A DNA stretch of 64,000 nucleotides from Hyphomicrobiales bacterium. Lineage in GTDB: Bacteria; Pseudomonadota; Alphaproteobacteria; Rhizobiales; Xanthobacteraceae. The stretch is from the NCBI GenBank assembly GCA_018335895.1, contig JAGXQU010000081.1, positions 8,045 through 72,044 on the forward strand, given 5' to 3'. The notes beneath the pieces were generated by a model that was not told the DNA's origin, made no database searches, and saw nothing but the letters and a program-made list of their open reading frames with translations. Made by a program: the position numbers and the translations under genes. Within the stretch, counting starts at the first letter, position 1. Each line of letters starts with the position of its first letter. Of this stretch, positions 1 to 64,000 are shown piece by piece.

Positions 1-31
1 AAAGCTATCGTGTGAAAATTGGATGGCTTCT

Positions 32-48
32 CCGCAAAAGCTAATAAG
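32..48. repeat. att-like direct repeat, copy A (CCGCAAAAGCTAATAAG)
   Basis: Read directly. It is 16/17 identical to 15848-15864. The core AAAAGC[T/A]AATAAG recurs at 15876-15888 and 24730-24742 in the same orientation. Confidence 0.6.
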
Positions 49-179
49 TTCAGAATTAACCAGTTGCCACTGTTAAGCATCTTTTGCAGCTAAACGTACT
101 AGATTGAATGAATTCTTTTCCGGATCGAGAATATCAGCGAGCTTGGTTTTATTCATTTCAATCGCCAGCTGGTTTCACG

Positions 180-404
180 TCAAGAATTCTTCTGGCGAGC
201 TTTCTCAATGTCCCGCACGTACTCGCGGACCAGCTTCCAATAGAAAAACTCTAGAATTCCCTTCTTGCTAAGCGCCTGGTCCTCGAGCTCACCGACCCTC
301 GTCATGGCGCGTTCCCCGTATTGATCAACGATTTCATCTGCCGCCTTTTTGGCGTTTTTAACGTAAGCGCGTATGCCTCGCACCCTCTCCACGAGATTTC
401 TCAA
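180..404 (-). CDS. hypothetical small protein (74 aa)
   Basis: ORF only; I recognise no family motif. Confidence 0.3.
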   Translation of the reverse strand: MRNLVERVRGIRAYVKNAKKAADEIVDQYGERAMTRVGELEDQALSKKGILEFFYWKLVREYVRDIEKARQKNS

Positions 405-551
405 TGCCGCACTCCAGTTCGGATTTGGCTAATTTTTACATGTGGTGAACGATTTCCTCTGAGCGAAATGAATGAAAGAAAAAGGAATGGAAGCGATCCA
501 CAACGGATTATTCCGAGTGTGTGATCGCCCCCATTCAGGCTGGTAACCGTG

Positions 552-932
552 CTACTTCTTGAAGCGCGCCTGACCTGATTTTCCGGCAGGTGTTTTCAAC
601 GTGACGCTTATCGTTGCGTTTGCAGCGATAGGCTTCTTGAGTTCTCCCTTGAGCGCGTTCTCGCCCTCAACGGTGAGCGTGACTGTTTCGCGGTCGGCCC
701 CTGCAACGACAAGCGCCGATGCCGTGATGCCCTTCGCGGAGGTCGGCTTATTGGATTCATCCAGAACGTAGAAGGTGACAGTCGTTCCGGAGCTCACGAA
801 TTCCAGGTGAACCCCTGCAACGTCTTCGACCGGGCCGCCATTGGGTCCCTTTTGTGCGGCGTGGTTGTGTTGTGCGACAGCCGTGACAGCAAGCGAAAGC
901 ATCAAGCCTAATGCAATTATGAACCTCATCAC
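552..932 (-). CDS. small exported protein encoded immediately downstream of czcA (possible periplasmic metal-binding accessory protein)
   Basis: N-terminal signal peptide (MMRFIIALGLMLSLAVTAVA) followed by QHNH. The start lies 1-4 nt after the czcA stop, so it is co-transcribed with czcCBA. GTG at 932 or ATG at 929. Confidence 0.6.
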   Translation of the reverse strand: MMRFIIALGLMLSLAVTAVAQHNHAAQKGPNGGPVEDVAGVHLEFVSSGTTVTFYVLDESNKPTSAKGITASALVVAGADRETVTLTVEGENALKGELKKPIAANATISVTLKTPAGKSGQARFKK

Positions 933-933
933 G

Positions 934-4158
<3,225 letters not shown>

Positions 4159-5103
4159 TCAGTGTTCATGGGACGCCGAACCCTTCGCAAGCTCAGCCTT
4201 GATCACGAAACTGTTCTTCCCGGCGTACACATCGCCATCGATAAGCCCGAAGAGGACTTCGACATGCTCCGCGTCGCGGTCTCCGAGTTCGACATCGCGT
4301 GGCTCGAATTTGTTGCCGTTCCTGACGAAGACGACGGTGCGGTTCTCGACGGTTTGAAGTGCGGAAAGCTTTACGGCGATCGGAACTTCCTTGGCCTGCA
4401 GAACAAGGCGCGCCGTAACGAAAAGGCCTGGCCGCAACCGGATCGGATCGTTTGCGACTACTGCTCGTGCGAGCACGCTTTGGGTATCGGCATTGCTCAC
4501 GGGAGAGATGTAGGAGAGCTTTGCTTCGACCGGTGTTGATCCGTCACCGCTGTCGATAAGGATAACGTCGCCGATTTTTGTGCGGCTGAGATCACGTCTG
4601 CTGATCGCAAGGTCCACCCACACCGACGTAAGGTCTGCGATCGTGAAGGCCGCTTTCTGCTCCGACGCGTATTCGCCCAAGGCGACCTGACGCTCAATCA
4701 CAGTTCCCGAGATCGCAGCCTTCATTTCGTAAACAGTTAAGCTTTGATTACTTTCAATCTTGGCAATCACTTCTCCCTTTTCTACACGATCTCCGACACG
4801 CTTACGTATCTCGGTGATTACGCCTGGAAATCGCGGTGTCACCTGAACTAGCATTTCCTGATTCGGGGTTACAACGCCGTTGAGTGCTAAGGTATCGCGA
4901 ATGGTGCCTGGAGCGACGCTAACAAGCTCGATTCCTGCAGCTGCGATCTTCGTATCACTGAGCTCGATCGCGCCGCCGTGGTCATCGTGTTCATTAGCTT
5001 TTGCTTTCGCGACGTTCGCGGGGCGTAACAAATGGGTAACCACCACGATGACCGTAATCAGCCCAATTGCCAGAAGCATGGCATTCCGTACTGATACGCT
5101 CAT
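4159..5103 (-). CDS. czcB: RND efflux periplasmic adaptor (membrane fusion protein)
   Basis: N-terminal TM helix, a His/Asp-rich stretch (NEHDDHGG) and a barrel-sandwich hybrid-like sequence. ATGA overlap with the czcC stop. Confidence 0.9.
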   Translation of the reverse strand: MSVSVRNAMLLAIGLITVIVVVTHLLRPANVAKAKANEHDDHGGAIELSDTKIAAAGIELVSVAPGTIRDTLALNGVVTPNQEMLVQVTPRFPGVITEIRKRVGDRVEKGEVIAKIESNQSLTVYEMKAAISGTVIERQVALGEYASEQKAAFTIADLTSVWVDLAISRRDLSRTKIGDVILIDSGDGSTPVEAKLSYISPVSNADTQSVLARAVVANDPIRLRPGLFVTARLVLQAKEVPIAVKLSALQTVENRTVVFVRNGNKFEPRDVELGDRDAEHVEVLFGLIDGDVYAGKNSFVIKAELAKGSASHEH

Positions 5104-6401
5104 TTTTTCCTCCCATCGTTCAACCTGAACCCCAAGCCGGTTAAACCTTCGATCGTTGCAAGAGCCACGTGGAAATTCATGAGTGCGTCGAGTTCGCGGA
5201 CGGCTGTCTGGGTTGCGGCACTTTGCATGTCGAGAAGTTCAAGCAAAGAGAACCGCCCTTGCTCATAGCCTTCTTCCATCGACCGCGTTGCCTGCTTGAC
5301 GTTAGGTATTGCACCGACGCGCAGGATTTCGATTTCGCGCGAAGCTGCGATCATGTTTTCGTAAGCGCGACCTAAGGTTAGATTGAGTTGGCCGACTGCC
5401 ACCGCAAACTCCGCCTCAACTTTCGAGCGCTGCTGATCAGCCTCGATGATGCCGCCCCGGTTTTGATCAAACAGCGGAATCGGAATGGATATACCGAGGC
5501 GCACTGCGTCATCACGCGTTTCGCGATAATGCCGCCATGCAACGCCAGCGCGCAGATCAGGGATTGGCTTTAAACGGGCAACGAGTAATTCAGCGTCCCG
5601 TTGGGCGCGAAGCGCGGTGAAGCGGATGAGTTGCGGATTCTGCTGTAGCGCTTTCTGCAACACATGGAATGGTTGCGGGCGACCGATACGTCCGAGATCG
5701 CCGACGACGCCTGGAAAGTCAGGCACCGTGCCGCCCATGAGTGTTGCGAGCTCGAGGCGCGCAATCGCGAGCGTAGCGCGGGCGCGTTCGCGCTCTGCCC
5801 TTACGAGGTCAGCAGCGATCTGCGCGCGAGCGACCTCCGAGGGAGGCGATGCACCCGCCTCAACACGCTTTTGTAGAAGTGGTGTAAGCCGCTGAAGCGC
5901 TGCGATCTGCTGATCGTAAATCGAGATACGGCGTTGCGCGGCGAGCACGCTGAAATAAGCGATGGCCGCGTCGGATAGTATTTCCAACCGGACAGCTTCA
6001 CGCTGCCAACGATAAGCTTCGAGCTCAGCAGATCCTGCCGCGACGCGTGCAGTTCTTTTTCCGCCAAGTTCGATCAGCTGGCTTAGCTGAAGCGTATATT
6101 CTGCCGCGCCTGTACCTCGGTAAGGGCCTGTTCCAAAGACATTGTCGGCCTCGAATGAAATTTCAGGATTAGGGAGTACGCCTGCCTGAAGTTTGCGACC
6201 CCCGGCCATTGCGATATCGCGTTCGGCAGCTGTAAGCCGCGGATTTGACTCCAAGGCGCGCTGCAAAGCGCCGGTGAGCGTAAGATATCTCTTACCCTGA
6301 CCAACCGCGGCGCTGACGAAACTAAGAGCGCAGGCTACAGCCACGATGCACGTGGCTACGCGACGAACGGACATTTGAACGACCCAAGTGATACTTCGCA
6401 C
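5100..6401 (-). CDS. czcC: TolC-family outer membrane factor of heavy-metal efflux system
   Basis: Signal peptide and two OEP-type repeats; operon position upstream of czcB. An alternative ATG start is at 6374. Confidence 0.85.
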   Translation of the reverse strand: MRSITWVVQMSVRRVATCIVAVACALSFVSAAVGQGKRYLTLTGALQRALESNPRLTAAERDIAMAGGRKLQAGVLPNPEISFEADNVFGTGPYRGTGAAEYTLQLSQLIELGGKRTARVAAGSAELEAYRWQREAVRLEILSDAAIAYFSVLAAQRRISIYDQQIAALQRLTPLLQKRVEAGASPPSEVARAQIAADLVRAERERARATLAIARLELATLMGGTVPDFPGVVGDLGRIGRPQPFHVLQKALQQNPQLIRFTALRAQRDAELLVARLKPIPDLRAGVAWRHYRETRDDAVRLGISIPIPLFDQNRGGIIEADQQRSKVEAEFAVAVGQLNLTLGRAYENMIAASREIEILRVGAIPNVKQATRSMEEGYEQGRFSLLELLDMQSAATQTAVRELDALMNFHVALATIEGLTGLGFRLNDGRKK

Positions 6402-6425
6402 CCTTAAAGGCGCGGCGAATTCAGC

Positions 6426-6821
6426 TTAGATTGAGCGAATAGGGTAAGGAGATTCGAGTGATGGAACACGTGGCTCAAGCGAAGCAACTTCCAGCACAAC
6501 GAGCGCACAACTTTGGGGCGCTACAGGCATGAAGTCGATTGCGAGAGGCGCGATCGGTGAGCAACCGCAGCAACTATGGTTGTCAGCACCTGAGACGGGA
6601 TGATTGTCCATGTCGGGCGCATCGTCAGCATGCACAGCCAAGCTGACTTCCATTCCGCTCTTACCATGGAAACCTTCGAAGTGGCTCATCGCATGAGCCG
6701 ACGACACGGTAAGAAACGCGAGGGCGCACAGAAGGACCACGCACCGGCTCAGAGCCAGCCAGCCTTTCTTAGCTGTAAATACGTGGAACACTTGAATCTT
6801 CCGGCCCGTTTTGCGGTGCAA
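6426..6821 (-). CDS. small secreted His/Cys-rich protein, CzcI-like position (first gene of the czc operon)
   Basis: Signal peptide ending SSAHA and the motif NHSCCGC. It is a paralog of the 11203-11553 product (shared AHA-SH, H-C-x-G-C and a Pro-rich C-terminus). Confidence 0.55.
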   Translation of the reverse strand: MHRKTGRKIQVFHVFTAKKGWLALSRCVVLLCALAFLTVSSAHAMSHFEGFHGKSGMEVSLAVHADDAPDMDNHPVSGADNHSCCGCSPIAPLAIDFMPVAPQSCALVVLEVASLEPRVPSLESPYPIRSI

Positions 6822-7020
6822 TCTCTTTAAGTGCCGCTCTTCCCTCGGTCAAGTCGGAAAGCTGGCGTTCTCGCCGCACGATACAGTGTCTCCTTGGAAA
6901 CAAAGCAATCGTTAGCGCTTTTTGAACTGACGAGCGATCAAACACGTTGTCATTGACTTTTAACACTAGCAGAAGCGAACTGGATGCTAATGATCGCATC
7001 GCAAGAATTGAGAATCGGCC

Positions 7021-7929
7021 ATGGGCGCAAACCACGATCACGTTGGAGATAAGTCGAAGCAGAACGAGCGCGCACTTTGGCTTGCGCTTATTCCAACGAC
7101 GCTCTTCATGTTCGCCGAAATCGTTGGTGCGATCGTCACGGGCAGTCTCGCACTGCTTTCCGACGCCATGCACATGGCAACTGACGTTTTCGGCGTGGCG
7201 CTCGCTATCGTCGCAATACGTCTTGCAAGACGGCCATCCGATCTTAAGCGGACTTTCGGTTACGAGCGCCTGGAAATCCTGGCCGCGAGCGCGAATGCGT
7301 TGATACTTTTTGGCGTTGCGATTTACATCCTCTACGAAGCCTATCAGCGTCTCAATAACCCGCCGGAGATTCAATCGATCGGCATGCTCGTCATCGCCGT
7401 GCTCGGCTTGGTCGTAAATGCCTTTTCGATGTGGATACTTTCCTCCGGCAAAGACGAGAGCCTGAACCTGAAGGGAGCTTATCTTGAAGTCTGGAGCGAC
7501 TTTCTCGGTTCGCTTGGCGTGATCGCTGCCGCCATCATTATCCGCCTTACAGGATGGACGATTGTTGATTCGATAGTCGCCGTGGCAATCGGTTTTTGGG
7601 TACTGCCGCGCACTTGGATACTTTTCCGCGATGCGGCAAACATTTTGCTTGAAGGCGTGCCGAGCAACGTTGTGCTGGAAGATGTTCGTAAGGCCATTCT
7701 TACGGCTTCCGGTGTAACCGACGTACACGATCTCCATGTTTGGGCTCTTACGGGAGGCCGTGTCTGTTTGACGGCGCATGTTGTCGCCGAAATGCGCGCG
7801 ACCGATTACGACACCCTTATCGCCGAGTTGAATGAGCTTTTGCACAACCGCTTCTCGATCGGTCACGTTACGATTCAGTATGAGCGTGTGCCGTGTGCAG
7901 ATGCGAAGGCTGGCCATCGTTTTCTTTAG
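7021..7929 (+). CDS. czcD: cation diffusion facilitator (Zn/Co/Cd efflux), CzcD/ZitB-like
   Basis: His-rich N-terminus (HDHVGD) and CDF signature 'SLALLSDAMHMATDV', six TM segments and a C-terminal cytoplasmic domain. Confidence 0.9.
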   Translation: MGANHDHVGDKSKQNERALWLALIPTTLFMFAEIVGAIVTGSLALLSDAMHMATDVFGVALAIVAIRLARRPSDLKRTFGYERLEILAASANALILFGVAIYILYEAYQRLNNPPEIQSIGMLVIAVLGLVVNAFSMWILSSGKDESLNLKGAYLEVWSDFLGSLGVIAAAIIIRLTGWTIVDSIVAVAIGFWVLPRTWILFRDAANILLEGVPSNVVLEDVRKAILTASGVTDVHDLHVWALTGGRVCLTAHVVAEMRATDYDTLIAELNELLHNRFSIGHVTIQYERVPCADAKAGHRFL

Positions 7930-8055
7930 GCCGATCGATAAAATTGCGGCAAGAGTGAGCCGCCAATCTTCATTTATTTCGCTGTGTGGCGCTTGAACGA
8001 CGCCGCACGCTCGTTTACGCGGGTAAATCGACAATTGAACATCACGCAGGTTCAC

Positions 8056-8688
8056 ATGAATGCGCAGCGGCTCAAGTTTATCGACATAAGCGCAGCACAG
8101 ATCATCAGAAAGTTTGCGCTGGCGATGGTTATCATCGTAGGCGCTGCGTTTGCGGCGATTAGCGACTCGATCTGGGATAGCCACTCGATAGGAAGAGAGC
8201 TGATCGAATTCATCGGACTGCTTATGATTGTGGCGTGCATCGTCGCCCGCATTTTCTGTTCGCTCTACATCGGCGGCAGAAAAATCAGCTCGCTCGTCAT
8301 TACAGGACCTTATTCCGTCTGCCGAAATCCGCTCTATGCGGCCTCGATCATTGGAGCGGTAGGTATTGGCGCGCAGCAAGGCAGCATTGCGCTCGGCGCG
8401 ATCACGGGTGGCGTCGTTGCGATCATCTTTTATCTGCTTGTTCTTCGCGAAGAGCGCCTGCTTGCACGGCTTCATGGGGTTCAGTTCGAGCTTTACCGGC
8501 AGCGCGTGCCGAGGTTCATCCCAGATTTCTCGCTTTGGCGCGACGTAAAGAAGATCGAGATCGAGCCGCGTTATGCACTTACGACGGCGCTGGATGGCTG
8601 TGTAATTTTGCTTTGGTTGCCGGTTGCGGAGGCGCTTGAGCATATGCACGACGCAGGTTTCTTTCCGGCGCTTCTACGTCTGCCTTAA
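8056..8688 (+). CDS. isoprenylcysteine carboxyl methyltransferase (ICMT/PEMT) family membrane protein, CzcN/NccN-like
   Basis: Motifs 'CRNPLYAASIIG' and 'REERLLARLHGVQFELYRQRVPRFIP'. The ORF extends to 7984, but the ATG at 8056 is the more likely start. Confidence 0.7.
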   Translation: MNAQRLKFIDISAAQIIRKFALAMVIIVGAAFAAISDSIWDSHSIGRELIEFIGLLMIVACIVARIFCSLYIGGRKISSLVITGPYSVCRNPLYAASIIGAVGIGAQQGSIALGAITGGVVAIIFYLLVLREERLLARLHGVQFELYRQRVPRFIPDFSLWRDVKKIEIEPRYALTTALDGCVILLWLPVAEALEHMHDAGFFPALLRLP

Positions 8689-8706
8689 CCCAGCGGTTTA
8701 CAAAGA

Positions 8707-8742
8707 GGTAGCCCGGGCCAGAAGCCCGGGCTACCTGCTTTT
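8707..8742. terminator. bidirectional rho-independent terminator between convergent genes
   Basis: 12-bp perfect stem GGTAGCCCGGGC / GCCCGGGCTACC with a 5-nt loop, followed by TGCTTTT. It is flanked by A-rich sequence on the other side. Confidence 0.7.
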
Positions 8743-8956
8743 ACTCGCTTTGACCGTAGGTGCGTCGGATTTCGAGACGCACATTCGGATCGGGATCGCG
8801 CCCCGCGAAATCTTTTCCGACCCACACATCGTTGGGGTTCATGATGGTGTGCGCTGGTTGCGTATTCCGCTGCTGGGCAGATGCGGGCATCGTCGCCATG
8901 ACACCAATGGTGAGCACGGTCGCGGCCGCAATTGCGGTGATTGATTTCTTCAACAT
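8741..8956 (-). CDS. small exported protein (71 aa), likely ECF-sigma regulon member
   Basis: Signal peptide MLKKSITAIAAATVLTIGVMATMPASA. AGGAG lies 9 nt upstream of the ATG at 8956. A sigmaF-type promoter motif lies upstream, inside the longer track ORF. Confidence 0.6.
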   Translation of the reverse strand: MLKKSITAIAAATVLTIGVMATMPASAQQRNTQPAHTIMNPNDVWVGKDFAGRDPDPNVRLEIRRTYGQSE

Positions 8957-9004
8957 TCGACAATCTCCTACATGAGCGAGATTAGCGTCTCGCATGTAAG
9001 TAAC

Positions 9005-9030
9005 TTCGTTTGTCGTCGTGAAAAGGTTAC
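9005..9030 (-). promoter_or_regulatory. ECF (sigmaF-type) promoter motif GTAACC-N16-CGAA
   Basis: The minus strand reads GTAACC TTTTCACGACGACAAA CGAA, about 50 nt upstream of the 8956 start codon. Confidence 0.5.
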
Positions 9031-9086
9031 ACTGCGCCAAGACGATCGTTGTAGATTTTTTTCATTTGTGCTTCGCAGCTGTTCAA

Positions 9087-9647
9087 ATGAATACAAAAAG
9101 CACAGAAGAAGATTTTCGCGCACTGATGCTCGCTGCGCAGGCCGGTGACGCACGCGCATATTCGCAACTGCTTGAAGAGCTTACGCCGCATCTACGCAGG
9201 ATGATTCGACGAAGGCGGTCGTTTTTATCGCAACAGGATGTCGAAGATCTTGTTCAGGAAGTACTTCTTTCCATTCACGTAGTGCGAGCGACCTACGACC
9301 CGAAGAGGCCGTTTTTCCCTTGGATTCTCGCGATCTTGCGCAACCGGTTAGCGGATGGCGCCCGGCGCTACGCGCGGAGGACAAAAAATGAGGTTCTGGT
9401 CGATGAGGTACCTGTAACCTTTGCCGATGACGGAGCGAATATAGAACCGGAGGTCTATCAAGACCCTGAAGAATTAAAGAAAGCCCTGGAAAAACTACCT
9501 CCAGGTCAACGTAAGGCCATCGAACTGCTCAAGCTCAAGGAAATGTCGTTGAAAGAAGCCGCCTCTGTTACTGGAACAAGCATTCCATCGCTAAAGGTTT
9601 CCGTGCATCGCGGCATCGCCTCGCTTCGTAAGATTTTGAAGAAATAG
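9087..9647 (+). CDS. ECF-type RNA polymerase sigma-70 family factor (SigF-like, paired with NrsF)
   Basis: Region 2 (DVEDLVQEVLLSIH...FFPWILAILRNRLADG) and region 4 (LPPGQRKAIELLKLKEMSLKEAA). The track ORF starts at GTG 9018; ATG 9087 is preferred. Confidence 0.9.
   Translation: MNTKSTEEDFRALMLAAQAGDARAYSQLLEELTPHLRRMIRRRRSFLSQQDVEDLVQEVLLSIHVVRATYDPKRPFFPWILAILRNRLADGARRYARRTKNEVLVDEVPVTFADDGANIEPEVYQDPEELKKALEKLPPGQRKAIELLKLKEMSLKEAASVTGTSIPSLKVSVHRGIASLRKILKK
9414..9439 (+). promoter_or_regulatory. second GTAACC-N16-CGAA motif, internal to the sigma gene and upstream of nrsF
   Basis: The plus strand reads GTAACC TTTGCCGATGACGGAG CGAA, 217 nt upstream of the nrsF start. Confidence 0.4.
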
Positions 9648-9655
9648 GCCCTACC

Positions 9656-10336
9656 TTGGATACGGAAGCGCTGATTAAGAGACTTTCGGAAAATGCGAAG
9701 CCGACGCAGCCCCTAGCAAATCCGTGGCTGCGGGCCTTGGCGTGGCTTGCGATTTCTGTACCCTGCTTGATGGCTGTGATCGTTTTGTTTTCACCGCGCG
9801 CTGATCTTGGGGCAAAGCTTATCGAAGCACGGTTTTTGATCGAGCAATCGGCAGCGTTAGCAACCGCATTCACGGCTGCAATTGCAGCCTTTGCATCAAC
9901 GATTCCAGGATACGACAAAAAATACCTCATCCTTCCCGTTGTGCCGCTCGCAGCGTGGTTAGCAACCCTTGGTATCGGTTGTTTTGTCGATCTTTCGCAT
10001 AGCGGCTTTCATCTGACCGTTTTCCACGCGGATTGGTTTTGTCTGCCTGGTATCGTCATGGTTGGCGCTCTTCCGGGGCTTGCGATCGTGTTCATGCTGC
10101 GTCGTGGCGCACCGTTATCGCCGGCGTCGTCCACAATGCTCGGTGGCTTGGCGGCTGCAGCGCTAGGAGACTTCGGGCTCCGGTTCTTTCACCCGGAAGA
10201 CACGGGCTTGCTAGTTCTAGTCTGGCAATTCGGAAGCGTGTTTCTGTTGTCGGTTCTATCCGCCTGGATCGGACGGCATGTATTGAACTGGAAATCGAAA
10301 ATTGAAGCGAACAAGGAAGAAATGCTCGCGCGCTAG
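9656..10336 (+). CDS. nrsF: NrsF-family (DUF1109) membrane anti-sigma factor
   Basis: N-terminus 'MDTEALIKRLSENAKP' and six predicted TM helices. TTG start 9 nt after the sigma gene stop. Confidence 0.85.
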   Translation: MDTEALIKRLSENAKPTQPLANPWLRALAWLAISVPCLMAVIVLFSPRADLGAKLIEARFLIEQSAALATAFTAAIAAFASTIPGYDKKYLILPVVPLAAWLATLGIGCFVDLSHSGFHLTVFHADWFCLPGIVMVGALPGLAIVFMLRRGAPLSPASSTMLGGLAAAALGDFGLRFFHPEDTGLLVLVWQFGSVFLLSVLSAWIGRHVLNWKSKIEANKEEMLAR

Positions 10337-10524
10337 AAATAGTTGCGAGCATCGAACGAATTGACTTCACAACCACAGGGTCTGCTACCAGCCTACGTGA
10401 GGCTACATTCTGGTTCGGACCTAATGGTTGCTGCGAGGCGCTGCTACGGGCGTTTTCGGCACGACCCCCTCGTTGGCCGAAACCGGTCGCTCGTAGCAGC
10501 CGCCACGCCCGCCGGAGAAGCGCA

Positions 10525-11106
10525 ATGCAGGTACAAGAGCACGATACCGGACCAGACCCGACGGCGATTTTGGTTGGGTCTGGGATAAGCGCTTTGACGC
10601 TTGGCTTGGGTTACGCATCATTCGGAATCGTTACGACAATGATCTTCGCCGCCGGATTCGTTGGCGGATTATTCATGTGGCTTGCCCTTCCTTCGCGCGC
10701 GACCTGGCAGGACATCAAAGTTCCGTTTTGGCTTGCACTGCTTCTTTTCGCGGTGCACCGGGTCGAAGAGAATGTTTCCGGGTTTTTTCAGAAGCTCTCT
10801 GAAATCACTGCCGAGCAAACACCTTCGCTGACTTCGCCCGCTCTCATTTTGCTCGTGCTGATATCGGTGGGATGTTGGGTTTCGATTCCGGCTCTGGTGG
10901 CAAAGCGCTATTCGATCGGCAACTATTTTGCTTGGACGTTCTTCGCTTCGATGGGCTTTACAGAACTCGCCCACATTCTTGTTTTTCCGTTTTTCGACAG
11001 CGATCCAAAGCTTTACTTCCCGGGAATGGCGAGTGTGGTTTTTCTAGCGCCCGCCGCATGGTGGGGAATGTGGCGGCTCAGTCGCCGTCGGCCCGCGCTG
11101 CAATAA
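10525..11106 (+). CDS. HXXEE domain-containing membrane protein
   Basis: Motif 'AVHRVEEN' (H-x-x-E-E) in a multi-TM protein. Confidence 0.7.
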   Translation: MQVQEHDTGPDPTAILVGSGISALTLGLGYASFGIVTTMIFAAGFVGGLFMWLALPSRATWQDIKVPFWLALLLFAVHRVEENVSGFFQKLSEITAEQTPSLTSPALILLVLISVGCWVSIPALVAKRYSIGNYFAWTFFASMGFTELAHILVFPFFDSDPKLYFPGMASVVFLAPAAWWGMWRLSRRRPALQ

Positions 11107-11202
11107 ACAACTTGCCTTCAAGTTCCGTCTTCGGGTGTGGAATATGGCTCAACGACGCGCCATCCCCTAGCCCCCGAAAAATTATTCTGTTAAGTAGCCG
11201 AT

Positions 11203-11553
11203 ATGGCACGGTTGCGCACAATATTCGGGGCAAGCTTCCTTGGACGCGTCGCGCTTTTGCTTGTGGCCATCTGCTTCTTCGCAACGAACGTTGCTCATGC
11301 GGCAAGCCACGAACACTCGGTCATTTCGAAAGTCTCTGGCCAAGATTTTTTCTGGGAAAATCAGTCTCACGGCGACTCTGATGCTGAGCGGCACCTCGCG
11401 GAGGCAAGGCATTGCCACGGCTGTTTCCTGAGCCTTATACCGCAAATGGATCGGCCAAAATACACCGTTGAAGGCTCCGCCTTCTTCTATCTTTCGTTGG
11501 CAACGAACGAAGCTTTCGGTCTTCGCCCGTTCGACTCGCCTCCTCCAAAGTAA
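11203..11553 (+). CDS. small secreted His/Cys-rich protein, paralog of 6426-6821
   Basis: Signal peptide ending NVAHA, then 'SHEHS' and 'RHCHGC', with C-terminal 'FDSPPPK'. Confidence 0.55.
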   Translation: MARLRTIFGASFLGRVALLLVAICFFATNVAHAASHEHSVISKVSGQDFFWENQSHGDSDAERHLAEARHCHGCFLSLIPQMDRPKYTVEGSAFFYLSLATNEAFGLRPFDSPPPK

Positions 11554-11758
11554 TCCACAAAACAGAACACTCGCCAACCGCTGCGCGTTCTCGAACGTAG
11601 CTGCTTGCGCCTCGCTTTCTCAATCATCTTGAGATCGTGAACACGGCGGGTATTGCGCGATCGCCAAAATCACTTGGCGAAACGCTCAGCGTTGTCCGCG
11701 CGCTTTTTCTCCAACGCGGCGAAGCCGCATTCCCTCTATCGCTGAGAGGCACGAAAAC

Positions 11759-12580
11759 ATGTCAAAGCGAACTTTCACCAAGAATCTCAAATATGTTGTG
11801 CTCGCGATCATCATCTTCGGACCAATTGTGTATTTCGCGCCTTACATCGCGATTACTTACGCCTTGTTCGGTGCTTACGATGTATCGAGAAACACCGATC
11901 TCGATAGCTTCGTGATCCAGCGCTATTTTCTTGGAAATGGCATTTTGACTTGGGTGTTATCGCCCTTTAACGCGCTACTCGATCTGATCGCGCTCCCATT
12001 CATCAATCGGGGTGTCTATCGGTTGGAGGACTTACCTACGGGCCATCGAGCCGAAGTCGAACGCCTCATCCAGATTTCGACCAGCGAGAACCTCGTCGCG
12101 AGACTAGAGGAGAAGGCGAAAGAGTTTCCGCGCACCATGATCTTCTTCAAATGGTACGGTAAGAACGTCGATACGATCATCGATGTTCCTGCTTTTCACG
12201 AAAAATGGAAATACATTCAGACCATTGGCGTTTCAGTCTTCAACAAAAAGGTTTCAACTTCGCGGCATTTTGGACCTTTGCGCGCGACATTCCGCGTTCT
12301 CTACAACCTGAACGACATAAAGGATAAGTCCGCTTACATCATCGTCGGCAATACAACGAGTTATTGGTCGGAAAACAAGCTTTTCATCTTCGACGATACG
12401 CTTATGCATCAGTCGATTAATGGCACGGAAAAGACGCGTTACTGCCTTTTCGTGGATATGGTGCGTCCGGCGCCTTTCAGAGCGCCCTTTGTCGCTATCG
12501 TGAAAGTCATTCGCTTCTTTGCGAGCGGCTTTAACTCGATTTTCTATAAGAATTGGATCGTGTTGAAGAAAGATGCGTAA
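11759..12580 (+). CDS. aspartyl/asparaginyl beta-hydroxylase family protein (LpxO-like) with N-terminal TM segments
   Basis: C-terminal half resembles Asp_Arg_Hydrox dioxygenases ('SRHFGPLRATFRVLYNL...FIFDDTLMHQSINGTEKTRYCLFVD'). Lies in an AT-richer region. Confidence 0.65.
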   Translation: MSKRTFTKNLKYVVLAIIIFGPIVYFAPYIAITYALFGAYDVSRNTDLDSFVIQRYFLGNGILTWVLSPFNALLDLIALPFINRGVYRLEDLPTGHRAEVERLIQISTSENLVARLEEKAKEFPRTMIFFKWYGKNVDTIIDVPAFHEKWKYIQTIGVSVFNKKVSTSRHFGPLRATFRVLYNLNDIKDKSAYIIVGNTTSYWSENKLFIFDDTLMHQSINGTEKTRYCLFVDMVRPAPFRAPFVAIVKVIRFFASGFNSIFYKNWIVLKKDA

Positions 12581-12608
12581 AGCACAAGAGCTGCTAGCGA
12601 CTCATCGT

Positions 12609-12932
12609 ATGCGCTACTTCGCTGTTTGCTTTATCTGTGTTTTTATAGGGGCGTGCTCGCACGTTTCCCCGAGTGCAGAGAACTACGATGGCGTTCCAGC
12701 TACACAGTTCAATTATAGGGACGCCGTATACCGGGCGCACGACATCCCAGCCTCAGGAATGCTTTTACTTTCTCGTTCTCGGGAAAGCGGAAGGAACCAC
12801 GATCAGCACGACATCGATGCAGCGGCCCGTGCGTATTTTTCAGGTATTGGCCGGCCTCAATGTCTCATTCTAGCAATAGAAGAGAAAGGTGCAGACCGGT
12901 GGGAGATCAAATACAGCTGCCAACTGCAATAG
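12609..12932 (+). CDS. hypothetical lipoprotein
   Basis: Lipobox-like 'FIGAC' after a hydrophobic N-terminus. The track ORF starts at 12573. Confidence 0.4.
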   Translation: MRYFAVCFICVFIGACSHVSPSAENYDGVPATQFNYRDAVYRAHDIPASGMLLLSRSRESGRNHDQHDIDAAARAYFSGIGRPQCLILAIEEKGADRWEIKYSCQLQ

Positions 12933-12953
12933 CTTTTAGACAAGGTATTTTTC

Positions 12954-13151
12954 ATGTCATCTGTTGAAGACGGATTGGACAAAACCAGTTTGCTTAAAAT
13001 CCTGATACGTGAGCTTGGTGACGTGGTCGATTTGGCAGCCATGTCTGGTTGCGATGCGCTCGCGCAGCGACTGAGCGATGCTCTCATTGAATCCAAAAGA
13101 CTTTACATAGCAACTCTTCGGGAGAATCGCCTTCAATATCGACATACCTAG
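12954..13151 (+). CDS. hypothetical protein (65 aa)
   Basis: ORF only. Confidence 0.25.
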   Translation: MSSVEDGLDKTSLLKILIRELGDVVDLAAMSGCDALAQRLSDALIESKRLYIATLRENRLQYRHT

Positions 13152-13173
13152 TTTCTTCGCTGCAAAGTATTAC

Positions 13174-15294
13174 TTACTTTGGCGTTGCGTCACGCAAGAG
13201 TCGCATCGCATTTGCCGTTACAAGCACTGTCGCCCCTGTATCAGCAAGGATCGCAGGCCACAGTCCAGTGATGCCCATGACGGTTGTCGCGAGAAATACT
13301 GCCTTGAGGCCGAGTGCGATTGTGATGTTCTGCCTGATGTTTCTCATCGTGCGCTTAGAAAGATCAATCATGTTGGCAACATCACTCACCCGGCCATGAA
13401 GCACTGCGGCATCGGCTGTCTCCAGCGCTACATCTGTTCCGCCACCCATAGCGATACCTACGTCTGCAGCTGCGAGCGCAGGTGCATCGTTGATGCCGTC
13501 ACCGACTTTGCCAACCACTTCACCGGACTTCTTGAGTTGCGCAACAATATCCATTTTGTCTTGTGGTAAAAGTTCACCGCGTGGCTCAATGCCCAATGTC
13601 TGACCGATCGCTTGCGCGGTTCGCTTGTTATCGCCCGTCAGCATCAAAGTCTTGATACCGAGATCTTTCAGCCGCTGTAAGCCTGCCTTAGCATCCTCTC
13701 GTGGTTCATCGCGCAATGCGAGCAAGCCAGCAACTTGCTTGTTCACAACTAGGACGGAGACAGTCTTTCCCTCGTCATTCAGAGTGACGATGCAGGATTT
13801 TTGATTTTCAGAAAGTTGTGCGTATTCGGCAACGGATTGCGGCGAACCTAAAAATGCGATCTCACCACCGACATTTGCACTGACCCCTTTACCGGAAATC
13901 GCCTTTGCATCCGACGCTGGCGGTATCGGCGTATTATCGGACTTGGCCCGGCCCAGGATTGCGAGAGCCAGCGGATGCGATGAGCCAACTTCCAATGCTG
14001 CGGCCAGGGACAGAACGCGCTTTTCGTCTGCGTTACCTGCGATCACATCTGTAACCACCGGTTTTCCTTCAGTGAGTGTGCCGGTCTTATCGAAGGCAAT
14101 GGTGGTCAGACTTCCAAGCTGTTCCAGAACTGCTCCACCCTTCAAGAGAAGGCCGCGACGCGCGCCAGAGGACAATGCCGACGCAATCGCGGCGGGCGTT
14201 GAAATCACAAGTGCGCACGGACAGCCGATCAAAAGAACGGCAAGACCCTTGTAAATCCATTCATCCCATCCTCCGAAACCAAGCAGCGGTAGAAGTGTCG
14301 CTACCGCAGCCGCAAACACTACCACAGCCGGTGTGTAGTACTTCGAGAATCGGTCAATGAAACGCTCGGTCGGCGCTTTGCTCTCTTGCGCTTCCTCAAC
14401 GAGCCGAATAACACGCGCGATAGTATTGTCGCTAGCGGCAGCTGTAACCCTGATTGTCAGCGCGGCTTCGCCGTTGATCGTGCCAGCGAATACATTGTCG
14501 TCGGCCCGTTTTCGTTTCGGGATGCTCTCGCCAGTAACGGGCGCTTCGTTCACTTCGCTCTCGCCTTCCAATATCACACCGTCTGCCGCAATGCGATCGC
14601 CAGGACGCACCAATACCTTCGCGCCAACCTTGAGTTCAGAAGCGGGTACTTCTTTCGTCTGACTATTTTCGATCAGCAAAGCTGTTTTGGGAATGAGATC
14701 GCTCAGGCCATGAATACTGGCTCTTGCGCGCGCTGCGGCCACACCTTCCAGCATTTCGCCGACCAGAAATAGGAATACGACCATCGCAGCTTCTTCCGTC
14801 GCGCCGATCACGACTGCGCCGACTGCGGCAATAGTCATCAGGCTCTCGATCGAAAACGGCATTCCAACGCGCGCGGCATTGAACGCGCGCTTCGCAATCG
14901 GCACCAGGCCAATACCGAGCGCTGCTAGGAACGCAAACGCTTCGACCGTAGGAAATACCCTTCCAACTCCATAGGCCCCGACTAGAGCAAGACCACATGC
15001 TACGGTTAGAAGCGCGCGCCTGCTTTTCCACCAAGGGCCAGAATCGGTCCGCTCGTAGTGCGAATGTGTATCGTCGGCCTCGGGCTTTGCCTTGTAGCCG
15101 ACTCTTTTCACCGCTTCGGCTATTGCTTTCGTGTTTGTTTGTGGCAAATGGCTGATGCTCATCGCTCCTGTGGTGACGCTGATATTGACATCGTGCACAC
15201 CCTCAACGCGACGTACCGCTGCCTCCACCTTCGCACCACAGGCGGCACAGTCCATACCCTCGACCCGGAACCGGGAGGTCTGGAGATCGCTCAT
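13174..15294 (-). CDS. heavy-metal translocating P1B-type ATPase (Zn/Cd/Pb type, CadA/ZntA-like)
   Basis: N-terminal HMA domain 'GMDCAACG', TM 'CPC' motif (IGCPCALVISTP), phosphorylation site 'FDKTGTLT' and 'GDGINDAP'. Confidence 0.95.
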   Translation of the reverse strand: MSDLQTSRFRVEGMDCAACGAKVEAAVRRVEGVHDVNISVTTGAMSISHLPQTNTKAIAEAVKRVGYKAKPEADDTHSHYERTDSGPWWKSRRALLTVACGLALVGAYGVGRVFPTVEAFAFLAALGIGLVPIAKRAFNAARVGMPFSIESLMTIAAVGAVVIGATEEAAMVVFLFLVGEMLEGVAAARARASIHGLSDLIPKTALLIENSQTKEVPASELKVGAKVLVRPGDRIAADGVILEGESEVNEAPVTGESIPKRKRADDNVFAGTINGEAALTIRVTAAASDNTIARVIRLVEEAQESKAPTERFIDRFSKYYTPAVVVFAAAVATLLPLLGFGGWDEWIYKGLAVLLIGCPCALVISTPAAIASALSSGARRGLLLKGGAVLEQLGSLTTIAFDKTGTLTEGKPVVTDVIAGNADEKRVLSLAAALEVGSSHPLALAILGRAKSDNTPIPPASDAKAISGKGVSANVGGEIAFLGSPQSVAEYAQLSENQKSCIVTLNDEGKTVSVLVVNKQVAGLLALRDEPREDAKAGLQRLKDLGIKTLMLTGDNKRTAQAIGQTLGIEPRGELLPQDKMDIVAQLKKSGEVVGKVGDGINDAPALAAADVGIAMGGGTDVALETADAAVLHGRVSDVANMIDLSKRTMRNIRQNITIALGLKAVFLATTVMGITGLWPAILADTGATVLVTANAMRLLRDATPK

Positions 15295-15323
15295 CGTTCA
15301 ACCCTTTCGTTATTGCGATTCTA

Positions 15324-15354
15324 ACCCTACATCCTCTAGTCACTAGAGGATCAA
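15324..15354 (-). promoter_or_regulatory. MerR-type promoter/operator for the P-type ATPase
   Basis: The minus strand reads TTGATC-19 nt-TAGGGT. The 19-nt spacer contains the perfect dyad ATCCTCTAGT-C/G-ACTAGAGGAT (15331-15351). Confidence 0.75.
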
Positions 15355-15362
15355 GAGGAACC

Positions 15363-15764
15363 ATGAAGACCTATTCTATTGGGGAAGCTGCCCGTCACAG
15401 CGGCGTCAAAGTACCTACCATTCGCTATTACGAAATCATCGGTCTTATGCCTGCACCACCGCGCGCCGATAACGACCGTCGAGTGTTCGATCACGTCGCG
15501 CTGGAGCGCCTGACTTTCATCCGCCAAGCACGCACCATGGGGTTTGAGACGAAGGAAATCGCTGCCCTTCTTTCATTTCGGGACAACCCGCGCCAATCCT
15601 GCGCAAAAGTTGATGAGATCGCGCACACTCGTCTCAACGACATCGAAGAGCGCATTCGACAGCTCCAAACGTTGCGCGACGAACTCAAAATCATGATCGA
15701 AAGCTGCGCCAGCGAGCGCGTTGGCGATTGTCAAATTATTGGGGGAATAAGTGAACGCTGCTGA
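15363..15764 (+). CDS. MerR-family heavy-metal-responsive regulator (CadR/ZntR-like)
   Basis: N-terminal wHTH 'YSIGEAARHSGVKVPTIRYYEIIGL' and C-terminal Cys residues. Divergent from the ATPase gene. Confidence 0.9.
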   Translation: MKTYSIGEAARHSGVKVPTIRYYEIIGLMPAPPRADNDRRVFDHVALERLTFIRQARTMGFETKEIAALLSFRDNPRQSCAKVDEIAHTRLNDIEERIRQLQTLRDELKIMIESCASERVGDCQIIGGISERC

Positions 15765-15851
15765 GCGTGAGTGGCTTGAGTCCTACTCAGCGCCTCTAAC
15801 TCATTAGCTTTTCAATAAAGGCTATCGAGTTGAACTCGTTGTAAATGCCGA

Positions 15852-15899
15852 AAAAGCTAATAAGCATGCCACTTGAAAAGCTAATAAGCATACCACTTG
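15852..15899. repeat. 24-bp tandem direct repeat x2 carrying the att-like core (copies B1, B2)
   Basis: AAAAGCTAATAAGCATGCCACTTG / AAAAGCTAATAAGCATACCACTTG, one mismatch. A degenerate third core AAAAATAATAAG lies at 15914-15925. Confidence 0.9.
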
Positions 15900-16024
15900 A
15901 GATGTTTCGACACAAAAATAATAAGTAGCTGACTTCAGAAGTTTTCAGAATTTTCTGACATGTAGCCCGCTTTTAAAATTAACGAACAGCAGCAATCTGA
16001 AGTTATGTGCGCGTCCTAGGGGGT

Positions 16025-16396
16025 TTACCCATTCGCGCCACTAAGAGCCTTCAGTTGCTTCACTGCAATCTCCAAGTCCCGATCTGAAAGTGCTCGACCA
16101 AGTTCGTTGAGCTGCGTAAGCAGGACGACCTTCTTTTGGCTTTGCCTGCCCTTCCCTTTTACATTCTCGAAAAATTCTTCAATCGGGATTCCGAGCTGCG
16201 TTGAAATCGCGTCCAATGTCTCAAGGCTGGGTAGACCTTTGGCTCTTTCGATATTGGATATTGCGTCAACCGACTTATCAATAAGCTCCGCAAGCCCATC
16301 CTGAGTAAGCCTTCGTGCCTTCCGGATGGTCTTCAGTTTAATCGCAATACGTTGTTTCAGGTCCATTTCCGGAGTTTTCTCCGGCCAAACCCGCAT
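16025..16396 (-). CDS. XRE-family HTH transcriptional regulator (repressor-like)
   Basis: '[49 protein letters not shown]'. An alternative ATG start is at 16366. Divergent from the downstream genes. Confidence 0.8.
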
Positions 16397-16489
16397 TTAA
16401 ACCGCTAGAGTGCGGTCTTTTGAGTTGATTTCCGTATAACTCTACGGATTCATGTCCTCCGTCCGGCTCTTATTCCGGGAGGAGACTTC

Positions 16490-17290
16490 ATGGATATTGC
16501 AGGTGTTGCCGCAGCAGATGGACTCTTCGCGGGTATCAATGAGACCATCAATGAGCGCCTGAGTGTAGCGGACTACCGAACTCTTACGGCAGCCCGTCAA
16601 CTAGCCGCGAAAAGGCCGCTAGTTCTCGACGGCAAGGAGTTCATCCAAGTCCTTTTCGAGATCGTCAGCAAAAACTGGGATGCCATTTCTCACGGAGCAA
16701 GCAAGCGTCCATCTACTGAGAATTTTCGTTGGCATAAACCAAAACTCTCAATCGCTAAGCACAACAAAAGTCTCGAGGTCACACTGGAACGCGCGTTCAT
16801 GCGGGCGTGCTCTAATGCGGGAAACAGAAACTGGTCCAATCAAGTTCCGGTCATATCTGGCATCGCCGGATCAAGAGCATTTAAGCGCTTCGCAATCGAT
16901 CTTGTTTGCCGGCGCGGTTCTGTAGACTTTGAGTTTGTCGAATTAAAATTGAAAAGTGACACGCCGCTATTTGCGGCGATCGAAATTCTTTTATACGGCA
17001 TCCTATGGCTGCTTTCCCGGCGCGACAGAGAACGCCTAGGATACTCGACAAATCCAATTATTGCCGCGCCGTCTCTTCAACTAAGTATTTTAGCGCCGCT
17101 AGAGTTTTATGCTGATACCGATTTACGTGAGTTTTTCACAGCACTAGATATCGGCGTTCGGACTCTTGGCGCGCGGCACAATGTTTGGATGGGATTTCGG
17201 GCTACCGCATTCCTGAGCAACTTTTCCTGGCCGGGAACGTACAGCGACGATGAACTTCTCAGTGCCTTCAACGATCGCGTGGTCTTGTAA
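16490..17290 (+). CDS. hypothetical protein with PD-(D/E)xK nuclease-like motif
   Basis: 'FAIDLVCRRGSVDFEFVELKLKSD' has D...ExK spacing typical of restriction-endonuclease-fold proteins. No other family recognised. Confidence 0.45.
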   Translation: MDIAGVAAADGLFAGINETINERLSVADYRTLTAARQLAAKRPLVLDGKEFIQVLFEIVSKNWDAISHGASKRPSTENFRWHKPKLSIAKHNKSLEVTLERAFMRACSNAGNRNWSNQVPVISGIAGSRAFKRFAIDLVCRRGSVDFEFVELKLKSDTPLFAAIEILLYGILWLLSRRDRERLGYSTNPIIAAPSLQLSILAPLEFYADTDLREFFTALDIGVRTLGARHNVWMGFRATAFLSNFSWPGTYSDDELLSAFNDRVVL

Positions 17291-17292
17291 CC

Positions 17293-18540
17293 ATGCGATT
17301 GCGAATTCACCGCGGTGCCCATGAAATCGGCGGCAGCTGTGTAGAGCTTCAAGCTGAAGGCTGCTCAATACTGCTCGATATAGGGCTGCCCCTCGACGCA
17401 CCCGAGCCCGCCCCCTCCTTGCTACCGGCAATCTCAGGGCTGGCCGACGGTACCAATCCAAACTTGCTGGGGGTAGTAATTTCTCATTCGCATGGAGATC
17501 ACTACGGGCTCGGAGGCCTTGTCCATTCCTCCGTGCCAATGTTTATCGGACCCCGCGCGAAGACGATGCTAATGGCGAGCACGCCATTTATTCGATTGCC
17601 CTTGGATCCTAACGCTTTGCAGACGTACCGAAACCGCGAAACGTTTAGCTTGGGACCGTTCGCAATCACACCTTTTCTGACCGATCACTCTGCGTTCGAT
17701 GCCTATAGCCTTCTTGTGGAAACAAATGACAAACGGGTCTTTTACTCGGGCGACATTCGGGCTCACGGCAGAAAGTCTTATCTCGTCGAAAACCTGCTGA
17801 AGAAGCCACCTTCAGCGATCGATACGCTGCTGCTTGAGGGAACGACCCTCAGTCGTTCGGAAGACCGCAGTAGCAAATCCACGACGGAACTTGAGCTTGA
17901 GAATCAAATCTTCAACGAAATACGTGACGCGCCTGGACTAGTGCTTGCGTCTTTCTCACCCCAGAACATCGATCGCTTTGTCACTTTCTATAAGGCGGCA
18001 CGAAGGGCGGGTCGTGAATTCATAGGTGATGTTTATCTAGCCCATATTCTGAGCGAGCTTAATTTAGCTACGTTGCCGCAAGCGGCCGACAGGAAGTTTC
18101 GGGTCTATCTTCCGCAACGACAAAGATCGCGAATTATCGCGGACCAGGCCTTTCACCTGCTCAACGGTCTGGGTGCTTCGCGAATTTACTTGGAAGAAAT
18201 CGGGTCAAAGCCCGAAGGATGGGTAATGCTGTTTCGTGAATCGATGATGCCCGACATCGATAGACTGCCTCGTTCCATCTCAGCCACCTTACTCTACTCG
18301 TTCTGGCCGGGTTACTTGGCGCAAGAAAATCAAAGACTCCAGCGTTGGTGTGAGGACCGCGGAATACCACTCAAGCTCCTTCACACGTCCGGGCACGCGG
18401 ATACGCAAACGCTTATCCGCTTTGCCAAAGCGCTACGGCCTAAAACCGTGATCCCGATCCATACGATGGCGTCGGCCGTGATGGAGCGATTGATACCCAA
18501 CGTCGTGATCGTTCCCGACGGCGAATGGCATACAGTTTAA
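17293..18540 (+). CDS. MBL-fold metallo-hydrolase, beta-CASP/RNase J-like nuclease
   Basis: 'VISHSHGDHYG' (HxHxDH), 'LTDHS', 'YSGD' and C-terminal 'LLHTSGHAD'. Starts 3 nt after the previous stop. Confidence 0.8.
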   Translation: MRLRIHRGAHEIGGSCVELQAEGCSILLDIGLPLDAPEPAPSLLPAISGLADGTNPNLLGVVISHSHGDHYGLGGLVHSSVPMFIGPRAKTMLMASTPFIRLPLDPNALQTYRNRETFSLGPFAITPFLTDHSAFDAYSLLVETNDKRVFYSGDIRAHGRKSYLVENLLKKPPSAIDTLLLEGTTLSRSEDRSSKSTTELELENQIFNEIRDAPGLVLASFSPQNIDRFVTFYKAARRAGREFIGDVYLAHILSELNLATLPQAADRKFRVYLPQRQRSRIIADQAFHLLNGLGASRIYLEEIGSKPEGWVMLFRESMMPDIDRLPRSISATLLYSFWPGYLAQENQRLQRWCEDRGIPLKLLHTSGHADTQTLIRFAKALRPKTVIPIHTMASAVMERLIPNVVIVPDGEWHTV

Positions 18541-18773
18541 CGGGCGCTATCACTTCAGTTGAAATAAATTTGGCGCACCAATCTATCTATTGAAGCCCGA
18601 TTATTTCCCTGCCTGCGGGCATTAGATCAATGCGTGCAGGATTCTTCTGTTAACGGGTAAATACAACCCGCGCCGCTAGGCCCCCTCAGCACCCGCCATT
18701 TTCTGTTTTCCGTTGAGTACGCCGGTTAAAGGTAGGGCAAGCGCATCGCTTCGCCCGATCGACGGAGCTTGTC

Positions 18774-20129
18774 ATGAGCAATCTTACGAAGCGCGGCGTG
18801 GAACTCACTATTGAATACATTCCGATCACGGAGATCAGGAACAACCCGAATAACGCAAGATCTCACGGACAAAAGCAGATTGAGAGGCTGGCGAAGGGTA
18901 TCGCTAAATTCGGCTTCCTGGTGCCAGTCCTCCTAAATGCCGAAGGCATCTTGCTCGCCGGGCATGCACGCGTTGAGGCTGCTGCCCTCGCCGGCTACGC
19001 TTCCATACCAGCAATTCGCACCCACCACTTGGATCCTGCTGAGCAGCGAGCCTTCGTGCTTGCAGACAACCGGATGGCCGAACTTGCGGTTTGGGACGAC
19101 CAGGCTCTCAAACGCGAACTTCAGTTTTTGACTGAATTTGACATTGACTTCGACTTCTCGACGATCGGCTTCGAGACCCCGGAGGTCGACTTCCTCCTCG
19201 GCGACGCAAAAGGTCCGGATAGCCCGGACGAAGCTGATATTGCGCCAATCCTCACACAGGCCGCGGTGACTGCGCCAAACGATTTGTGGGCGCTAGGAAA
19301 TCATCTTCTGTACTGCGGTGAAGCGCTTGATCCCTCATCCTATGAAGCGCTGCTCGGTAGCGACCGCGCGAGAATGGTCTTTTCAGATCCTCCTTACAAC
19401 GTACCTATCAACGGCCATGTTGGAGGCCTCGGCGCAAACCAGCATCGTGAGTTTGCGATGGCGGCCGGCGAAATGACCTCTGAGCAGTTTACCGCTTTTC
19501 TGACGAGCACATTTGAGCAAGCGGTAAAATTCTCCGTCGACGGCGCCATCGCCTATATCTGCATGGACTGGCGTCACGCTCATGAAATTCTACGCGCAGG
19601 TGAGGTTTTTACCCAACTCAAAAACATATGCGTCTGGGTGAAAAATAATGGTGGCATGGGATCGCTCTATCGATCCCAGCACGAGTTCGTATTCGTGTTC
19701 AAGAACGGCAGCGCCGCTCATATCAACAACGTGGAACTAGGCAAACATGGCCGCAATCGTACGAACGTCTGGGAGTATGCCGGCTTGAGCAGTTTCGGTA
19801 ACGACCGAGACAGCCTTCTTAAGGTCCATCCGACCGTGAAGCCCGTTGCCCTTGTCGCCGATGCTATCAAGGACTGCTCAAAGCGCGGTGATCTCATTCT
19901 TGATCAATTCGGCGGGTCTGGAACGACGATCATTGCAGCGGAGAAGACGCAGCGCCGAGCGCGGGTCGTTGAAATCGACCCGCTTTATGTCGACGCGACG
20001 ATCCGTCGTTGGCAGGCCTATACGGGGAAGACCGCAGTCTGCGCGCGAACCGGCATTTCGTTCTCAGAGAAAGAAACGTCCTTGAAAAGCGCCGTCGGAG
20101 AAAACGTAGCCGGTGAGGCTGCGTCATGA
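18774..20129 (+). CDS. ParB-like nuclease domain fused to N6-adenine/N4-cytosine DNA methyltransferase
   Basis: N-terminal ParB/Srx-like 'PNNARSHGQKQIERLAKGIAKFGFLVPVL', motif IV 'SDPPY' and motif I 'DQFGGSGTT'. Confidence 0.9.
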   Translation: MSNLTKRGVELTIEYIPITEIRNNPNNARSHGQKQIERLAKGIAKFGFLVPVLLNAEGILLAGHARVEAAALAGYASIPAIRTHHLDPAEQRAFVLADNRMAELAVWDDQALKRELQFLTEFDIDFDFSTIGFETPEVDFLLGDAKGPDSPDEADIAPILTQAAVTAPNDLWALGNHLLYCGEALDPSSYEALLGSDRARMVFSDPPYNVPINGHVGGLGANQHREFAMAAGEMTSEQFTAFLTSTFEQAVKFSVDGAIAYICMDWRHAHEILRAGEVFTQLKNICVWVKNNGGMGSLYRSQHEFVFVFKNGSAAHINNVELGKHGRNRTNVWEYAGLSSFGNDRDSLLKVHPTVKPVALVADAIKDCSKRGDLILDQFGGSGTTIIAAEKTQRRARVVEIDPLYVDATIRRWQAYTGKTAVCARTGISFSEKETSLKSAVGENVAGEAAS

Positions 20130-20506
20130 ACGACGATGAAAAGACGGGTTACAAGCAGCCGCCGAAAGCCGGTCAGTTCAAAGCAGGAAGATCGGGAAAC
20201 CCGAAGGGGCGCCCCAAAGGCACGCGCAATCTCAAGACCGACTTGAATGTGCTTTTGAGGAAACGGATCGTAGTCCGTGAAGATGGAGAAACTCGCTACG
20301 TCAGTCGTCAGGAAGCGATGTTACTCAGTCTCTTCAGCAAGGCGGTTCGCGGCGACGTGAAGGCTTCAAATAGCCTCTTGGCCATGGTTATAAAGCTCGA
20401 TCCACCGCCCCTAAAGAACGCCGAGTCCGAGACAGAAGCCGTGTCGGCGTCAGATAGTACGATCATCCAGCAGTTCTTCGAACGGAGCCGGTCAAATGGT
20501 TCCTAA
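20126..20506 (+). CDS. DUF5681-like protein (terminase small-subunit-like)
   Basis: 'SGNPKGRPKGTRN' motif. ATGA overlap with the methyltransferase, and precedes the large terminase. Confidence 0.65.
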   Translation: MNDDEKTGYKQPPKAGQFKAGRSGNPKGRPKGTRNLKTDLNVLLRKRIVVREDGETRYVSRQEAMLLSLFSKAVRGDVKASNSLLAMVIKLDPPPLKNAESETEAVSASDSTIIQQFFERSRSNGS

Positions 20507-21992
20507 CGCTGGCTCAATAGACATTACGCCGGAGGAGCGTGACGCAATATTGCGGAACGACTTCCTGTCTTTCTTTCGGAAGGCTTTCGCGGAACTGCAT
20601 CCGGGGCAGGAAATCGAGGACAACTGGCATCTCGAGGCCATCGCCCATCAGCTTGAGAGGGCGCGTAAAGGAGAGATCAAACGACTGATTATCAACGCCC
20701 CGCCGCGCTCGCTGAAGTCCTTGATGAGCGTCGTGGCGTTCAGCGCCTATGTCCTCGGCAAAGATCCCGGAAAAAGCATCATTTGCGCGAGCTACTCTCA
20801 AGATCTTTCGACAAAACACTCTTCCGATTTTCGCAGGGTCATGGACTCCGATTGGTTCCAGAAACTCTTTCGAACAACAATCCCCCTGAAGAGCACCGAG
20901 ACAGAATATAAGACCGCCAAGGGCGGCGCGCGCTACTCGACCTCGGTCGGAGGCACGGTCACGGGCTTTGGTGCCGACATCATCATCATTGATGACCCAT
21001 TGAATGCAGTAGACGCACATTCTGATGCCGCTCTACAGCGCCATCGGGATTGGTACTCTGGTGCGCTGGTTTCGCGGCTCAATAACAAGCAAACCGGCAC
21101 CATTATCTGCGTCATGCAGCGCCTCCATCCGGAAGACCTGACTGGATATCTGCTTGAGCAAGGCGGATGGGAGGTCTTGGATCTTCCTGCGATCGCTCTC
21201 GAAGACCGGGAAATTGTTCTCTTGCCTGATCCGATAATCAACCTCTCACGATCTTATGAATGGCGTGAAGGCGAGCCGCTGCAAGCGGCGCGTGAACCGT
21301 TACATGTACTGGAGCAGCTCAAAAGGCAGATCGGCACTGACAAGTTCAGCGCCCAATACTTGCAGCGACCCGTTTCGGCTGCCGGCAACATGCTGAAAGC
21401 CGAATGGCTTCGCTCTTACGAATTTCAACCGAGCAAGCAAGCGCACGACAAGATCGTGCAGAGCTGGGATACGGCAATGAAGGCCGCCGATATGAATGAC
21501 TACTCGGCCTGCCTCACGTTTCTCGTTCGCAACCACAATGAATATTATCTCGTTGACGTATACAGGCAGCGGCTGGAGTTCCCGGATCTTTCAAAGTTCG
21601 TGATTTCTCATGCGAAGCAGTTTCAGGCCGACACGATCCTGATCGAGGATAAGGCTTCCGGTACGCCGCTGATCCAGAACGTCAAGCGCGCGGGCTTACA
21701 AGCTGTGATCGGCATCAATCCTTCGAAGGACAAGAAAACCCGCATGTACGAGCAAACTCCGAAACTGGAAGCACAATCGCTTCTCATTCCACTTTCGGCA
21801 CCGTGGCTTTCCGATTTCAAAACTGAGTACCTCGCGTTTCCGTCAAGCAAGTATGATGATCAAATCGATGCCCTGTCGCAGTTTCTGGAATGGCAAGTGA
21901 ATCGCGACAACAATTTGTTCGAGGTTGACTGGGGGAACGACGAGGACGGTTCGCCGTCGCCGGAATCGATTCTAAGTTTGGTCGGAAAATGA
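20496..21992 (+). CDS. phage terminase large subunit-like protein
   Basis: ATPase-like 'INAPPRSLKS' and 'IIIIDDPLN', with a C-terminal nuclease-like region ending 'YDDQIDALSQFLEW'. Confidence 0.8.
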   Translation: MVPNAGSIDITPEERDAILRNDFLSFFRKAFAELHPGQEIEDNWHLEAIAHQLERARKGEIKRLIINAPPRSLKSLMSVVAFSAYVLGKDPGKSIICASYSQDLSTKHSSDFRRVMDSDWFQKLFRTTIPLKSTETEYKTAKGGARYSTSVGGTVTGFGADIIIIDDPLNAVDAHSDAALQRHRDWYSGALVSRLNNKQTGTIICVMQRLHPEDLTGYLLEQGGWEVLDLPAIALEDREIVLLPDPIINLSRSYEWREGEPLQAAREPLHVLEQLKRQIGTDKFSAQYLQRPVSAAGNMLKAEWLRSYEFQPSKQAHDKIVQSWDTAMKAADMNDYSACLTFLVRNHNEYYLVDVYRQRLEFPDLSKFVISHAKQFQADTILIEDKASGTPLIQNVKRAGLQAVIGINPSKDKKTRMYEQTPKLEAQSLLIPLSAPWLSDFKTEYLAFPSSKYDDQIDALSQFLEWQVNRDNNLFEVDWGNDEDGSPSPESILSLVGK

Positions 21993-22281
21993 CGTAATTC
22001 GCACCCTTGATAACAATAGGCGGCAACAGCCCGCCCTTGTTGCACGGCAACGATCGCGAACGTAGCGAACCCCTAGCTCTCGATCACAAGATGATCGAGC
22101 GCTTACCAACAAAGCAACAACATGGCGCTAATTCCGCTCGCCTTGGCCGGGCAAGCACGCATTCATGCTGCCACGAGGTGCGTCCTCTCCCGCACTCTCC
22201 CTGCCCCGCCAGCGCCGAAAATGGCCTCCGCGGGGCTCCGGCAGTGACAGCGATCCGCTGTCGCAACCGAATGGAGAGGCT

Positions 22282-22635
22282 ATGACAAAACGAAAGAAGA
22301 AGGCGGCCAACCGGCCGAAGAAGCAAAAACCGGCCAAGACTGCCGATTCACCTGCGCAGGTGCAGAACTCGAAAATCCAAGAAGGTAAGCAGAAGCCTCA
22401 CGACCGCGAGAACACCAAGCAGCAACTCTTGCTGGAGATGCTGAGCAAGAAGCCCGGCGCCAATATCGACGCCATCGTGAAGGCGACTGGATGGCTCCCG
22501 CATACCAGCCGCGCGATGATCTCCGGCTTGCGTAAGGCCGGCCACAAAATCGAGATAGAGCGAGGCAAGGACGGCAAAACGGTCTACCTGATCGTTGGCT
22601 CGAAAAAGCCGTCCGCAAAGGCGAGCCAGCGATGA
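22282..22635 (+). CDS. DUF3489 domain protein
   Basis: 'LLLEMLSKKPGANIDAIVKATGWLPHTSRAMISGLRKAGHKI'. GGAGAGG RBS lies before the ATG at 22282 (the track ORF starts at 22165). Confidence 0.75.
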   Translation: MTKRKKKAANRPKKQKPAKTADSPAQVQNSKIQEGKQKPHDRENTKQQLLLEMLSKKPGANIDAIVKATGWLPHTSRAMISGLRKAGHKIEIERGKDGKTVYLIVGSKKPSAKASQR

Positions 22636-23168
22636 ACCGGAAACCTTCATCGAATGCCGACGAGGCCGCGCGCAAGCGCGGCCTCGAAGATGCAAAGCAC
22701 AATGAAATCGCAGCCCAGATCGAGGAGATTCGTTCGCTGAACAAGGATCAGCTTCGGCAGAGCTGGGAGAAGATGTTCAAGAAGCCCGTCCCCGAGGCAC
22801 TGACCAAGGATCTGCTGGCACGAATGATTGCCTATCGGATTCAGGAAAAAGCATTTGGCGGGTTAGACCGCGCAACCGAGAAGATTCTTGAAAGCTACGC
22901 CCGAGGCGATAAGACCCAAACGCCCCAACGCCGGATGAAGTCCGGCACCGTCCTGCTCCGGGAATACCAAGGTGTTCGGCACACGGTCACCGTCGCGGAT
23001 GGCGGCTTCATCTGGAACGACAAGAAATACGCGAGCCTCAGCACGATCGCGAAGGAAATTACCGGTACGTCGTGGAACGGGCCGCGTTTCTTCGGACTAC
23101 GCGAGGAGAAGAAGGCAAAGTCCACACCCGAAGCCGATGCCTCATTGAAGCGGGGTATCGCGCGATGA
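22632..23168 (+). CDS. DUF2924 domain protein
   Basis: 'LRQSWEKMFKKPVPEALTKDLLARMIAYRIQEKAFGGL'. 4-nt overlaps on both sides. Confidence 0.8.
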   Translation: MNRKPSSNADEAARKRGLEDAKHNEIAAQIEEIRSLNKDQLRQSWEKMFKKPVPEALTKDLLARMIAYRIQEKAFGGLDRATEKILESYARGDKTQTPQRRMKSGTVLLREYQGVRHTVTVADGGFIWNDKKYASLSTIAKEITGTSWNGPRFFGLREEKKAKSTPEADASLKRGIAR

Positions 23169-24721
23169 AGACCCTAAGCAAGAAGCAACTGCGCTGCGCG
23201 GTGTATACGCGCAAGTCGACCGACCACAATTTAGAGCTTGAGTTCAACTCGCTCGACGCCCAACGCGAGGCTTGTGAGGCTTATATCAAGAGCCAGGCCC
23301 ATGAAGGCTGGCGTCTCATCCCCACGAAATACAACGACGGCGGGCACTCCGGTGCGAGCCTTTCGCGCCCCGCTCTCCAAACGCTTCTCGACGACGTCCG
23401 CGCCGGCAAGATCGATGTAATCGTGGTCTACAAAATTGACCGCCTGACGCGCTCACTCACCGATTTCGCGAAGCTCGTGGAAGTCTTTGATCAGCAGTCG
23501 GTATCCTTTGTCTCGATCACGCAGTCGTTCAATACGACGACGAGCATGGGACGCCTTACACTCAACGTGCTCCTCTCCTTCGCGCAGTTCGAGCGCGAGG
23601 TAATCGGCGAGCGCGTCCGTGACAAGATCTCGGCTTCCAAAAAGAAGGGCATCTGGGTCGGCGGTCCCGTCCCCATGGGCTATCGGGTAGCCGATAAGAA
23701 GGTCTCGATTGTGCCGGCAGAAGCCAAGACCGTGCGGATGATTTTTGAGCGGTATCTCGCCCTGAAATCCATCAGCGTCTTACAGAACGAGTTGGATCAG
23801 AAGGACATTCGCACCCGCAAGCAGAAACTCTCCAATGGCCGTATCCGAGGTGGATGCCGCTATGGCAAGGGCACGCTCTATCATCTCCTGAAGAACCGCT
23901 TCTATGTCGGCGAGGTCGCTTACAAGGGCTCCATCAACAAGGGGGAGCACGAACCCATCATCGAACGAGCCACGTTTGAAGTTGTGCAGAAGCTGCTCTC
24001 CGACAACGCCGTCGAACGCAATGCGAACCGCCATAGCTCAAACGCCCTCCTCACCGGCTTGCTCTTTGACGACCGCGGCAACCGGATGACGCCGACCTAT
24101 TCGCGGAAGCACGGCGCTCGATATCGCTACTACGTCTCTCACGCGCTCCTGCAGTCGCGGAAAGCGGAAGCAGGCTCGGTAACGCGGGTATCAGCGACAG
24201 AGATCGAGGAGAACATCGTAATTGCACTCCAACAGAACGAAGTTCTCTCTCAAGAAGAAGCCAATATTACGCCTGAGTTGCTTCACACTGCAGTCGAGAA
24301 AATCACGCTTCGAGAGAACGAACTAAAGATCGAACTGACTGATAAGTCGATCGGCAAAAAGGGCATTCTCTTTGTGCAATGGAGCAAGAAATACCCAGCG
24401 GCTCCCAAGGCCGTTATTCATGCGCCTGTGACAAGCGAGAAGCGGCTAGGGCCTGAAGCCCGCGATGCGCTGCTCACCGCAATTGCACGCGCACGCAAAT
24501 GGATAACTGGTCTAGAGTCAGGAGCCGTAAGCACCATCTCGGAGATCGCCGAGCGAGAGGGCAACGTTGAACGCCATATCAGGCTGCTCCTGCCGCTCGC
24601 GTTTACACCGCCAGCCCTTATAACCTCTCTTATCGAGGAAAGCGCGCCTCACGATCTGACTGTCACATGGCTCGCCAAGCATATACCGTTCGAGTGGGAT
24701 ACCGATCCGACCACTTGTTAG
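23165..24721 (+). CDS. large serine recombinase (resolvase/invertase N-domain + recombinase + zinc-ribbon-like regions)
   Basis: 'CAVYTRKSTD' catalytic Ser context and 'DRLTRSL...SVSFVSITQSFNTTTSMGRL'. ATGA overlap with DUF2924. The track ORF starts at 23072. Confidence 0.95.
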   Translation: MKTLSKKQLRCAVYTRKSTDHNLELEFNSLDAQREACEAYIKSQAHEGWRLIPTKYNDGGHSGASLSRPALQTLLDDVRAGKIDVIVVYKIDRLTRSLTDFAKLVEVFDQQSVSFVSITQSFNTTTSMGRLTLNVLLSFAQFEREVIGERVRDKISASKKKGIWVGGPVPMGYRVADKKVSIVPAEAKTVRMIFERYLALKSISVLQNELDQKDIRTRKQKLSNGRIRGGCRYGKGTLYHLLKNRFYVGEVAYKGSINKGEHEPIIERATFEVVQKLLSDNAVERNANRHSSNALLTGLLFDDRGNRMTPTYSRKHGARYRYYVSHALLQSRKAEAGSVTRVSATEIEENIVIALQQNEVLSQEEANITPELLHTAVEKITLRENELKIELTDKSIGKKGILFVQWSKKYPAAPKAVIHAPVTSEKRLGPEARDALLTAIARARKWITGLESGAVSTISEIAEREGNVERHIRLLLPLAFTPPALITSLIEESAPHDLTVTWLAKHIPFEWDTDPTTC

Positions 24722-24724
24722 TTT

Positions 24725-24742
24725 GCAGAAAAAGCAAATAAG
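24725..24742. repeat. att-like direct repeat, copy C (GCAGAAAAAGCAAATAAG)
   Basis: 16/18 identical to 15847-15864. Lies 4 nt after the recombinase stop codon. Confidence 0.55.
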
Positions 24743-24757
24743 TCGGCGAACGAGCAA

Positions 24758-25645
24758 TCATCCGCCGGCATTCCAGAATGCGACAAGCGCATCTAGGAAT
24801 GCTTTACAGTTTTCGGCCCGCCACGTGACTTTAGACGTGGGATGGAACAGATAAAACCTCTCGTTCGCGCAGACAAATTTTGAACGGTCAGCGGAATAAA
24901 GCCAGTTAAATGTATCCGAGAAATTCGCTACGTGGCTGCCGCCGAACTTCGCTGGTGGAACGTTGTAAAGCAGCCCCTCTATGAAATACGAGGGCGCCAA
25001 TCCCTCCGCGATGCGACCCTGGTCGAGCATCCGGTTGCGCATGTTCTTGTACATCCGGATCGTCGGCTTGAACCATTGATTGGTCGCCTGATGCTTGGTC
25101 GTGCAATTGGCCATGTGCATCTTGGGATAATTCACAACTTGCGTTCCATCAGGCAGGAAGAAGCAAACGCCTTCGTGATAGTCCTGCGCGCCGCCGTTCG
25201 TATATTGGAAATACTTCCGAAACTCAGTGCACGCGAGCACGTCGCAATCTCGTCTGTTTCCGACACCCGGAATGAAGATGGCTTTGTCGCCGACGGTAAC
25301 GCCGTTTCCAAATTGCGCGCGAATATGCGCCGCAACCTGCTGCTTGAATTTTTCTGCTGACCATTCTGTGGGGCTTCGGGTCGCATCGAAGCGCGCTCGC
25401 TGGTCGCCCTGCAGATCGTTGACATCGAAGTAGTGGATGGAATGATCGCAGATCACGACATCCACGTCGCTATCGCGCACGACGTTGGTATCGTTACCAT
25501 AGGAGCCCTGCAGAAAAATATCGCGCGTTGCATAGGGTGCGTCGGCACGTTCCAGGGCGGTTTTGACGGTATTATAGGTTGCCTTCGAGGTTGCGGCTGC
25601 CCCGATATGGCTCCAGGCCTCGAGTTGATTCTCGTTAATTGCCAT
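24758..25645 (-). CDS. CD-NTase/SMODS-like nucleotidyltransferase (putative cyclic oligonucleotide synthase), C-terminus ...WNAGG
   Basis: Pol-beta NTase motif 'LQGSYGNDTNVVRDSDVDVV', a later acidic 'RRDCDVL' and CD-NTase-like 'PSYFIEGLLYN'. 9-nt gap after the patatin gene. Confidence 0.7.
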   Translation of the reverse strand: MAINENQLEAWSHIGAAATSKATYNTVKTALERADAPYATRDIFLQGSYGNDTNVVRDSDVDVVICDHSIHYFDVNDLQGDQRARFDATRSPTEWSAEKFKQQVAAHIRAQFGNGVTVGDKAIFIPGVGNRRDCDVLACTEFRKYFQYTNGGAQDYHEGVCFFLPDGTQVVNYPKMHMANCTTKHQATNQWFKPTIRMYKNMRNRMLDQGRIAEGLAPSYFIEGLLYNVPPAKFGGSHVANFSDTFNWLYSADRSKFVCANERFYLFHPTSKVTWRAENCKAFLDALVAFWNAGG

Positions 25646-25654
25646 CGGCCCGCC

Positions 25655-26629
25655 TCACGCAAGCACGTTCTTGAGTTGCAATTCATACTTTTCGAACGAC
25701 TGGCGGCCTTTGGACCAAAGGGCACCGAGCTTATCCGGGTCGTGCTCAAACATATCCGTGGCCATCTCGGGCTCGGTGTATCTTTCGTTGATCCGGATGG
25801 TCTCTATGTCGGAGAAAAGAACTTCCCGCAGTTGCTCCATCGACTGTGTATTTATTTCCATTACTTTTTGAAGCAGGCGAACGGTGAACAGATAGCCGAC
25901 CCAGCGCAGAACGCTGAAAACGGAACGGCGCGGCTCGGGATATTCTCCGACGCCGATGCTGACCACTCGAATATCGGACCTGGGGACCTGAAGCGCTCCT
26001 ACCGCATCGGCAATGGCATAAAGTGTCGGGTTATTCGCGCAATAACCGCCGTCGGCGAGAAGATACTTTTCTCCCTGACTCGTGGTGATTTCCTTGCGAC
26101 AGAAAAACGGATATGCGGAACACGAAGCCTGCACTGCGTCGGCCATACGCACGCCAAAACCCGGAACGAACGATGCGCTGCGCCGGTAAGCCTGCATAGG
26201 ATCAGATTTGAATATAAAGGGCCGCTCGTCCCGCCAATTAGTGGCGACGATACTGATGCGGGTCTGTGCTGCCTCAAAGGTCGCATCCCGGAGCACTTCG
26301 CCAGCGAGGCGCTCAAGGGCGGCCGACTTTTTCCAAGGGGTCCAGGGCTTCATCACCGGTACTACATGTTGCCGGTAAAGCTCCGTGATTTGATCGACCG
26401 ATCTTCCGAGGCACAGCAGGGATGCGATGATAGAGCCGGTGCTCGTTCCCACGATGAGATCGAACGACTTGTACAACGGCCCCTGGGTCAGAGCTTCGAT
26501 CTCTTTTAGTACGCCGAGAGTATAAAAACCTTTCGCGCCTCCACCATCGAGGGCCAGCACGCGAAACGGCTTCTTCGGCGCGTTCGCGCTCGCGTTGCGC
26601 TCTGGTGCTGAGTTCGCTTCGGCACTCAT
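25655..26629 (-). CDS. patatin-like phospholipase (CapV-like effector)
   Basis: 'LALDGGGAKG' oxyanion motif, 'GTSTG' nucleophile elbow and 'LADGGYCANNP' catalytic Asp. The ATG at 26629 overlaps the upstream stop (ATGA). Confidence 0.9.
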   Translation of the reverse strand: MSAEANSAPERNASANAPKKPFRVLALDGGGAKGFYTLGVLKEIEALTQGPLYKSFDLIVGTSTGSIIASLLCLGRSVDQITELYRQHVVPVMKPWTPWKKSAALERLAGEVLRDATFEAAQTRISIVATNWRDERPFIFKSDPMQAYRRSASFVPGFGVRMADAVQASCSAYPFFCRKEITTSQGEKYLLADGGYCANNPTLYAIADAVGALQVPRSDIRVVSIGVGEYPEPRRSVFSVLRWVGYLFTVRLLQKVMEINTQSMEQLREVLFSDIETIRINERYTEPEMATDMFEHDPDKLGALWSKGRQSFEKYELQLKNVLA

Positions 26630-27030
26630 CGGGCGAACAAGCCTTTCAGCCAATTCCAAGCGCGACCGATCCAATCGCGATCATATAGTTTGTCGTAGTA
26701 AGCGGCGCGCTTGGCCTTCTCGTGCTCTCGGCCGGCCATGACGGCTTCCGGGCTCCAGGACTCACACCAAACGATATCGCCGTCATCGATGACGTAGTGG
26801 GAGTTACACGGCTGCGTCCAATTTCCGACCGATGGCCAAAGGCTGGGCCCATGCGGCGTGTCTTTAAATGACCAGCGACTCGGCAGGATCGGCGTCGTCA
26901 CCTTCAAGCCGCATCCACAAGCGCAAAGATGCATCGCCGTGCCGTATTCCTCGGACACGTAGAGGATGCCGGGCTCGAACAGCTTCGGCATATAGTGGAC
27001 GCGTAGAAGGCTAATCCTGTTGAGCTTCAT
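26626..27030 (-). CDS. DUF6527-like small Zn-binding protein
   Basis: 'GILYVSEEYGTAMHLCACGCG...PSVGNWTQPCNSHYVI' (CxCxC + CxxH). The likely start at 27030 overlaps the E1 gene end by 20 nt. The track ORF starts at 27069. Confidence 0.65.
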   Translation of the reverse strand: MKLNRISLLRVHYMPKLFEPGILYVSEEYGTAMHLCACGCGLKVTTPILPSRWSFKDTPHGPSLWPSVGNWTQPCNSHYVIDDGDIVWCESWSPEAVMAGREHEKAKRAAYYDKLYDRDWIGRAWNWLKGLFAR

Positions 27031-28237
27031 CGTCCTTAGACCTTGCCACGATCTTGGTGTCCGGAACACGAAAAACGAAATGGAAATCGGTCGTGCTGTC
27101 GAAGTAGAAGCCCTTGATCTTCTTGTACTGGATGATCGCGAGCGTGGCGTTCAGCGCGTTCAACTCGGGGATTTGGATGTTTAAGCGATACTCGGCGTCA
27201 AGATGGTCGACGAGCATCGCGAACTCTTGATCCATCCGCGCTTGCGCGTCTTCGGGCGAATAGTAAGTCGCGCGGAGCTGGCCTGAAAGCGGGCCCTGAT
27301 TCCGGTCGAGGCCCATACCGACGTCGATAAAAGGAATTTTCAGCGCGATTAGGAGCTTGAAAATCTCCTTGCGCGAGCTCCCCTTATCGACCGCGACGAA
27401 GGCGAAGGTCGCGCCCTTCAAATCTTCTGCGCAGGTGGAGTCGATGTACTTGTGTGTCAACTTCAGGCCGTGCCGAAGGTTCTCGTAGCGTGCTTGATAT
27501 ACGTCGGCCTTGGGCCGTTCGAACTCCGCACCCTCGGTGCCGTCGAAGCGGCCCGGCGAACGAAACTGGCTGTGAATGTGAAACACGTCGCCGTCGAAGC
27601 CACGGATTTCCTTCACCGCCGTCTTCGTCAGAAAATCCAGAAGGTAAGCGCCGGTGCCGCCGAGGCCGATCACCACGACGACTTCGTCTTTAAACTTCTG
27701 CGATAAGTCCATGATTTCCGCGCGGCCTGTCAGGGTATCGGCGATCTTGAAGACGGAGTCGTTGTCGGTTTCGATCTTGCGAAACGTGAAGACCTTGGCC
27801 TCGTTCGGGAACAAAGCCATCGCCGGGCCCGAAATAAGTGTCCGGTAGTTCTCGATCTTCGCGAAGAAGTCCGGGTAATCGACCATCTGGCCGTTCACCA
27901 GGAGCTTATTCGAGAACTGGCGCGTGACGACGATGTCGGGCGACGACGCGCTTAACGTTAACGACGCCGGGTTATCGCCGATCAGCTTGATCGGTGTGCC
28001 GTCAATGTTGTGGGGCGACGACCCGGTGAAAAACACTTGGTGATTGTGCTGCTTCACCTTCTCCGGCGTCGTATAGACGAGTTTCGTCACGAACGCGCCG
28101 ACTTGGAGCGCGCGGTTGGCGTCGAGATAGGGGATATCGCGGACGATCAAATAGCCGGAGCTATCGACCGCGACCGCGTACCCCTTCTCGACCAGACGAC
28201 GGATGTCGTCGTTATGATTCGCCAGTTGGCGATACAT
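27011..28237 (-). CDS. ThiF/E1-like adenylyltransferase with Cys-free E2-like N-terminal domain
   Basis: 'VVVVIGLGGTGAYLLDF...GFDGDVFHIHSQFRSP'. The N-terminal ~190 aa contain no Cys and carry 'SSPHNIDG'. The whole protein has a single Cys. Confidence 0.8.
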   Translation of the reverse strand: MYRQLANHNDDIRRLVEKGYAVAVDSSGYLIVRDIPYLDANRALQVGAFVTKLVYTTPEKVKQHNHQVFFTGSSPHNIDGTPIKLIGDNPASLTLSASSPDIVVTRQFSNKLLVNGQMVDYPDFFAKIENYRTLISGPAMALFPNEAKVFTFRKIETDNDSVFKIADTLTGRAEIMDLSQKFKDEVVVVIGLGGTGAYLLDFLTKTAVKEIRGFDGDVFHIHSQFRSPGRFDGTEGAEFERPKADVYQARYENLRHGLKLTHKYIDSTCAEDLKGATFAFVAVDKGSSRKEIFKLLIALKIPFIDVGMGLDRNQGPLSGQLRATYYSPEDAQARMDQEFAMLVDHLDAEYRLNIQIPELNALNATLAIIQYKKIKGFYFDSTTDFHFVFRVPDTKIVARSKDDEAQQD

Positions 28238-28916
28238 GGAAGTCCATCCCGTCTTTGACTTGAACCGAGTGACCCTTCGGAAGATCGCCTTCCGGCTTCT
28301 TCGGCGGGCCCTTGGTGAAGGTGATCGTGTAGGGAATGTCGGGCTGGCCCGAGTAGTCGGAGAGGCCGACGATCTCGGCGTAGGAGATTTTCTTTTCTTC
28401 CCACTTATGCGGTGTGGCGTTCACGATGATCGTGACGCCGGTCTTGCGGGTTTTGAACCGTTCGACGCCGCGCTCGCCGATTTTGACTTCTTCGTCGTCG
28501 GCGATGACCTTGTCCGGCTGGTTTTCGAGTTCCTGAAGGAGCTCGACATGCGCGCCGTCCTTGCCGACGAGCGTCTTGATCGCTTCGGCGGTAAGCGTTT
28601 TCTTCGGCCATTCAAGGCTGAGGCCGTCGACGACGAACTTGAACGTGCCGTCGCCTTCGATCACGAAGAAGCGGGACACTTTCGAGAGGTCCGTGGTTTC
28701 CTGCGGACGCAGCGTTTCCAACTCGAAGCTCGGCAATTGCGCGAGGATCACGAAGGTTTCGAGTGGATGCGCGTTCACGGCCTCTGCGATCTGGCCGCCG
28801 GTGACTTTCCGGTCGTCGAAGGAGACGGTCCGGAAGCGGAACTTTGCGTCGCCGATTTGGGCGGGGAAGCCGCCGCCATGATTCGGGCCTGAGCCCGCTT
28901 TTGCACTGTCGTTCAT
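28212..28916 (-). CDS. multiubiquitin (three tandem beta-grasp Ubl repeats) protein
   Basis: Three internal repeats marked by 'DRKVTGGQIAEAV', 'KKTLTAEAIKTLV' and 'EKKISYAEIVGLS'. The 3' end overlaps the E1 gene by 26 nt. Confidence 0.7.
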   Translation of the reverse strand: MNDSAKAGSGPNHGGGFPAQIGDAKFRFRTVSFDDRKVTGGQIAEAVNAHPLETFVILAQLPSFELETLRPQETTDLSKVSRFFVIEGDGTFKFVVDGLSLEWPKKTLTAEAIKTLVGKDGAHVELLQELENQPDKVIADDEEVKIGERGVERFKTRKTGVTIIVNATPHKWEEKKISYAEIVGLSDYSGQPDIPYTITFTKGPPKKPEGDLPKGHSVQVKDGMDFHVSPTGES

Positions 28917-28985
28917 TTTTTCGCCTTTCCTGCCGGGAGATTGTGATTACCTAATAAGCCGGAAAGCCCTCTGCGCCCGGTTCAT

Positions 28986-29039
28986 GCTTGATTTATCAAG
29001 CGCTGCTTGCTGCGTCAACATTCTAGTTTGCAGCGCTTG
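28986..29039. promoter_or_regulatory. inverted repeats in the divergent promoter region (candidate HTH operator)
   Basis: GCTTGAT-TT-ATCAAGC (28986-29001) overlaps a 10-bp inverted repeat, CAAGCGCTGC (28997-29006) / GCAGCGCTTG (29030-29039). Confidence 0.4.
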
Positions 29040-29085
29040 AAATTTCAGGCACGATGACCGAATCAACCATTCGAAAGGAGAAATC

Positions 29086-29436
29086 GTGAGCTTAGGCAAG
29101 GCATTGCGTGACGTTCGCGCTCTGCGCGGAATAAGCCTTCGAGCCGTTGAAGAGGCGACGGGAATTTCGAACGCGTACCTTTCGCAACTTGAACGGGGCG
29201 ACGCGGTGCGACCTGCACCCGACAAACTTCAAGCACTCGCGAGGTTCTACGGTATTCCTTACGAGCAACTTCTTCGCGATGCGGGCTACCTCAAGAATAG
29301 CGACGGGGACGCCGAGCGAGACCAAACTAGCGCCGTTCAGGCGGCGTTGATGAGCGCCAAGCTCACGCCTGAAGAGGAAGATGCAGTCGTCAAGTACATC
29401 CAGTTTTTGCGTTTCGAGAACAATCGAAAGAAGTGA
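29086..29436 (+). CDS. XRE-family HTH regulator (CapH-like)
   Basis: 'LRGISLRAVEEATGISNAYLSQLERGD'. GTG start preceded by AAAGGAG. Confidence 0.85.
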   Translation: MSLGKALRDVRALRGISLRAVEEATGISNAYLSQLERGDAVRPAPDKLQALARFYGIPYEQLLRDAGYLKNSDGDAERDQTSAVQAALMSAKLTPEEEDAVVKYIQFLRFENNRKK

Positions 29437-29445
29437 GGCAAGCGC

Positions 29446-30348
29446 TTGGCCCTACCGAAGCAGAAGATCGCGGTAAGGCCGGACTCGGAGGCCAAGCTTG
29501 CGAAGTTGGTGCGAAAACTCCTTCGCGAAGCGGGGGTAGAGGCTATTTTGCCGACGCCGCTTGACCGACTCTTCGAGGTCGCAAAGGTCAAGAACATCGC
29601 GGAACTGCCGGACGAAGAAGCGTTCCTAAAGTCGCTGTCGAAAAAAGTTCAGAACTTCTTCCTCAGCGCGAAGCAGAAGCTTCGCGGAATCGCCGATCTT
29701 CGCGAACGCGCTTCCTACGTCCCTCCCGATCCGAACAACATCGGGCGTGAGCGCTTCGCCAAGGGCCACGAGCTCGGCCACAACGTAATCCCGTGGCACA
29801 ACATTGATCCCGCCTATCTCGATGACGACGAGTCGCTCGGCGCGAGCGCCAAAGGCGTGTTCGAGCACGAGGCGAATTTCTTTAGCTCCGAGGTAATCTT
29901 TCAAGGTCAGGCATTCCAAAAGCGTGCTCGCGACTTCGCGCCGTCCTTCAGCGCGATCTTCCAACTCGCGAAAGAAACCGGTGCTTCCAACCAAGCGACG
30001 GCGTGGCGTTTCGTCGAAGAGCAAGACGAAGCGATTGCGTTGCTCATCTATTATCCCAGTAAGGCGATCGACGAAGAGGGTAATTCTGTTCTCTCTCTAT
30101 GGCGTTCGGTCGGATCGCCTCAATTCAATCGTCGCTTTCCTGAGATCGATGTTCCGCGCGCGGTGCGGACGGGACATCCATGGGTCGCCGCACGTGATTT
30201 CAACAAAGTTTTCGATGGCACCGGCGAACTCCTGAACGGCGACCAAAATGTGACGTTCGAGTGGAATAGTTGGTGGAACCGACGCGCGCTTTGTGTCCTG
30301 ATCCGGCGGAAGCCGCGGCTCAGCATCGTTCGCGATATTCTTGCGTGA
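29446..30348 (+). CDS. ImmA/IrrE-family zinc metallopeptidase (CapP-like)
   Basis: HExxH 'GHELGHNVIPWH' plus downstream 'FEHEANFFSSEV'. Starts 10 nt after the HTH gene. Confidence 0.85.
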   Translation: MALPKQKIAVRPDSEAKLAKLVRKLLREAGVEAILPTPLDRLFEVAKVKNIAELPDEEAFLKSLSKKVQNFFLSAKQKLRGIADLRERASYVPPDPNNIGRERFAKGHELGHNVIPWHNIDPAYLDDDESLGASAKGVFEHEANFFSSEVIFQGQAFQKRARDFAPSFSAIFQLAKETGASNQATAWRFVEEQDEAIALLIYYPSKAIDEEGNSVLSLWRSVGSPQFNRRFPEIDVPRAVRTGHPWVAARDFNKVFDGTGELLNGDQNVTFEWNSWWNRRALCVLIRRKPRLSIVRDILA

Positions 30349-30690
30349 TTTCTCACGCGCATGCGCTTCGTTTTATTTCTCTACTATTTTCTCAATAAAC
30401 TTGATGCCGTCTTGTCCCGTCCTGCCAGTGGCCTTGAGCAACGCGCGCACTTGCCACTTAGATTTTTCATTATGTCGAACGCGTCCCTCACCTTGCAGGA
30501 TTCGAACCGGTCTCTTCGGCTCCGGTCTGCGAATTTCGGATATTCGCTAAACGCTGGCCCAGACTTCGGGCCGAAAAGTCGAGTATCGAAGCCAGCAATT
30601 TGTCTGGTGGGTTTAAGGCGTCCCGGAAACCCCGCCTAATGGCGGCCATCCCGGCCGAAATCTGGATATCTTCGGTTCGACAGAAACGGC

Positions 30691-30740
30691 TGGTTGGGGC
30701 GCCAGGATTCGAACCTGGGAATGGCGGAATCAAAATCCGT
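30691..30740 (-). pseudogene. 3' fragment of tRNA-Gln(UUG): anticodon arm to CCA, with no acceptor 5' strand or D-arm
   Basis: The minus strand reads ACGGA-TTTTGAT-TCCGC CATT CCCAGG-TTCGAAT-CCTGG CGCCCCA A CCA. The upstream 26 nt cannot form an acceptor stem or D-arm. Confidence 0.7.
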
Positions 30741-30800
30741 CTAACTCCCCAGAGATTTCAGGGCCCTTTCTGAAATTTGTGACAGTGTTCCCACATTTGC

Positions 30801-30823
30801 CCCTTTGAAATCAAAGGGTTTTT
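30801..30823 (+). terminator. terminator-like hairpin with T-tract (orphan)
   Basis: CCCTTTG-AAAT-CAAAGGG followed by TTTTT. There is no obvious plus-strand gene upstream. Confidence 0.4.
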
Positions 30824-30861
30824 CAGAATTTCAGAATTGGGCTCTTGGAGCCTAGGTCCAG

Positions 30862-32496
30862 CTAAGCAGCATTTCTGCGGGCGTCCTGCAGAATCATATC
30901 GGCTGCTTTCTCGCCGATTAGAACCGCCGGCGCATTGGTATTCGGCGAAACCATCGACGGCATGATCGAGATATCCGCGACGCGAAGGCCGTCGATTCCC
31001 CGAACACGCAGTCTGGCATCGACGACATCCATGGGACCACTGCCCATGCGGCACGTACTGATGCCATGCCAAGCGGTCTGGCCCGTTTGCCGGATGTAGT
31101 CCAGCAAATCGTTTTCGTCCGTGACTTCCGGGCCGGGCCGCGTCTCGCGAACGATATAGGGTCTGAGCGACGGTTGCGCCGCAATCTCCCGCACCATGCG
31201 CACCGCTCGCCGATAGGTGCCGATGTCGTCTTCGTGCGTCAGGTAGTTCACTTTGATCGCGGGATCTTCGCGCGGGTCTGCGCTCTTTATATGAACACTG
31301 CCTCGCGACTCGGGGCGAATCTTGAATACACCGATCGAAAATCCGGGGAAGTCGTCGATACCAGCGGCCTTGCTGCGCGAATAGCGGTCCTTGCCGCTGA
31401 TCAACACGATCTGGATTTTCAGATCCGGACTCGGAAGATCGGGTTTGGATTTTGCAAGCGCATGTACCGTCGAGGAGGTGCCGCTCAGCATGCCCTTGCG
31501 GGTGAGCACGTATTTCAGGCCTTCGAGATAGCGGCGCCACGCACTCGTCATGATGTCGTTGATGGTGATGCGTTTCGTGCATTCATAACTGAAGCGGAAC
31601 TGCAGGTGATCGCTTAAATGCTCGCCCACGCCGGGAAGATCGGCGACCACCGGAATGCCGTGCGCGCGCAGCAGCGCCGGATCGCCGATACCCGATAGCT
31701 CGAGGATCTGCGGGGTCTTCAGCGCGCCGGCGGCGAGAATAACTTCGCCGCGGCAACGTGCTGTTTTCTTGACGTCGTCTTGAAGATACTCGACGCCGAC
31801 TGCCCGCTTCTGCTCAAGGAGCACGCGCGTCGCCAATGCGCGCGTTTCGATGGTCAGGTTCTTCCGCTTCCTGGCTGCTTTCAGATAAGCAAGATCGGTA
31901 CTCGATCGGACACCCTTGCGGTCGATGCTTTGCTGCAGATACCCAACGCCTTCGAACACGCGCCCGTTGTAGTCTTCATTCTCAGGAATTCCAGCATCGA
32001 CGCAGGCTTTAAGGTAGGCGTCTGATAGCGGATCGGGATCGTAGGTGCCGCGATTGAGAACTTTGACCGCTCCGCCATGGCCGCGAACCGCGGGATCCCC
32101 TTCGGGGTAGTCTTCCAGCTTCTTATAGTAAGGAAGAATGTCTTCGAATCCCCAGCCCTCGTTGCCCCAGTTCTTCCAGCGATCGAATTCTTCCGGTTCC
32201 CCGCGCACCCATGCCGTTCCATTAACCGCACTCGAACCGCCCAGCAGCTTTCCGCGCGGCGTATAGATTTGCTGACCAAATAGCTCCGGCTCAGGCTCCG
32301 TCCTGAACGGCCAAACATATTTCTCGTTGGTGAGGAGTTTTCCAACGCCGAGGGGAATACGAATCCAAACCGAGTTGGGCTCGCCGCCGGCTTCCAGCAG
32401 CAGAACCTTGAATTCCGGCGTCTCGCTTAAACGGGCCGCCACCGCGGCGCCAGCTGATCCCGCTCCGACGACGATAAAGTCGAATTCTTCTTTCAC
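30862..32496 (-). CDS. GMC-family FAD oxidoreductase (choline dehydrogenase-like)
   Basis: '[21 protein letters not shown]'. The GTG at 32496 is preceded by GGGGAG. The track ORF extends to 32559. Confidence 0.9.
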
Positions 32497-32745
32497 GTGT
32501 TCTCCCCTAAGCGGGCAGCCGTTCGGCGCCGCGCCTCCGTACGCAATTTGCGGGACCAAATGGAATCGGATCCGCCCGCTTCTTTTCGTAGCGAAGCGAA
32601 ACGCAGTTGCAGCAGCGAATCCACGCCCAAGGTCCGAATATCAGCTATACAAAGCCAGAACGATCCTCACACTGTATATAGGGGCGCTCAGGCAGCGAAC
32701 AGCCGGAAGTCCGCTTTCCGGAGGGAAAAGGGACTCGCAACACAA

Positions 32746-33852
32746 ATGCCGTTTGGCGCCTTCACAAAATCTGCGGACGGCAAGCCCGGCGTCTTTCATC
32801 CCGAGCGCTTTCCCTACCAGCGTTTCGGGTTCGCACTCGCAATCGGCCTAGTAGGCGCCCTGGTCTTTCTGCATTTCCGCTTGCCGCTCGCCTGGATGCT
32901 GGGCCCCATGACGGCTTGCACCATTGCATCTCTGCTCGGGGCGCGCATCGAGGCCCCTGCGATCGTCGTCCCGGTTATGACGATAATTGTCGGAGTCATG
33001 CTCGGTTCGGGTTTCTCGCCTGGGCTGATCGGTCAATTGCAGAATTGGCTCCTTCCGCTCGCTGGGCTTGTCATCTCGCTCATTCTCGGCGGACTCGCCT
33101 GCGTTCTATATCTTCGTTTGATCGTTGGACTGAGCCTGCCTGACGCATTTTTCGCAGGCATGCCCGGCGGTCTCGTCGAGATGGTTGTGATGGGTGAACA
33201 ATACGGCGCGAACGGCCGGACTGTGGCCCTCATCCATTCCTGCCGGATTTTGCTCGTCGTATTAATGCTACCTTTCTTCATCCAGATCGTGTCCGGCGTT
33301 ACACTCTCTATTCCGCAAGTCGGTGGCGCGTCGATCTTCACGACGCCATGGCACAGCTACGCATTCCTGATCGGTACCGGTTTGATTGGCGTGCTGGTCG
33401 GTCAAGCTTTGAAACTCCGTGCCAAATTTCTGCTGGGACCGATGGTCGTCAGCGCGGTCGTGCACTTGTCAGGCCTTTCCGATTTCAAGCCCCCTGTCGA
33501 ACTGCTCAATCTCGCGCAGCTCGTACTGGGCACTGCGATTGGTTGTCGCTTTTCAGGAATGCCGAGGCGCGAAGTGCTACGTCTGCTGGGCTATTCGGTC
33601 GGCTTCACCATCTTATTGCTTCTGATCACAGTAAGCGCCGCAATAACCGTTAGCCACGTCGGCAGTTTTGATTTCCTGCCACTCCTGTTGGCCTATGCGC
33701 CAGGTGGGCTCACGGAAATGAGCTTGATCTCTCTCGCGCTCCAAGCCGAAGTCGCATTCGTCGCGACGCACCACATCTTCCGGGTTCTTTTCGTCACGGT
33801 TGGAGCAGCCTTCGTATTCAGTCGGGTTCGGCGGAACACGAATGTAACCTAA
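32746..33852 (+). CDS. AbrB-family (putative ammonia monooxygenase-like) duplicated membrane protein
   Basis: Two repeats containing 'MLGPM' / 'LLGPM' in a polytopic protein. ATG at 32746; the track ORF starts at 32497. Confidence 0.7.
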   Translation: MPFGAFTKSADGKPGVFHPERFPYQRFGFALAIGLVGALVFLHFRLPLAWMLGPMTACTIASLLGARIEAPAIVVPVMTIIVGVMLGSGFSPGLIGQLQNWLLPLAGLVISLILGGLACVLYLRLIVGLSLPDAFFAGMPGGLVEMVVMGEQYGANGRTVALIHSCRILLVVLMLPFFIQIVSGVTLSIPQVGGASIFTTPWHSYAFLIGTGLIGVLVGQALKLRAKFLLGPMVVSAVVHLSGLSDFKPPVELLNLAQLVLGTAIGCRFSGMPRREVLRLLGYSVGFTILLLLITVSAAITVSHVGSFDFLPLLLAYAPGGLTEMSLISLALQAEVAFVATHHIFRVLFVTVGAAFVFSRVRRNTNVT

Positions 33853-33858
33853 GAATAC

Positions 33859-34878
33859 TTAGCCTGCATGCGAGCGCGGGATCAGTCTCGGTTGTAGCAC
33901 TTCGACATTGTCAGACCTGCGTCTTCCGCCCGCCTCGACATTCCCCGCAATTCGCACTTTACGCGCCTCTTCCCGAACGATTTGCAGAAGCGTTTTCACA
34001 GTGTTCGTCATAGGCTTCTGCTTTGAAGTCACCGCAACAACGGTCGAACTGATTACGGGATCGGTAAGTTTAGTCAGCACGATATCGCCGTCATATTTGT
34101 AGCTGTAAAGCGCGGGCGGCGTCAGAATCGAGCAGCCGACGCCTCGCCGCACGAGATCGAGGATTCCGCTTAGCCCATCGACTTCGAGAACGATATTCAG
34201 ACGCATGCCCAGTTCTGCGGCGACTTCATCGACCCGGAGGCGCAAGCCGTGCGGTCGCCCCGGCAGAATCAGCGGTATGTTCTCAAGCTCCGCGAAGGGA
34301 ATTGTCTCGACGCCGGCAAGGGGGCGCGTCCTCGCGCTGACGAGTACCGGCTCCTCGATCCAGAGCCGCTCGCCTTTCAGCGTGGGCGTGAGCGCGTCTT
34401 CGTAAAGTAAACCGATGTCTACCCGACCGTTCGCCACCCATTCCAGCACGAAGCCCGTATAGCTTTCGACAATTCGGAGTTTCGAATTCGGCACTTCCTT
34501 CAGAAAACGCTCGGCAACAACGCTGCTCAACACTTTACCTGCGACCGGCCCCAGGGCCAGTACTGCAGAGCCGGCGGGATTGTTGGAAATCTCGGCCACC
34601 TCGGCCTGCGCCTGTTCGAGACGAAGCAGTATCGCCTTTCCGTGCTGATAGAGGCTTTCGCCTGCTTCGGTCAGCAAGGCACCCCGTCCATTGCGATCGA
34701 ACAGCCGCGCTTTGAAGTGTTCCTCGAGACGGCGAATGGATCGGCTAAGGGTTGGTTGCGGTACATTCAGAACCGCAGCCGCTTTCGAGAAGCCGGCGGA
34801 TTCCGCAACCTGAAGAAAGTAGCGAAGGCTGTGGACGACAAACAGGTTTTCGACCCCCGCTTCGTTGAACGCGCTCAT
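33859..34878 (-). CDS. LysR-family transcriptional regulator
   Basis: 'LRYFLQVAESAGFSKAAAVLNVPQPTLSRSIRRLEEHF'. Confidence 0.9.
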   Translation of the reverse strand: MSAFNEAGVENLFVVHSLRYFLQVAESAGFSKAAAVLNVPQPTLSRSIRRLEEHFKARLFDRNGRGALLTEAGESLYQHGKAILLRLEQAQAEVAEISNNPAGSAVLALGPVAGKVLSSVVAERFLKEVPNSKLRIVESYTGFVLEWVANGRVDIGLLYEDALTPTLKGERLWIEEPVLVSARTRPLAGVETIPFAELENIPLILPGRPHGLRLRVDEVAAELGMRLNIVLEVDGLSGILDLVRRGVGCSILTPPALYSYKYDGDIVLTKLTDPVISSTVVAVTSKQKPMTNTVKTLLQIVREEARKVRIAGNVEAGGRRRSDNVEVLQPRLIPRSHAG

Positions 34879-35051
34879 ATGCGACCTCCCTGAACACCGG
34901 CTTCTTCCAAAGGCTGATCAGGGGCTCTGCACTCTCCGGGGTTCATAACCAGAGCCATGCCTGACGCGAATAACTGGAATCCATCGCGGCAGATTCCCTA
35001 TGCTAGTCTCCGCTGATAGCTGTCTAGTATCGAGCGCGGGAAAGGCCTTCC

Positions 35052-35843
35052 ATGCCGACCGAACCCTACGAGGTCTATGCGATCCGCTACGCGCATCACG
35101 AGCGACAAGCGAGCGCCAATTTTCTTGGCGGCGACCCTCACGACGGACCGATGCCGCTCGATTACTTTCTTTGGGCGATCAAGGGCAACGGGCGTACGTT
35201 CGTCGTCGATACCGGATTTGACGAAGAGACAGCTCGCAAGCGCGGCCGCGAATTTCTGCTGAAGCCTGACGACGGACTGCGCTCCATCGGTATCGATCAC
35301 ACCAAGGTCGAAGATGTTATTCTCACGCATCTTCATCACGATCATTGCGGGAATCATCACCTGTTCCCTAAGGCGCGCTTTCACGTGCAGGACTGCGAAA
35401 TGTCGTACTGCACCGGTCGCGCGATGTGTCATCACACGCTGCGGCATGCGTTCGAGGAAGAAGATATCGTACAGATGGTGCGCCGCGTTTTCACTGGGCG
35501 TATTCGCTTTCACGATGGCACCGAAGAACTTGCTCCGGGCATCACACTTCACCACATCGGAGGGCACACGCAGGGGATTCAGGCCGTACGCGTTCTCACG
35601 CGGCGTGGTTATCTCGTACTCGCGTCGGACGTCACACACCTGTACGCCAACATGGAACGGCGCACGCCTTTTCCTGCCGTGCATAACGTCTTCGCCGCGG
35701 TGGAAGGATTCGATAAAATCGAAGCGCTTGCCAGCGCCAAGGACATGATTATCCCGGGCCACGATCCGCTCGTACTCGAAAAGTATCCCGCCATTTCTCC
35801 CTCGATGCGTGGCGTGGTTCGCCTCGATGGCGACCCGAAGTAA
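35052..35843 (+). CDS. MBL-fold hydrolase, N-acyl homoserine lactonase-like family
   Basis: 'LTHLHHDHCGN' plus downstream His/Asp ligands ('IGGHTQG', 'PGHD'). Confidence 0.8.
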   Translation: MPTEPYEVYAIRYAHHERQASANFLGGDPHDGPMPLDYFLWAIKGNGRTFVVDTGFDEETARKRGREFLLKPDDGLRSIGIDHTKVEDVILTHLHHDHCGNHHLFPKARFHVQDCEMSYCTGRAMCHHTLRHAFEEEDIVQMVRRVFTGRIRFHDGTEELAPGITLHHIGGHTQGIQAVRVLTRRGYLVLASDVTHLYANMERRTPFPAVHNVFAAVEGFDKIEALASAKDMIIPGHDPLVLEKYPAISPSMRGVVRLDGDPK

Positions 35844-35880
35844 CCACACCTCTCCAGCTTCCTGCGAAAAGGACTTGCGA

Positions 35881-36639
35881 ATGGATCTGCAGCTTGTCGG
35901 CCGTACCTGTATCATCACGGGCGCCAGCACGGGCATTGGCGCCGGCTGTGCGAGAGCATTGGCAGCGGAAGGTGCGCGCGTCGCTATCGTCGGCCGCCGG
36001 GAAGCATTCCTTCGGGATGTAGCGGACCAGATTGCGGCCAATGGCTTCGAGCGCCCTCTTCCGATCGTTGCAGATCTTCTGGATGCGTCCGGCGCCGCGC
36101 AGGTGGCAAAGGCTGCCATCGATGCGTTCGGCCACGTCGACATTCTCGTCAACTCACTCGGCAGTTCGCGAACGCTGAAGCCGGATTCAAGCGACGCCGA
36201 ATGGGACGAGGCGATGAACCTCAATTTCACTTCCACGCGGCGCATGACGCAGGCAGTGCTGCCGCAGATGCGTGCGCGGAAATGGGGACGCATCATCAAC
36301 ATCACCGGCAGCATGGAACCTCGTGCAACCAACGGCGCCACGGCAGCCAAAGCTGCCGTGCACATGTGGTCCAAGGGCCTGTCCTGCGATCTCGCCGCAG
36401 AAGGCATTACCGTCAATTGCATTCCGCCGGGACGCATCAACAGCGAGCAGATACTTTCGCGCCTGCATCCGACGGAAGCGGCCCGTCGCGAATTCATCGA
36501 ACGGCATATTCCGATCGGATATTTCGGCGAACCTGAAGACATCGGCTATCTCGTTGCGTTCCTCTCTTCGCCGCTCGCCCGCTACATCACGGGTGCGGTT
36601 GTTCCGGTCGACGGCGGCATGCACGCCTTCGGTCACTAA
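35881..36639 (+). CDS. short-chain dehydrogenase/reductase (SDR)
   Basis: 'IITGASTGIGAG', plus 'NSLG' and a later 'AAKAAV' context. ATG at 35881 (the track ORF starts at 35809). Confidence 0.85.
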   Translation: MDLQLVGRTCIITGASTGIGAGCARALAAEGARVAIVGRREAFLRDVADQIAANGFERPLPIVADLLDASGAAQVAKAAIDAFGHVDILVNSLGSSRTLKPDSSDAEWDEAMNLNFTSTRRMTQAVLPQMRARKWGRIINITGSMEPRATNGATAAKAAVHMWSKGLSCDLAAEGITVNCIPPGRINSEQILSRLHPTEAARREFIERHIPIGYFGEPEDIGYLVAFLSSPLARYITGAVVPVDGGMHAFGH

Positions 36640-36708
36640 TCCGCCGACTTGGCCGTTCTTCACCTTCAACCGCAGGCAGATCCGTCCGGCTGCGCTCAAG
36701 GCCGATCC

Positions 36709-37758
36709 TTACAAGCCGGCTATCAACAGTCCCGCCAGGGCGACGGCAAGAATGACGATCGAGGTTCCGACGATCGTCACGATATGACGCCATCCCAGAC
36801 CCAGAATCGAATTGACCGAGGTTCCAAGTCCCAGCGCACCGATCGCGACGAGCAGTCCCCACGTCGACACATCGACCAGCACTGGTTTCAGCGAAGCGTA
36901 CGCAGCCGCCAGCGCCGGAACGCCGGGCACGAAACTGTTAACGAGACAAAGGATTACGAAGACGATCGCAAACACCGGTACCGGTACCTTTGCGTCGCTT
37001 TGCGAACTTCCGGTCTTCGCGAGCCACCAGCCGATACCGACGACGACCGGTAACAGCAGAAAGACCCTGAACAACTTCACAATCACGGCCGCATTGCCCG
37101 CGTCATCGGATATCGAGTAACCGGCACCGACCACCTGCGCGACATCGTGGATCGTGGCGCCGAGGAAAACTCCGCTGGTGCGCGCATCGAACCCGGCCCA
37201 GGTGCAGATCACCGGATAAAGGATCATTGCCAGCGTCGAAAGAGCGTTTACGGCTACGACCACGAAAGCAATGTCTGCAGCCTTTTTCGGATAGTTCGGA
37301 AGCACCGTCGATGTGGCGAGTGCCGCGGAAGCGCCGCAAACGGCCGTAGCTGCGCCCGCCAGTGCGCCATAGAATTTGCTCACGCCGAGAAGCCGAGCGA
37401 ACGCAACGCCCGAAGCCAGCGTCGCAAACATCGCAAAAACGACAATCGCTGCCGTCGTCAGGCCCAGCGCGAGAATATCGCCGAGCGCAATGCGCAAGCC
37501 AAGCAAGGCGACTGCCCAGCGCAGTACGGTACGGACGCAGAATGCGAGACCGGGCTGAAACAGCGGCCTGCTCGCAATAAAATGCAGCGCAATTCCGATC
37601 AGCAGCGCGATCACCATCGCGGGGATAGGGAACACGCGCGCGACGAATGGCGCACTCATCACGGCAACGACTGCAACCAGCGCTGCAAGCAGGATGCCGG
37701 GTAAAAGATTTGCCGGGCTCGGGATCGAGCCCGAAATGTTCAACTCTTCGGTTTTCAC
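36709..37758 (-). CDS. YeiH/UPF0324-family membrane protein
   Basis: Polytopic ~349-aa protein. The GTG at 37758 lies just after the upstream stop. The track ORF's 86-aa N-terminal extension overlaps the upstream gene. Confidence 0.7.
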   Translation of the reverse strand: MKTEELNISGSIPSPANLLPGILLAALVAVVAVMSAPFVARVFPIPAMVIALLIGIALHFIASRPLFQPGLAFCVRTVLRWAVALLGLRIALGDILALGLTTAAIVVFAMFATLASGVAFARLLGVSKFYGALAGAATAVCGASAALATSTVLPNYPKKAADIAFVVVAVNALSTLAMILYPVICTWAGFDARTSGVFLGATIHDVAQVVGAGYSISDDAGNAAVIVKLFRVFLLLPVVVGIGWWLAKTGSSQSDAKVPVPVFAIVFVILCLVNSFVPGVPALAAAYASLKPVLVDVSTWGLLVAIGALGLGTSVNSILGLGWRHIVTIVGTSIVILAVALAGLLIAGL

Positions 37759-37763
37759 ACTTG

Positions 37764-39071
37764 CTATCCCATTTGCATTGCAGATTGCGGCCGAAGTGCC
37801 GCGACCCTGCCCGGCCGTAAGCTTTCGTCCAGCACCATTCCATCCAGAGAAATCTTGGGCTCTCTTCCGGAGAGAATGTCCGCGACCGCTCGACCCGAGC
37901 CCATGGCGAGTGTGAAGCCGAGAGCGCCGTGCCCGACATTCAAAAAGAAATTCGTGTAGCGGGTTGGTCCGACGATGGGCGTGCCGAGCGGGGTTGCCGG
38001 ACGCAGGCCGCACCATGGCTGAACGCGCGAAAAATCAGCGATGCGCGGAAAAGTATCCCGCACCGCGCTGAGCAGCGATTCGATGCGATCTTCCGCAATA
38101 CTGCGATCGTCTCCGCCGATCTCCACGAACCCAGCGACCCGCAGCGCTCCGCCCAGCGGCGCGTAGACGATCTTGTTGTTGTAGTCCGTGATGCTTAGCC
38201 GCGGCCCATCCTCGGGCGAGGCCAGCGGTATGGTTACGCTGTAGCCGCGAAGCGGATAGATCGGCAGATCAATGCCAATGGGCAACGCAAGATTGCGGCT
38301 GTCTATTCCAGCCGCAAGCACATACGCATCGCCATCGACTACTCCGTTCGCCGTCTCAAGCCCGATGATGCGGTTGTTGAGCGACCGGATGCGCGTAACG
38401 GCGGTTTCTTCAAGACACGTGAACTTTCCGCTCGCGGCGAGAACCCGTTTCAATTCCAGACATAAACGATAGCAATCGGCGGTTTCCTCGCTCGGCGTGA
38501 AAATCCCGCCGGCAATCCGGCTCTCGATATCGCGCAGCGAGGGGTCGAGCCTGCAGCATGTCTCGGCATCGAGCGCCTCCTGCTCGCAGCCGAGCGACTT
38601 CTGATAGTCGAGCTGACTTAGCGCCGACTGCCATCCTTTCTCGTTGGTGTAGAGAACGAGCTTCCCGGTTTTCCGATAGGAAAAGGAAAGCCCCTCTTTG
38701 GCCGCGACTTCCTGGACGAGCTTGCGGCTGTAGAACGATAGCTCGAGCAATCGTTGGGTCGTAATGCTGCTCTGCCTCTTCGAGCAGGCACGCAGGAACG
38801 AAATCAGCCAGCGCCACTGATGCGGATCGAATTGCGGGCGCACGCGAACCGGAGCGTCGCGCTTCAGAAGCAGTGAAGGAAGTTCGGCAAAGACCGATGG
38901 GCTCGCCAGCGGCGCAACGTAGCTGTAACTTAACTGGCTGCCGTTGGCGCGACTCGCTCCAGACCCGAGATCGCGCGCCCGATCGAGCATGATTACGTCA
39001 TGGCCCTGTCGCACCAGAAAGTACGCGGTGCAAAGGCCGATGACCCCGCCGCCGATTACGACGACTTTCAT
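37764..39071 (-). CDS. FAD-dependent oxidoreductase, D-amino acid dehydrogenase (DadA)-like
   Basis: 'MKVVVIGGGVIGLCTAYFL' dinucleotide fold; about 435 aa. Confidence 0.85.
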   Translation of the reverse strand: MKVVVIGGGVIGLCTAYFLVRQGHDVIMLDRARDLGSGASRANGSQLSYSYVAPLASPSVFAELPSLLLKRDAPVRVRPQFDPHQWRWLISFLRACSKRQSSITTQRLLELSFYSRKLVQEVAAKEGLSFSYRKTGKLVLYTNEKGWQSALSQLDYQKSLGCEQEALDAETCCRLDPSLRDIESRIAGGIFTPSEETADCYRLCLELKRVLAASGKFTCLEETAVTRIRSLNNRIIGLETANGVVDGDAYVLAAGIDSRNLALPIGIDLPIYPLRGYSVTIPLASPEDGPRLSITDYNNKIVYAPLGGALRVAGFVEIGGDDRSIAEDRIESLLSAVRDTFPRIADFSRVQPWCGLRPATPLGTPIVGPTRYTNFFLNVGHGALGFTLAMGSGRAVADILSGREPKISLDGMVLDESLRPGRVAALRPQSAMQMG

Positions 39072-39110
39072 GACGCGATCGCTGCGCCGCTCACGATTGG
39101 TTCCATAACG

Positions 39111-40436
39111 CTAGGCCCGGCCGACCAGACCGTCGCGTATCAGATCGCGAAGCGTGTCTTCGAAGGCACCGAGAAAGAACGCGACGTCCTTGTCGGTATG
39201 CGCCAATGAAGTGACGCCTCCCATGTAGGACATCAGTTCGACGCCACGGTTACGCAATCCGAGCTGATAGCCGCGCACCAATTCCTTAGGCAGACCGCGG
39301 ATCTGCGCCGGGTCGAGCTTACCGACGCCTCCGTCCTTGTCGGTCTTTCCGAAGAAGACATGGAACGTCGATGCGTCACCGTAAGCGGTACCGGCAATCT
39401 GGTGCTTCTCGAGCGTCGATTTCATTCCTTCGCGGATGCGCGATGCCATTTCGTTCGCGTGCTTCTGCGCCTCGCCGGTGCGCACGACCTTCATCGCCGC
39501 GACTGCGCCCGCCGCAATAATCGAACAGCCGTTGAATGTTCCCTTGTGCGTGACGCCGGGCTTGCGGCCGTTGAAGGCAAACGCCGGATCGAGGAGCCGC
39601 ATGATCTCCTCGCGGCCACCGACGGCACCACCCGGCAGGCCACCCGTCAGGATCTTGGCGAAGGTAGACAGATCCGGCCGAATGCCTACGACCTGTTGCA
39701 TGCCGCCCGGGCTCCAGCGGAAACCGGTGATCACCTCGTCGAAAATCAGAACGACGCCGTACTTGTCCGCGAGCGAACGCAGCGAATGGAGAAACTCCTT
39801 CACCAGCGGCACCGAACCCCAGTTCGGTCCCGAGACCTCGCAGATGATTGCTGCGACGTCGTTGTTCGTCTTCAGGATGCCTTCGACAGCATCCGCTTCA
39901 GGCTTGCTAACGATCGTAAGTTCGCGCATGGCATCCGGAATGCCGCACGATGCAGAACGGTCATAAGGCGCGACCATTCCGTACATCAGGTAGTCGTGCC
40001 AGCCATGATAGTGCTGCTCGAAGCGAATGACCTTCGGCTTCCCGGTAAATGCGCGTGCAAGGCGCAGCGCAAGCATGGTCGATTCCGTTCCGGACGCTGT
40101 GAAGCGCAGCCGCTCCACGGAGGGATACATCCCCTTGACGAGTTCGGCCCATTCAATCTCGAGCGGATGGCAATTCGCGTAGTAGCTGCCGAGCGGCATC
40201 TGCTGCTGCACCGCCGCGACGACGTCGGGGTGCGAATGGCCAAGAAGCAGCGAAGCACTGCCCATCGAGAAGTCGAGATATTCTTTCCCTTCGACATCCC
40301 ACTTCTTCGAACCTTGCGCTCGGTTCACGTAAATCGGATGCGGCTCGGTGTAGCGGTTCTCGTGAGAAATCCCGCCAGCCAGCGCTTCTCTTGCGCGCTT
40401 GAAGTACTCGGCGGAATTCGCGGCTTCGACGGTCAT
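39111..40436 (-). CDS. class III (omega-type) PLP aminotransferase, GSA-aminomutase-like
   Basis: 'LIFDEVITGFRWSPGG'. AGGAG precedes the ATG at 40436; the track ORF starts at 40484. Confidence 0.85.
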   Translation of the reverse strand: MTVEAANSAEYFKRAREALAGGISHENRYTEPHPIYVNRAQGSKKWDVEGKEYLDFSMGSASLLLGHSHPDVVAAVQQQMPLGSYYANCHPLEIEWAELVKGMYPSVERLRFTASGTESTMLALRLARAFTGKPKVIRFEQHYHGWHDYLMYGMVAPYDRSASCGIPDAMRELTIVSKPEADAVEGILKTNNDVAAIICEVSGPNWGSVPLVKEFLHSLRSLADKYGVVLIFDEVITGFRWSPGGMQQVVGIRPDLSTFAKILTGGLPGGAVGGREEIMRLLDPAFAFNGRKPGVTHKGTFNGCSIIAAGAVAAMKVVRTGEAQKHANEMASRIREGMKSTLEKHQIAGTAYGDASTFHVFFGKTDKDGGVGKLDPAQIRGLPKELVRGYQLGLRNRGVELMSYMGGVTSLAHTDKDVAFFLGAFEDTLRDLIRDGLVGRA

Positions 40437-40605
40437 TGGAGCAACTCCTGAGCGAGCGATCAGCGCGCCGTTGGATGTGGGCATTGCCTGCGGCGAGGCG
40501 GACAGTGTCGCAGGCGGCAGTTTTCGTCAACTATTTTGTCGACAATTTAGGAGGGCGAAGAGTGTTGGGAAGCCTTTTCATCTGCGGGGTTCCTAAATTG
40601 CGGGT

Positions 40606-42666
40606 TCAGGCGCCGCGCTGGCTGATGCAATCCAGCGCCGATGACGGCAGAACCGTCACGCGCCACTTCGGTGGAATGACCGAAGTGCATCCCGGCTCTT
40701 CAACGATGGCGGGGCCTTCGAAAATGTATCCGGCATTCATCTTGGTGCGGTCGTAGACCTTGCAGTCGTGCACCTCTCCGTCAAACCAAACCGGACGCTT
40801 TTCGACGACGACGTCTTTGCCCTCACCCAGCGGGAAAGCGATGTCGATCTTGTCGACCAATCCCAGTGCAACGAGACGAATGGCCGTCACCTGAACGGTG
40901 TTGGTCGCGTCGGCATAGCCGAACGTCTCTTCGTGCCGCGCCAGGAAGGCTGCGATCAACGGCTCCCAGGACTTGTTGGTGTCTTGCCACGGAATGGAGA
41001 GCGTGAACGACTGGCCAGCGTAGCGCATGTCGATGCTGAAGGAGAAGCGCTGCCTAGTCTCGGCGAAGCCGTCCTCCTTCAGCTGCGAAGCCGCCTGTAC
41101 GCGAAGCTCCGCGATGCGCTTCTCGAGATCAGAGAACTTGGCGACATTCGCAGCGCCTTCCCAGACCGCGACATAGTCGCGGCGGTGATCGGCGAGCATT
41201 TGTCCGAACGCCGACAGATGGCCCGGCATCGGCGGTATCATCGCGCGAGGAACAAACAACTCGTCTGCAACCGGCAGGAGATGCATCGGTCCTGCACCGC
41301 CAAATCCGAACAGCACGAAGTCACGCGGATCGTGCCCGCGATGCACCGACACTTCGCGCACGGCTCCGGCCATCTTCGCCACGGCAATCCGCAGGGCACT
41401 TTCGGCGAGTTCCTGCACATCCTCCTTGCCACGGCCTATCTGTGCAGCAAGTTTCGCCATCGCCTCACGTGCGGCGTCGATGGAGAGTTTCAGCCCGCCA
41501 CTGATCGCGCGTTCCGAAGGCAAACGGCCAAGAATGAGGTTCGCATCCGAAATCGTAGGCAGCTTTCCTCCACGGAGATAACAGGCGGGACCGGGTATCG
41601 CGCCGGCGCTTTGCGGGCCGACTTCGAGCGTTCCGTCCGGTTGCGCCGAAATAATGCTGCCGCCGCCTGCACCAATCGTATGAATATCAAGCTGAGGCCA
41701 GGCGAGCGGAAACGCTTCGTGCTGATTGTCGTGCGACGTCCGCGCCATGCGATTGTGAATCAGCGCAACGTCGGTGCTGGTTCCGCCCATGTCGAACGTG
41801 ATGCAGTTCGCCGTGTCCGTCATCTCGCAGATGCGGATCGTGCCGTTCACGCCGCCTACGGGACCTGAAAGGAAAGTCGACACCGCGGTTGCCGCTGCGC
41901 GCTCAAGCGTCATCGCGCCGCCATTCGAGGTCATGATGCTCACGGGAGCTTTCACGCCGCGATCGGCGAGCGCTGCCGTGAGGGTCTTGAGATAGTCGAC
42001 GATGCGCGGCGTCAGATAGGCGTTGAGCACGCAGGTGGAGAAACGGCCGAACTCGCCTTTCTCGGGCAGCAGCACGGCGGACTCGGTAACGGGCACACCA
42101 GGCAGTAGCTTGCGCAGCGCCTCGCCTGCTTTCACTTCGTTCGAGGCGTTCTTGTAGGAATTGACAAAGCAGATCGCAACGGCGCCAACATCCGCATCCT
42201 TTAAGGATTTCGCGACCGCGGAATAGTCGAAGCCGTTGATGTCGCGAAGCACGGAGCCATCTGCAGCGACGCGTTCCGGCGCTTCGAGACGCAAGGATCG
42301 ATCGATCAGTGGTGCTTGGCGGACGAACTTAATATCGAACAGTCCGCCGACCAGACGCCGTGTGAGGCCGATTTCAATGACGTCGCGAAAGCCTTCGGTT
42401 GTCAGAAGGCCGGTCTTCGCGCCCTTCTGTTCGAGAACCGTATTCGTTGCGATGGTCGTACCGTGCACGAAGGCGATGATCGAACCCAGATCAATGCCGA
42501 GCGCATGCAAGGCTTCGAGCACGCCGCGCCATTGGTTGCCCGGAACGGACGGCACCTTGGCCGACAGCACCACATGGTTCGCGGCGTTGTAGCAGAGGAT
42601 GTCGGTAAAGGTGCCGCCGACATCGATGCCGACAATGTGCGTTCCGGTTTTCATGGCACTCGTCAT
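40606..42666 (-). CDS. hydantoinase/oxoprolinase family protein, A (HyuA-type) subunit
   Basis: 'IVGIDVGGTFTDI' and overall length. ATG at 42666, 10 nt after the hyuB stop; the track ORF starts at 42816. Confidence 0.9.
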   Translation of the reverse strand: MTSAMKTGTHIVGIDVGGTFTDILCYNAANHVVLSAKVPSVPGNQWRGVLEALHALGIDLGSIIAFVHGTTIATNTVLEQKGAKTGLLTTEGFRDVIEIGLTRRLVGGLFDIKFVRQAPLIDRSLRLEAPERVAADGSVLRDINGFDYSAVAKSLKDADVGAVAICFVNSYKNASNEVKAGEALRKLLPGVPVTESAVLLPEKGEFGRFSTCVLNAYLTPRIVDYLKTLTAALADRGVKAPVSIMTSNGGAMTLERAAATAVSTFLSGPVGGVNGTIRICEMTDTANCITFDMGGTSTDVALIHNRMARTSHDNQHEAFPLAWPQLDIHTIGAGGGSIISAQPDGTLEVGPQSAGAIPGPACYLRGGKLPTISDANLILGRLPSERAISGGLKLSIDAAREAMAKLAAQIGRGKEDVQELAESALRIAVAKMAGAVREVSVHRGHDPRDFVLFGFGGAGPMHLLPVADELFVPRAMIPPMPGHLSAFGQMLADHRRDYVAVWEGAANVAKFSDLEKRIAELRVQAASQLKEDGFAETRQRFSFSIDMRYAGQSFTLSIPWQDTNKSWEPLIAAFLARHEETFGYADATNTVQVTAIRLVALGLVDKIDIAFPLGEGKDVVVEKRPVWFDGEVHDCKVYDRTKMNAGYIFEGPAIVEEPGCTSVIPPKWRVTVLPSSALDCISQRGA

Positions 42667-42676
42667 CGCTGTTTCT

Positions 42677-44716
42677 TCAATGAGCTGCCGTACGCACGGC
42701 GCGCACTTCAACCCGATCGCCGACTTCGGCTGCGAGCAGCGCGAGGGTTGCCGCGTCGATGCGAAGCGTGTCACCGCTGCCATCGACGATCCGCACCCAG
42801 GCGCGGGGGGAAGCATGATCGGGGGTGACGATTTCGACGAGCGCGCCCTCGGCCACCGAAAGACGCGTGGCGGCGGCCCGCGGAAGCTCGACGATCCGCT
42901 TAAAGCCCTCCAGCAATTCCGTGTTCACAAGCTGCAACGAGAGGAACACACGTGCTGATCGGATTTCTTCGCGCTTCTTCCGAGTCGTCTCGAGGTCGAT
43001 ACGCAGGTTAGGGGAGATCGAAACACCGTAGCGCCGAAACGCTTCATCCGCGCTCAAATAGCCCAACGCCACATCTTTAAGGACCTTCTCCGGGTCACGC
43101 TCCAGCGGATCGCCGTAGCCGCCGCCGCCAGCGGTTTCCATCACGACAATGTCGCCGTCACTCAGCGCGAAGCCCGCAACCTTTCCCGGGTGTGCGGAGG
43201 GCTCAACCAGATTTTCTCCCCGCTTCACCACGAAATGGTTCGGTGCACCGTAGACGCCGCCCATCACACCATAGGGCGGAATGACGTTGCGATCCGAGAG
43301 GATCGACAGCGAAGCGCTGTCGCTCAGGACGCGGATGCAGCGCCGCATGCCAAAGCCACCCCTGTTCTTGCCATCGCCGCAGGAGTTCTCGCGGATGCCA
43401 TAGCTTTCGACACGAAGCGGAAGCGAACTTTCGACCACTTCGATGGATTGCACCGAATTGAAATCGCCATCGCTGAAGGCGCGAACCACGGTGCCTCCAT
43501 CGAGGTCTTTGGAGGCGCCCGTGCCGCCCGCCGGATACTCGTAAAATAGGAACGATCCCCATTTCGGATCGTTGCCGCCGATCAGCGTGTGGTTGGCCCC
43601 GCCCTTCAGCGCACCGGCAATCATTTCCGGCATCGCCTGACCGAGTGCCGCGACCATCAGCGAGTCGAGCAGGGCTTTCACCTCAACCATGCCGCCACAC
43701 GGCGCAGGCCAGCGCGCATTGATAAAACTGCCGACGGGAGCAATGACCTCGATCGGCTCGAACGAACCGTGATTGATGGATGTCTTCGGATCCAGAAACG
43801 CCTTCGCAATCGTGCACACGGCATTCGGCGCCATCGAAGGTCCGACATTCGTCGGGCCCCTAGTTTGCGGAGCGGTGCCGGTGAAATCCGCGATCATGCG
43901 GTCGCCGTCGATCGTGAGCTTCAGGCGGGCAACGATCGGCTCGTGATCGTTGCCGTTGGATTCGATGTAGCCCTCTGCGTAGTAGACGCCGTCCGGACAA
44001 GCCCTGATCCGCTCGCGCATCACTTGCTCCGAGCGCCGCATCAACTCGTCGATCGAAGAAAGCAGTTTCTCAACGCCGAAACGCGTGAGCAGGCGTTGGA
44101 CATGCTGCTCCGCCTTGCGCGACGTGCCGAGCATGGTCTTGAAATCGCCGCGGCGCTCGGCCGGATTACGCATGTTCTGAAACAGGAGTTCGAGAAACGG
44201 TTCGTTCAACTTCCCCTTCTCGCAAATGCGCGTGGGGACAATACGTATGCCCTCCTGGAGAATTTCCGTGACGCGGCCCGACAGACTCCCCGGGGTCGAG
44301 CCACCCACGTCGCCCCAATGGCAGCGTGCCGCAGCAAACAGCACAAGCTTCCCGCCAGAAAATACGGGATAGAGCATGAGCACGTCGTTCAGATGGGTGC
44401 CGCCCGTATAGGGATCGTTGTGAAGGAATACGTCTCCTTCATGAATGTCGCCGCTGAACACGCGGACGATCTCGCGCGCGGAATGAGGCACGGCAAAAAT
44501 GTGAAGCGGATTGTCGTCGAGCGATTGCGCGAGCAGCCGGCCATCGGCGCTGACCAGCGCGCAGGAGAAGTCGTGACCTTCGTAGATAATCGACGAGTAA
44601 GAGGAATGGATGATGTTCGCGCGCATCTCTTTCACGACCGCGACGAGGGACTCGCGCACCAGTTCCAGTACGCCGATGTCCTTGTTCTTTTCCGCTCTGG
44701 CATTTTGCCTGGGCAT
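42677..44716 (-). CDS. hydantoinase B/oxoprolinase family protein with ~100-aa C-terminal extension
   Basis: 'NDPYTGGTHLNDV' motif. At 679 aa it is longer than typical HyuB. Confidence 0.9.
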   Translation of the reverse strand: MPRQNARAEKNKDIGVLELVRESLVAVVKEMRANIIHSSYSSIIYEGHDFSCALVSADGRLLAQSLDDNPLHIFAVPHSAREIVRVFSGDIHEGDVFLHNDPYTGGTHLNDVLMLYPVFSGGKLVLFAAARCHWGDVGGSTPGSLSGRVTEILQEGIRIVPTRICEKGKLNEPFLELLFQNMRNPAERRGDFKTMLGTSRKAEQHVQRLLTRFGVEKLLSSIDELMRRSEQVMRERIRACPDGVYYAEGYIESNGNDHEPIVARLKLTIDGDRMIADFTGTAPQTRGPTNVGPSMAPNAVCTIAKAFLDPKTSINHGSFEPIEVIAPVGSFINARWPAPCGGMVEVKALLDSLMVAALGQAMPEMIAGALKGGANHTLIGGNDPKWGSFLFYEYPAGGTGASKDLDGGTVVRAFSDGDFNSVQSIEVVESSLPLRVESYGIRENSCGDGKNRGGFGMRRCIRVLSDSASLSILSDRNVIPPYGVMGGVYGAPNHFVVKRGENLVEPSAHPGKVAGFALSDGDIVVMETAGGGGYGDPLERDPEKVLKDVALGYLSADEAFRRYGVSISPNLRIDLETTRKKREEIRSARVFLSLQLVNTELLEGFKRIVELPRAAATRLSVAEGALVEIVTPDHASPRAWVRIVDGSGDTLRIDAATLALLAAEVGDRVEVRAVRTAAH

Positions 44717-44748
44717 AGACGCTTCCCCTTATGCGCCTAGATTTTGCG

Positions 44749-44764
44749 TTTTTGTCGACAAAAA
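44749..44764. promoter_or_regulatory. perfect 16-bp palindrome TTTTTGTCGACAAAAA (GntR-type operator candidate)
   Basis: Read directly, 33-48 nt upstream of the hyuB start. The related cores TTGTCGACAA (40536-40545), TTGTCAACAA (47408-47417) and TGTTGACAA (63091-63099) lie upstream of other minus-strand operons. Confidence 0.5.
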
Positions 44765-44847
44765 AGTCAACACATTTATAGGCGCTGAAAGCGCCCTCCT
44801 CGGGCGCTTCGCGACCCGAAGTTAAGAAATGGAAAGGGGCCCTGTTC

Positions 44848-45519
44848 TCAGAAAATGAAGTCGCGATACCGGTCGATCGAATCCCGCGCCGTCGCGATAA
44901 TTTTGGATTTCAAGTTCGCCGCAGTCTCGGCTTCGCCCGCGGCAAGTGCCTTCGTAAGTTTGCGGTGCAAGTCGAACCCGAGTTCCGCCCGCCCCTGCAA
45001 TACGACGACGCGGCGTGCCATAACCTGGGTGCGGTCGTGAATACGGTCGAGCATGTCCGCTAAGATCGGATTGTTTGAGTGCCTGATAATCCGACGGTTC
45101 AGGTCGCGCAGAATGGCTTCGTAGTCCTCGTAGTCGCCCTTCCGCAGCTTCGACTCAATCGCCGGGCTGAACCGCTTCAAAAGATCGTCCCACGCACCTT
45201 TCGGGGCCGCGGTTGCCGCCAGCCGCGCCGCCAGCGCTTCAAGCGCCTCCCGCACGTGATAGAGATTGATGGCTTGGGCGGCATCGAGATACGAGACCAT
45301 CGCCCCGCGGTTGGGCACACGAACGATTAAGCCGCGCTGCTCAAGCGCGGTGAAAATCTCTCTCACATGAGACCGCGAAAGGCCGAACTCGGCCGCCATC
45401 TCCTGCTCGCGAAGCTTGCTGCCCGGAAGCAACTGATGATCGGAGATCCGATTGCGGATGGTCTCGAAAGCATCCTTTCGGCTCTTGGCGGCTTTTGCCC
45501 GCTGCGGTTTTTTGGACAT
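44848..45519 (-). CDS. GntR-family regulator (FadR/FCD subfamily)
   Basis: 'LPGSKLREQEMAAEFGLSRSHVREIFTALEQRGLIVRVPNRG' and a helical C-terminal domain. Confidence 0.9.
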   Translation of the reverse strand: MSKKPQRAKAAKSRKDAFETIRNRISDHQLLPGSKLREQEMAAEFGLSRSHVREIFTALEQRGLIVRVPNRGAMVSYLDAAQAINLYHVREALEALAARLAATAAPKGAWDDLLKRFSPAIESKLRKGDYEDYEAILRDLNRRIIRHSNNPILADMLDRIHDRTQVMARRVVVLQGRAELGFDLHRKLTKALAAGEAETAANLKSKIIATARDSIDRYRDFIF

Positions 45520-45621
45520 CTTGCGTTCCGGCTACGCGGCGATTCATAGCAAAAGCACAAGACTTTTTCCACATTTCGCCACGCGCCATCGGAAGACAGC
45601 GCGTGGCTTCATGGAAGTCGC

Positions 45622-47313
45622 TTAGCCGGACTTCGCTCCCGAGCGATGCGCAAACGAATCGCGCCGGAAGCTGTAGAGCGCGTTGGGGTCCATCTGGATG
45701 TCCACGACCGCAGGCTTGCCGCATTGAAGCGCGGCCTCGACCGTCGGTCCGATGTCCTGCGGACGCTCCACGCGATAACCCTTCGCACCGTACAGCTCGG
45801 CGACCTTGTCATAGGGCGGATTCTTCACGTCCGCGCCGATGTATCGGCCGTCGAAGAAGTCGCGCTGGTAGGCCTTTTCCGCGCCCCAGCAGTGATTGTT
45901 CATCACGATCGTCACGGTGTTAAGCCCGCAGGAAACGGCGGTACTCAGTTCCGACATCGTCATGCCGAATCCTCCGTCGCCCATGAGGCTGACGACCGGA
46001 CGGTCCGGCGCCGCGGCCTTGGCACCCAAGCCCGCAGCATAGGAGAAGCCGACCAGACCGAAATCGAGTGGGCTCAGGAAAGACGGCGGCTCCAGATGAT
46101 AAAGCGCATCGGTCGCCTGAAGGCACAGCGTGCCGGCATCTATTGTCACGATCGAATTGGCAGGCAGTACGCCCCGCAGCACCTTGAACAGCGTCTGCGG
46201 CTGGATCGGTGACGTCATCGCCGATCCCTTCTCGTCGCGCTCTTCCAGCATTTTCTTCCGCTTGGACTGGAAGTTCGTCGTCCATTGTCCAGCCTTCGCG
46301 TTGCGCTTCATGCCCTGGATTTCGCGCGTGAGCTGCACAGCAACCTTCGCGGCATCGCCCCAGATGCCGATCGAAACCGGGAAGTGACGGCCGATCGCCG
46401 TCGGTTCAATTTCGACCTGAATGATCTTCGCGTTGCGATTGAGGTTGTCGTACGAATAGAACGTCGAATTGAAACCGAGCCGCGTGCCGAGGGCGAGAAT
46501 GACGTCCGCCTCGCGTGCAAGATCGGAAGCGACCGGATTGCCGCGCGGACCCACGCCACCCGCAAACAGCGGATGATTGTTCGGGATTGCGTCGCTGTGT
46601 CCCGCCGCCGCCGCAACCGGCGCGTTCAGGAGTTCACCGAGCGCAAGCACCGCCTTGTGACCTCTACTCCATTTCACACCTGCGCCGGCGACGATCAGCG
46701 GCCGCTCGGCGTTAGCGAGCAAATTGGCCGCTTCCGCGATCTGGTCGGCATCGCCCTGCGGAGTGACCTGCACACGATAGGCGGCGGGATTTCCTGCCGC
46801 TTCGAACTCCGCAGATTCGGAGAGCACGTCGCGGGGAAGGTTCAACTGCACAGGGCCCATTCGTGGCGTCATCGCCGTGCGGAAGGCTTCACGAAACATT
46901 TCTGGGATTCGCTCCGTGCGGTTGACGGTCCACGTCTTCTTGGTGATCGGCGTCGCGAGAGCTTGCTGATCGACTTCCTGAAACGCGCCGCGATATTGAT
47001 GCGCGGAAGACAGCATGCCCGCGATGGCAATCACGGGCGAAAACGCGGCCGATGCCTGCGCGAGCCCCGTCACGAGATTGGTAACGCCCGGACCGTTCTG
47101 TCCGGCGAGAACAACGCCCGCCTTGCCGGAAACACGCGCATACGCGTCGGCCATGTGCGTGCCGGTGCGCTCGTCGCGAATGCCGATGAAGCGGACGTCG
47201 TTGGCGTCATAGAGCGCATCGAACACCTCCATCGTTGCAGAACCGATGAGTCCGAATACGCAACGCACATCCTCGGCACGAAGGGACTCAACGACTGCCC
47301 TTCCGCCTGTCAT
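45622..47313 (-). CDS. thiamine pyrophosphate-dependent enzyme (acetolactate synthase large-subunit-like)
   Basis: 'GPGVTNLVTGLAQA' and TPP motif 'GDGGFGMTMSEL...NN'. ATG at 47313; the track ORF starts at 47388. Confidence 0.85.
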   Translation of the reverse strand: MTGGRAVVESLRAEDVRCVFGLIGSATMEVFDALYDANDVRFIGIRDERTGTHMADAYARVSGKAGVVLAGQNGPGVTNLVTGLAQASAAFSPVIAIAGMLSSAHQYRGAFQEVDQQALATPITKKTWTVNRTERIPEMFREAFRTAMTPRMGPVQLNLPRDVLSESAEFEAAGNPAAYRVQVTPQGDADQIAEAANLLANAERPLIVAGAGVKWSRGHKAVLALGELLNAPVAAAAGHSDAIPNNHPLFAGGVGPRGNPVASDLAREADVILALGTRLGFNSTFYSYDNLNRNAKIIQVEIEPTAIGRHFPVSIGIWGDAAKVAVQLTREIQGMKRNAKAGQWTTNFQSKRKKMLEERDEKGSAMTSPIQPQTLFKVLRGVLPANSIVTIDAGTLCLQATDALYHLEPPSFLSPLDFGLVGFSYAAGLGAKAAAPDRPVVSLMGDGGFGMTMSELSTAVSCGLNTVTIVMNNHCWGAEKAYQRDFFDGRYIGADVKNPPYDKVAELYGAKGYRVERPQDIGPTVEAALQCGKPAVVDIQMDPNALYSFRRDSFAHRSGAKSG

Positions 47314-47531
47314 GGATTTTTTCACGACTTCCTCCCTGATCGGCACGCTCCGCCGCCAATACCGGGCGGAACATCCTAAGGGCGCCAAGATGATGGATCG
47401 TCAAATATTGTCAACAAAAATGTCTTCAATATCTGCAGTCTGCACGCGAACGGCCGCCGCCGGTTCCCGCGCAGTGGCGCGAGGCCGGTTCATGACGCGA
47501 TGATTGAGAAAAACGCGCGTGCAGCGCGGGA

Positions 47532-47867
47532 TCATGCACCGGCTGCGTGCTCGGCGACGACTTCATCGAGCCAGGTCAGCGCCTTGGTAACGTCTGCAAG
47601 CGGGGACGCGGCGCCCATCGGAATCATAACAACCTGCTCGAGCACTTCCTTCGGCATGCCGGCCTTGAGCCCGCGCAGAGCATGAACCCGGAAGGACCGC
47701 TCGCAGCCGCGCGCCGCGAAGCAACCAATCAGGATCAACTCACAAGTATTCGCGTCGAGGGGACCGGACTGCATAATTGCGTCGCGCATCCCTCTATAAT
47801 GTATGCCCGCGTGCTCGTTCACTTTGCGCAACTGGATCGAAGGAAGGTTGACGAGATCGGTAGGCAT
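47532..47867 (-). CDS. carboxymuconolactone decarboxylase (AhpD-like) family protein
   Basis: Small helical protein whose 'CELILIGCFAARGCERS' region resembles the CMD family. Confidence 0.65.
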   Translation of the reverse strand: MPTDLVNLPSIQLRKVNEHAGIHYRGMRDAIMQSGPLDANTCELILIGCFAARGCERSFRVHALRGLKAGMPKEVLEQVVMIPMGAASPLADVTKALTWLDEVVAEHAAGA

Positions 47868-47876
47868 TGCTCACTC

Positions 47877-49337
47877 CTAAATTGGACCAGTCTGAGCGAT
47901 ACGCTCACGGAAGATTTCGAAATGACGAACGCAAGCCAGAGCGTTCGCCGCCGTACTGAGTTCGTCGAAGACCGGAAGGCCGGCTGCAACCGCGCGGTCA
48001 CGGTACTCGCGTTTCGGCCCTTCGATATCCGGGTCGCCGTCCGAGCGCAGCACGAGCACAACGTGCATGCCCGAGCGGTTTCTCGCTTTGACGCGCAAGA
48101 CCGCATTCATCAGGTTGCCGAGCATGTCGACATGCCGGAAGGACAGCACAACCGTCATGTTGACGTGCATGACGAGAACGTCTGTGCCACCGTCGTCGGA
48201 GATGGCGTCGAAGATGGTCTCCGCCGCCTTGCCTTCGTCCTGCTGTAGCGCGCCAGCGGGAAGGTCGATCGGGTTGAGCACGCTCGAGCCCGCGGGAAGC
48301 TTAAGCGCCTGCAGCTTCGCCGCCACTCCCGGCTCGAACGGCGCGACGTCGAAGTTCGCCCGCGCGAGCGCATCGGTGCCGAGCACGCTGGCCCCGCCAC
48401 CGTTACCAAAGAGCACCGCGCGTCGTGCTGCGGTGCTGCGCGGCTGCAAGCATTGAAACGCAAGTAGCGCGTCGAGGAACGCATCGAGTTCATCGACCAA
48501 AACCGCGCCGGTCTGCGCCGCCAGCGCCTTCCAGCCATTATCGCTTCCGGCGAGCGCGCCCGTATGAGAAGCAGCAGCCCTGCGGCCCTGGCCGGTGCGA
48601 CCGCCCTTCAGGATCACGACAGGCTTCTTTCCCTTTGCTGCGCGAAGCGCCTCGAACAGATGCCGCCCGTCGCCAGCGCCTTCAAGGTAGAGGCCGATAA
48701 CCTTCGTCTCGGAAGACTCGAGGAAGTACTCCAACAATTCATGCGGGCGGACATCTGCGCAATTGCCTACCGTCACTAGGCCGCTGAATCGCAGACCAAG
48801 GTTCTGGCCTCTGCGGATGATATCGACACCGAGACCACCACTCTGACAGACGACGCCCACGGAGCCCGGTTCGTCGGTTGTGCGTTCGGTGAATGTTACC
48901 CGCGCACGCGGAGAATACACGCCCAGGCAGTTTGGTCCGATGACCCGTACCTTTGCCTCCTGCGCTGCATGCACGAGCTCGCGCTCAAGTTCATGACCGC
49001 CCGAGGATTCGCTGAAGCCACTAGACATCACCTGCGCGATGCGCACACGGCCGGCAAACGAACGCAACAAGGCAGGAATCTGCTGGGCCGCGACGGCGAC
49101 ATAGGCATAATCGATCAGCGCCGGTGTAGCGCTCACCGACGGGAACGCCGGCATTCCCTCGATTTCGTTTGCCGAAGGATGGATTGGAAAAATGCTACCC
49201 CCGTAACCAAACGCTTTCAGATGACGAATGAAGCGGTTTCCGCCGGATACCGAGGTCGCAGATGCGCCCACCACAGCGATCGCCGAGGGAGAGAACAAGG
49301 CGTTGAAGGCGCCGGCATTCGCCGCTGACAAGGTCAT
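47877..49337 (-). CDS. ADP-forming acyl-CoA synthetase, CoA-binding/ligase-CoA subunit
   Basis: 'IAVVGAS...NRFIRHLKAFGYGGSIFPIHP' and succinyl-CoA-synthetase-like domains. ATG at 49337; the track ORF starts at 49448. Confidence 0.8.
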   Translation of the reverse strand: MTLSAANAGAFNALFSPSAIAVVGASATSVSGGNRFIRHLKAFGYGGSIFPIHPSANEIEGMPAFPSVSATPALIDYAYVAVAAQQIPALLRSFAGRVRIAQVMSSGFSESSGGHELERELVHAAQEAKVRVIGPNCLGVYSPRARVTFTERTTDEPGSVGVVCQSGGLGVDIIRRGQNLGLRFSGLVTVGNCADVRPHELLEYFLESSETKVIGLYLEGAGDGRHLFEALRAAKGKKPVVILKGGRTGQGRRAAASHTGALAGSDNGWKALAAQTGAVLVDELDAFLDALLAFQCLQPRSTAARRAVLFGNGGGASVLGTDALARANFDVAPFEPGVAAKLQALKLPAGSSVLNPIDLPAGALQQDEGKAAETIFDAISDDGGTDVLVMHVNMTVVLSFRHVDMLGNLMNAVLRVKARNRSGMHVVLVLRSDGDPDIEGPKREYRDRAVAAGLPVFDELSTAANALACVRHFEIFRERIAQTGPI

Positions 49338-49341
49338 GCCG

Positions 49342-50061
49342 TTAGCCCTCCACGCTATGCTGCAGGATGAAGCGCGCGTCGACGGCGGTGGCACCTTCAG
49401 CGGTGACAATGATCGGATTGATGTCGATCTCGACGATTTCGTCAGCACTTTCCGTCAGCAGGCCTTTCTCGCCGCCCATTTTCACGAGAATGTCGATCAA
49501 GGCATCTGTAGAGATCGGCGCGCGTCCGCGAGCACCCTGCAACAGCGGAGCGCCTCGCAGTTCGGAAAGCATCTCGGCAGCATCCGAGCGTGTAATAGGA
49601 CAAATCCTGAATGACACATCTTTCATGACCTCTACGAAGACGCCACCAAGGCCGGTCATAATCATGGGGCCAAATTCTGGGTCGACTACGCCGCCAACGA
49701 CGACCTCCAAACCAGGCGAAGCCATCTCCTCTATCAACCAACTTCGTTCGCCGATGCCTTTCGCGTCAAGTGTCGCTTCGATTTCCGCAAGTGCACGTTC
49801 GACCTCAGCGAGACTTTTCAAGCCAACCTTCACTGCTCCAAAGTCGCTTTTGTGAATCACTTCGGGAGAAACCACTTTCAGCACGTACGGAGGCTTCAGA
49901 GTGCTCAATGCCGAAGGAATTTCAGCGGCAGACTTTGCGACGTGCGAAGCAGGCACACGAATACCGTAAGATGCCAGCAGTTTCTTTCCGGCCGGCTCAT
50001 CGAGTGCGCTGGCACCGCTCGTGCGCGCAATGCGAACCGCTGCTTTCAGTTCAGCCGACAT
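49342..50061 (-). CDS. ADP-forming acyl-CoA synthetase, ATP-grasp subunit
   Basis: 'GKKLLASYGIRVPASHV...PYVLKVVSPEVIHKSDFGAVKVGL'. Confidence 0.8.
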   Translation of the reverse strand: MSAELKAAVRIARTSGASALDEPAGKKLLASYGIRVPASHVAKSAAEIPSALSTLKPPYVLKVVSPEVIHKSDFGAVKVGLKSLAEVERALAEIEATLDAKGIGERSWLIEEMASPGLEVVVGGVVDPEFGPMIMTGLGGVFVEVMKDVSFRICPITRSDAAEMLSELRGAPLLQGARGRAPISTDALIDILVKMGGEKGLLTESADEIVEIDINPIIVTAEGATAVDARFILQHSVEG

Positions 50062-50067
50062 GGCATG

Positions 50068-50289
50068 TCATGATTTGATCGTCACGACTGACTGGCCATC
50101 GCTGACAGCGTCGCCCACCGACACGAGGATTTCCGTGACCACGCCAGAATCGGGAGCGAGCACCGGAATTTCCATCTTCATCGACTCGATGAGAATTACC
50201 GGTGTATCGGCCTCCACTGAATCGCCCACGGCAACCAGTACCTTCCAGACCGAGCCTGTAACTTCGGAAACGACTTTCGTGTCGGCCAT
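50068..50289 (-). CDS. small biotinyl/lipoyl-domain protein (BCCP-like)
   Basis: 'IESMKMEIPV' biotinylation motif; 73 aa. Confidence 0.8.
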   Translation of the reverse strand: MADTKVVSEVTGSVWKVLVAVGDSVEADTPVILIESMKMEIPVLAPDSGVVTEILVSVGDAVSDGQSVVTIKS

Positions 50290-50307
50290 ATATTCTCCCT
50301 AGTCTCG

Positions 50308-51843
50308 TTAGTAACTTGTCGGCCAGTTGCTTAAGAGATGACGCCCTACCTCGCTCCCCAGACGCTTGCGGTGAACATCAAGCAGAGAGATTAGGCAGCT
50401 GCGCGTATCGCGCGGATCGATAACGTCTTGCGTTTCGTAGAGTGCAGCAAGGTTCCACGCCGATGTGTCGCGCGTGACCTGCTGCAGCAGTTCTTCGTAA
50501 CGGGCCGGGTCTTCTTCTTTCTTCACGCCATAGAGGACGTTCACGCTGACTTCGGGCGCCATGAAGCCGAGATCGGCTGTCGGCCAACAGATGACTTCAT
50601 CCGAATTCCGGCCGCCACCCATGTTCAGGTAGGCCTGACCGTAGCTCTTACGCATGATTACGGAAATCTTCGGTACCGTGACGAGCGAAAGCGCGTTCAT
50701 CCAGTTGATGATTTTGCTCGGCGCGGCGCGGCGCTCGCCCTCAATACCAATGAGGAAGCCCGGCTGATCGACCAGGAACACAATCGGAATATTGAAGCTG
50801 TCGCAGAAGACGAGGAAAGACGTTGCCTTGTTGCAGGCATCGACATCGATCGCACCGCCCTTGAACATCGGATTGTTCGCGAGAACACCGACGGTGCGGC
50901 CGTTCAGGCGGATCAAAGATGTGGCAAGCGATTTGCCAAAACGTGCTTTGGTTTCGAACACGCTACCGGGATCAGCAATCGCTTCGACAACCTTGCGAAC
51001 GTCGTACACCTTGCTGCCATCCGCCGGGACGATATCGGCAATGCGCTTACTGTTTTCGTCCGCACCCGCCACCACCTCTTGCACAGGCGCAGCTTCATTG
51101 TGGTGGCTCGGCAGGTAGCTGAGATAACGCTTGATCGCCGCGATCGCCTGTTCGTCGCTATCCACGACGAGATCGACGAGTCCCGTAGTTTCAGAGTGCA
51201 GTTTCCATCCGCCGAGTTCTTCGGCGTCGACCGGCTGCTTGATGGCCATGGAGGTCACACGGCTGCTGGCAACCGCCATCTGTGCGCCTTTGCGCATGAC
51301 GACGAAGTCCGACATGCACGCGTACCAGGTCGACGAGCCGTAGCAGGAGCCGAGCAGCGCCGAGACCCAGGGGGACTGGCGCAAGCGCTGATACTCGGTC
51401 GGATCCTGACCCAGAATGGCGCGGCCCTGCGCACCCATTCGATCCGGCATTCGCGCGCCCGTGGACTCGCCGAGAAATATGAGTGGCATGCCGCTTTTGC
51501 TCGCCACCTCGCGCATGTGGCGGATCTTCTTGCCATTCACGACGGAACTCGAAGCGCCCATCACGGTCATGTCGTTCGAAACGACTGCAACCTGGCGTCC
51601 CCCGATCTTGCCAAATCCCGCGATTTTTCCATCGGCCGGCGTCTTCTCTCGCGCCTCCGGCAAATGAGAAGTCGCAAACAATCCGCTCTCAACGTAGGTG
51701 TCCTTGTCGAGCAGGGAATCGATGCGCTCGCGTGCATTGAGATGTCCCTCCGCACGACGACGCGCGATCTTTTCCTCGCCACCCATCGCCAGCGCCTTTT
51801 TCTTGCGCGCGACAAGTTCATTCAGCTTGGTCTCAATCGTCAT
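50308..51843 (-). CDS. acyl-CoA carboxylase carboxyltransferase (beta) subunit
   Basis: 511 aa; the N-terminus 'GGEEKIARRRAEGHLNARERIDSLLD' is typical of PccB/MccB-type CT. Confidence 0.9.
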   Translation of the reverse strand: MTIETKLNELVARKKKALAMGGEEKIARRRAEGHLNARERIDSLLDKDTYVESGLFATSHLPEAREKTPADGKIAGFGKIGGRQVAVVSNDMTVMGASSSVVNGKKIRHMREVASKSGMPLIFLGESTGARMPDRMGAQGRAILGQDPTEYQRLRQSPWVSALLGSCYGSSTWYACMSDFVVMRKGAQMAVASSRVTSMAIKQPVDAEELGGWKLHSETTGLVDLVVDSDEQAIAAIKRYLSYLPSHHNEAAPVQEVVAGADENSKRIADIVPADGSKVYDVRKVVEAIADPGSVFETKARFGKSLATSLIRLNGRTVGVLANNPMFKGGAIDVDACNKATSFLVFCDSFNIPIVFLVDQPGFLIGIEGERRAAPSKIINWMNALSLVTVPKISVIMRKSYGQAYLNMGGGRNSDEVICWPTADLGFMAPEVSVNVLYGVKKEEDPARYEELLQQVTRDTSAWNLAALYETQDVIDPRDTRSCLISLLDVHRKRLGSEVGRHLLSNWPTSY

Positions 51844-51873
51844 CTCAACTCCGGGTCGCTAGCGCAGAAAGGC

Positions 51874-53247
51874 TTACAGCATGTGCTGGGTTGGATGACC
51901 CGCCCACATCTTTTCCTTGACGTAACGCGTATGAACATCGCCTTCGACGAAGTCCGACTCGTCGATAAGACGCTTGTGGAACTCAATGGTCGTCGGCACT
52001 CCACTGATCTTGAATTCGCCGAGCGCGCGCTTCATGCGGGCAAGCGCCTCGGTTCGATCCGAACCCCAAACGAGAAGTTTCGCGATCAGGGAGTCATAGT
52101 GCGGAGGCAGCTTGTAGCCCGGGAATGCGTGACTATCGATGCGCACGCCGGGGCCGGACGGAGCTGTGTATTCACCGAGTACGCCGGGGCGCGGCATGAA
52201 TCCCTTCTCGGGGTCTTCCGCATTGATTCGGCACTCGATCACGTGTCCCGAAACACGCACATCGGACTGCTTGATGGCGAGCGGTTCGCCGTCCGCGATC
52301 CGGATCTGCATCTTGACCAGATCCAGGCCGGTCAGCATTTCCGTCACCGGGTGTTCGACCTGAATACGCGTGTTCATTTCGATGAAATAGAATTCCTGCT
52401 TCGCAGCATCCACGATGTACTCAAGCGTACCGGCGCTGCGGTAACCGACGTGGCGCGCAAGCGCGACCGCTGACGCGGTAATACGCTCGCGCAGCGCGGG
52501 CGAAAGGGCCGGCGACGGCCCCTCCTCCACTAGCTTCTGATGGCGCCGCTGAATCGTGCAGTCGCGCTCGCCCAGATGAATGATGTTGTTGCCGTCACCG
52601 ATCACCTGAACCTCGACATGCCGGACAGGTGAAAGATACTTTTCAATGTACAGCGAACCGTCACCGAATGCCGCAGAGGCTTCCGCTGCAGCGCGTTCGA
52701 GACTTTCGCGCAACTCGCCTTCCTGAGTGACGACACGCATGCCGCGACCACCGCCGCCGGCCGCCGCCTTCACGAGTAGCGGATACCCGACGCGCTTGCC
52801 GATCTCGATCGCCTCTTCGGGCGACGTGATCGGATCGGGAGAGCCCATCGTGATCGGTACGCCCGCTTCGTGCGCAAGCTTGCGCGCAGCAGCCTTGTCG
52901 CCCATCAGGCGGATCACGGAAGATTGCGGCCCTACATAAATGAGACCCGCCTTCTCGCACTGCTCAGCGAATTCGGCATTCTCCGACAAAAAGCCGTAGC
53001 CCGGGTGAATCGCATCCGCGCCCGAGGCTTTTGCGGCGTCGATCAGTACCTTCTGGTTGAGGTAACTTTCCTTCGACGGAGCAGCGCCGATGCAAACGGA
53101 TTTGTCCGCGAACTTTACCGCGAGAGAATCCTGATCGGCTTCTGAATAACCTTGCACTGCAGCGATACCGAGTTCGCGACACGCACGAATGATCCGCACG
53201 GCGATTTCACCGCGATTGGCGACGAACAGGCTTTTGATCCGCTGCAT
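51874..53247 (-). CDS. accC: biotin carboxylase (AccC-type)
   Basis: 'LFVANRGEIAVRIIRACRELGI' and ATP-grasp 'GGGGRGMRVV'. Confidence 0.9.
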   Translation of the reverse strand: MQRIKSLFVANRGEIAVRIIRACRELGIAAVQGYSEADQDSLAVKFADKSVCIGAAPSKESYLNQKVLIDAAKASGADAIHPGYGFLSENAEFAEQCEKAGLIYVGPQSSVIRLMGDKAAARKLAHEAGVPITMGSPDPITSPEEAIEIGKRVGYPLLVKAAAGGGGRGMRVVTQEGELRESLERAAAEASAAFGDGSLYIEKYLSPVRHVEVQVIGDGNNIIHLGERDCTIQRRHQKLVEEGPSPALSPALRERITASAVALARHVGYRSAGTLEYIVDAAKQEFYFIEMNTRIQVEHPVTEMLTGLDLVKMQIRIADGEPLAIKQSDVRVSGHVIECRINAEDPEKGFMPRPGVLGEYTAPSGPGVRIDSHAFPGYKLPPHYDSLIAKLLVWGSDRTEALARMKRALGEFKISGVPTTIEFHKRLIDESDFVEGDVHTRYVKEKMWAGHPTQHML

Positions 53248-53369
53248 AACTGGCGTACTTCCACCAACAAGGAGTGATTAAGTCCTTGGTGAAGCAAGGA
53301 CTTTACGCTCTCTAAATTCATCTATATGTATTAATATACGTTGTCGGTGGCTACGACAAGCGGATTCGC

Positions 53370-54170
53370 TCAATCGACGCGAATCTCTCCACCGACGGCG
53401 TTGCGATATTCGTAAGCGTCGGTGCGAATGAGTGATTTGCGGAATTCGACGGGCTTGTTCCCGAATGCGTAAGCGATGCGGATCACGGAGAGGAGCGGCG
53501 TGTTGACCTGCACGGCAAGCCGCTCTGCACTCCACTGGTTGGCCACCGCGCCGTGCAAACGATCAAGAACGCGAAACACGTTGATGCCGAAATGACTTTG
53601 ATAGAAGCCATACATCGTCGTCTCGCGCGCAACGAGATCCTCCTCGCGCATGCCGAAGTATATCTTCTTGGAGAGGTTGATCTCATCGAGGATCACGGGA
53701 TTGCCCCCCATGAGCAGCAGATTGACGATGCGATAGATTGGGTCTCCCTTTCGCAACCCCAGCGCCTCGGCGATCTCTGCGTCGGCGCGGCTCTCTTCAA
53801 AGGACAAGGTCTGCACGATCGGAATCACGCGGACGCCGTCCTGTCTGAAGATTGGCCAGAAGCGATTGAGCATTCGCTCAGGGCTCAATGCCGCCAAGAA
53901 AGTGCCGCGTCCCTGCTGCCGTACGACGATGTGCTCGGCGACAAGATCGTCCATGGCGCGGCGTACCGTACCGATACTGACATCAAAACGTGCAGCGAGC
54001 TGCTTTTCCGTCGGGAGCGGATCGTTCGGGCTGATATCGCCGCTGCTCAACATACGCGTGACGTCGATCTTGATGCGCTTGTAAAGCGAAACGCCGTTTT
54101 CCTCGTTCGCCCCGTTCGATTTGCGGGTGCGCGTGCCGGCACGGCTCTTCTTGCGGGACTTGGATTTCAT
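53370..54170 (-). CDS. GntR-family regulator (HutC/UTRA subfamily)
   Basis: 'LPTEKQLAARFDVSIGTVRRAMDDLVAEHIVVRQQGRGTF'. ATG at 54170; the track ORF starts at 54416. Confidence 0.85.
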   Translation of the reverse strand: MKSKSRKKSRAGTRTRKSNGANEENGVSLYKRIKIDVTRMLSSGDISPNDPLPTEKQLAARFDVSIGTVRRAMDDLVAEHIVVRQQGRGTFLAALSPERMLNRFWPIFRQDGVRVIPIVQTLSFEESRADAEIAEALGLRKGDPIYRIVNLLLMGGNPVILDEINLSKKIYFGMREEDLVARETTMYGFYQSHFGINVFRVLDRLHGAVANQWSAERLAVQVNTPLLSVIRIAYAFGNKPVEFRKSLIRTDAYEYRNAVGGEIRVD

Positions 54171-54206
54171 TTGTTGGAAGCGACCTTGAAAACTGGAGCT
54201 GTGTGA

Positions 54207-55259
54207 ATGACGAAATTCCGTTGCATTGTTGCCGGCGCGCTGGGTGTCGGCGGCCGCGCATTGCTCGACGAACTTGAGAACCGCACGGAATGGGAAGTAT
54301 TCGCGCTCTCCCGCCGCAAGCCTGACTTCAATAGCCGTGCGCGGTTCATCTCCGTGGATCTCAGCGATCCCGCAGAGACCCGACGCGCGGCAGAAGAGAT
54401 AAGCGGAACGACGCACGTATTCTTTGCGGCATATACGCCCCAGCCCACGCTCGCGGAAGAAGTCGTGCCCAATTTGAACATGCTGAAAAATCTCGTCACA
54501 TCAATAGAATCGATGTCGCCGCAATTGCGGCACGTTGCAATTGTGCAGGGAAGCAAGTGGTATGGCAATCACTTAGGGCCCTACAAGACCCCCGCCAGGG
54601 AAGACGACCCGCGGCACATGCCGCCGAACTTCTATTACGATCAGCAAGACTGGATCGAAGCGTACCAGCGCGGGAAGCCGTGGAACTGGTCATCGTGGCG
54701 GCCACACGGTTTCTGCGGCACCTCGGTCGGAAGTGCGATGAACCAGCTGACCGGGCTCGCAGTCTACGCGACCATCTCCCGCGAACTCGGCCTACCCCTG
54801 CGTTTTCCGGGATCGCCGATCGCATTCAAGTCGGTCTACCAGTTTACCGATGCTTCTCTCCTTGCCCGCGCGCTGCTCTGGGGCAGCGAAAATCCCGCTT
54901 GCGCAAACCAGGCGTTCAATCTCACCAACGGCGAATTCGAGCGCTGGGAAAATATCTGGCCTGCGATCGCCCAATGCTTCGGCATGATTCCGGGCCCGGT
55001 GCAGACCATTAGCCTCGCCCGCTTCATGGCGGACAAAGAGCCCTTGTGGGCTCGCATCTGTGAGAAGCACGGTCTTAAGCCCTATCGGATTCAGGATCTC
55101 GTAAAATGGGACTTCGTCGACTGGGTCTACGGCGCAACTTTCGATCAGATGTCCAATCTCTCGAAAGTTCGCCGCGCAGGCTGGACCGAAACGCTCGACG
55201 CGGAGACGATGTTTAAGCGTCTATTCGAAAAACTCCGCGCCGAACGGATCATTCCGTGA
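54207..55259 (+). CDS. NAD-dependent epimerase/dehydratase (extended SDR) family protein
   Basis: N-terminal 'IVAGALGVGGRAL' Rossmann-like motif; 350 aa. Confidence 0.7.
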   Translation: MTKFRCIVAGALGVGGRALLDELENRTEWEVFALSRRKPDFNSRARFISVDLSDPAETRRAAEEISGTTHVFFAAYTPQPTLAEEVVPNLNMLKNLVTSIESMSPQLRHVAIVQGSKWYGNHLGPYKTPAREDDPRHMPPNFYYDQQDWIEAYQRGKPWNWSSWRPHGFCGTSVGSAMNQLTGLAVYATISRELGLPLRFPGSPIAFKSVYQFTDASLLARALLWGSENPACANQAFNLTNGEFERWENIWPAIAQCFGMIPGPVQTISLARFMADKEPLWARICEKHGLKPYRIQDLVKWDFVDWVYGATFDQMSNLSKVRRAGWTETLDAETMFKRLFEKLRAERIIP

Positions 55260-55267
55260 CTACGATC

Positions 55268-56146
55268 TCAACTCTTGATCTTCAGGAGTTTCGCAGCGTT
55301 GCCCCACATTATCTTCGGGATGATGTCCTGCCGGTAGCCGAGTGCGAGGAAGTCCCGCACCGCCTCCTGAATGTCCTTGGTCGGATAAGCGGACCCGAAC
55401 AGCGTCCGGTCTTCGAGAAACATGTTGGCGCCCTTCACATAAGTGTCCGCACCGATCATGCCGACCGTGGCGCCGTAAAGATCCGGCGAGACGTAGATGT
55501 TCGGGCAGGCCAACGCGACGACGACCATCTCTTCCGCGTACGGCCAAGCCGCGTGCGAAACAATGAACTTTACCTTCGGATATTTCTGCGCGGCCCTCTG
55601 AATGGAAACCGGACGCGACCAACTGATGTCGTGTCCGCCGAGCGCGGACAACAATCCGGAGAGCGAAATCGAAACCGGAAGGTCGAATTCCTGCGCAATT
55701 TCGTAAATCGGGTCGAGGCTTTCATCGTCCGACCAGCGTGGCCGCATTCCCGAACCGGGCTCAATCGAAATGCCTTTAACGTTCGTCGCCCGCGCGTATT
55801 CGCGCACTTCCGCCAAACCCTGCGGAATGGCTTCCAGATCAATGCCGAGAAATCCGAGGAAACGGTCCGGCCATTTTGCAACGGCTTCCACGATATCGCG
55901 ATTGTCGACGCCGCCGAGATTTCCGGCGCCAGAAGCCGCCCGGCCCATGAGGACGCCATACTTGATGTTGGCCGAGTCCATCTCTTCGAACAGAAGATCG
56001 AGCGACTCGAGCCACGCGGAGCGCGGTCCCTTAAAACTCACGAGATTGCGCGGATAGTGCATCGCCGTACGAAATACGGAGCCTTTGGTCCACGCCGGAA
56101 TCGGCGGACGCAAACGCATGTCAATAATCGGCATCATCATACTCAA
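55268..56146 (-). CDS. amidohydrolase-2 (TIM-barrel metal-dependent hydrolase) family protein
   Basis: 'IIDMRLRPP' at the N-terminus and 'FIVSHAAWPY'. Confidence 0.6.
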   Translation of the reverse strand: MSMMMPIIDMRLRPPIPAWTKGSVFRTAMHYPRNLVSFKGPRSAWLESLDLLFEEMDSANIKYGVLMGRAASGAGNLGGVDNRDIVEAVAKWPDRFLGFLGIDLEAIPQGLAEVREYARATNVKGISIEPGSGMRPRWSDDESLDPIYEIAQEFDLPVSISLSGLLSALGGHDISWSRPVSIQRAAQKYPKVKFIVSHAAWPYAEEMVVVALACPNIYVSPDLYGATVGMIGADTYVKGANMFLEDRTLFGSAYPTKDIQEAVRDFLALGYRQDIIPKIMWGNAAKLLKIKS

Positions 56147-56232
56147 CTAAACCTCCCTTTGTCGGCATTCATATTTTTGCACGCATTCGGTTTCCAGCCC
56201 TCAGACAACCCCGAACTCGATTGGAGTACCCC

Positions 56233-56559
56233 ATGAAAGCGAAACACATGATCCTCGTGATGTACGACGGGCCCACCAACGCAGAGTTCATCGAATGGAT
56301 GAACGGGCCGCACTACGAGGAAGTTGCAGCGACGCCCGGCATCGTCGCCGCGCGCCGCTTCGAAGTAACCGCAGGCCCCGAAGGTCACCGTCGGTATGTT
56401 GCAATTCTTGAAACCGAGGACCTTGCGAAGACTCTCGCCTGGCGCGACAGCCCCGAAGGTCAGCGCTCGCAGAAAGAGGCCAACGATCGGGGTGTCACGA
56501 ACCGTTACTCGCTTGTGTGCAAACTGGCGCACTCTACGGTTCCCGGCGAAACCACGTGA
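56233..56559 (+). CDS. hypothetical small protein (ferredoxin-like/Dabb-type guess)
   Basis: ORF with GGAG 6 nt upstream of the ATG at 56233. No firm family. Confidence 0.4.
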   Translation: MKAKHMILVMYDGPTNAEFIEWMNGPHYEEVAATPGIVAARRFEVTAGPEGHRRYVAILETEDLAKTLAWRDSPEGQRSQKEANDRGVTNRYSLVCKLAHSTVPGETT

Positions 56560-57846
56560 TCAGTACGGCAGCCCCAGAAGCTGCGGCATGATGGTCGTGA
56601 TCGACGGGAAAAAGATCAGAATCAGCAGGCCGAGGAACAGCACCGCAAGGAATGGCAGCAGCGGCATGATCAGCTGCTCCATTTTGATCTTGCCTATGCT
56701 GCACGCCATCAGCACGCCGATACCCGCAGGCGGTATGAAAAGACCGATACCGGAGGCGAGCACAACTATCGTCAGCCAATGAACCATGTCGATGCCGAGC
56801 GAGCGGATGAGCGGAAGCAGGATCGGAACGAAGATCAGGACCGCCGGCGCGCCCTCGAGGATCGAGCCCACGAAAATGAAGATGAGCGCGGTGATGAGCA
56901 GCACGCCCCATGGCGGAATCTCCGTCGCGCGCATCCATTCGGCCACGGCCTGCGGAATGCCCTGCGTCGCGAGCAGGTATCCGAAGATCATGGCAAAGCC
57001 CATCAGGATCGCGATCAGCCCCGTAGCGACGCCAGTCTGCACCAGCGCGTCGAAGATGTTCTTCCAGGTCAGGTTGCGATAGACGAGCCCGCCGACGAGC
57101 AGTGAGTAGACGACAATGATTGCCGCCATTTCCGTGATCGTCGCAATGCCGAGCCGGATGCCGATAAAGATGATCAGCGGAATGCCGAGTGCGAGCGAAG
57201 CATCCTTGAGACCCGCGAGCATCTGCGCTCGCGAGTGGGATGCGTCGCGCGGCATATTATATATCCGTGCCTGTACCGCGATCAGCGCAAACACGAGCCC
57301 GCCAAGGAGCAGCGAGGGCAGGAGACCGGCCGCAAAAACGGCGACCACCGATGTATTCGCAACCGCGGCCACCACGACCATCAGAATGCACGGCGGAATC
57401 AGAATTGCGAACGCGGACGATGCGCTGATCAGAGAAAGGCTGTAGGGCCTCGGATAGCCTGCACGCTCGAGCGGCTTCAACGTCATCGCGGACACTGCGG
57501 AGACGTCCGCAACCGTCGAACCGGAAACGCCGGATTGCAGCATCGTGCCGAGCACGACGCCCATGGGCAAACCGCCGCGGAATCGTCCGACCAGCGTTCG
57601 CGCGAAATAAATCAGGCGTTCGGAGATACCGCCCTGCTCCATGATCGTGCCTGCGAAAATGAAAAGCGGGATCGCAAGCAGAACAAAGGAGTCGACGCCC
57701 ATCACGGTGCGATGAACGATCATGTTCAGCGGGATGGTATCCTGGAAGCCAAGAACGAGAAGCGAGGACAGGCCCATTGCGAAGCTGATGGGCAGGCCGA
57801 TCACGACGAACAGTGCGAATGCACCAATGAGAATTGCGATTGTCAT
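56560..57846 (-). CDS. dctM: TRAP transporter large permease (DctM)
   Basis: 428-aa polytopic protein in a dctP-dctQ-dctM arrangement. Confidence 0.9.
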   Translation of the reverse strand: MTIAILIGAFALFVVIGLPISFAMGLSSLLVLGFQDTIPLNMIVHRTVMGVDSFVLLAIPLFIFAGTIMEQGGISERLIYFARTLVGRFRGGLPMGVVLGTMLQSGVSGSTVADVSAVSAMTLKPLERAGYPRPYSLSLISASSAFAILIPPCILMVVVAAVANTSVVAVFAAGLLPSLLLGGLVFALIAVQARIYNMPRDASHSRAQMLAGLKDASLALGIPLIIFIGIRLGIATITEMAAIIVVYSLLVGGLVYRNLTWKNIFDALVQTGVATGLIAILMGFAMIFGYLLATQGIPQAVAEWMRATEIPPWGVLLITALIFIFVGSILEGAPAVLIFVPILLPLIRSLGIDMVHWLTIVVLASGIGLFIPPAGIGVLMACSIGKIKMEQLIMPLLPFLAVLFLGLLILIFFPSITTIMPQLLGLPY

Positions 57847-57854
57847 GTTGGCTC

Positions 57855-58412
57855 CTACTCGCTCAGCCGCACGGCTTCTGTACCGAGAGCGTCAGGACGC
57901 GCACGCTTGCCGCGCATCGTGTCCCACAAATTAAAGACTGCGTAGATCGACATCAGTACACCCGCGACCAGAACCGCGAAGTAGAGCCACGCGATGCTGA
58001 CATCGAGACCGGGAAGACGCTGCAGGAAAGAGAAACGGACGGTGATCCATCCTTGAACGGTGAAGAGCAGCGAAAAAATCAGGATGGCCGAATCCTGAAT
58101 CATTTCGACGATCCAGCGCCACTTCGGCGACAGCCGGTCGATCACGAAATCGACGCCGATATGGGCACGATGCCGGACACCTACAGCGAAGCCAATGAAC
58201 ACAGTCCAGATGAACAGCAACCGGGATGCCTCGTCGGACCAAGATAACCCGATGTCGAGGGCGTACCTTGCGAACACCGATACCGTAAGGAACAGCACCA
58301 GAATGCCGATCAGGATCGCAAGAAGTATTTCCGGGATCTTCAGTATCAAGAACCAGAACGCCCGCTCGGCAGGTGACTTCGACTTTTCTGGTTGCACGGT
58401 ACCTTGCAGCAT
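57855..58412 (-). CDS. dctQ: TRAP transporter small permease (DctQ)
   Basis: 4-TM protein. ATG at 58412 is preceded by GGGGGAAG. The track ORF's GTG at 58475 would include the intercistronic hairpin. Confidence 0.8.
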   Translation of the reverse strand: MLQGTVQPEKSKSPAERAFWFLILKIPEILLAILIGILVLFLTVSVFARYALDIGLSWSDEASRLLFIWTVFIGFAVGVRHRAHIGVDFVIDRLSPKWRWIVEMIQDSAILIFSLLFTVQGWITVRFSFLQRLPGLDVSIAWLYFAVLVAGVLMSIYAVFNLWDTMRGKRARPDALGTEAVRLSE

Positions 58413-58443
58413 AGGACTTCCCCCAAAAACAGTAGAGCGAATC

Positions 58444-58469
58444 GTGGGAGGGCTCCTTCGCCCTCCCAC
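58444..58469 (-). promoter_or_regulatory. intercistronic stem-loop between dctP and dctQ
   Basis: 10-bp perfect stem GTGGGAGGGC / GCCCTCCCAC with a 6-nt loop. Confidence 0.6.
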
Positions 58470-58479
58470 GATCACGATC

Positions 58480-59496
58480 TTAGTTCGTCTTCTGCGAATC
58501 CAACACGAGATCGAGGATTTCTTTATCGATGTTCTTGTCGAACTGCTTCCAGATCTGCCGGCCCGTTTCCCGCCAGATCTTCATTTCATCGGCGGTAGGA
58601 CGATAGGTCTGCACGCCGAGCTTCTTCGCGTTGGCGCGTGCGGTGTCGCTGTTTTCCTGGTCCAGCTTGTTCGCGTAGATTTCAGCTTCCTTTGCGGCCT
58701 CAAGAACAATCTTCTGAAGATCCGCAGGCAGCTTCTCGAAACGCTCTTTGCGAATCGCGAGAGTCTGGATGCCAATCACGGCCTTGTTCTCTGTTGCGTA
58801 CTTCAGCACTTCGTAGTGCTTCGCCGTGGAGAGCCAGGTCGGCATCACGAATTCGCCGTCGACGACGCCCGAGCCCAGCGCGTTGTACACTTCCGCCCAG
58901 TCGATCGCGGTAGCGATTGCACCCCAATTGCGGAACATCGCGATTTCAACCGGCGATGCGGTGGTACGGAACTTCAGGCCTTTCAGATCATTCGGAACAT
59001 GAATCGGCCGCCTGTTGTTGACGATGTCACGGAATCCGCCGTTGTCGAGCTGCATCAGAAGCTTGAAGCCGGCCTTTTCGAAACGTTCGCTGATGACCTT
59101 GCCGACCTTGCCATCGAGCGCTTTGCGGAACGATGCTTCGTCGTTGAAGACGTAGGGCAGATCCATGAACAGAAGCGCGTTCGTGAAGGCAGCCCAGTTC
59201 GCGTTGGAAGCACCGGCGAAATCGACCGAGCCATTCACCATTGCTTCGAGCGCAGTACGCTCGCTGTAAAGCGAGCCGGCGAGATAGGTTTCGACCTTGA
59301 CTTTGCCGCCCGTCTTCGCGGCAACGATCTCGGCAAACTTGACCATTCCCTTACCGATTGCGTTATCAGCGGTCGCGCCGTGCGCAAGCTTCAACACCGT
59401 CGGTGCCTGCTGAGCGGAGACGCTTGCGGACGCAATCGCCAGACCCATAACAGCGGCGGCTATGCCTCCCGCGAATTTTGCTTTCATTGACACCAT
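58480..59496 (-). CDS. dctP: TRAP transporter substrate-binding protein (DctP)
   Basis: Signal peptide and DctP-family length and sequence; first gene of the TRAP operon. Confidence 0.9.
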   Translation of the reverse strand: MVSMKAKFAGGIAAAVMGLAIASASVSAQQAPTVLKLAHGATADNAIGKGMVKFAEIVAAKTGGKVKVETYLAGSLYSERTALEAMVNGSVDFAGASNANWAAFTNALLFMDLPYVFNDEASFRKALDGKVGKVISERFEKAGFKLLMQLDNGGFRDIVNNRRPIHVPNDLKGLKFRTTASPVEIAMFRNWGAIATAIDWAEVYNALGSGVVDGEFVMPTWLSTAKHYEVLKYATENKAVIGIQTLAIRKERFEKLPADLQKIVLEAAKEAEIYANKLDQENSDTARANAKKLGVQTYRPTADEMKIWRETGRQIWKQFDKNIDKEILDLVLDSQKTN

Positions 59497-59558
59497 CTTA
59501 TCCTCCCTATGTAGCGTTATGTTGGGTTTGACATGAGCACTTGGGTGCTTCTTTTTCT

Positions 59559-61085
59559 TTACATGCCTCGCGAATAGACGAGACGCGTATTCTTTTTCTG
59601 CACGTCGACGTAACGAACCTGCGGCCGTTTTGAGAACTCCTGCACGAGCCGCGCGACCGGACTGAAGCGCGGCGAAGCGAGATCGAGCGGCCCGGCGGCA
59701 AACATTTCGTTCACTTCGTTGCCGGCGAACATGTAGCGAAGGATGAGTTCATCATCGTCCGCGCCCGGATAGGCTTTGCGCAACGACGGAAGCGCGGGCG
59801 GCAGCGGTTGGGGCTTCAGCGGAATCTTCGGCGAACCGTTTGCGATGATACGATCGAGCACGTTGGGCTCAACCGGTGCGAGCAGCTTGCCGAAGTGGCC
59901 GAGCGCATACATCTTCACTTCGTCCGGAACCGTACGATAGCGCTCGCCGCCGACGACATTCAGCATCGCCTGCACGCCGATGATCTGCGAGAACGGCGTA
60001 ACCATAATTGGCCAGCCCAGATCGGCCCGAATCTGAACGATCTCCTGAAGAATTTCCTCGAAGCGGCTTTCGAGCCCCGCTTGCTGCAACTGGAACTTCC
60101 AGTTCGCAAACATTCCGCCTGGCATCTGGTGCTGGTAATGGAACGAGTCGTATTCCATCGGCGCGCCTTTGGCGAAACCCTCCTGCTCAGCAAGTTTTGT
60201 GAGGTATGCGCTGACGTCATCGATCTTGGTCCGGTCGACCTTCGTATCGAAACGGTTAAGCTTCAGATTCTGGAGCGTCGACTGCACCGAAGGTTGCGCG
60301 GGGCCGCTTGCCAGCGGTGCGATCGAAGTGTGCAATTGATCGACACCGAGCTTGATCGCTTCGAGATAAACGAGTGGCGCGAGACCAGTATTGCAATGAC
60401 TATGCAACTCTAGGGGACGCCCACCCATTACGGCCTTGAGCGCCGGCACCAGCGTGCGGATCCGATCTGGCGTGAGCAGAGCGCCCGAGTCCTTGATCAT
60501 GATCGCATCGACATTGCCGCGTTCGATCAATGCCTTCGCGGTCCGCGCATACACTTCGTCGGTGTGAACAGGGCTTTCGCAAAACACGAGCGCGCCCACC
60601 GAATACATGCCAAGCCGCTTCGCGTGATTCACGCTGACCAGCATATTCTCGACGTCGAACAGCGCATCCAGCGTGCCGACCACGCGAAAGCCATTCGCGT
60701 GAAGACGCTCGATCCAGAACTCAACAATATCGTCGGGGACCATGCTAAAGCCGACGAGACTCTTGCTGCGGCAATACCCGCGAAGTGGCGTATTGCGGAA
60801 TTTCTCTCGGAATAGCCGCGCTTTCTCCCACGGATTTTCCTTGAGATAGCGAACGCAGACGTCGAACTGTACCGGCGCCATGAAGTCGATCATCGCGAAG
60901 CCCGCTTCGTCCATGGCTTCCGCGATCGGGAGCATCATCCCGGCCGTCATGCGCGTCGCCCACAGGCACTGCTGCGCGTCGCGAAGTGTCGTATCGATAA
61001 TGTCTATCGTACGCCCGGCTCGCGCGGACGTGCTGGAGGGCGAAGTTCCCGCTGTAGTTTTCGAAGATCGCGCTGCGAAGTTCAT
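59559..61085 (-). CDS. biotin-dependent carboxyltransferase, pyruvate carboxylase B/oxaloacetate decarboxylase alpha-like (no biotinyl domain)
   Basis: 'IDIIDTTLRDAQQCLWATRM' HMGL-like TIM barrel plus a conserved C-terminal region. Confidence 0.85.
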   Translation of the reverse strand: MNFAARSSKTTAGTSPSSTSARAGRTIDIIDTTLRDAQQCLWATRMTAGMMLPIAEAMDEAGFAMIDFMAPVQFDVCVRYLKENPWEKARLFREKFRNTPLRGYCRSKSLVGFSMVPDDIVEFWIERLHANGFRVVGTLDALFDVENMLVSVNHAKRLGMYSVGALVFCESPVHTDEVYARTAKALIERGNVDAIMIKDSGALLTPDRIRTLVPALKAVMGGRPLELHSHCNTGLAPLVYLEAIKLGVDQLHTSIAPLASGPAQPSVQSTLQNLKLNRFDTKVDRTKIDDVSAYLTKLAEQEGFAKGAPMEYDSFHYQHQMPGGMFANWKFQLQQAGLESRFEEILQEIVQIRADLGWPIMVTPFSQIIGVQAMLNVVGGERYRTVPDEVKMYALGHFGKLLAPVEPNVLDRIIANGSPKIPLKPQPLPPALPSLRKAYPGADDDELILRYMFAGNEVNEMFAAGPLDLASPRFSPVARLVQEFSKRPQVRYVDVQKKNTRLVYSRGM

Positions 61086-61097
61086 GCGACGAACCGA

Positions 61098-61610
61098 TTA
61101 GTCCGGTTTCACGAAGAACAGCGGTTGGTCGTCTTCGACCATATCGCCGTCGTTCACGGCAATCGAAACGATGGTTCCCGACACTCCGGCATTTACGGTC
61201 TTAAACAGCTTCATGACCTCGATCATGCAAACGGTGTCGTCCGGGCCCACGCGCTTGCCGACCTCGACATAAGCCGGCTCCGACGGCGAAGGCGCGCGGT
61301 AAAAGCGGCCCAGCATCGGGGCCTTGATCGCAACTGTTCCCGCCTCGCTGTTCGACGATGCAGCCGATGGCGCGACCGAAACCTTGGCCGCAGGTGCACT
61401 TGCATTCCCGACGGTTGCCGCCGGCACAGCCGATGTGGGAGGCGGCATGCTCACGGCCGGCTCGGATACCGTGATCGCAGCCGTCACGCCTTTACGCACA
61501 TGAAGTTTAAACTCTGCGGTCTCCAACTTCACCTCCACGTCGGTGAGGTTGTCGACGACTCGCAGAATCTCTTCGACGTCGCTGTTGGTGAAGGTAGGCG
61601 AATTGGACAT
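61098..61610 (-). CDS. biotin carboxyl carrier protein (AccB-like)
   Basis: Ala/Pro-rich linker and 'CMIEVMKLFKTV' biotinylation motif. Confidence 0.85.
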   Translation of the reverse strand: MSNSPTFTNSDVEEILRVVDNLTDVEVKLETAEFKLHVRKGVTAAITVSEPAVSMPPPTSAVPAATVGNASAPAAKVSVAPSAASSNSEAGTVAIKAPMLGRFYRAPSPSEPAYVEVGKRVGPDDTVCMIEVMKLFKTVNAGVSGTIVSIAVNDGDMVEDDQPLFFVKPD

Positions 61611-61647
61611 GATACTTGACTTAGCCTTCTTAAATTCAAGTCTGCGA

Positions 61648-63009
61648 CTAGACGTCGACGGTATTCACGAGTTCGGCGATGTCATTGCACGACTCCAGCG
61701 TGCGCATGATCTCGACGGAGCGTACGATGCGGTCTTCAGGCAACAGTCCCTCGACACAGCCGCGGTACTTTTCGATGCATTGATCGAAACTGAAGAGGTG
61801 CGGCGGCTGCCCTTTCGAGAGCTTCGGCTCGATCGAAACATCCTTACCGTTTTTAAGGCGATAAACGATCCGAGGCGTCCATCCGGTCGGCGCCCAGCCC
61901 CAATCTTCCCGGATTACCATGCGCACCTTTGACCGGAGCGCACGGAACTCTGCACTCTCGATTTTCGCTCTCGAGAAACTGGACGGAAGAATGCGCGGCT
62001 CCAGCAGGGCGGCAGCGACTGCGTGCGGCAGACTAAACTGTGCCTCGATTTCATTTCCGGGCTCCAGATACTGAACAACCGTCGGGAAGAATGCATTCAC
62101 GTCGATCTGGATTTCGGAAATTTGGTCGGCTGAAATCGTGCCGGCTTCACGTTGTTCAAGCGTCGACTCGATCATCCGCTGCAAATGATAGCAACACGGG
62201 TACTGCTTGATGCCCACTTCAAGTACACGATAAGGCAGTCCCCAGTCCTTCAGAATCCCGGCGGCATTGTCGACCTTCCCGGCCGTGATCAGATTCAGGA
62301 GGCCGCGGGGCGCTTCAAGCACATCGACTTGTCCGGTGAAACCGTCAGCAGCAAGCAACGCAGCAGTAAGTCCGTTGCGCGCGGCGAATCCCATTTCCGC
62401 GATGTGGGCCATCGAACCGGTCTGGTAACCGACACCGCTGCCCTGCGAGGCGGCAATGCTAAGCGCGTGTGTGGTTTTGGCTTCGTCAAGGCGTAGCAGT
62501 TTTGCAGCAGCGACCGCGCAACCCAGTGCACCAGCGAGCGCGAGCACCATATAACCAAGGCGCCGCGCTTCGCGGCAGGCGATACCGATGCGCGCCTGAG
62601 TCTCGTACGCGACCACAAACGCTTCTAGTGCGGTGCGACCGTCGGAATGAAGATGCTGTCCCAGCGCGAAAATCACAGGGAATAATGTGTAACTCGACAC
62701 CGCCTCTGGAAAACTATCGTCTTCATATTCCGTCGCATGTGCATAAGTCGCGTTAGCCAGCGCGGCCCATTCTACGGAAGTCTTCAGATTGGCACCAAAC
62801 ACCGACGCCTCGGTGCTGCCACCAGCACGCTTGACGTATCGAGTAACGATATCGGACCCGGCGCTACGCGGACCCGCCAGCATCGCGCCTAACGCACTCA
62901 TCGCTAGCGTCTTGCTGTATTCGGAAACGTCACTGGGGATCTCGTCCAAGCGAGTTTTCGAAACCCGATGCGCGATCTCCCGGGTTATTGGTGGCGTTGG
63001 CGTCATCAT
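61648..63009 (-). CDS. MmgE/PrpD-family protein (2-methylcitrate dehydratase-like)
   Basis: 453 aa with PrpD-type N- and C-domains. Confidence 0.85.
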   Translation of the reverse strand: MMTPTPPITREIAHRVSKTRLDEIPSDVSEYSKTLAMSALGAMLAGPRSAGSDIVTRYVKRAGGSTEASVFGANLKTSVEWAALANATYAHATEYEDDSFPEAVSSYTLFPVIFALGQHLHSDGRTALEAFVVAYETQARIGIACREARRLGYMVLALAGALGCAVAAAKLLRLDEAKTTHALSIAASQGSGVGYQTGSMAHIAEMGFAARNGLTAALLAADGFTGQVDVLEAPRGLLNLITAGKVDNAAGILKDWGLPYRVLEVGIKQYPCCYHLQRMIESTLEQREAGTISADQISEIQIDVNAFFPTVVQYLEPGNEIEAQFSLPHAVAAALLEPRILPSSFSRAKIESAEFRALRSKVRMVIREDWGWAPTGWTPRIVYRLKNGKDVSIEPKLSKGQPPHLFSFDQCIEKYRGCVEGLLPEDRIVRSVEIMRTLESCNDIAELVNTVDV

Positions 63010-63359
63010 TCTTCTTTCTTATTTGTCTAACGCAATGATATGGAAACATCTATATCTTTCCAACAGCTTTTTTTAGGTTGCCGGAAAAAATGTTGACAAT
63101 CTGGTATCTCCACAAACGATTGATTTATTTAACTTTTCTACGTTCCCTTTGTGCAACATGGATTCCCGCGCGCAAATTCAATCATATCTTTTCTTGGGTG
63201 CGGCGCAGTGAAACCGCGCACGTCGAGAGAACCCCCACGCGCCTAACATTCGCGACACGAGCCATGTGTCTCGATCATGCGTAACGTCATGCAGCCTACT
63301 GGCGTTGCATTGCTCTGCGTGGTTAGTGCCTCTGATGTGCTCAAGAACAAGGAACAACA

Positions 63360-63959
63360 ATGTCTACTGTCGCTGAACACAAGCCGCTGATTGAATCACT
63401 TTGGCCTACGGTCTCGGGGAATGATGCGCGTGGGTTGCTTGGCAAAGTGCTACTCGTCATTGGCGGCAGTTTGCTGCTGACGATGTCTGCGAAGATCAAT
63501 GTGCCGTTCTATCCGGTGCCAATGACCATGCAGACCTTCGCCGTCATCATGATTGGTGCAGCGTTCGGCTGGCGCCTCGGTGCAGCGACGGTGCTGTTTT
63601 ATCTCGCGCAGGGCGCAGTCGGCTTTCCGGTTTTTGCCGGCACGCCCGAAAAAGGCATCGGTCTTGCCTATATGGCGGGACCCACCGGCGGCTATCTCGT
63701 CGGCTTCGTTGCGGGAGCGGCAGTTGCAGGCTGGCTGGCGGAGCGCGGCTGGGACCGCTCGATGCTCCTGCTCGCGCTCGCGATGTTTTTTTCACACGCT
63801 ACGATCTTCGTATTCGGCACGGCGTGGCTGGGCGCTTTGATCGGCTACAAGAATGCGTGGCTCGCCGGCGTCGCACCGTTCTATCTTGCGACAGCGTTCA
63901 AGACCTTGCTCGCCGCGGCATGCCTGAAAACCGGTTGGTCGATGGTGACTCCTCGCTGA
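63360..63959 (+). CDS. bioY: biotin transporter BioY
   Basis: 'PVPMTMQTFAVIMIGAAFGWRLGA...AGPTGGYLVGF'. Confidence 0.9.
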   Translation: MSTVAEHKPLIESLWPTVSGNDARGLLGKVLLVIGGSLLLTMSAKINVPFYPVPMTMQTFAVIMIGAAFGWRLGAATVLFYLAQGAVGFPVFAGTPEKGIGLAYMAGPTGGYLVGFVAGAAVAGWLAERGWDRSMLLLALAMFFSHATIFVFGTAWLGALIGYKNAWLAGVAPFYLATAFKTLLAAACLKTGWSMVTPR

Positions 63960-64000
63960 CGACGCGAGCATCGAGTGCGATCGAGACTCCGATCGAGCGT

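What the first reader, a model, noticed from the sequence alone, without database searches (positions are those of the whole stretch)
24758..30348. Five-gene operon joining a polyubiquitin / E2-E1 / Zn-protein module to a CBASS-like patatin + CD-NTase pair, under CapH/CapP-like control
Read on the minus strand from 28916 to 24758, the operon has five genes. (a) A 234-aa protein has three visible internal repeats (DRKVTGGQIAEAV / KKTLTAEAIKTLV / EKKISYAEIVGLS), typical of tandem beta-grasp 'multiubiquitin' proteins. (b) A 408-aa ThiF/E1 protein (VVVVIGLGGTGAY...FDGDVFHIHSQFR) has a ~190-aa Cys-free N-terminal domain. (c) A DUF6527-like protein carries HLCACGCG...QPCNSHY. (d) A patatin lipase carries DGGGAKG, GTSTG and ADGG. 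(e) A 295-aa pol-beta NTase carries LQGSYGNDTNVVRDSDVDVV and PSYFIEGLLYN, like CD-NTase/SMODS cyclases. The junctions are a 26-nt overlap (a/b), a ~20-nt overlap (b/c), an ATGA overlap at 26626-26629 (c/d) and a 9-nt gap (d/e), so this looks like one translationally coupled operon. A divergent XRE-HTH + HExxH ImmA/IrrE pair resembles the CapH/CapP regulators of CBASS. Canonical type II CBASS is cyclase-effector-Cap2 (Cys-containing E2/E1)-Cap3 (JAB). Here the order is inverted, a poly-Ubl and a Zn protein are added, no JAB is present, and the E2-like domain lacks Cys. PolyUbl + E2/E1 + metal-binding-protein neighbourhoods were predicted computationally by Iyer, Burroughs and Aravind and, as I recall, were recently studied as 'Bub' operons. 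I am not aware of them being described as wired to a cyclic-oligonucleotide synthase plus phospholipase effector.
Basis: partly seen in the sequence, partly recalled or inferred. Interest (0 to 1): 0.92.

Follow-up and report, generated by a model that had tools for sequence, protein, structure and literature searches.

The report
Bub ubiquitin-like operon fused to CBASS
A bacterial mobile island carries one DNA-damage-controlled operon that joins a ubiquitin-like protein-tagging module of unknown role (Bub) to a well-known phage-defence pair (a cyclic-nucleotide synthase plus a membrane-destroying lipase). This rare natural fusion gives a direct way to test what Bub does.

Summary
On the minus strand, 28916 to 24758, five tightly packed genes encode:
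- BubA, with three ubiquitin-like domains;
- BubBD, an E2-E1 fusion;
- BubE, a DUF6527 Zn/Ser-His protease;
- a CapE-type patatin phospholipase;
- a clade-E CD-NTase (CdnE).

Divergent CapH/CapP regulators lie upstream.

Genes 1-3 are a complete Type II Bub (6E.2) operon with all published catalytic residues conserved. Genes 4-5 are a complete CdnE/CapE two-gene CBASS.

The CBASS pair is a discrete 1.9-kb cassette. It starts at the bubE stop codon (ATGA overlap) and ends in a terminator-like hairpin. A relative that is 88% DNA-identical lacks exactly this block.

The same seven-gene layout occurs in four diverged alphaproteobacterial lineages, with two junction types, and all genes are under purifying selection. 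It is nevertheless rare. 78 of 80 other Type II Bub loci have no CD-NTase or patatin within 10 kb, one has a CD-NTase 3.4 kb away on the other strand, and none of 80 other CdnE loci has Bub. The regulator, Bub and CBASS modules recombine independently.

Best reading: two normally autonomous defence modules share one CapH/CapP-controlled transcript. Direct biochemical coupling, like Cap2/Cap3 in Type II CBASS, is possible but unshown. I found no paper describing this fusion. It is a new variant of known kinds.

The parts
29446..30348 (+). capP-like gene: M78/ImmA-IrrE-type metallopeptidase (300 aa, HELGH motif)
   Evidence: PADLOC capP 3.7e-19 and weak Pfam Peptidase_M78. The HExxH motif is read directly from the translation.
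29086..29436 (+). capH-like gene: XRE-family HTH repressor (116 aa)
   Evidence: Pfam HTH_3 9e-13 and PADLOC capH 2.7e-11.
28917..29085 (.). Divergent control region. It holds a sigma-70-like site on the minus strand (29048-29020) bracketed by two related palindromes (within 28982-29006 and 29030-29054). These are candidate CapH operators.
   Evidence: Function is inferred, not tested.
28212..28916 (-). bubA: ubiquitin-like protein with three beta-grasp domains (Ubl3), ending in the family-typical ...TGES
   Evidence: Pfam Multi_ubiq, three stretches, 6e-39. PDB 9CD2, E. coli ZDHYS365 Ubl3, 2e-30. All 85 Type II BubA sequences examined end in TG[QE]S/A.
27011..28237 (-). bubBD: E2-like (DUF6791) plus E1 adenylation (ThiF) fusion. 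The published catalytic residues are conserved: S109, with H66 and K111/K127 beside it, R226 and Y350.
   Evidence: The AlphaFold model's best PDB fold hits are Citrobacter BubCD 9EAE/9EAV/9EA4.
26626..27030 (-). bubE: DUF6527 serine protease (134 aa; the ORF can extend to a GTG at 27069). It has the C4 zinc site (C36, C38, C40, C75) and the Ser67-His78 dyad.
   Evidence: Pfam DUF6527 2.5e-20. These residues are invariant in 80 BubE sequences. Their roles come from PMC11601596.
25655..26629 (-). capE-like patatin phospholipase effector (324 aa). Its ATG overlaps the bubE stop codon (ATGA).
   Evidence: PDB 9IOM 'cUMP-AMP-activated phospholipase' 1e-106. PADLOC CBASS phospholipase 2e-144. NCBIfam DS2_1 460 bits against a cut-off of 400.
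24758..25645 (-). cdnE: clade-E cGAS/DncV-like nucleotidyltransferase (295 aa). The GS and DxD motifs are intact and the protein ends ...WNAGG.
   Evidence: PDB 6E0K Rm-CdnE 1.5e-61. PADLOC cyclase 2e-113. NCBIfam DS2_2 422 bits against a cut-off of 350. Invariant G47, S48, D60, D62, D133 and D135 in alignment A2.
24744..24767 (-). Terminator-like GC hairpin with a T-rich tail, spanning the cdnE stop codon. It is conserved in L009.
24711..26635 (.). Two-gene CBASS cassette: a 1925-bp block that is absent from the 88%-identical relative L178. Its right edge coincides with the end of homology to L009.
23072..24721 (+). Large serine recombinase of the surrounding mobile island, convergent with the operon (context).
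   Evidence: Resolvase and Recombinase Pfam hits on the identical gene in L001-L003.
30694..30751 (-). 58-nt tRNA-like element just beyond capP. It may be an island edge or attachment-site remnant.
   Evidence: Rfam tRNA 29.1 bits against a gathering score of 29. ARAGORN does not call it.

Best explanation
The locus is a composite, DNA-damage-inducible defence locus on a mobile island. Divergent capH/capP regulators control one polycistronic operon, bubA-bubBD-bubE-capE-cdnE.

The first three genes are a complete, catalytically intact Type II Bub ubiquitination-like module. BubBD adenylates BubA and passes it through Tyr and Ser oxyesters to targets, and BubE cleaves the conjugates.

The last two genes are a complete CdnE/CapE two-gene CBASS. 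On a phage cue, CdnE makes a cyclic dinucleotide, probably 3'3'-cUMP-AMP. This activates the patatin lipase, which destroys the membrane and aborts the infection.

The CBASS pair is a promoter-less 1.9-kb cassette docked at the bubE stop codon, so its expression depends on the CapH-repressed bub promoter. The likely sequence is: DNA damage, CapP cleaves CapH, and both modules are made together.

Shown here: gene identities, conserved catalytic residues, operon-type spacing, cassette boundaries, recurrence in four lineages, and purifying selection. Inferred: co-transcription, the identity of the nucleotide, and the DNA-damage trigger.

My judgement is that the coupling is mainly regulatory. These are two separable immune modules stacked on one switch, not an obligate single machine.
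For: Identities. Conserved catalytic residues.

Operon structure: overlaps of 26, 20 and 4 nt and a 9-nt gap. The only promoter-like site on the operon strand lies upstream of bubA, and a terminator-like hairpin sits at the cdnE stop.

Cassette: L178 is about 87-88% DNA-identical over capP to bubE, and homologous again in the recombinase gene, but lacks window 26635-24711.

Recurrence: the same seven-gene layout occurs in L005, L009 and L181/L182. There are two junction types: the ATGA overlap, and TAG plus 9 nt. L181 and L009 share the unit's outer edges while their flanks are unrelated.

Selection: all genes have dN/dS of 0.04-0.24 between window, L009 and L181.

Separability:
- 78 of 80 genome Bub loci have no CD-NTase or patatin within 10 kb, and one more (L058) has only a CD-NTase fragment 3.4 kb away on the other strand.
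- None of 80 metagenome CdnE loci has Bub, while about 74 have the patatin gene directly upstream.
- Close Bub relatives stand alone: L089, L174, L176, L177 and L178.
- L092 carries a different defence candidate, PDC-M48B at 1.8e-91, in the same slot.
- The same roughly 92-95% identical cassette sits behind Bub alleles that are only 70-75% identical.

The link between CapH/CapP and Bub, and its DNA-damage logic, come from PMC11601596 and bioRxiv 2022.04.27.489752.
Against: There are no transcript data. An internal promoter inside bubE cannot be excluded, and alphaproteobacterial promoters fit the sigma-70 consensus poorly.

The fusion persists across saturated synonymous divergence: window and L005 are about 70-76% identical in all five proteins. 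The Bub segment has also been re-assorted repeatedly without breaking the junction. Both points could mean selection for a real functional interaction, which would make 'mere stacking' too weak a description.

In the closest CdnE clade whose context is known, 4 of 6 loci are Bub-linked.
Confidence: 0.55

Rival explanations
1. Bub is the functional counterpart of Cap2/Cap3 for this CdnE CBASS, making one integrated machine. BubBD would conjugate BubA to CdnE, CapE or a phage protein, or would activate the CdnE C-terminal GG itself, to prime or gate cyclic-nucleotide signalling. BubE would reverse the conjugation.
For: The logic parallels Type II CBASS, with an E2-E1, a protease and a CD-NTase. 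Gene order is strictly conserved, with a 0-9 nt junction in four lineages and two junction types. The unit travels with common outer edges. The fusion is retained across deep divergence. CdnE ends in Gly-Gly.
Against: The GG terminus is shared by relatives without Bub, L004 and L008, and by 26 of the 120 top homologues. BubA has its own invariant TG[QE]S tail, unlike the CdnE tail. Bub alleles only 70-75% identical are swapped behind an almost unchanged cassette, so there is no sign of co-evolution. A near-identical Bub operon exists without the cassette. Both families are overwhelmingly autonomous.
Confidence: 0.27
2. The adjacency is incidental. Two unrelated defence systems landed side by side in the cargo hotspot of an integrative island and are transcribed independently.
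For: The locus lies in a mobile island beside a serine recombinase. The slot after bubE holds other cargo in relatives, and Tle1-like hydrolase genes recur nearby. The modules have different histories.
Against: There is no intergenic space. The patatin ATG overlaps the bubE stop in three lineages, and the fourth has a 9-nt gap. The two modules always have the same order and strand. No promoter-like site lies upstream of capE and no terminator-like site follows bubE on the operon strand. Random island neighbours would vary in spacing and orientation.
Confidence: 0.1
3. Layered immunity without physical contact. Bub would act as a first, non-lethal response that tags phage or host proteins, as Bil does. 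The co-expressed CdnE/CapE pair would be the abortive back-up if the first response fails.
For: Bil, a related Ubl system, tags phage tail proteins. Adjacent complementary systems such as Panoptes or PanDA next to CBASS are documented. The two modules share damage-inducible control.
Against: No Bub operon has yet been shown to protect against phage. Sequence data cannot distinguish this reading from simple stacking.
Confidence: 0.08

Closest known systems
Type II Bub (6E.2 / DUF6527) operon, for example E. coli ZDHYS365 BubA-BubBD-BubE (Ye, Gong, Corbett and colleagues; PMC11601596, PMC11601603)
   Same: It has the same three genes in the same order, with the same 26-nt bubA/bubBD overlap. BubA is a three-domain Ubl3. 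The E2 domain is Cys-free with an invariant Ser, and the E1 has an invariant Tyr and Arg. BubE has the C4 zinc site and the Ser-His dyad. CapH/CapP lie upstream, as in 31% of published Bub operons, and the locus is on a mobile element.
   Different: Here the operon continues without a break into a patatin and CD-NTase cassette. The Bub papers I could read describe no such effector or cyclase genes.
E. coli CdnE-CapE CBASS, the core of DefensePredictor system DS-2 (PDB 6E0K-type CdnE and 9IOM CapE; PMC13092281)
   Same: It has the patatin-then-cyclase order, with a few-nt gap. The matches are full-length and strong, and both NCBIfam DS2_1 and DS2_2 score above their cut-offs. This two-gene unit is what about 74 of 80 related loci show.
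   Different: There is no diadenylate cyclase third gene. The pair has no upstream region of its own and is fused behind bubE.
Type II CBASS (CD-NTase + effector + Cap2 E1/E2 + Cap3 JAB)
   Same: A ubiquitin-like conjugation enzyme and a de-conjugating protease share an operon with a CD-NTase and a phospholipase. The CD-NTase has a C-terminal glycine.
   Different: The conjugation module is of a different family (Bub). It works through Ser/Tyr oxyesters rather than Cys thioesters and has a separate Ubl substrate. Its protease is a DUF6527 protein rather than a JAB protease. The gene order is inverted. There is no evidence that the CD-NTase is the conjugated species.
CapH/CapP-regulated immune operons (Lau et al. 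2022)
   Same: A divergent HTH repressor and an M78 peptidase lie upstream, with palindromes over the promoter. Such regulators are already known upstream of both CBASS and 6e.2 operons.
   Different: Here a single regulator pair would govern both kinds of system at once. The window's CapH/CapP are only about 30% identical to those of the other composite loci, so the regulator module has been swapped.

Membership tests
Type II Bub operon | BubA: a ubiquitin-like protein with 1-3 beta-grasp domains and a conserved C-terminal tail | tested here: met
   Multi_ubiq in three stretches, PDB 9CD2 at 2e-30, and the TGES tail matching 85 of 85 family members.
Type II Bub operon | BubBD: an E2-E1 fusion that lacks catalytic Cys and has an invariant E2 Ser (with Lys and His), an adenylation Arg and a crossover-loop Tyr | tested here: met
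   DUF6791 plus ThiF. S109, H66, K111/K127, R226 and Y350 are invariant in 78 sequences. The protein has a single Cys, at position 269. The fold matches Citrobacter BubCD. The correspondence to E. coli S106, R219 and Y342 is by position, not by direct alignment.
Type II Bub operon | BubE: a DUF6527 protein with a C4 zinc site and a Ser-His dyad | tested here: met
   Pfam 2.5e-20. C36, C38, C40, C75, S67 and H78 are invariant.
Type II Bub operon | No JAB/JAMM peptidase | tested here: met
   None of the seven proteins has a JAB match.
Type II Bub operon | ATP-dependent Ubl conjugation through oxyester intermediates | not testable with these tools
   This needs biochemistry.
CBASS (CdnE/CapE two-gene type) | A CD-NTase with the GS...DxD...D active site | tested here: met
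   PDB 6E0K at 1.5e-61. G47, S48, D60, D62, D133 and D135 are invariant. PADLOC cyclase 2e-113.
CBASS (CdnE/CapE two-gene type) | An adjacent nucleotide-activated effector, here a patatin lipase with GxSxG and DGG motifs | tested here: met
   PDB 9IOM at 1e-106, with GTSTG and DGG aligned identically. PADLOC effector 2e-144.
CBASS (CdnE/CapE two-gene type) | Synthesis of a cyclic nucleotide, and phage defence | not testable with these tools
   Homology suggests cUMP-AMP, but this is inference only.
Type II CBASS | A Cap2 E1-E2 protein with catalytic cysteines | tested here: not met
   PADLOC E1-E2 models reach only 2e-3 over about 50 residues. The E2 domain is Cys-free.
Type II CBASS | A Cap3 JAB deconjugase | tested here: not met
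   No JAB domain is present.
Type II CBASS | A conserved C-terminal Gly/Ala on the CD-NTase, used for conjugation | tested here: inconclusive
   The protein ends in GG, but so do relatives without Bub or Cap2.
DS-2 (DefensePredictor) | A phospholipase and a cGAS-like NTase of the DS2_1 and DS2_2 families | tested here: met
   NCBIfam scores of 460 bits (cut-off 400) and 422 bits (cut-off 350).
DS-2 (DefensePredictor) | An essential diadenylate cyclase as third gene | tested here: not met
   None of the seven proteins has a DAC match. The gene next to cdnE is a serine recombinase.
CapH/CapP regulator pair | An HTH repressor and an HExxH M78 peptidase, divergent from the regulated operon | tested here: met
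   PADLOC capH and capP.
CapH/CapP regulator pair | CapH binds the operon's promoter and is cleaved by CapP after DNA damage | not testable with these tools
   Candidate palindromes lie over the promoter-like site. There are no binding data.

The most novel reading that the evidence does not exclude
In this alphaproteobacterial clade, Bub has been recruited as the conjugation arm of a CdnE/CapE CBASS, as a non-cysteine, Ubl-using analogue of Cap2/Cap3. This would give Bub its first biological role: BubA conjugation to CdnE, CapE or a phage target would set the threshold for abortive signalling. The repeatedly re-assorted Bub segment could then reflect an arms race with phage inhibitors.
Probability: 0.25. 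Interest if true: 0.85.

Novelty: new variant of a known kind. Interest (0 to 1): 0.6.

Why it matters
Bub operons are biochemically characterised, but their authors state that no Bub operon has yet been shown to protect against phage and that its targets are unknown.

This fusion puts Bub on the same damage-inducible transcript as a bona fide abortive-infection CBASS. It recurs in four lineages and is under purifying selection. That is the strongest genomic hint so far that Bub acts in anti-phage immunity.

It also provides a compact seven-gene construct of about 5.6 kb in which Bub's contribution can be read out through a known effector pathway.

Finally, it illustrates how promoter-less CBASS cassettes dock behind other immune operons, and how regulator, sensor and effector modules are re-assorted.

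Tried and rejected
1. Does the CdnE C-terminal GG mark Bub- or Cap2-type conjugation? Rejected as evidence. 26 of the 120 top homologues end in GG, including the loci without Bub, L004 and L008.

2. Is a 441-aa protein near CdnE in L004 and L008 a shared hidden accessory? No. The two proteins are unrelated to each other and absent from the window.

It gave the background rate (0 of 80 with Bub) but no new composite loci.

4. The viral-contig scan with BubBD found one Bub locus at 51% identity and no CBASS.

5. Plasmid searches found 127 records with BubBD and 34 with CdnE. None of the 25 records listed for each is shared.

6. The supplementary tables of the Bub paper are not held, so I could not check whether any of its 544 catalogued operons is a composite.

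7. Was the cassette gained or lost in the window/L178 lineage? This is undecidable. Cassette dS to L009 and L181 (about 0.75-0.95) is similar to window-L178 dS (0.3-0.85).

8. The AlphaFold model of BubBD was only moderate (pLDDT 69). It confirmed the Bub-type E1 but did not test the E2 domain separately.

Full report
OBSERVATION. On the minus strand there are five head-to-tail ORFs: 28212-28916 (234 aa), 27011-28237 (408 aa), 26626-27030/27069 (134/147 aa), 25655-26629/26674 (324/339 aa) and 24758-25645 (295 aa). The junctions are a 26-nt overlap, a 20-nt overlap, a 4-nt ATGA overlap and a 9-nt gap. Independent gene calls on three metagenome contigs carrying the identical BubBD give the same starts. 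Divergently, on the plus strand, lie a 116-aa HTH gene (29086-29436) and a 300-aa HExxH peptidase gene (29446-30348).

IDENTITIES, GENES 1-3.
- Gene 1 has three Pfam Multi_ubiq stretches (6e-39) and matches the crystal structure of E. coli ZDHYS365 Ubl3 (9CD2, 2e-30).
- Gene 2 is DUF6791 plus ThiF and NCBIfam PRK06153.1-2 (1.7e-174). Its AlphaFold model (pLDDT 69) finds the Citrobacter BubCD structures as best PDB folds.
- Gene 3 is DUF6527 (2.5e-20).

The literature names this trio the Type II Bub (formerly 6E.2) operon: BubA, BubBD and BubE. BubBD works through a Tyr oxyester on the E1 domain and a Ser oxyester on the E2 domain. BubE is a Ser-His protease with a C4 zinc site (PMC11601596).

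The window's proteins keep all of these residues. In BubBD, S109, H66, K111/K127, R226 and Y350 are conserved. In BubE, C36, C38, C40, C75, S67 and H78 are conserved. Each is invariant across about 80 homologues. BubA ends in TGES, like all 85 Type II BubA proteins examined. BubBD has a single Cys (C269) and none in the E2-like half.

IDENTITIES, GENES 4-5 AND THE REGULATORS.
- Gene 4 matches the solved 'cUMP-AMP-activated phospholipase' 9IOM at 1e-106, with the GTSTG and DGG motifs aligned. It also matches the PADLOC CBASS phospholipase effector (2e-144).
- Gene 5 matches Rm-CdnE 6E0K over its full length (1.5e-61) and the PADLOC CBASS cyclase (2e-113). Its GS/DxD/D residues are invariant.
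- Both genes exceed the NCBIfam cut-offs for DS2_1 and DS2_2. These are the phospholipase and cGAS-like genes of DefensePredictor system DS-2, which has an essential diadenylate cyclase as a third gene. No such gene is present here.
- The regulators match PADLOC capH (3e-11) and capP (4e-19).

OPERON ANATOMY. The only sigma-70-like site on the operon strand lies upstream of bubA (29048-29020). Two related palindromes that could be CapH operators bracket it. A GC hairpin with a T-rich tail spans the cdnE stop (24767-24744) and is conserved in L009. There is no intergenic DNA between bubE and the patatin gene. Co-transcription is inferred from this layout, not shown.

COMPARATIVE GENOMICS: THE FUSION RECURS. 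The same seven-gene layout occurs in four lineages:
- the window group (L001-L003);
- L005, an alphaproteobacterial MAG;
- L009, a Xanthobacteraceae MAG;
- L181/L182.

Window, L009 and L181 share the ATGA junction and the MSAEA... patatin start. L005 has a different junction, TAG plus 9 nt. L181 and L009 are 90-99% DNA-identical from capP into bubA and 84-97% identical over patatin-cdnE, but unrelated outside the unit, so the seven genes move as one block. All genes are under purifying selection, with dN/dS of 0.04-0.24.

COMPARATIVE GENOMICS: THE FUSION IS RARE AND SEPARABLE.
- Of 80 Type II Bub loci from GTDB genomes, only L009 has the pair. One more (L058) has a CD-NTase fragment 3.4 kb away on the other strand.
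- Of 80 metagenome CdnE loci at 44-55% identity, about 74 have the patatin gene directly upstream and none has Bub. Most have no tight third gene.
- Within the closest Bub clade (BubBD 66-93% identical), L178, L089, L174/175, L176, L177 and L090/91 lack the pair.
- L092 carries instead an MBL-fold protein that matches the PADLOC candidate PDC-M48B (1.8e-91), directly after bubE.

COMPARATIVE GENOMICS: CASSETTE BOUNDARIES AND MOSAICISM. The most telling relative is L178. It is about 87-88% DNA-identical to the window from capP to seven nucleotides before the bubE stop codon (window 26636), and homologous again from window 24710 into the recombinase gene. It lacks the intervening 1925 bp. Homology to L009 ends at the same right edge. 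The CBASS pair is therefore a discrete cassette.

The modules are mosaic. Window versus L009 or L181 gives 92-93% protein identity for patatin and CdnE, 70-75% for Bub proteins and about 30% for CapP. L181 versus L009 gives 97% for CapP, 75% for BubBD and 92-95% for the cassette. Synonymous divergence in the Bub segment is 0.9-2.5, against 0.25-0.5 in the flanks. That pattern indicates allelic replacement rather than fast protein evolution. Neighbour-joining trees place the Bub-linked and unlinked members interleaved in both families.

INTERPRETATION. The locus joins two normally autonomous immune modules under one CapH/CapP switch. CapH/CapP are known to de-repress adjacent operons after DNA damage, and they are already known upstream of both CBASS and 6e.2 operons separately.

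The most economical mechanism has three steps. Damage or infection triggers CapP to cleave CapH. This produces a bubA-to-cdnE transcript. The Bub conjugation machinery and the CdnE/CapE abortive pathway are then made together. CdnE most likely makes cUMP-AMP, inferred from the CapE and CdnE homologies.

Whether Bub acts on the CBASS proteins is open. Three points favour coupling: the strict junction in four lineages, the shared outer edges of the unit, and persistence across saturated divergence (window versus L005 is about 70-76% in all five proteins). Four points argue against it: the cassette is gained or lost cleanly, Bub alleles are swapped behind an almost unchanged cassette, other cargo occupies the same slot, and the GG terminus of CdnE is not specific to Bub-linked loci.

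I weight the readings as follows: regulatory stacking about 0.55, direct coupling about 0.27, incidental adjacency about 0.1, and layered defence without physical contact about 0.08.

CONTEXT. The operon sits at the edge of a mobile island at 16.5-30.7 kb. The island carries an MBL/RMMBL protein, a ParB-methyltransferase, DUF5681, a terminase large subunit, DUF3489, DUF2924 and a large serine recombinase. On its right side is a 58-nt tRNA-like element. This agrees with the published tendency of Bub operons to lie in tRNA-associated mobile elements. Metal-efflux genes lie to the left of the island.

NOVELTY. The parts are all known families. The combination is not described in any paper I could search. 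The Bub authors report no effector linkage and no defence phenotype. I could not read their supplementary catalogue, nor run PADLOC or DefenseFinder system calling. I classify the locus as a new variant of known kinds, of moderate to high interest because it makes the open question of Bub's role directly testable.

Noticed in passing
L092:8670-12953 (also L093): In a Bub operon 69% identical to the window's, bubE is followed 34 nt later by an MBL-fold protein that matches the PADLOC candidate system PDC-M48B (1.8e-91). After it come a 219-aa unknown protein, a nucleoside 2-deoxyribosyltransferase-like protein and two more unknowns. The slot after bubE appears to accept different defence cargo.
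   Followed up: partly
L061:3908-4327; L013:11610-12389: Other Type II Bub operons have a tightly abutting, co-oriented downstream gene. It is an HNH/PtuB-like nuclease in L061 and a CoiA_N-domain protein in L013. Most of the 80 loci have none.
   Followed up: partly
L004:4228-6570; L089:8807-10471; L181:7706-9133: T6SS_Tle1-like (PF09994/DUF2235) hydrolase genes recur next to the Bub operon, the CdnE/CapE pair or both, in otherwise different contexts. They may be another cargo gene of the same islands.
   Followed up: no
window 16490-24721: Mobile-island backbone, conserved in L001-L003: a 266-aa unknown protein, an MBL/RMMBL nuclease-like protein, a ParB-N6/N4 methyltransferase, DUF5681, a terminase large subunit, DUF3489, DUF2924 and a large serine recombinase. 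It has a terminase but no other visible virion genes.
   Followed up: partly
window 30694-30751 (minus strand): A 58-nt tRNA-like Rfam hit exactly at the gathering threshold (29.1 against 29 bits), which ARAGORN does not call. It lies between capP and the first core gene, a GMC oxidoreductase at 30862-32559. It may be an attachment-site remnant.
   Followed up: no
window 10180-10274: ARAGORN calls a 95-nt 'tRNA-Pyl (cta)' here, but it lies inside an NrsF anti-sigma ORF (9656-10336) and Rfam does not support it. It is probably a false positive.
   Followed up: partly
window 934-15294: A metal-resistance-type gene set lies left of the island: an RND pump (AcrB-family, HlyD and OEP components), an ECF sigma factor with NrsF, and a heavy-metal P-type ATPase. 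L005 likewise has copper-oxidase and thiol-redox genes next to its composite locus.
   Followed up: no
window 29086-30348 compared with L005, L009, L089 and L181: The window's CapH/CapP (shared with L178) are only about 25-35% identical to the CapH/CapP of the other close Bub loci, which are 75-97% identical to each other. The regulator module has been exchanged independently of Bub.
   Followed up: yes
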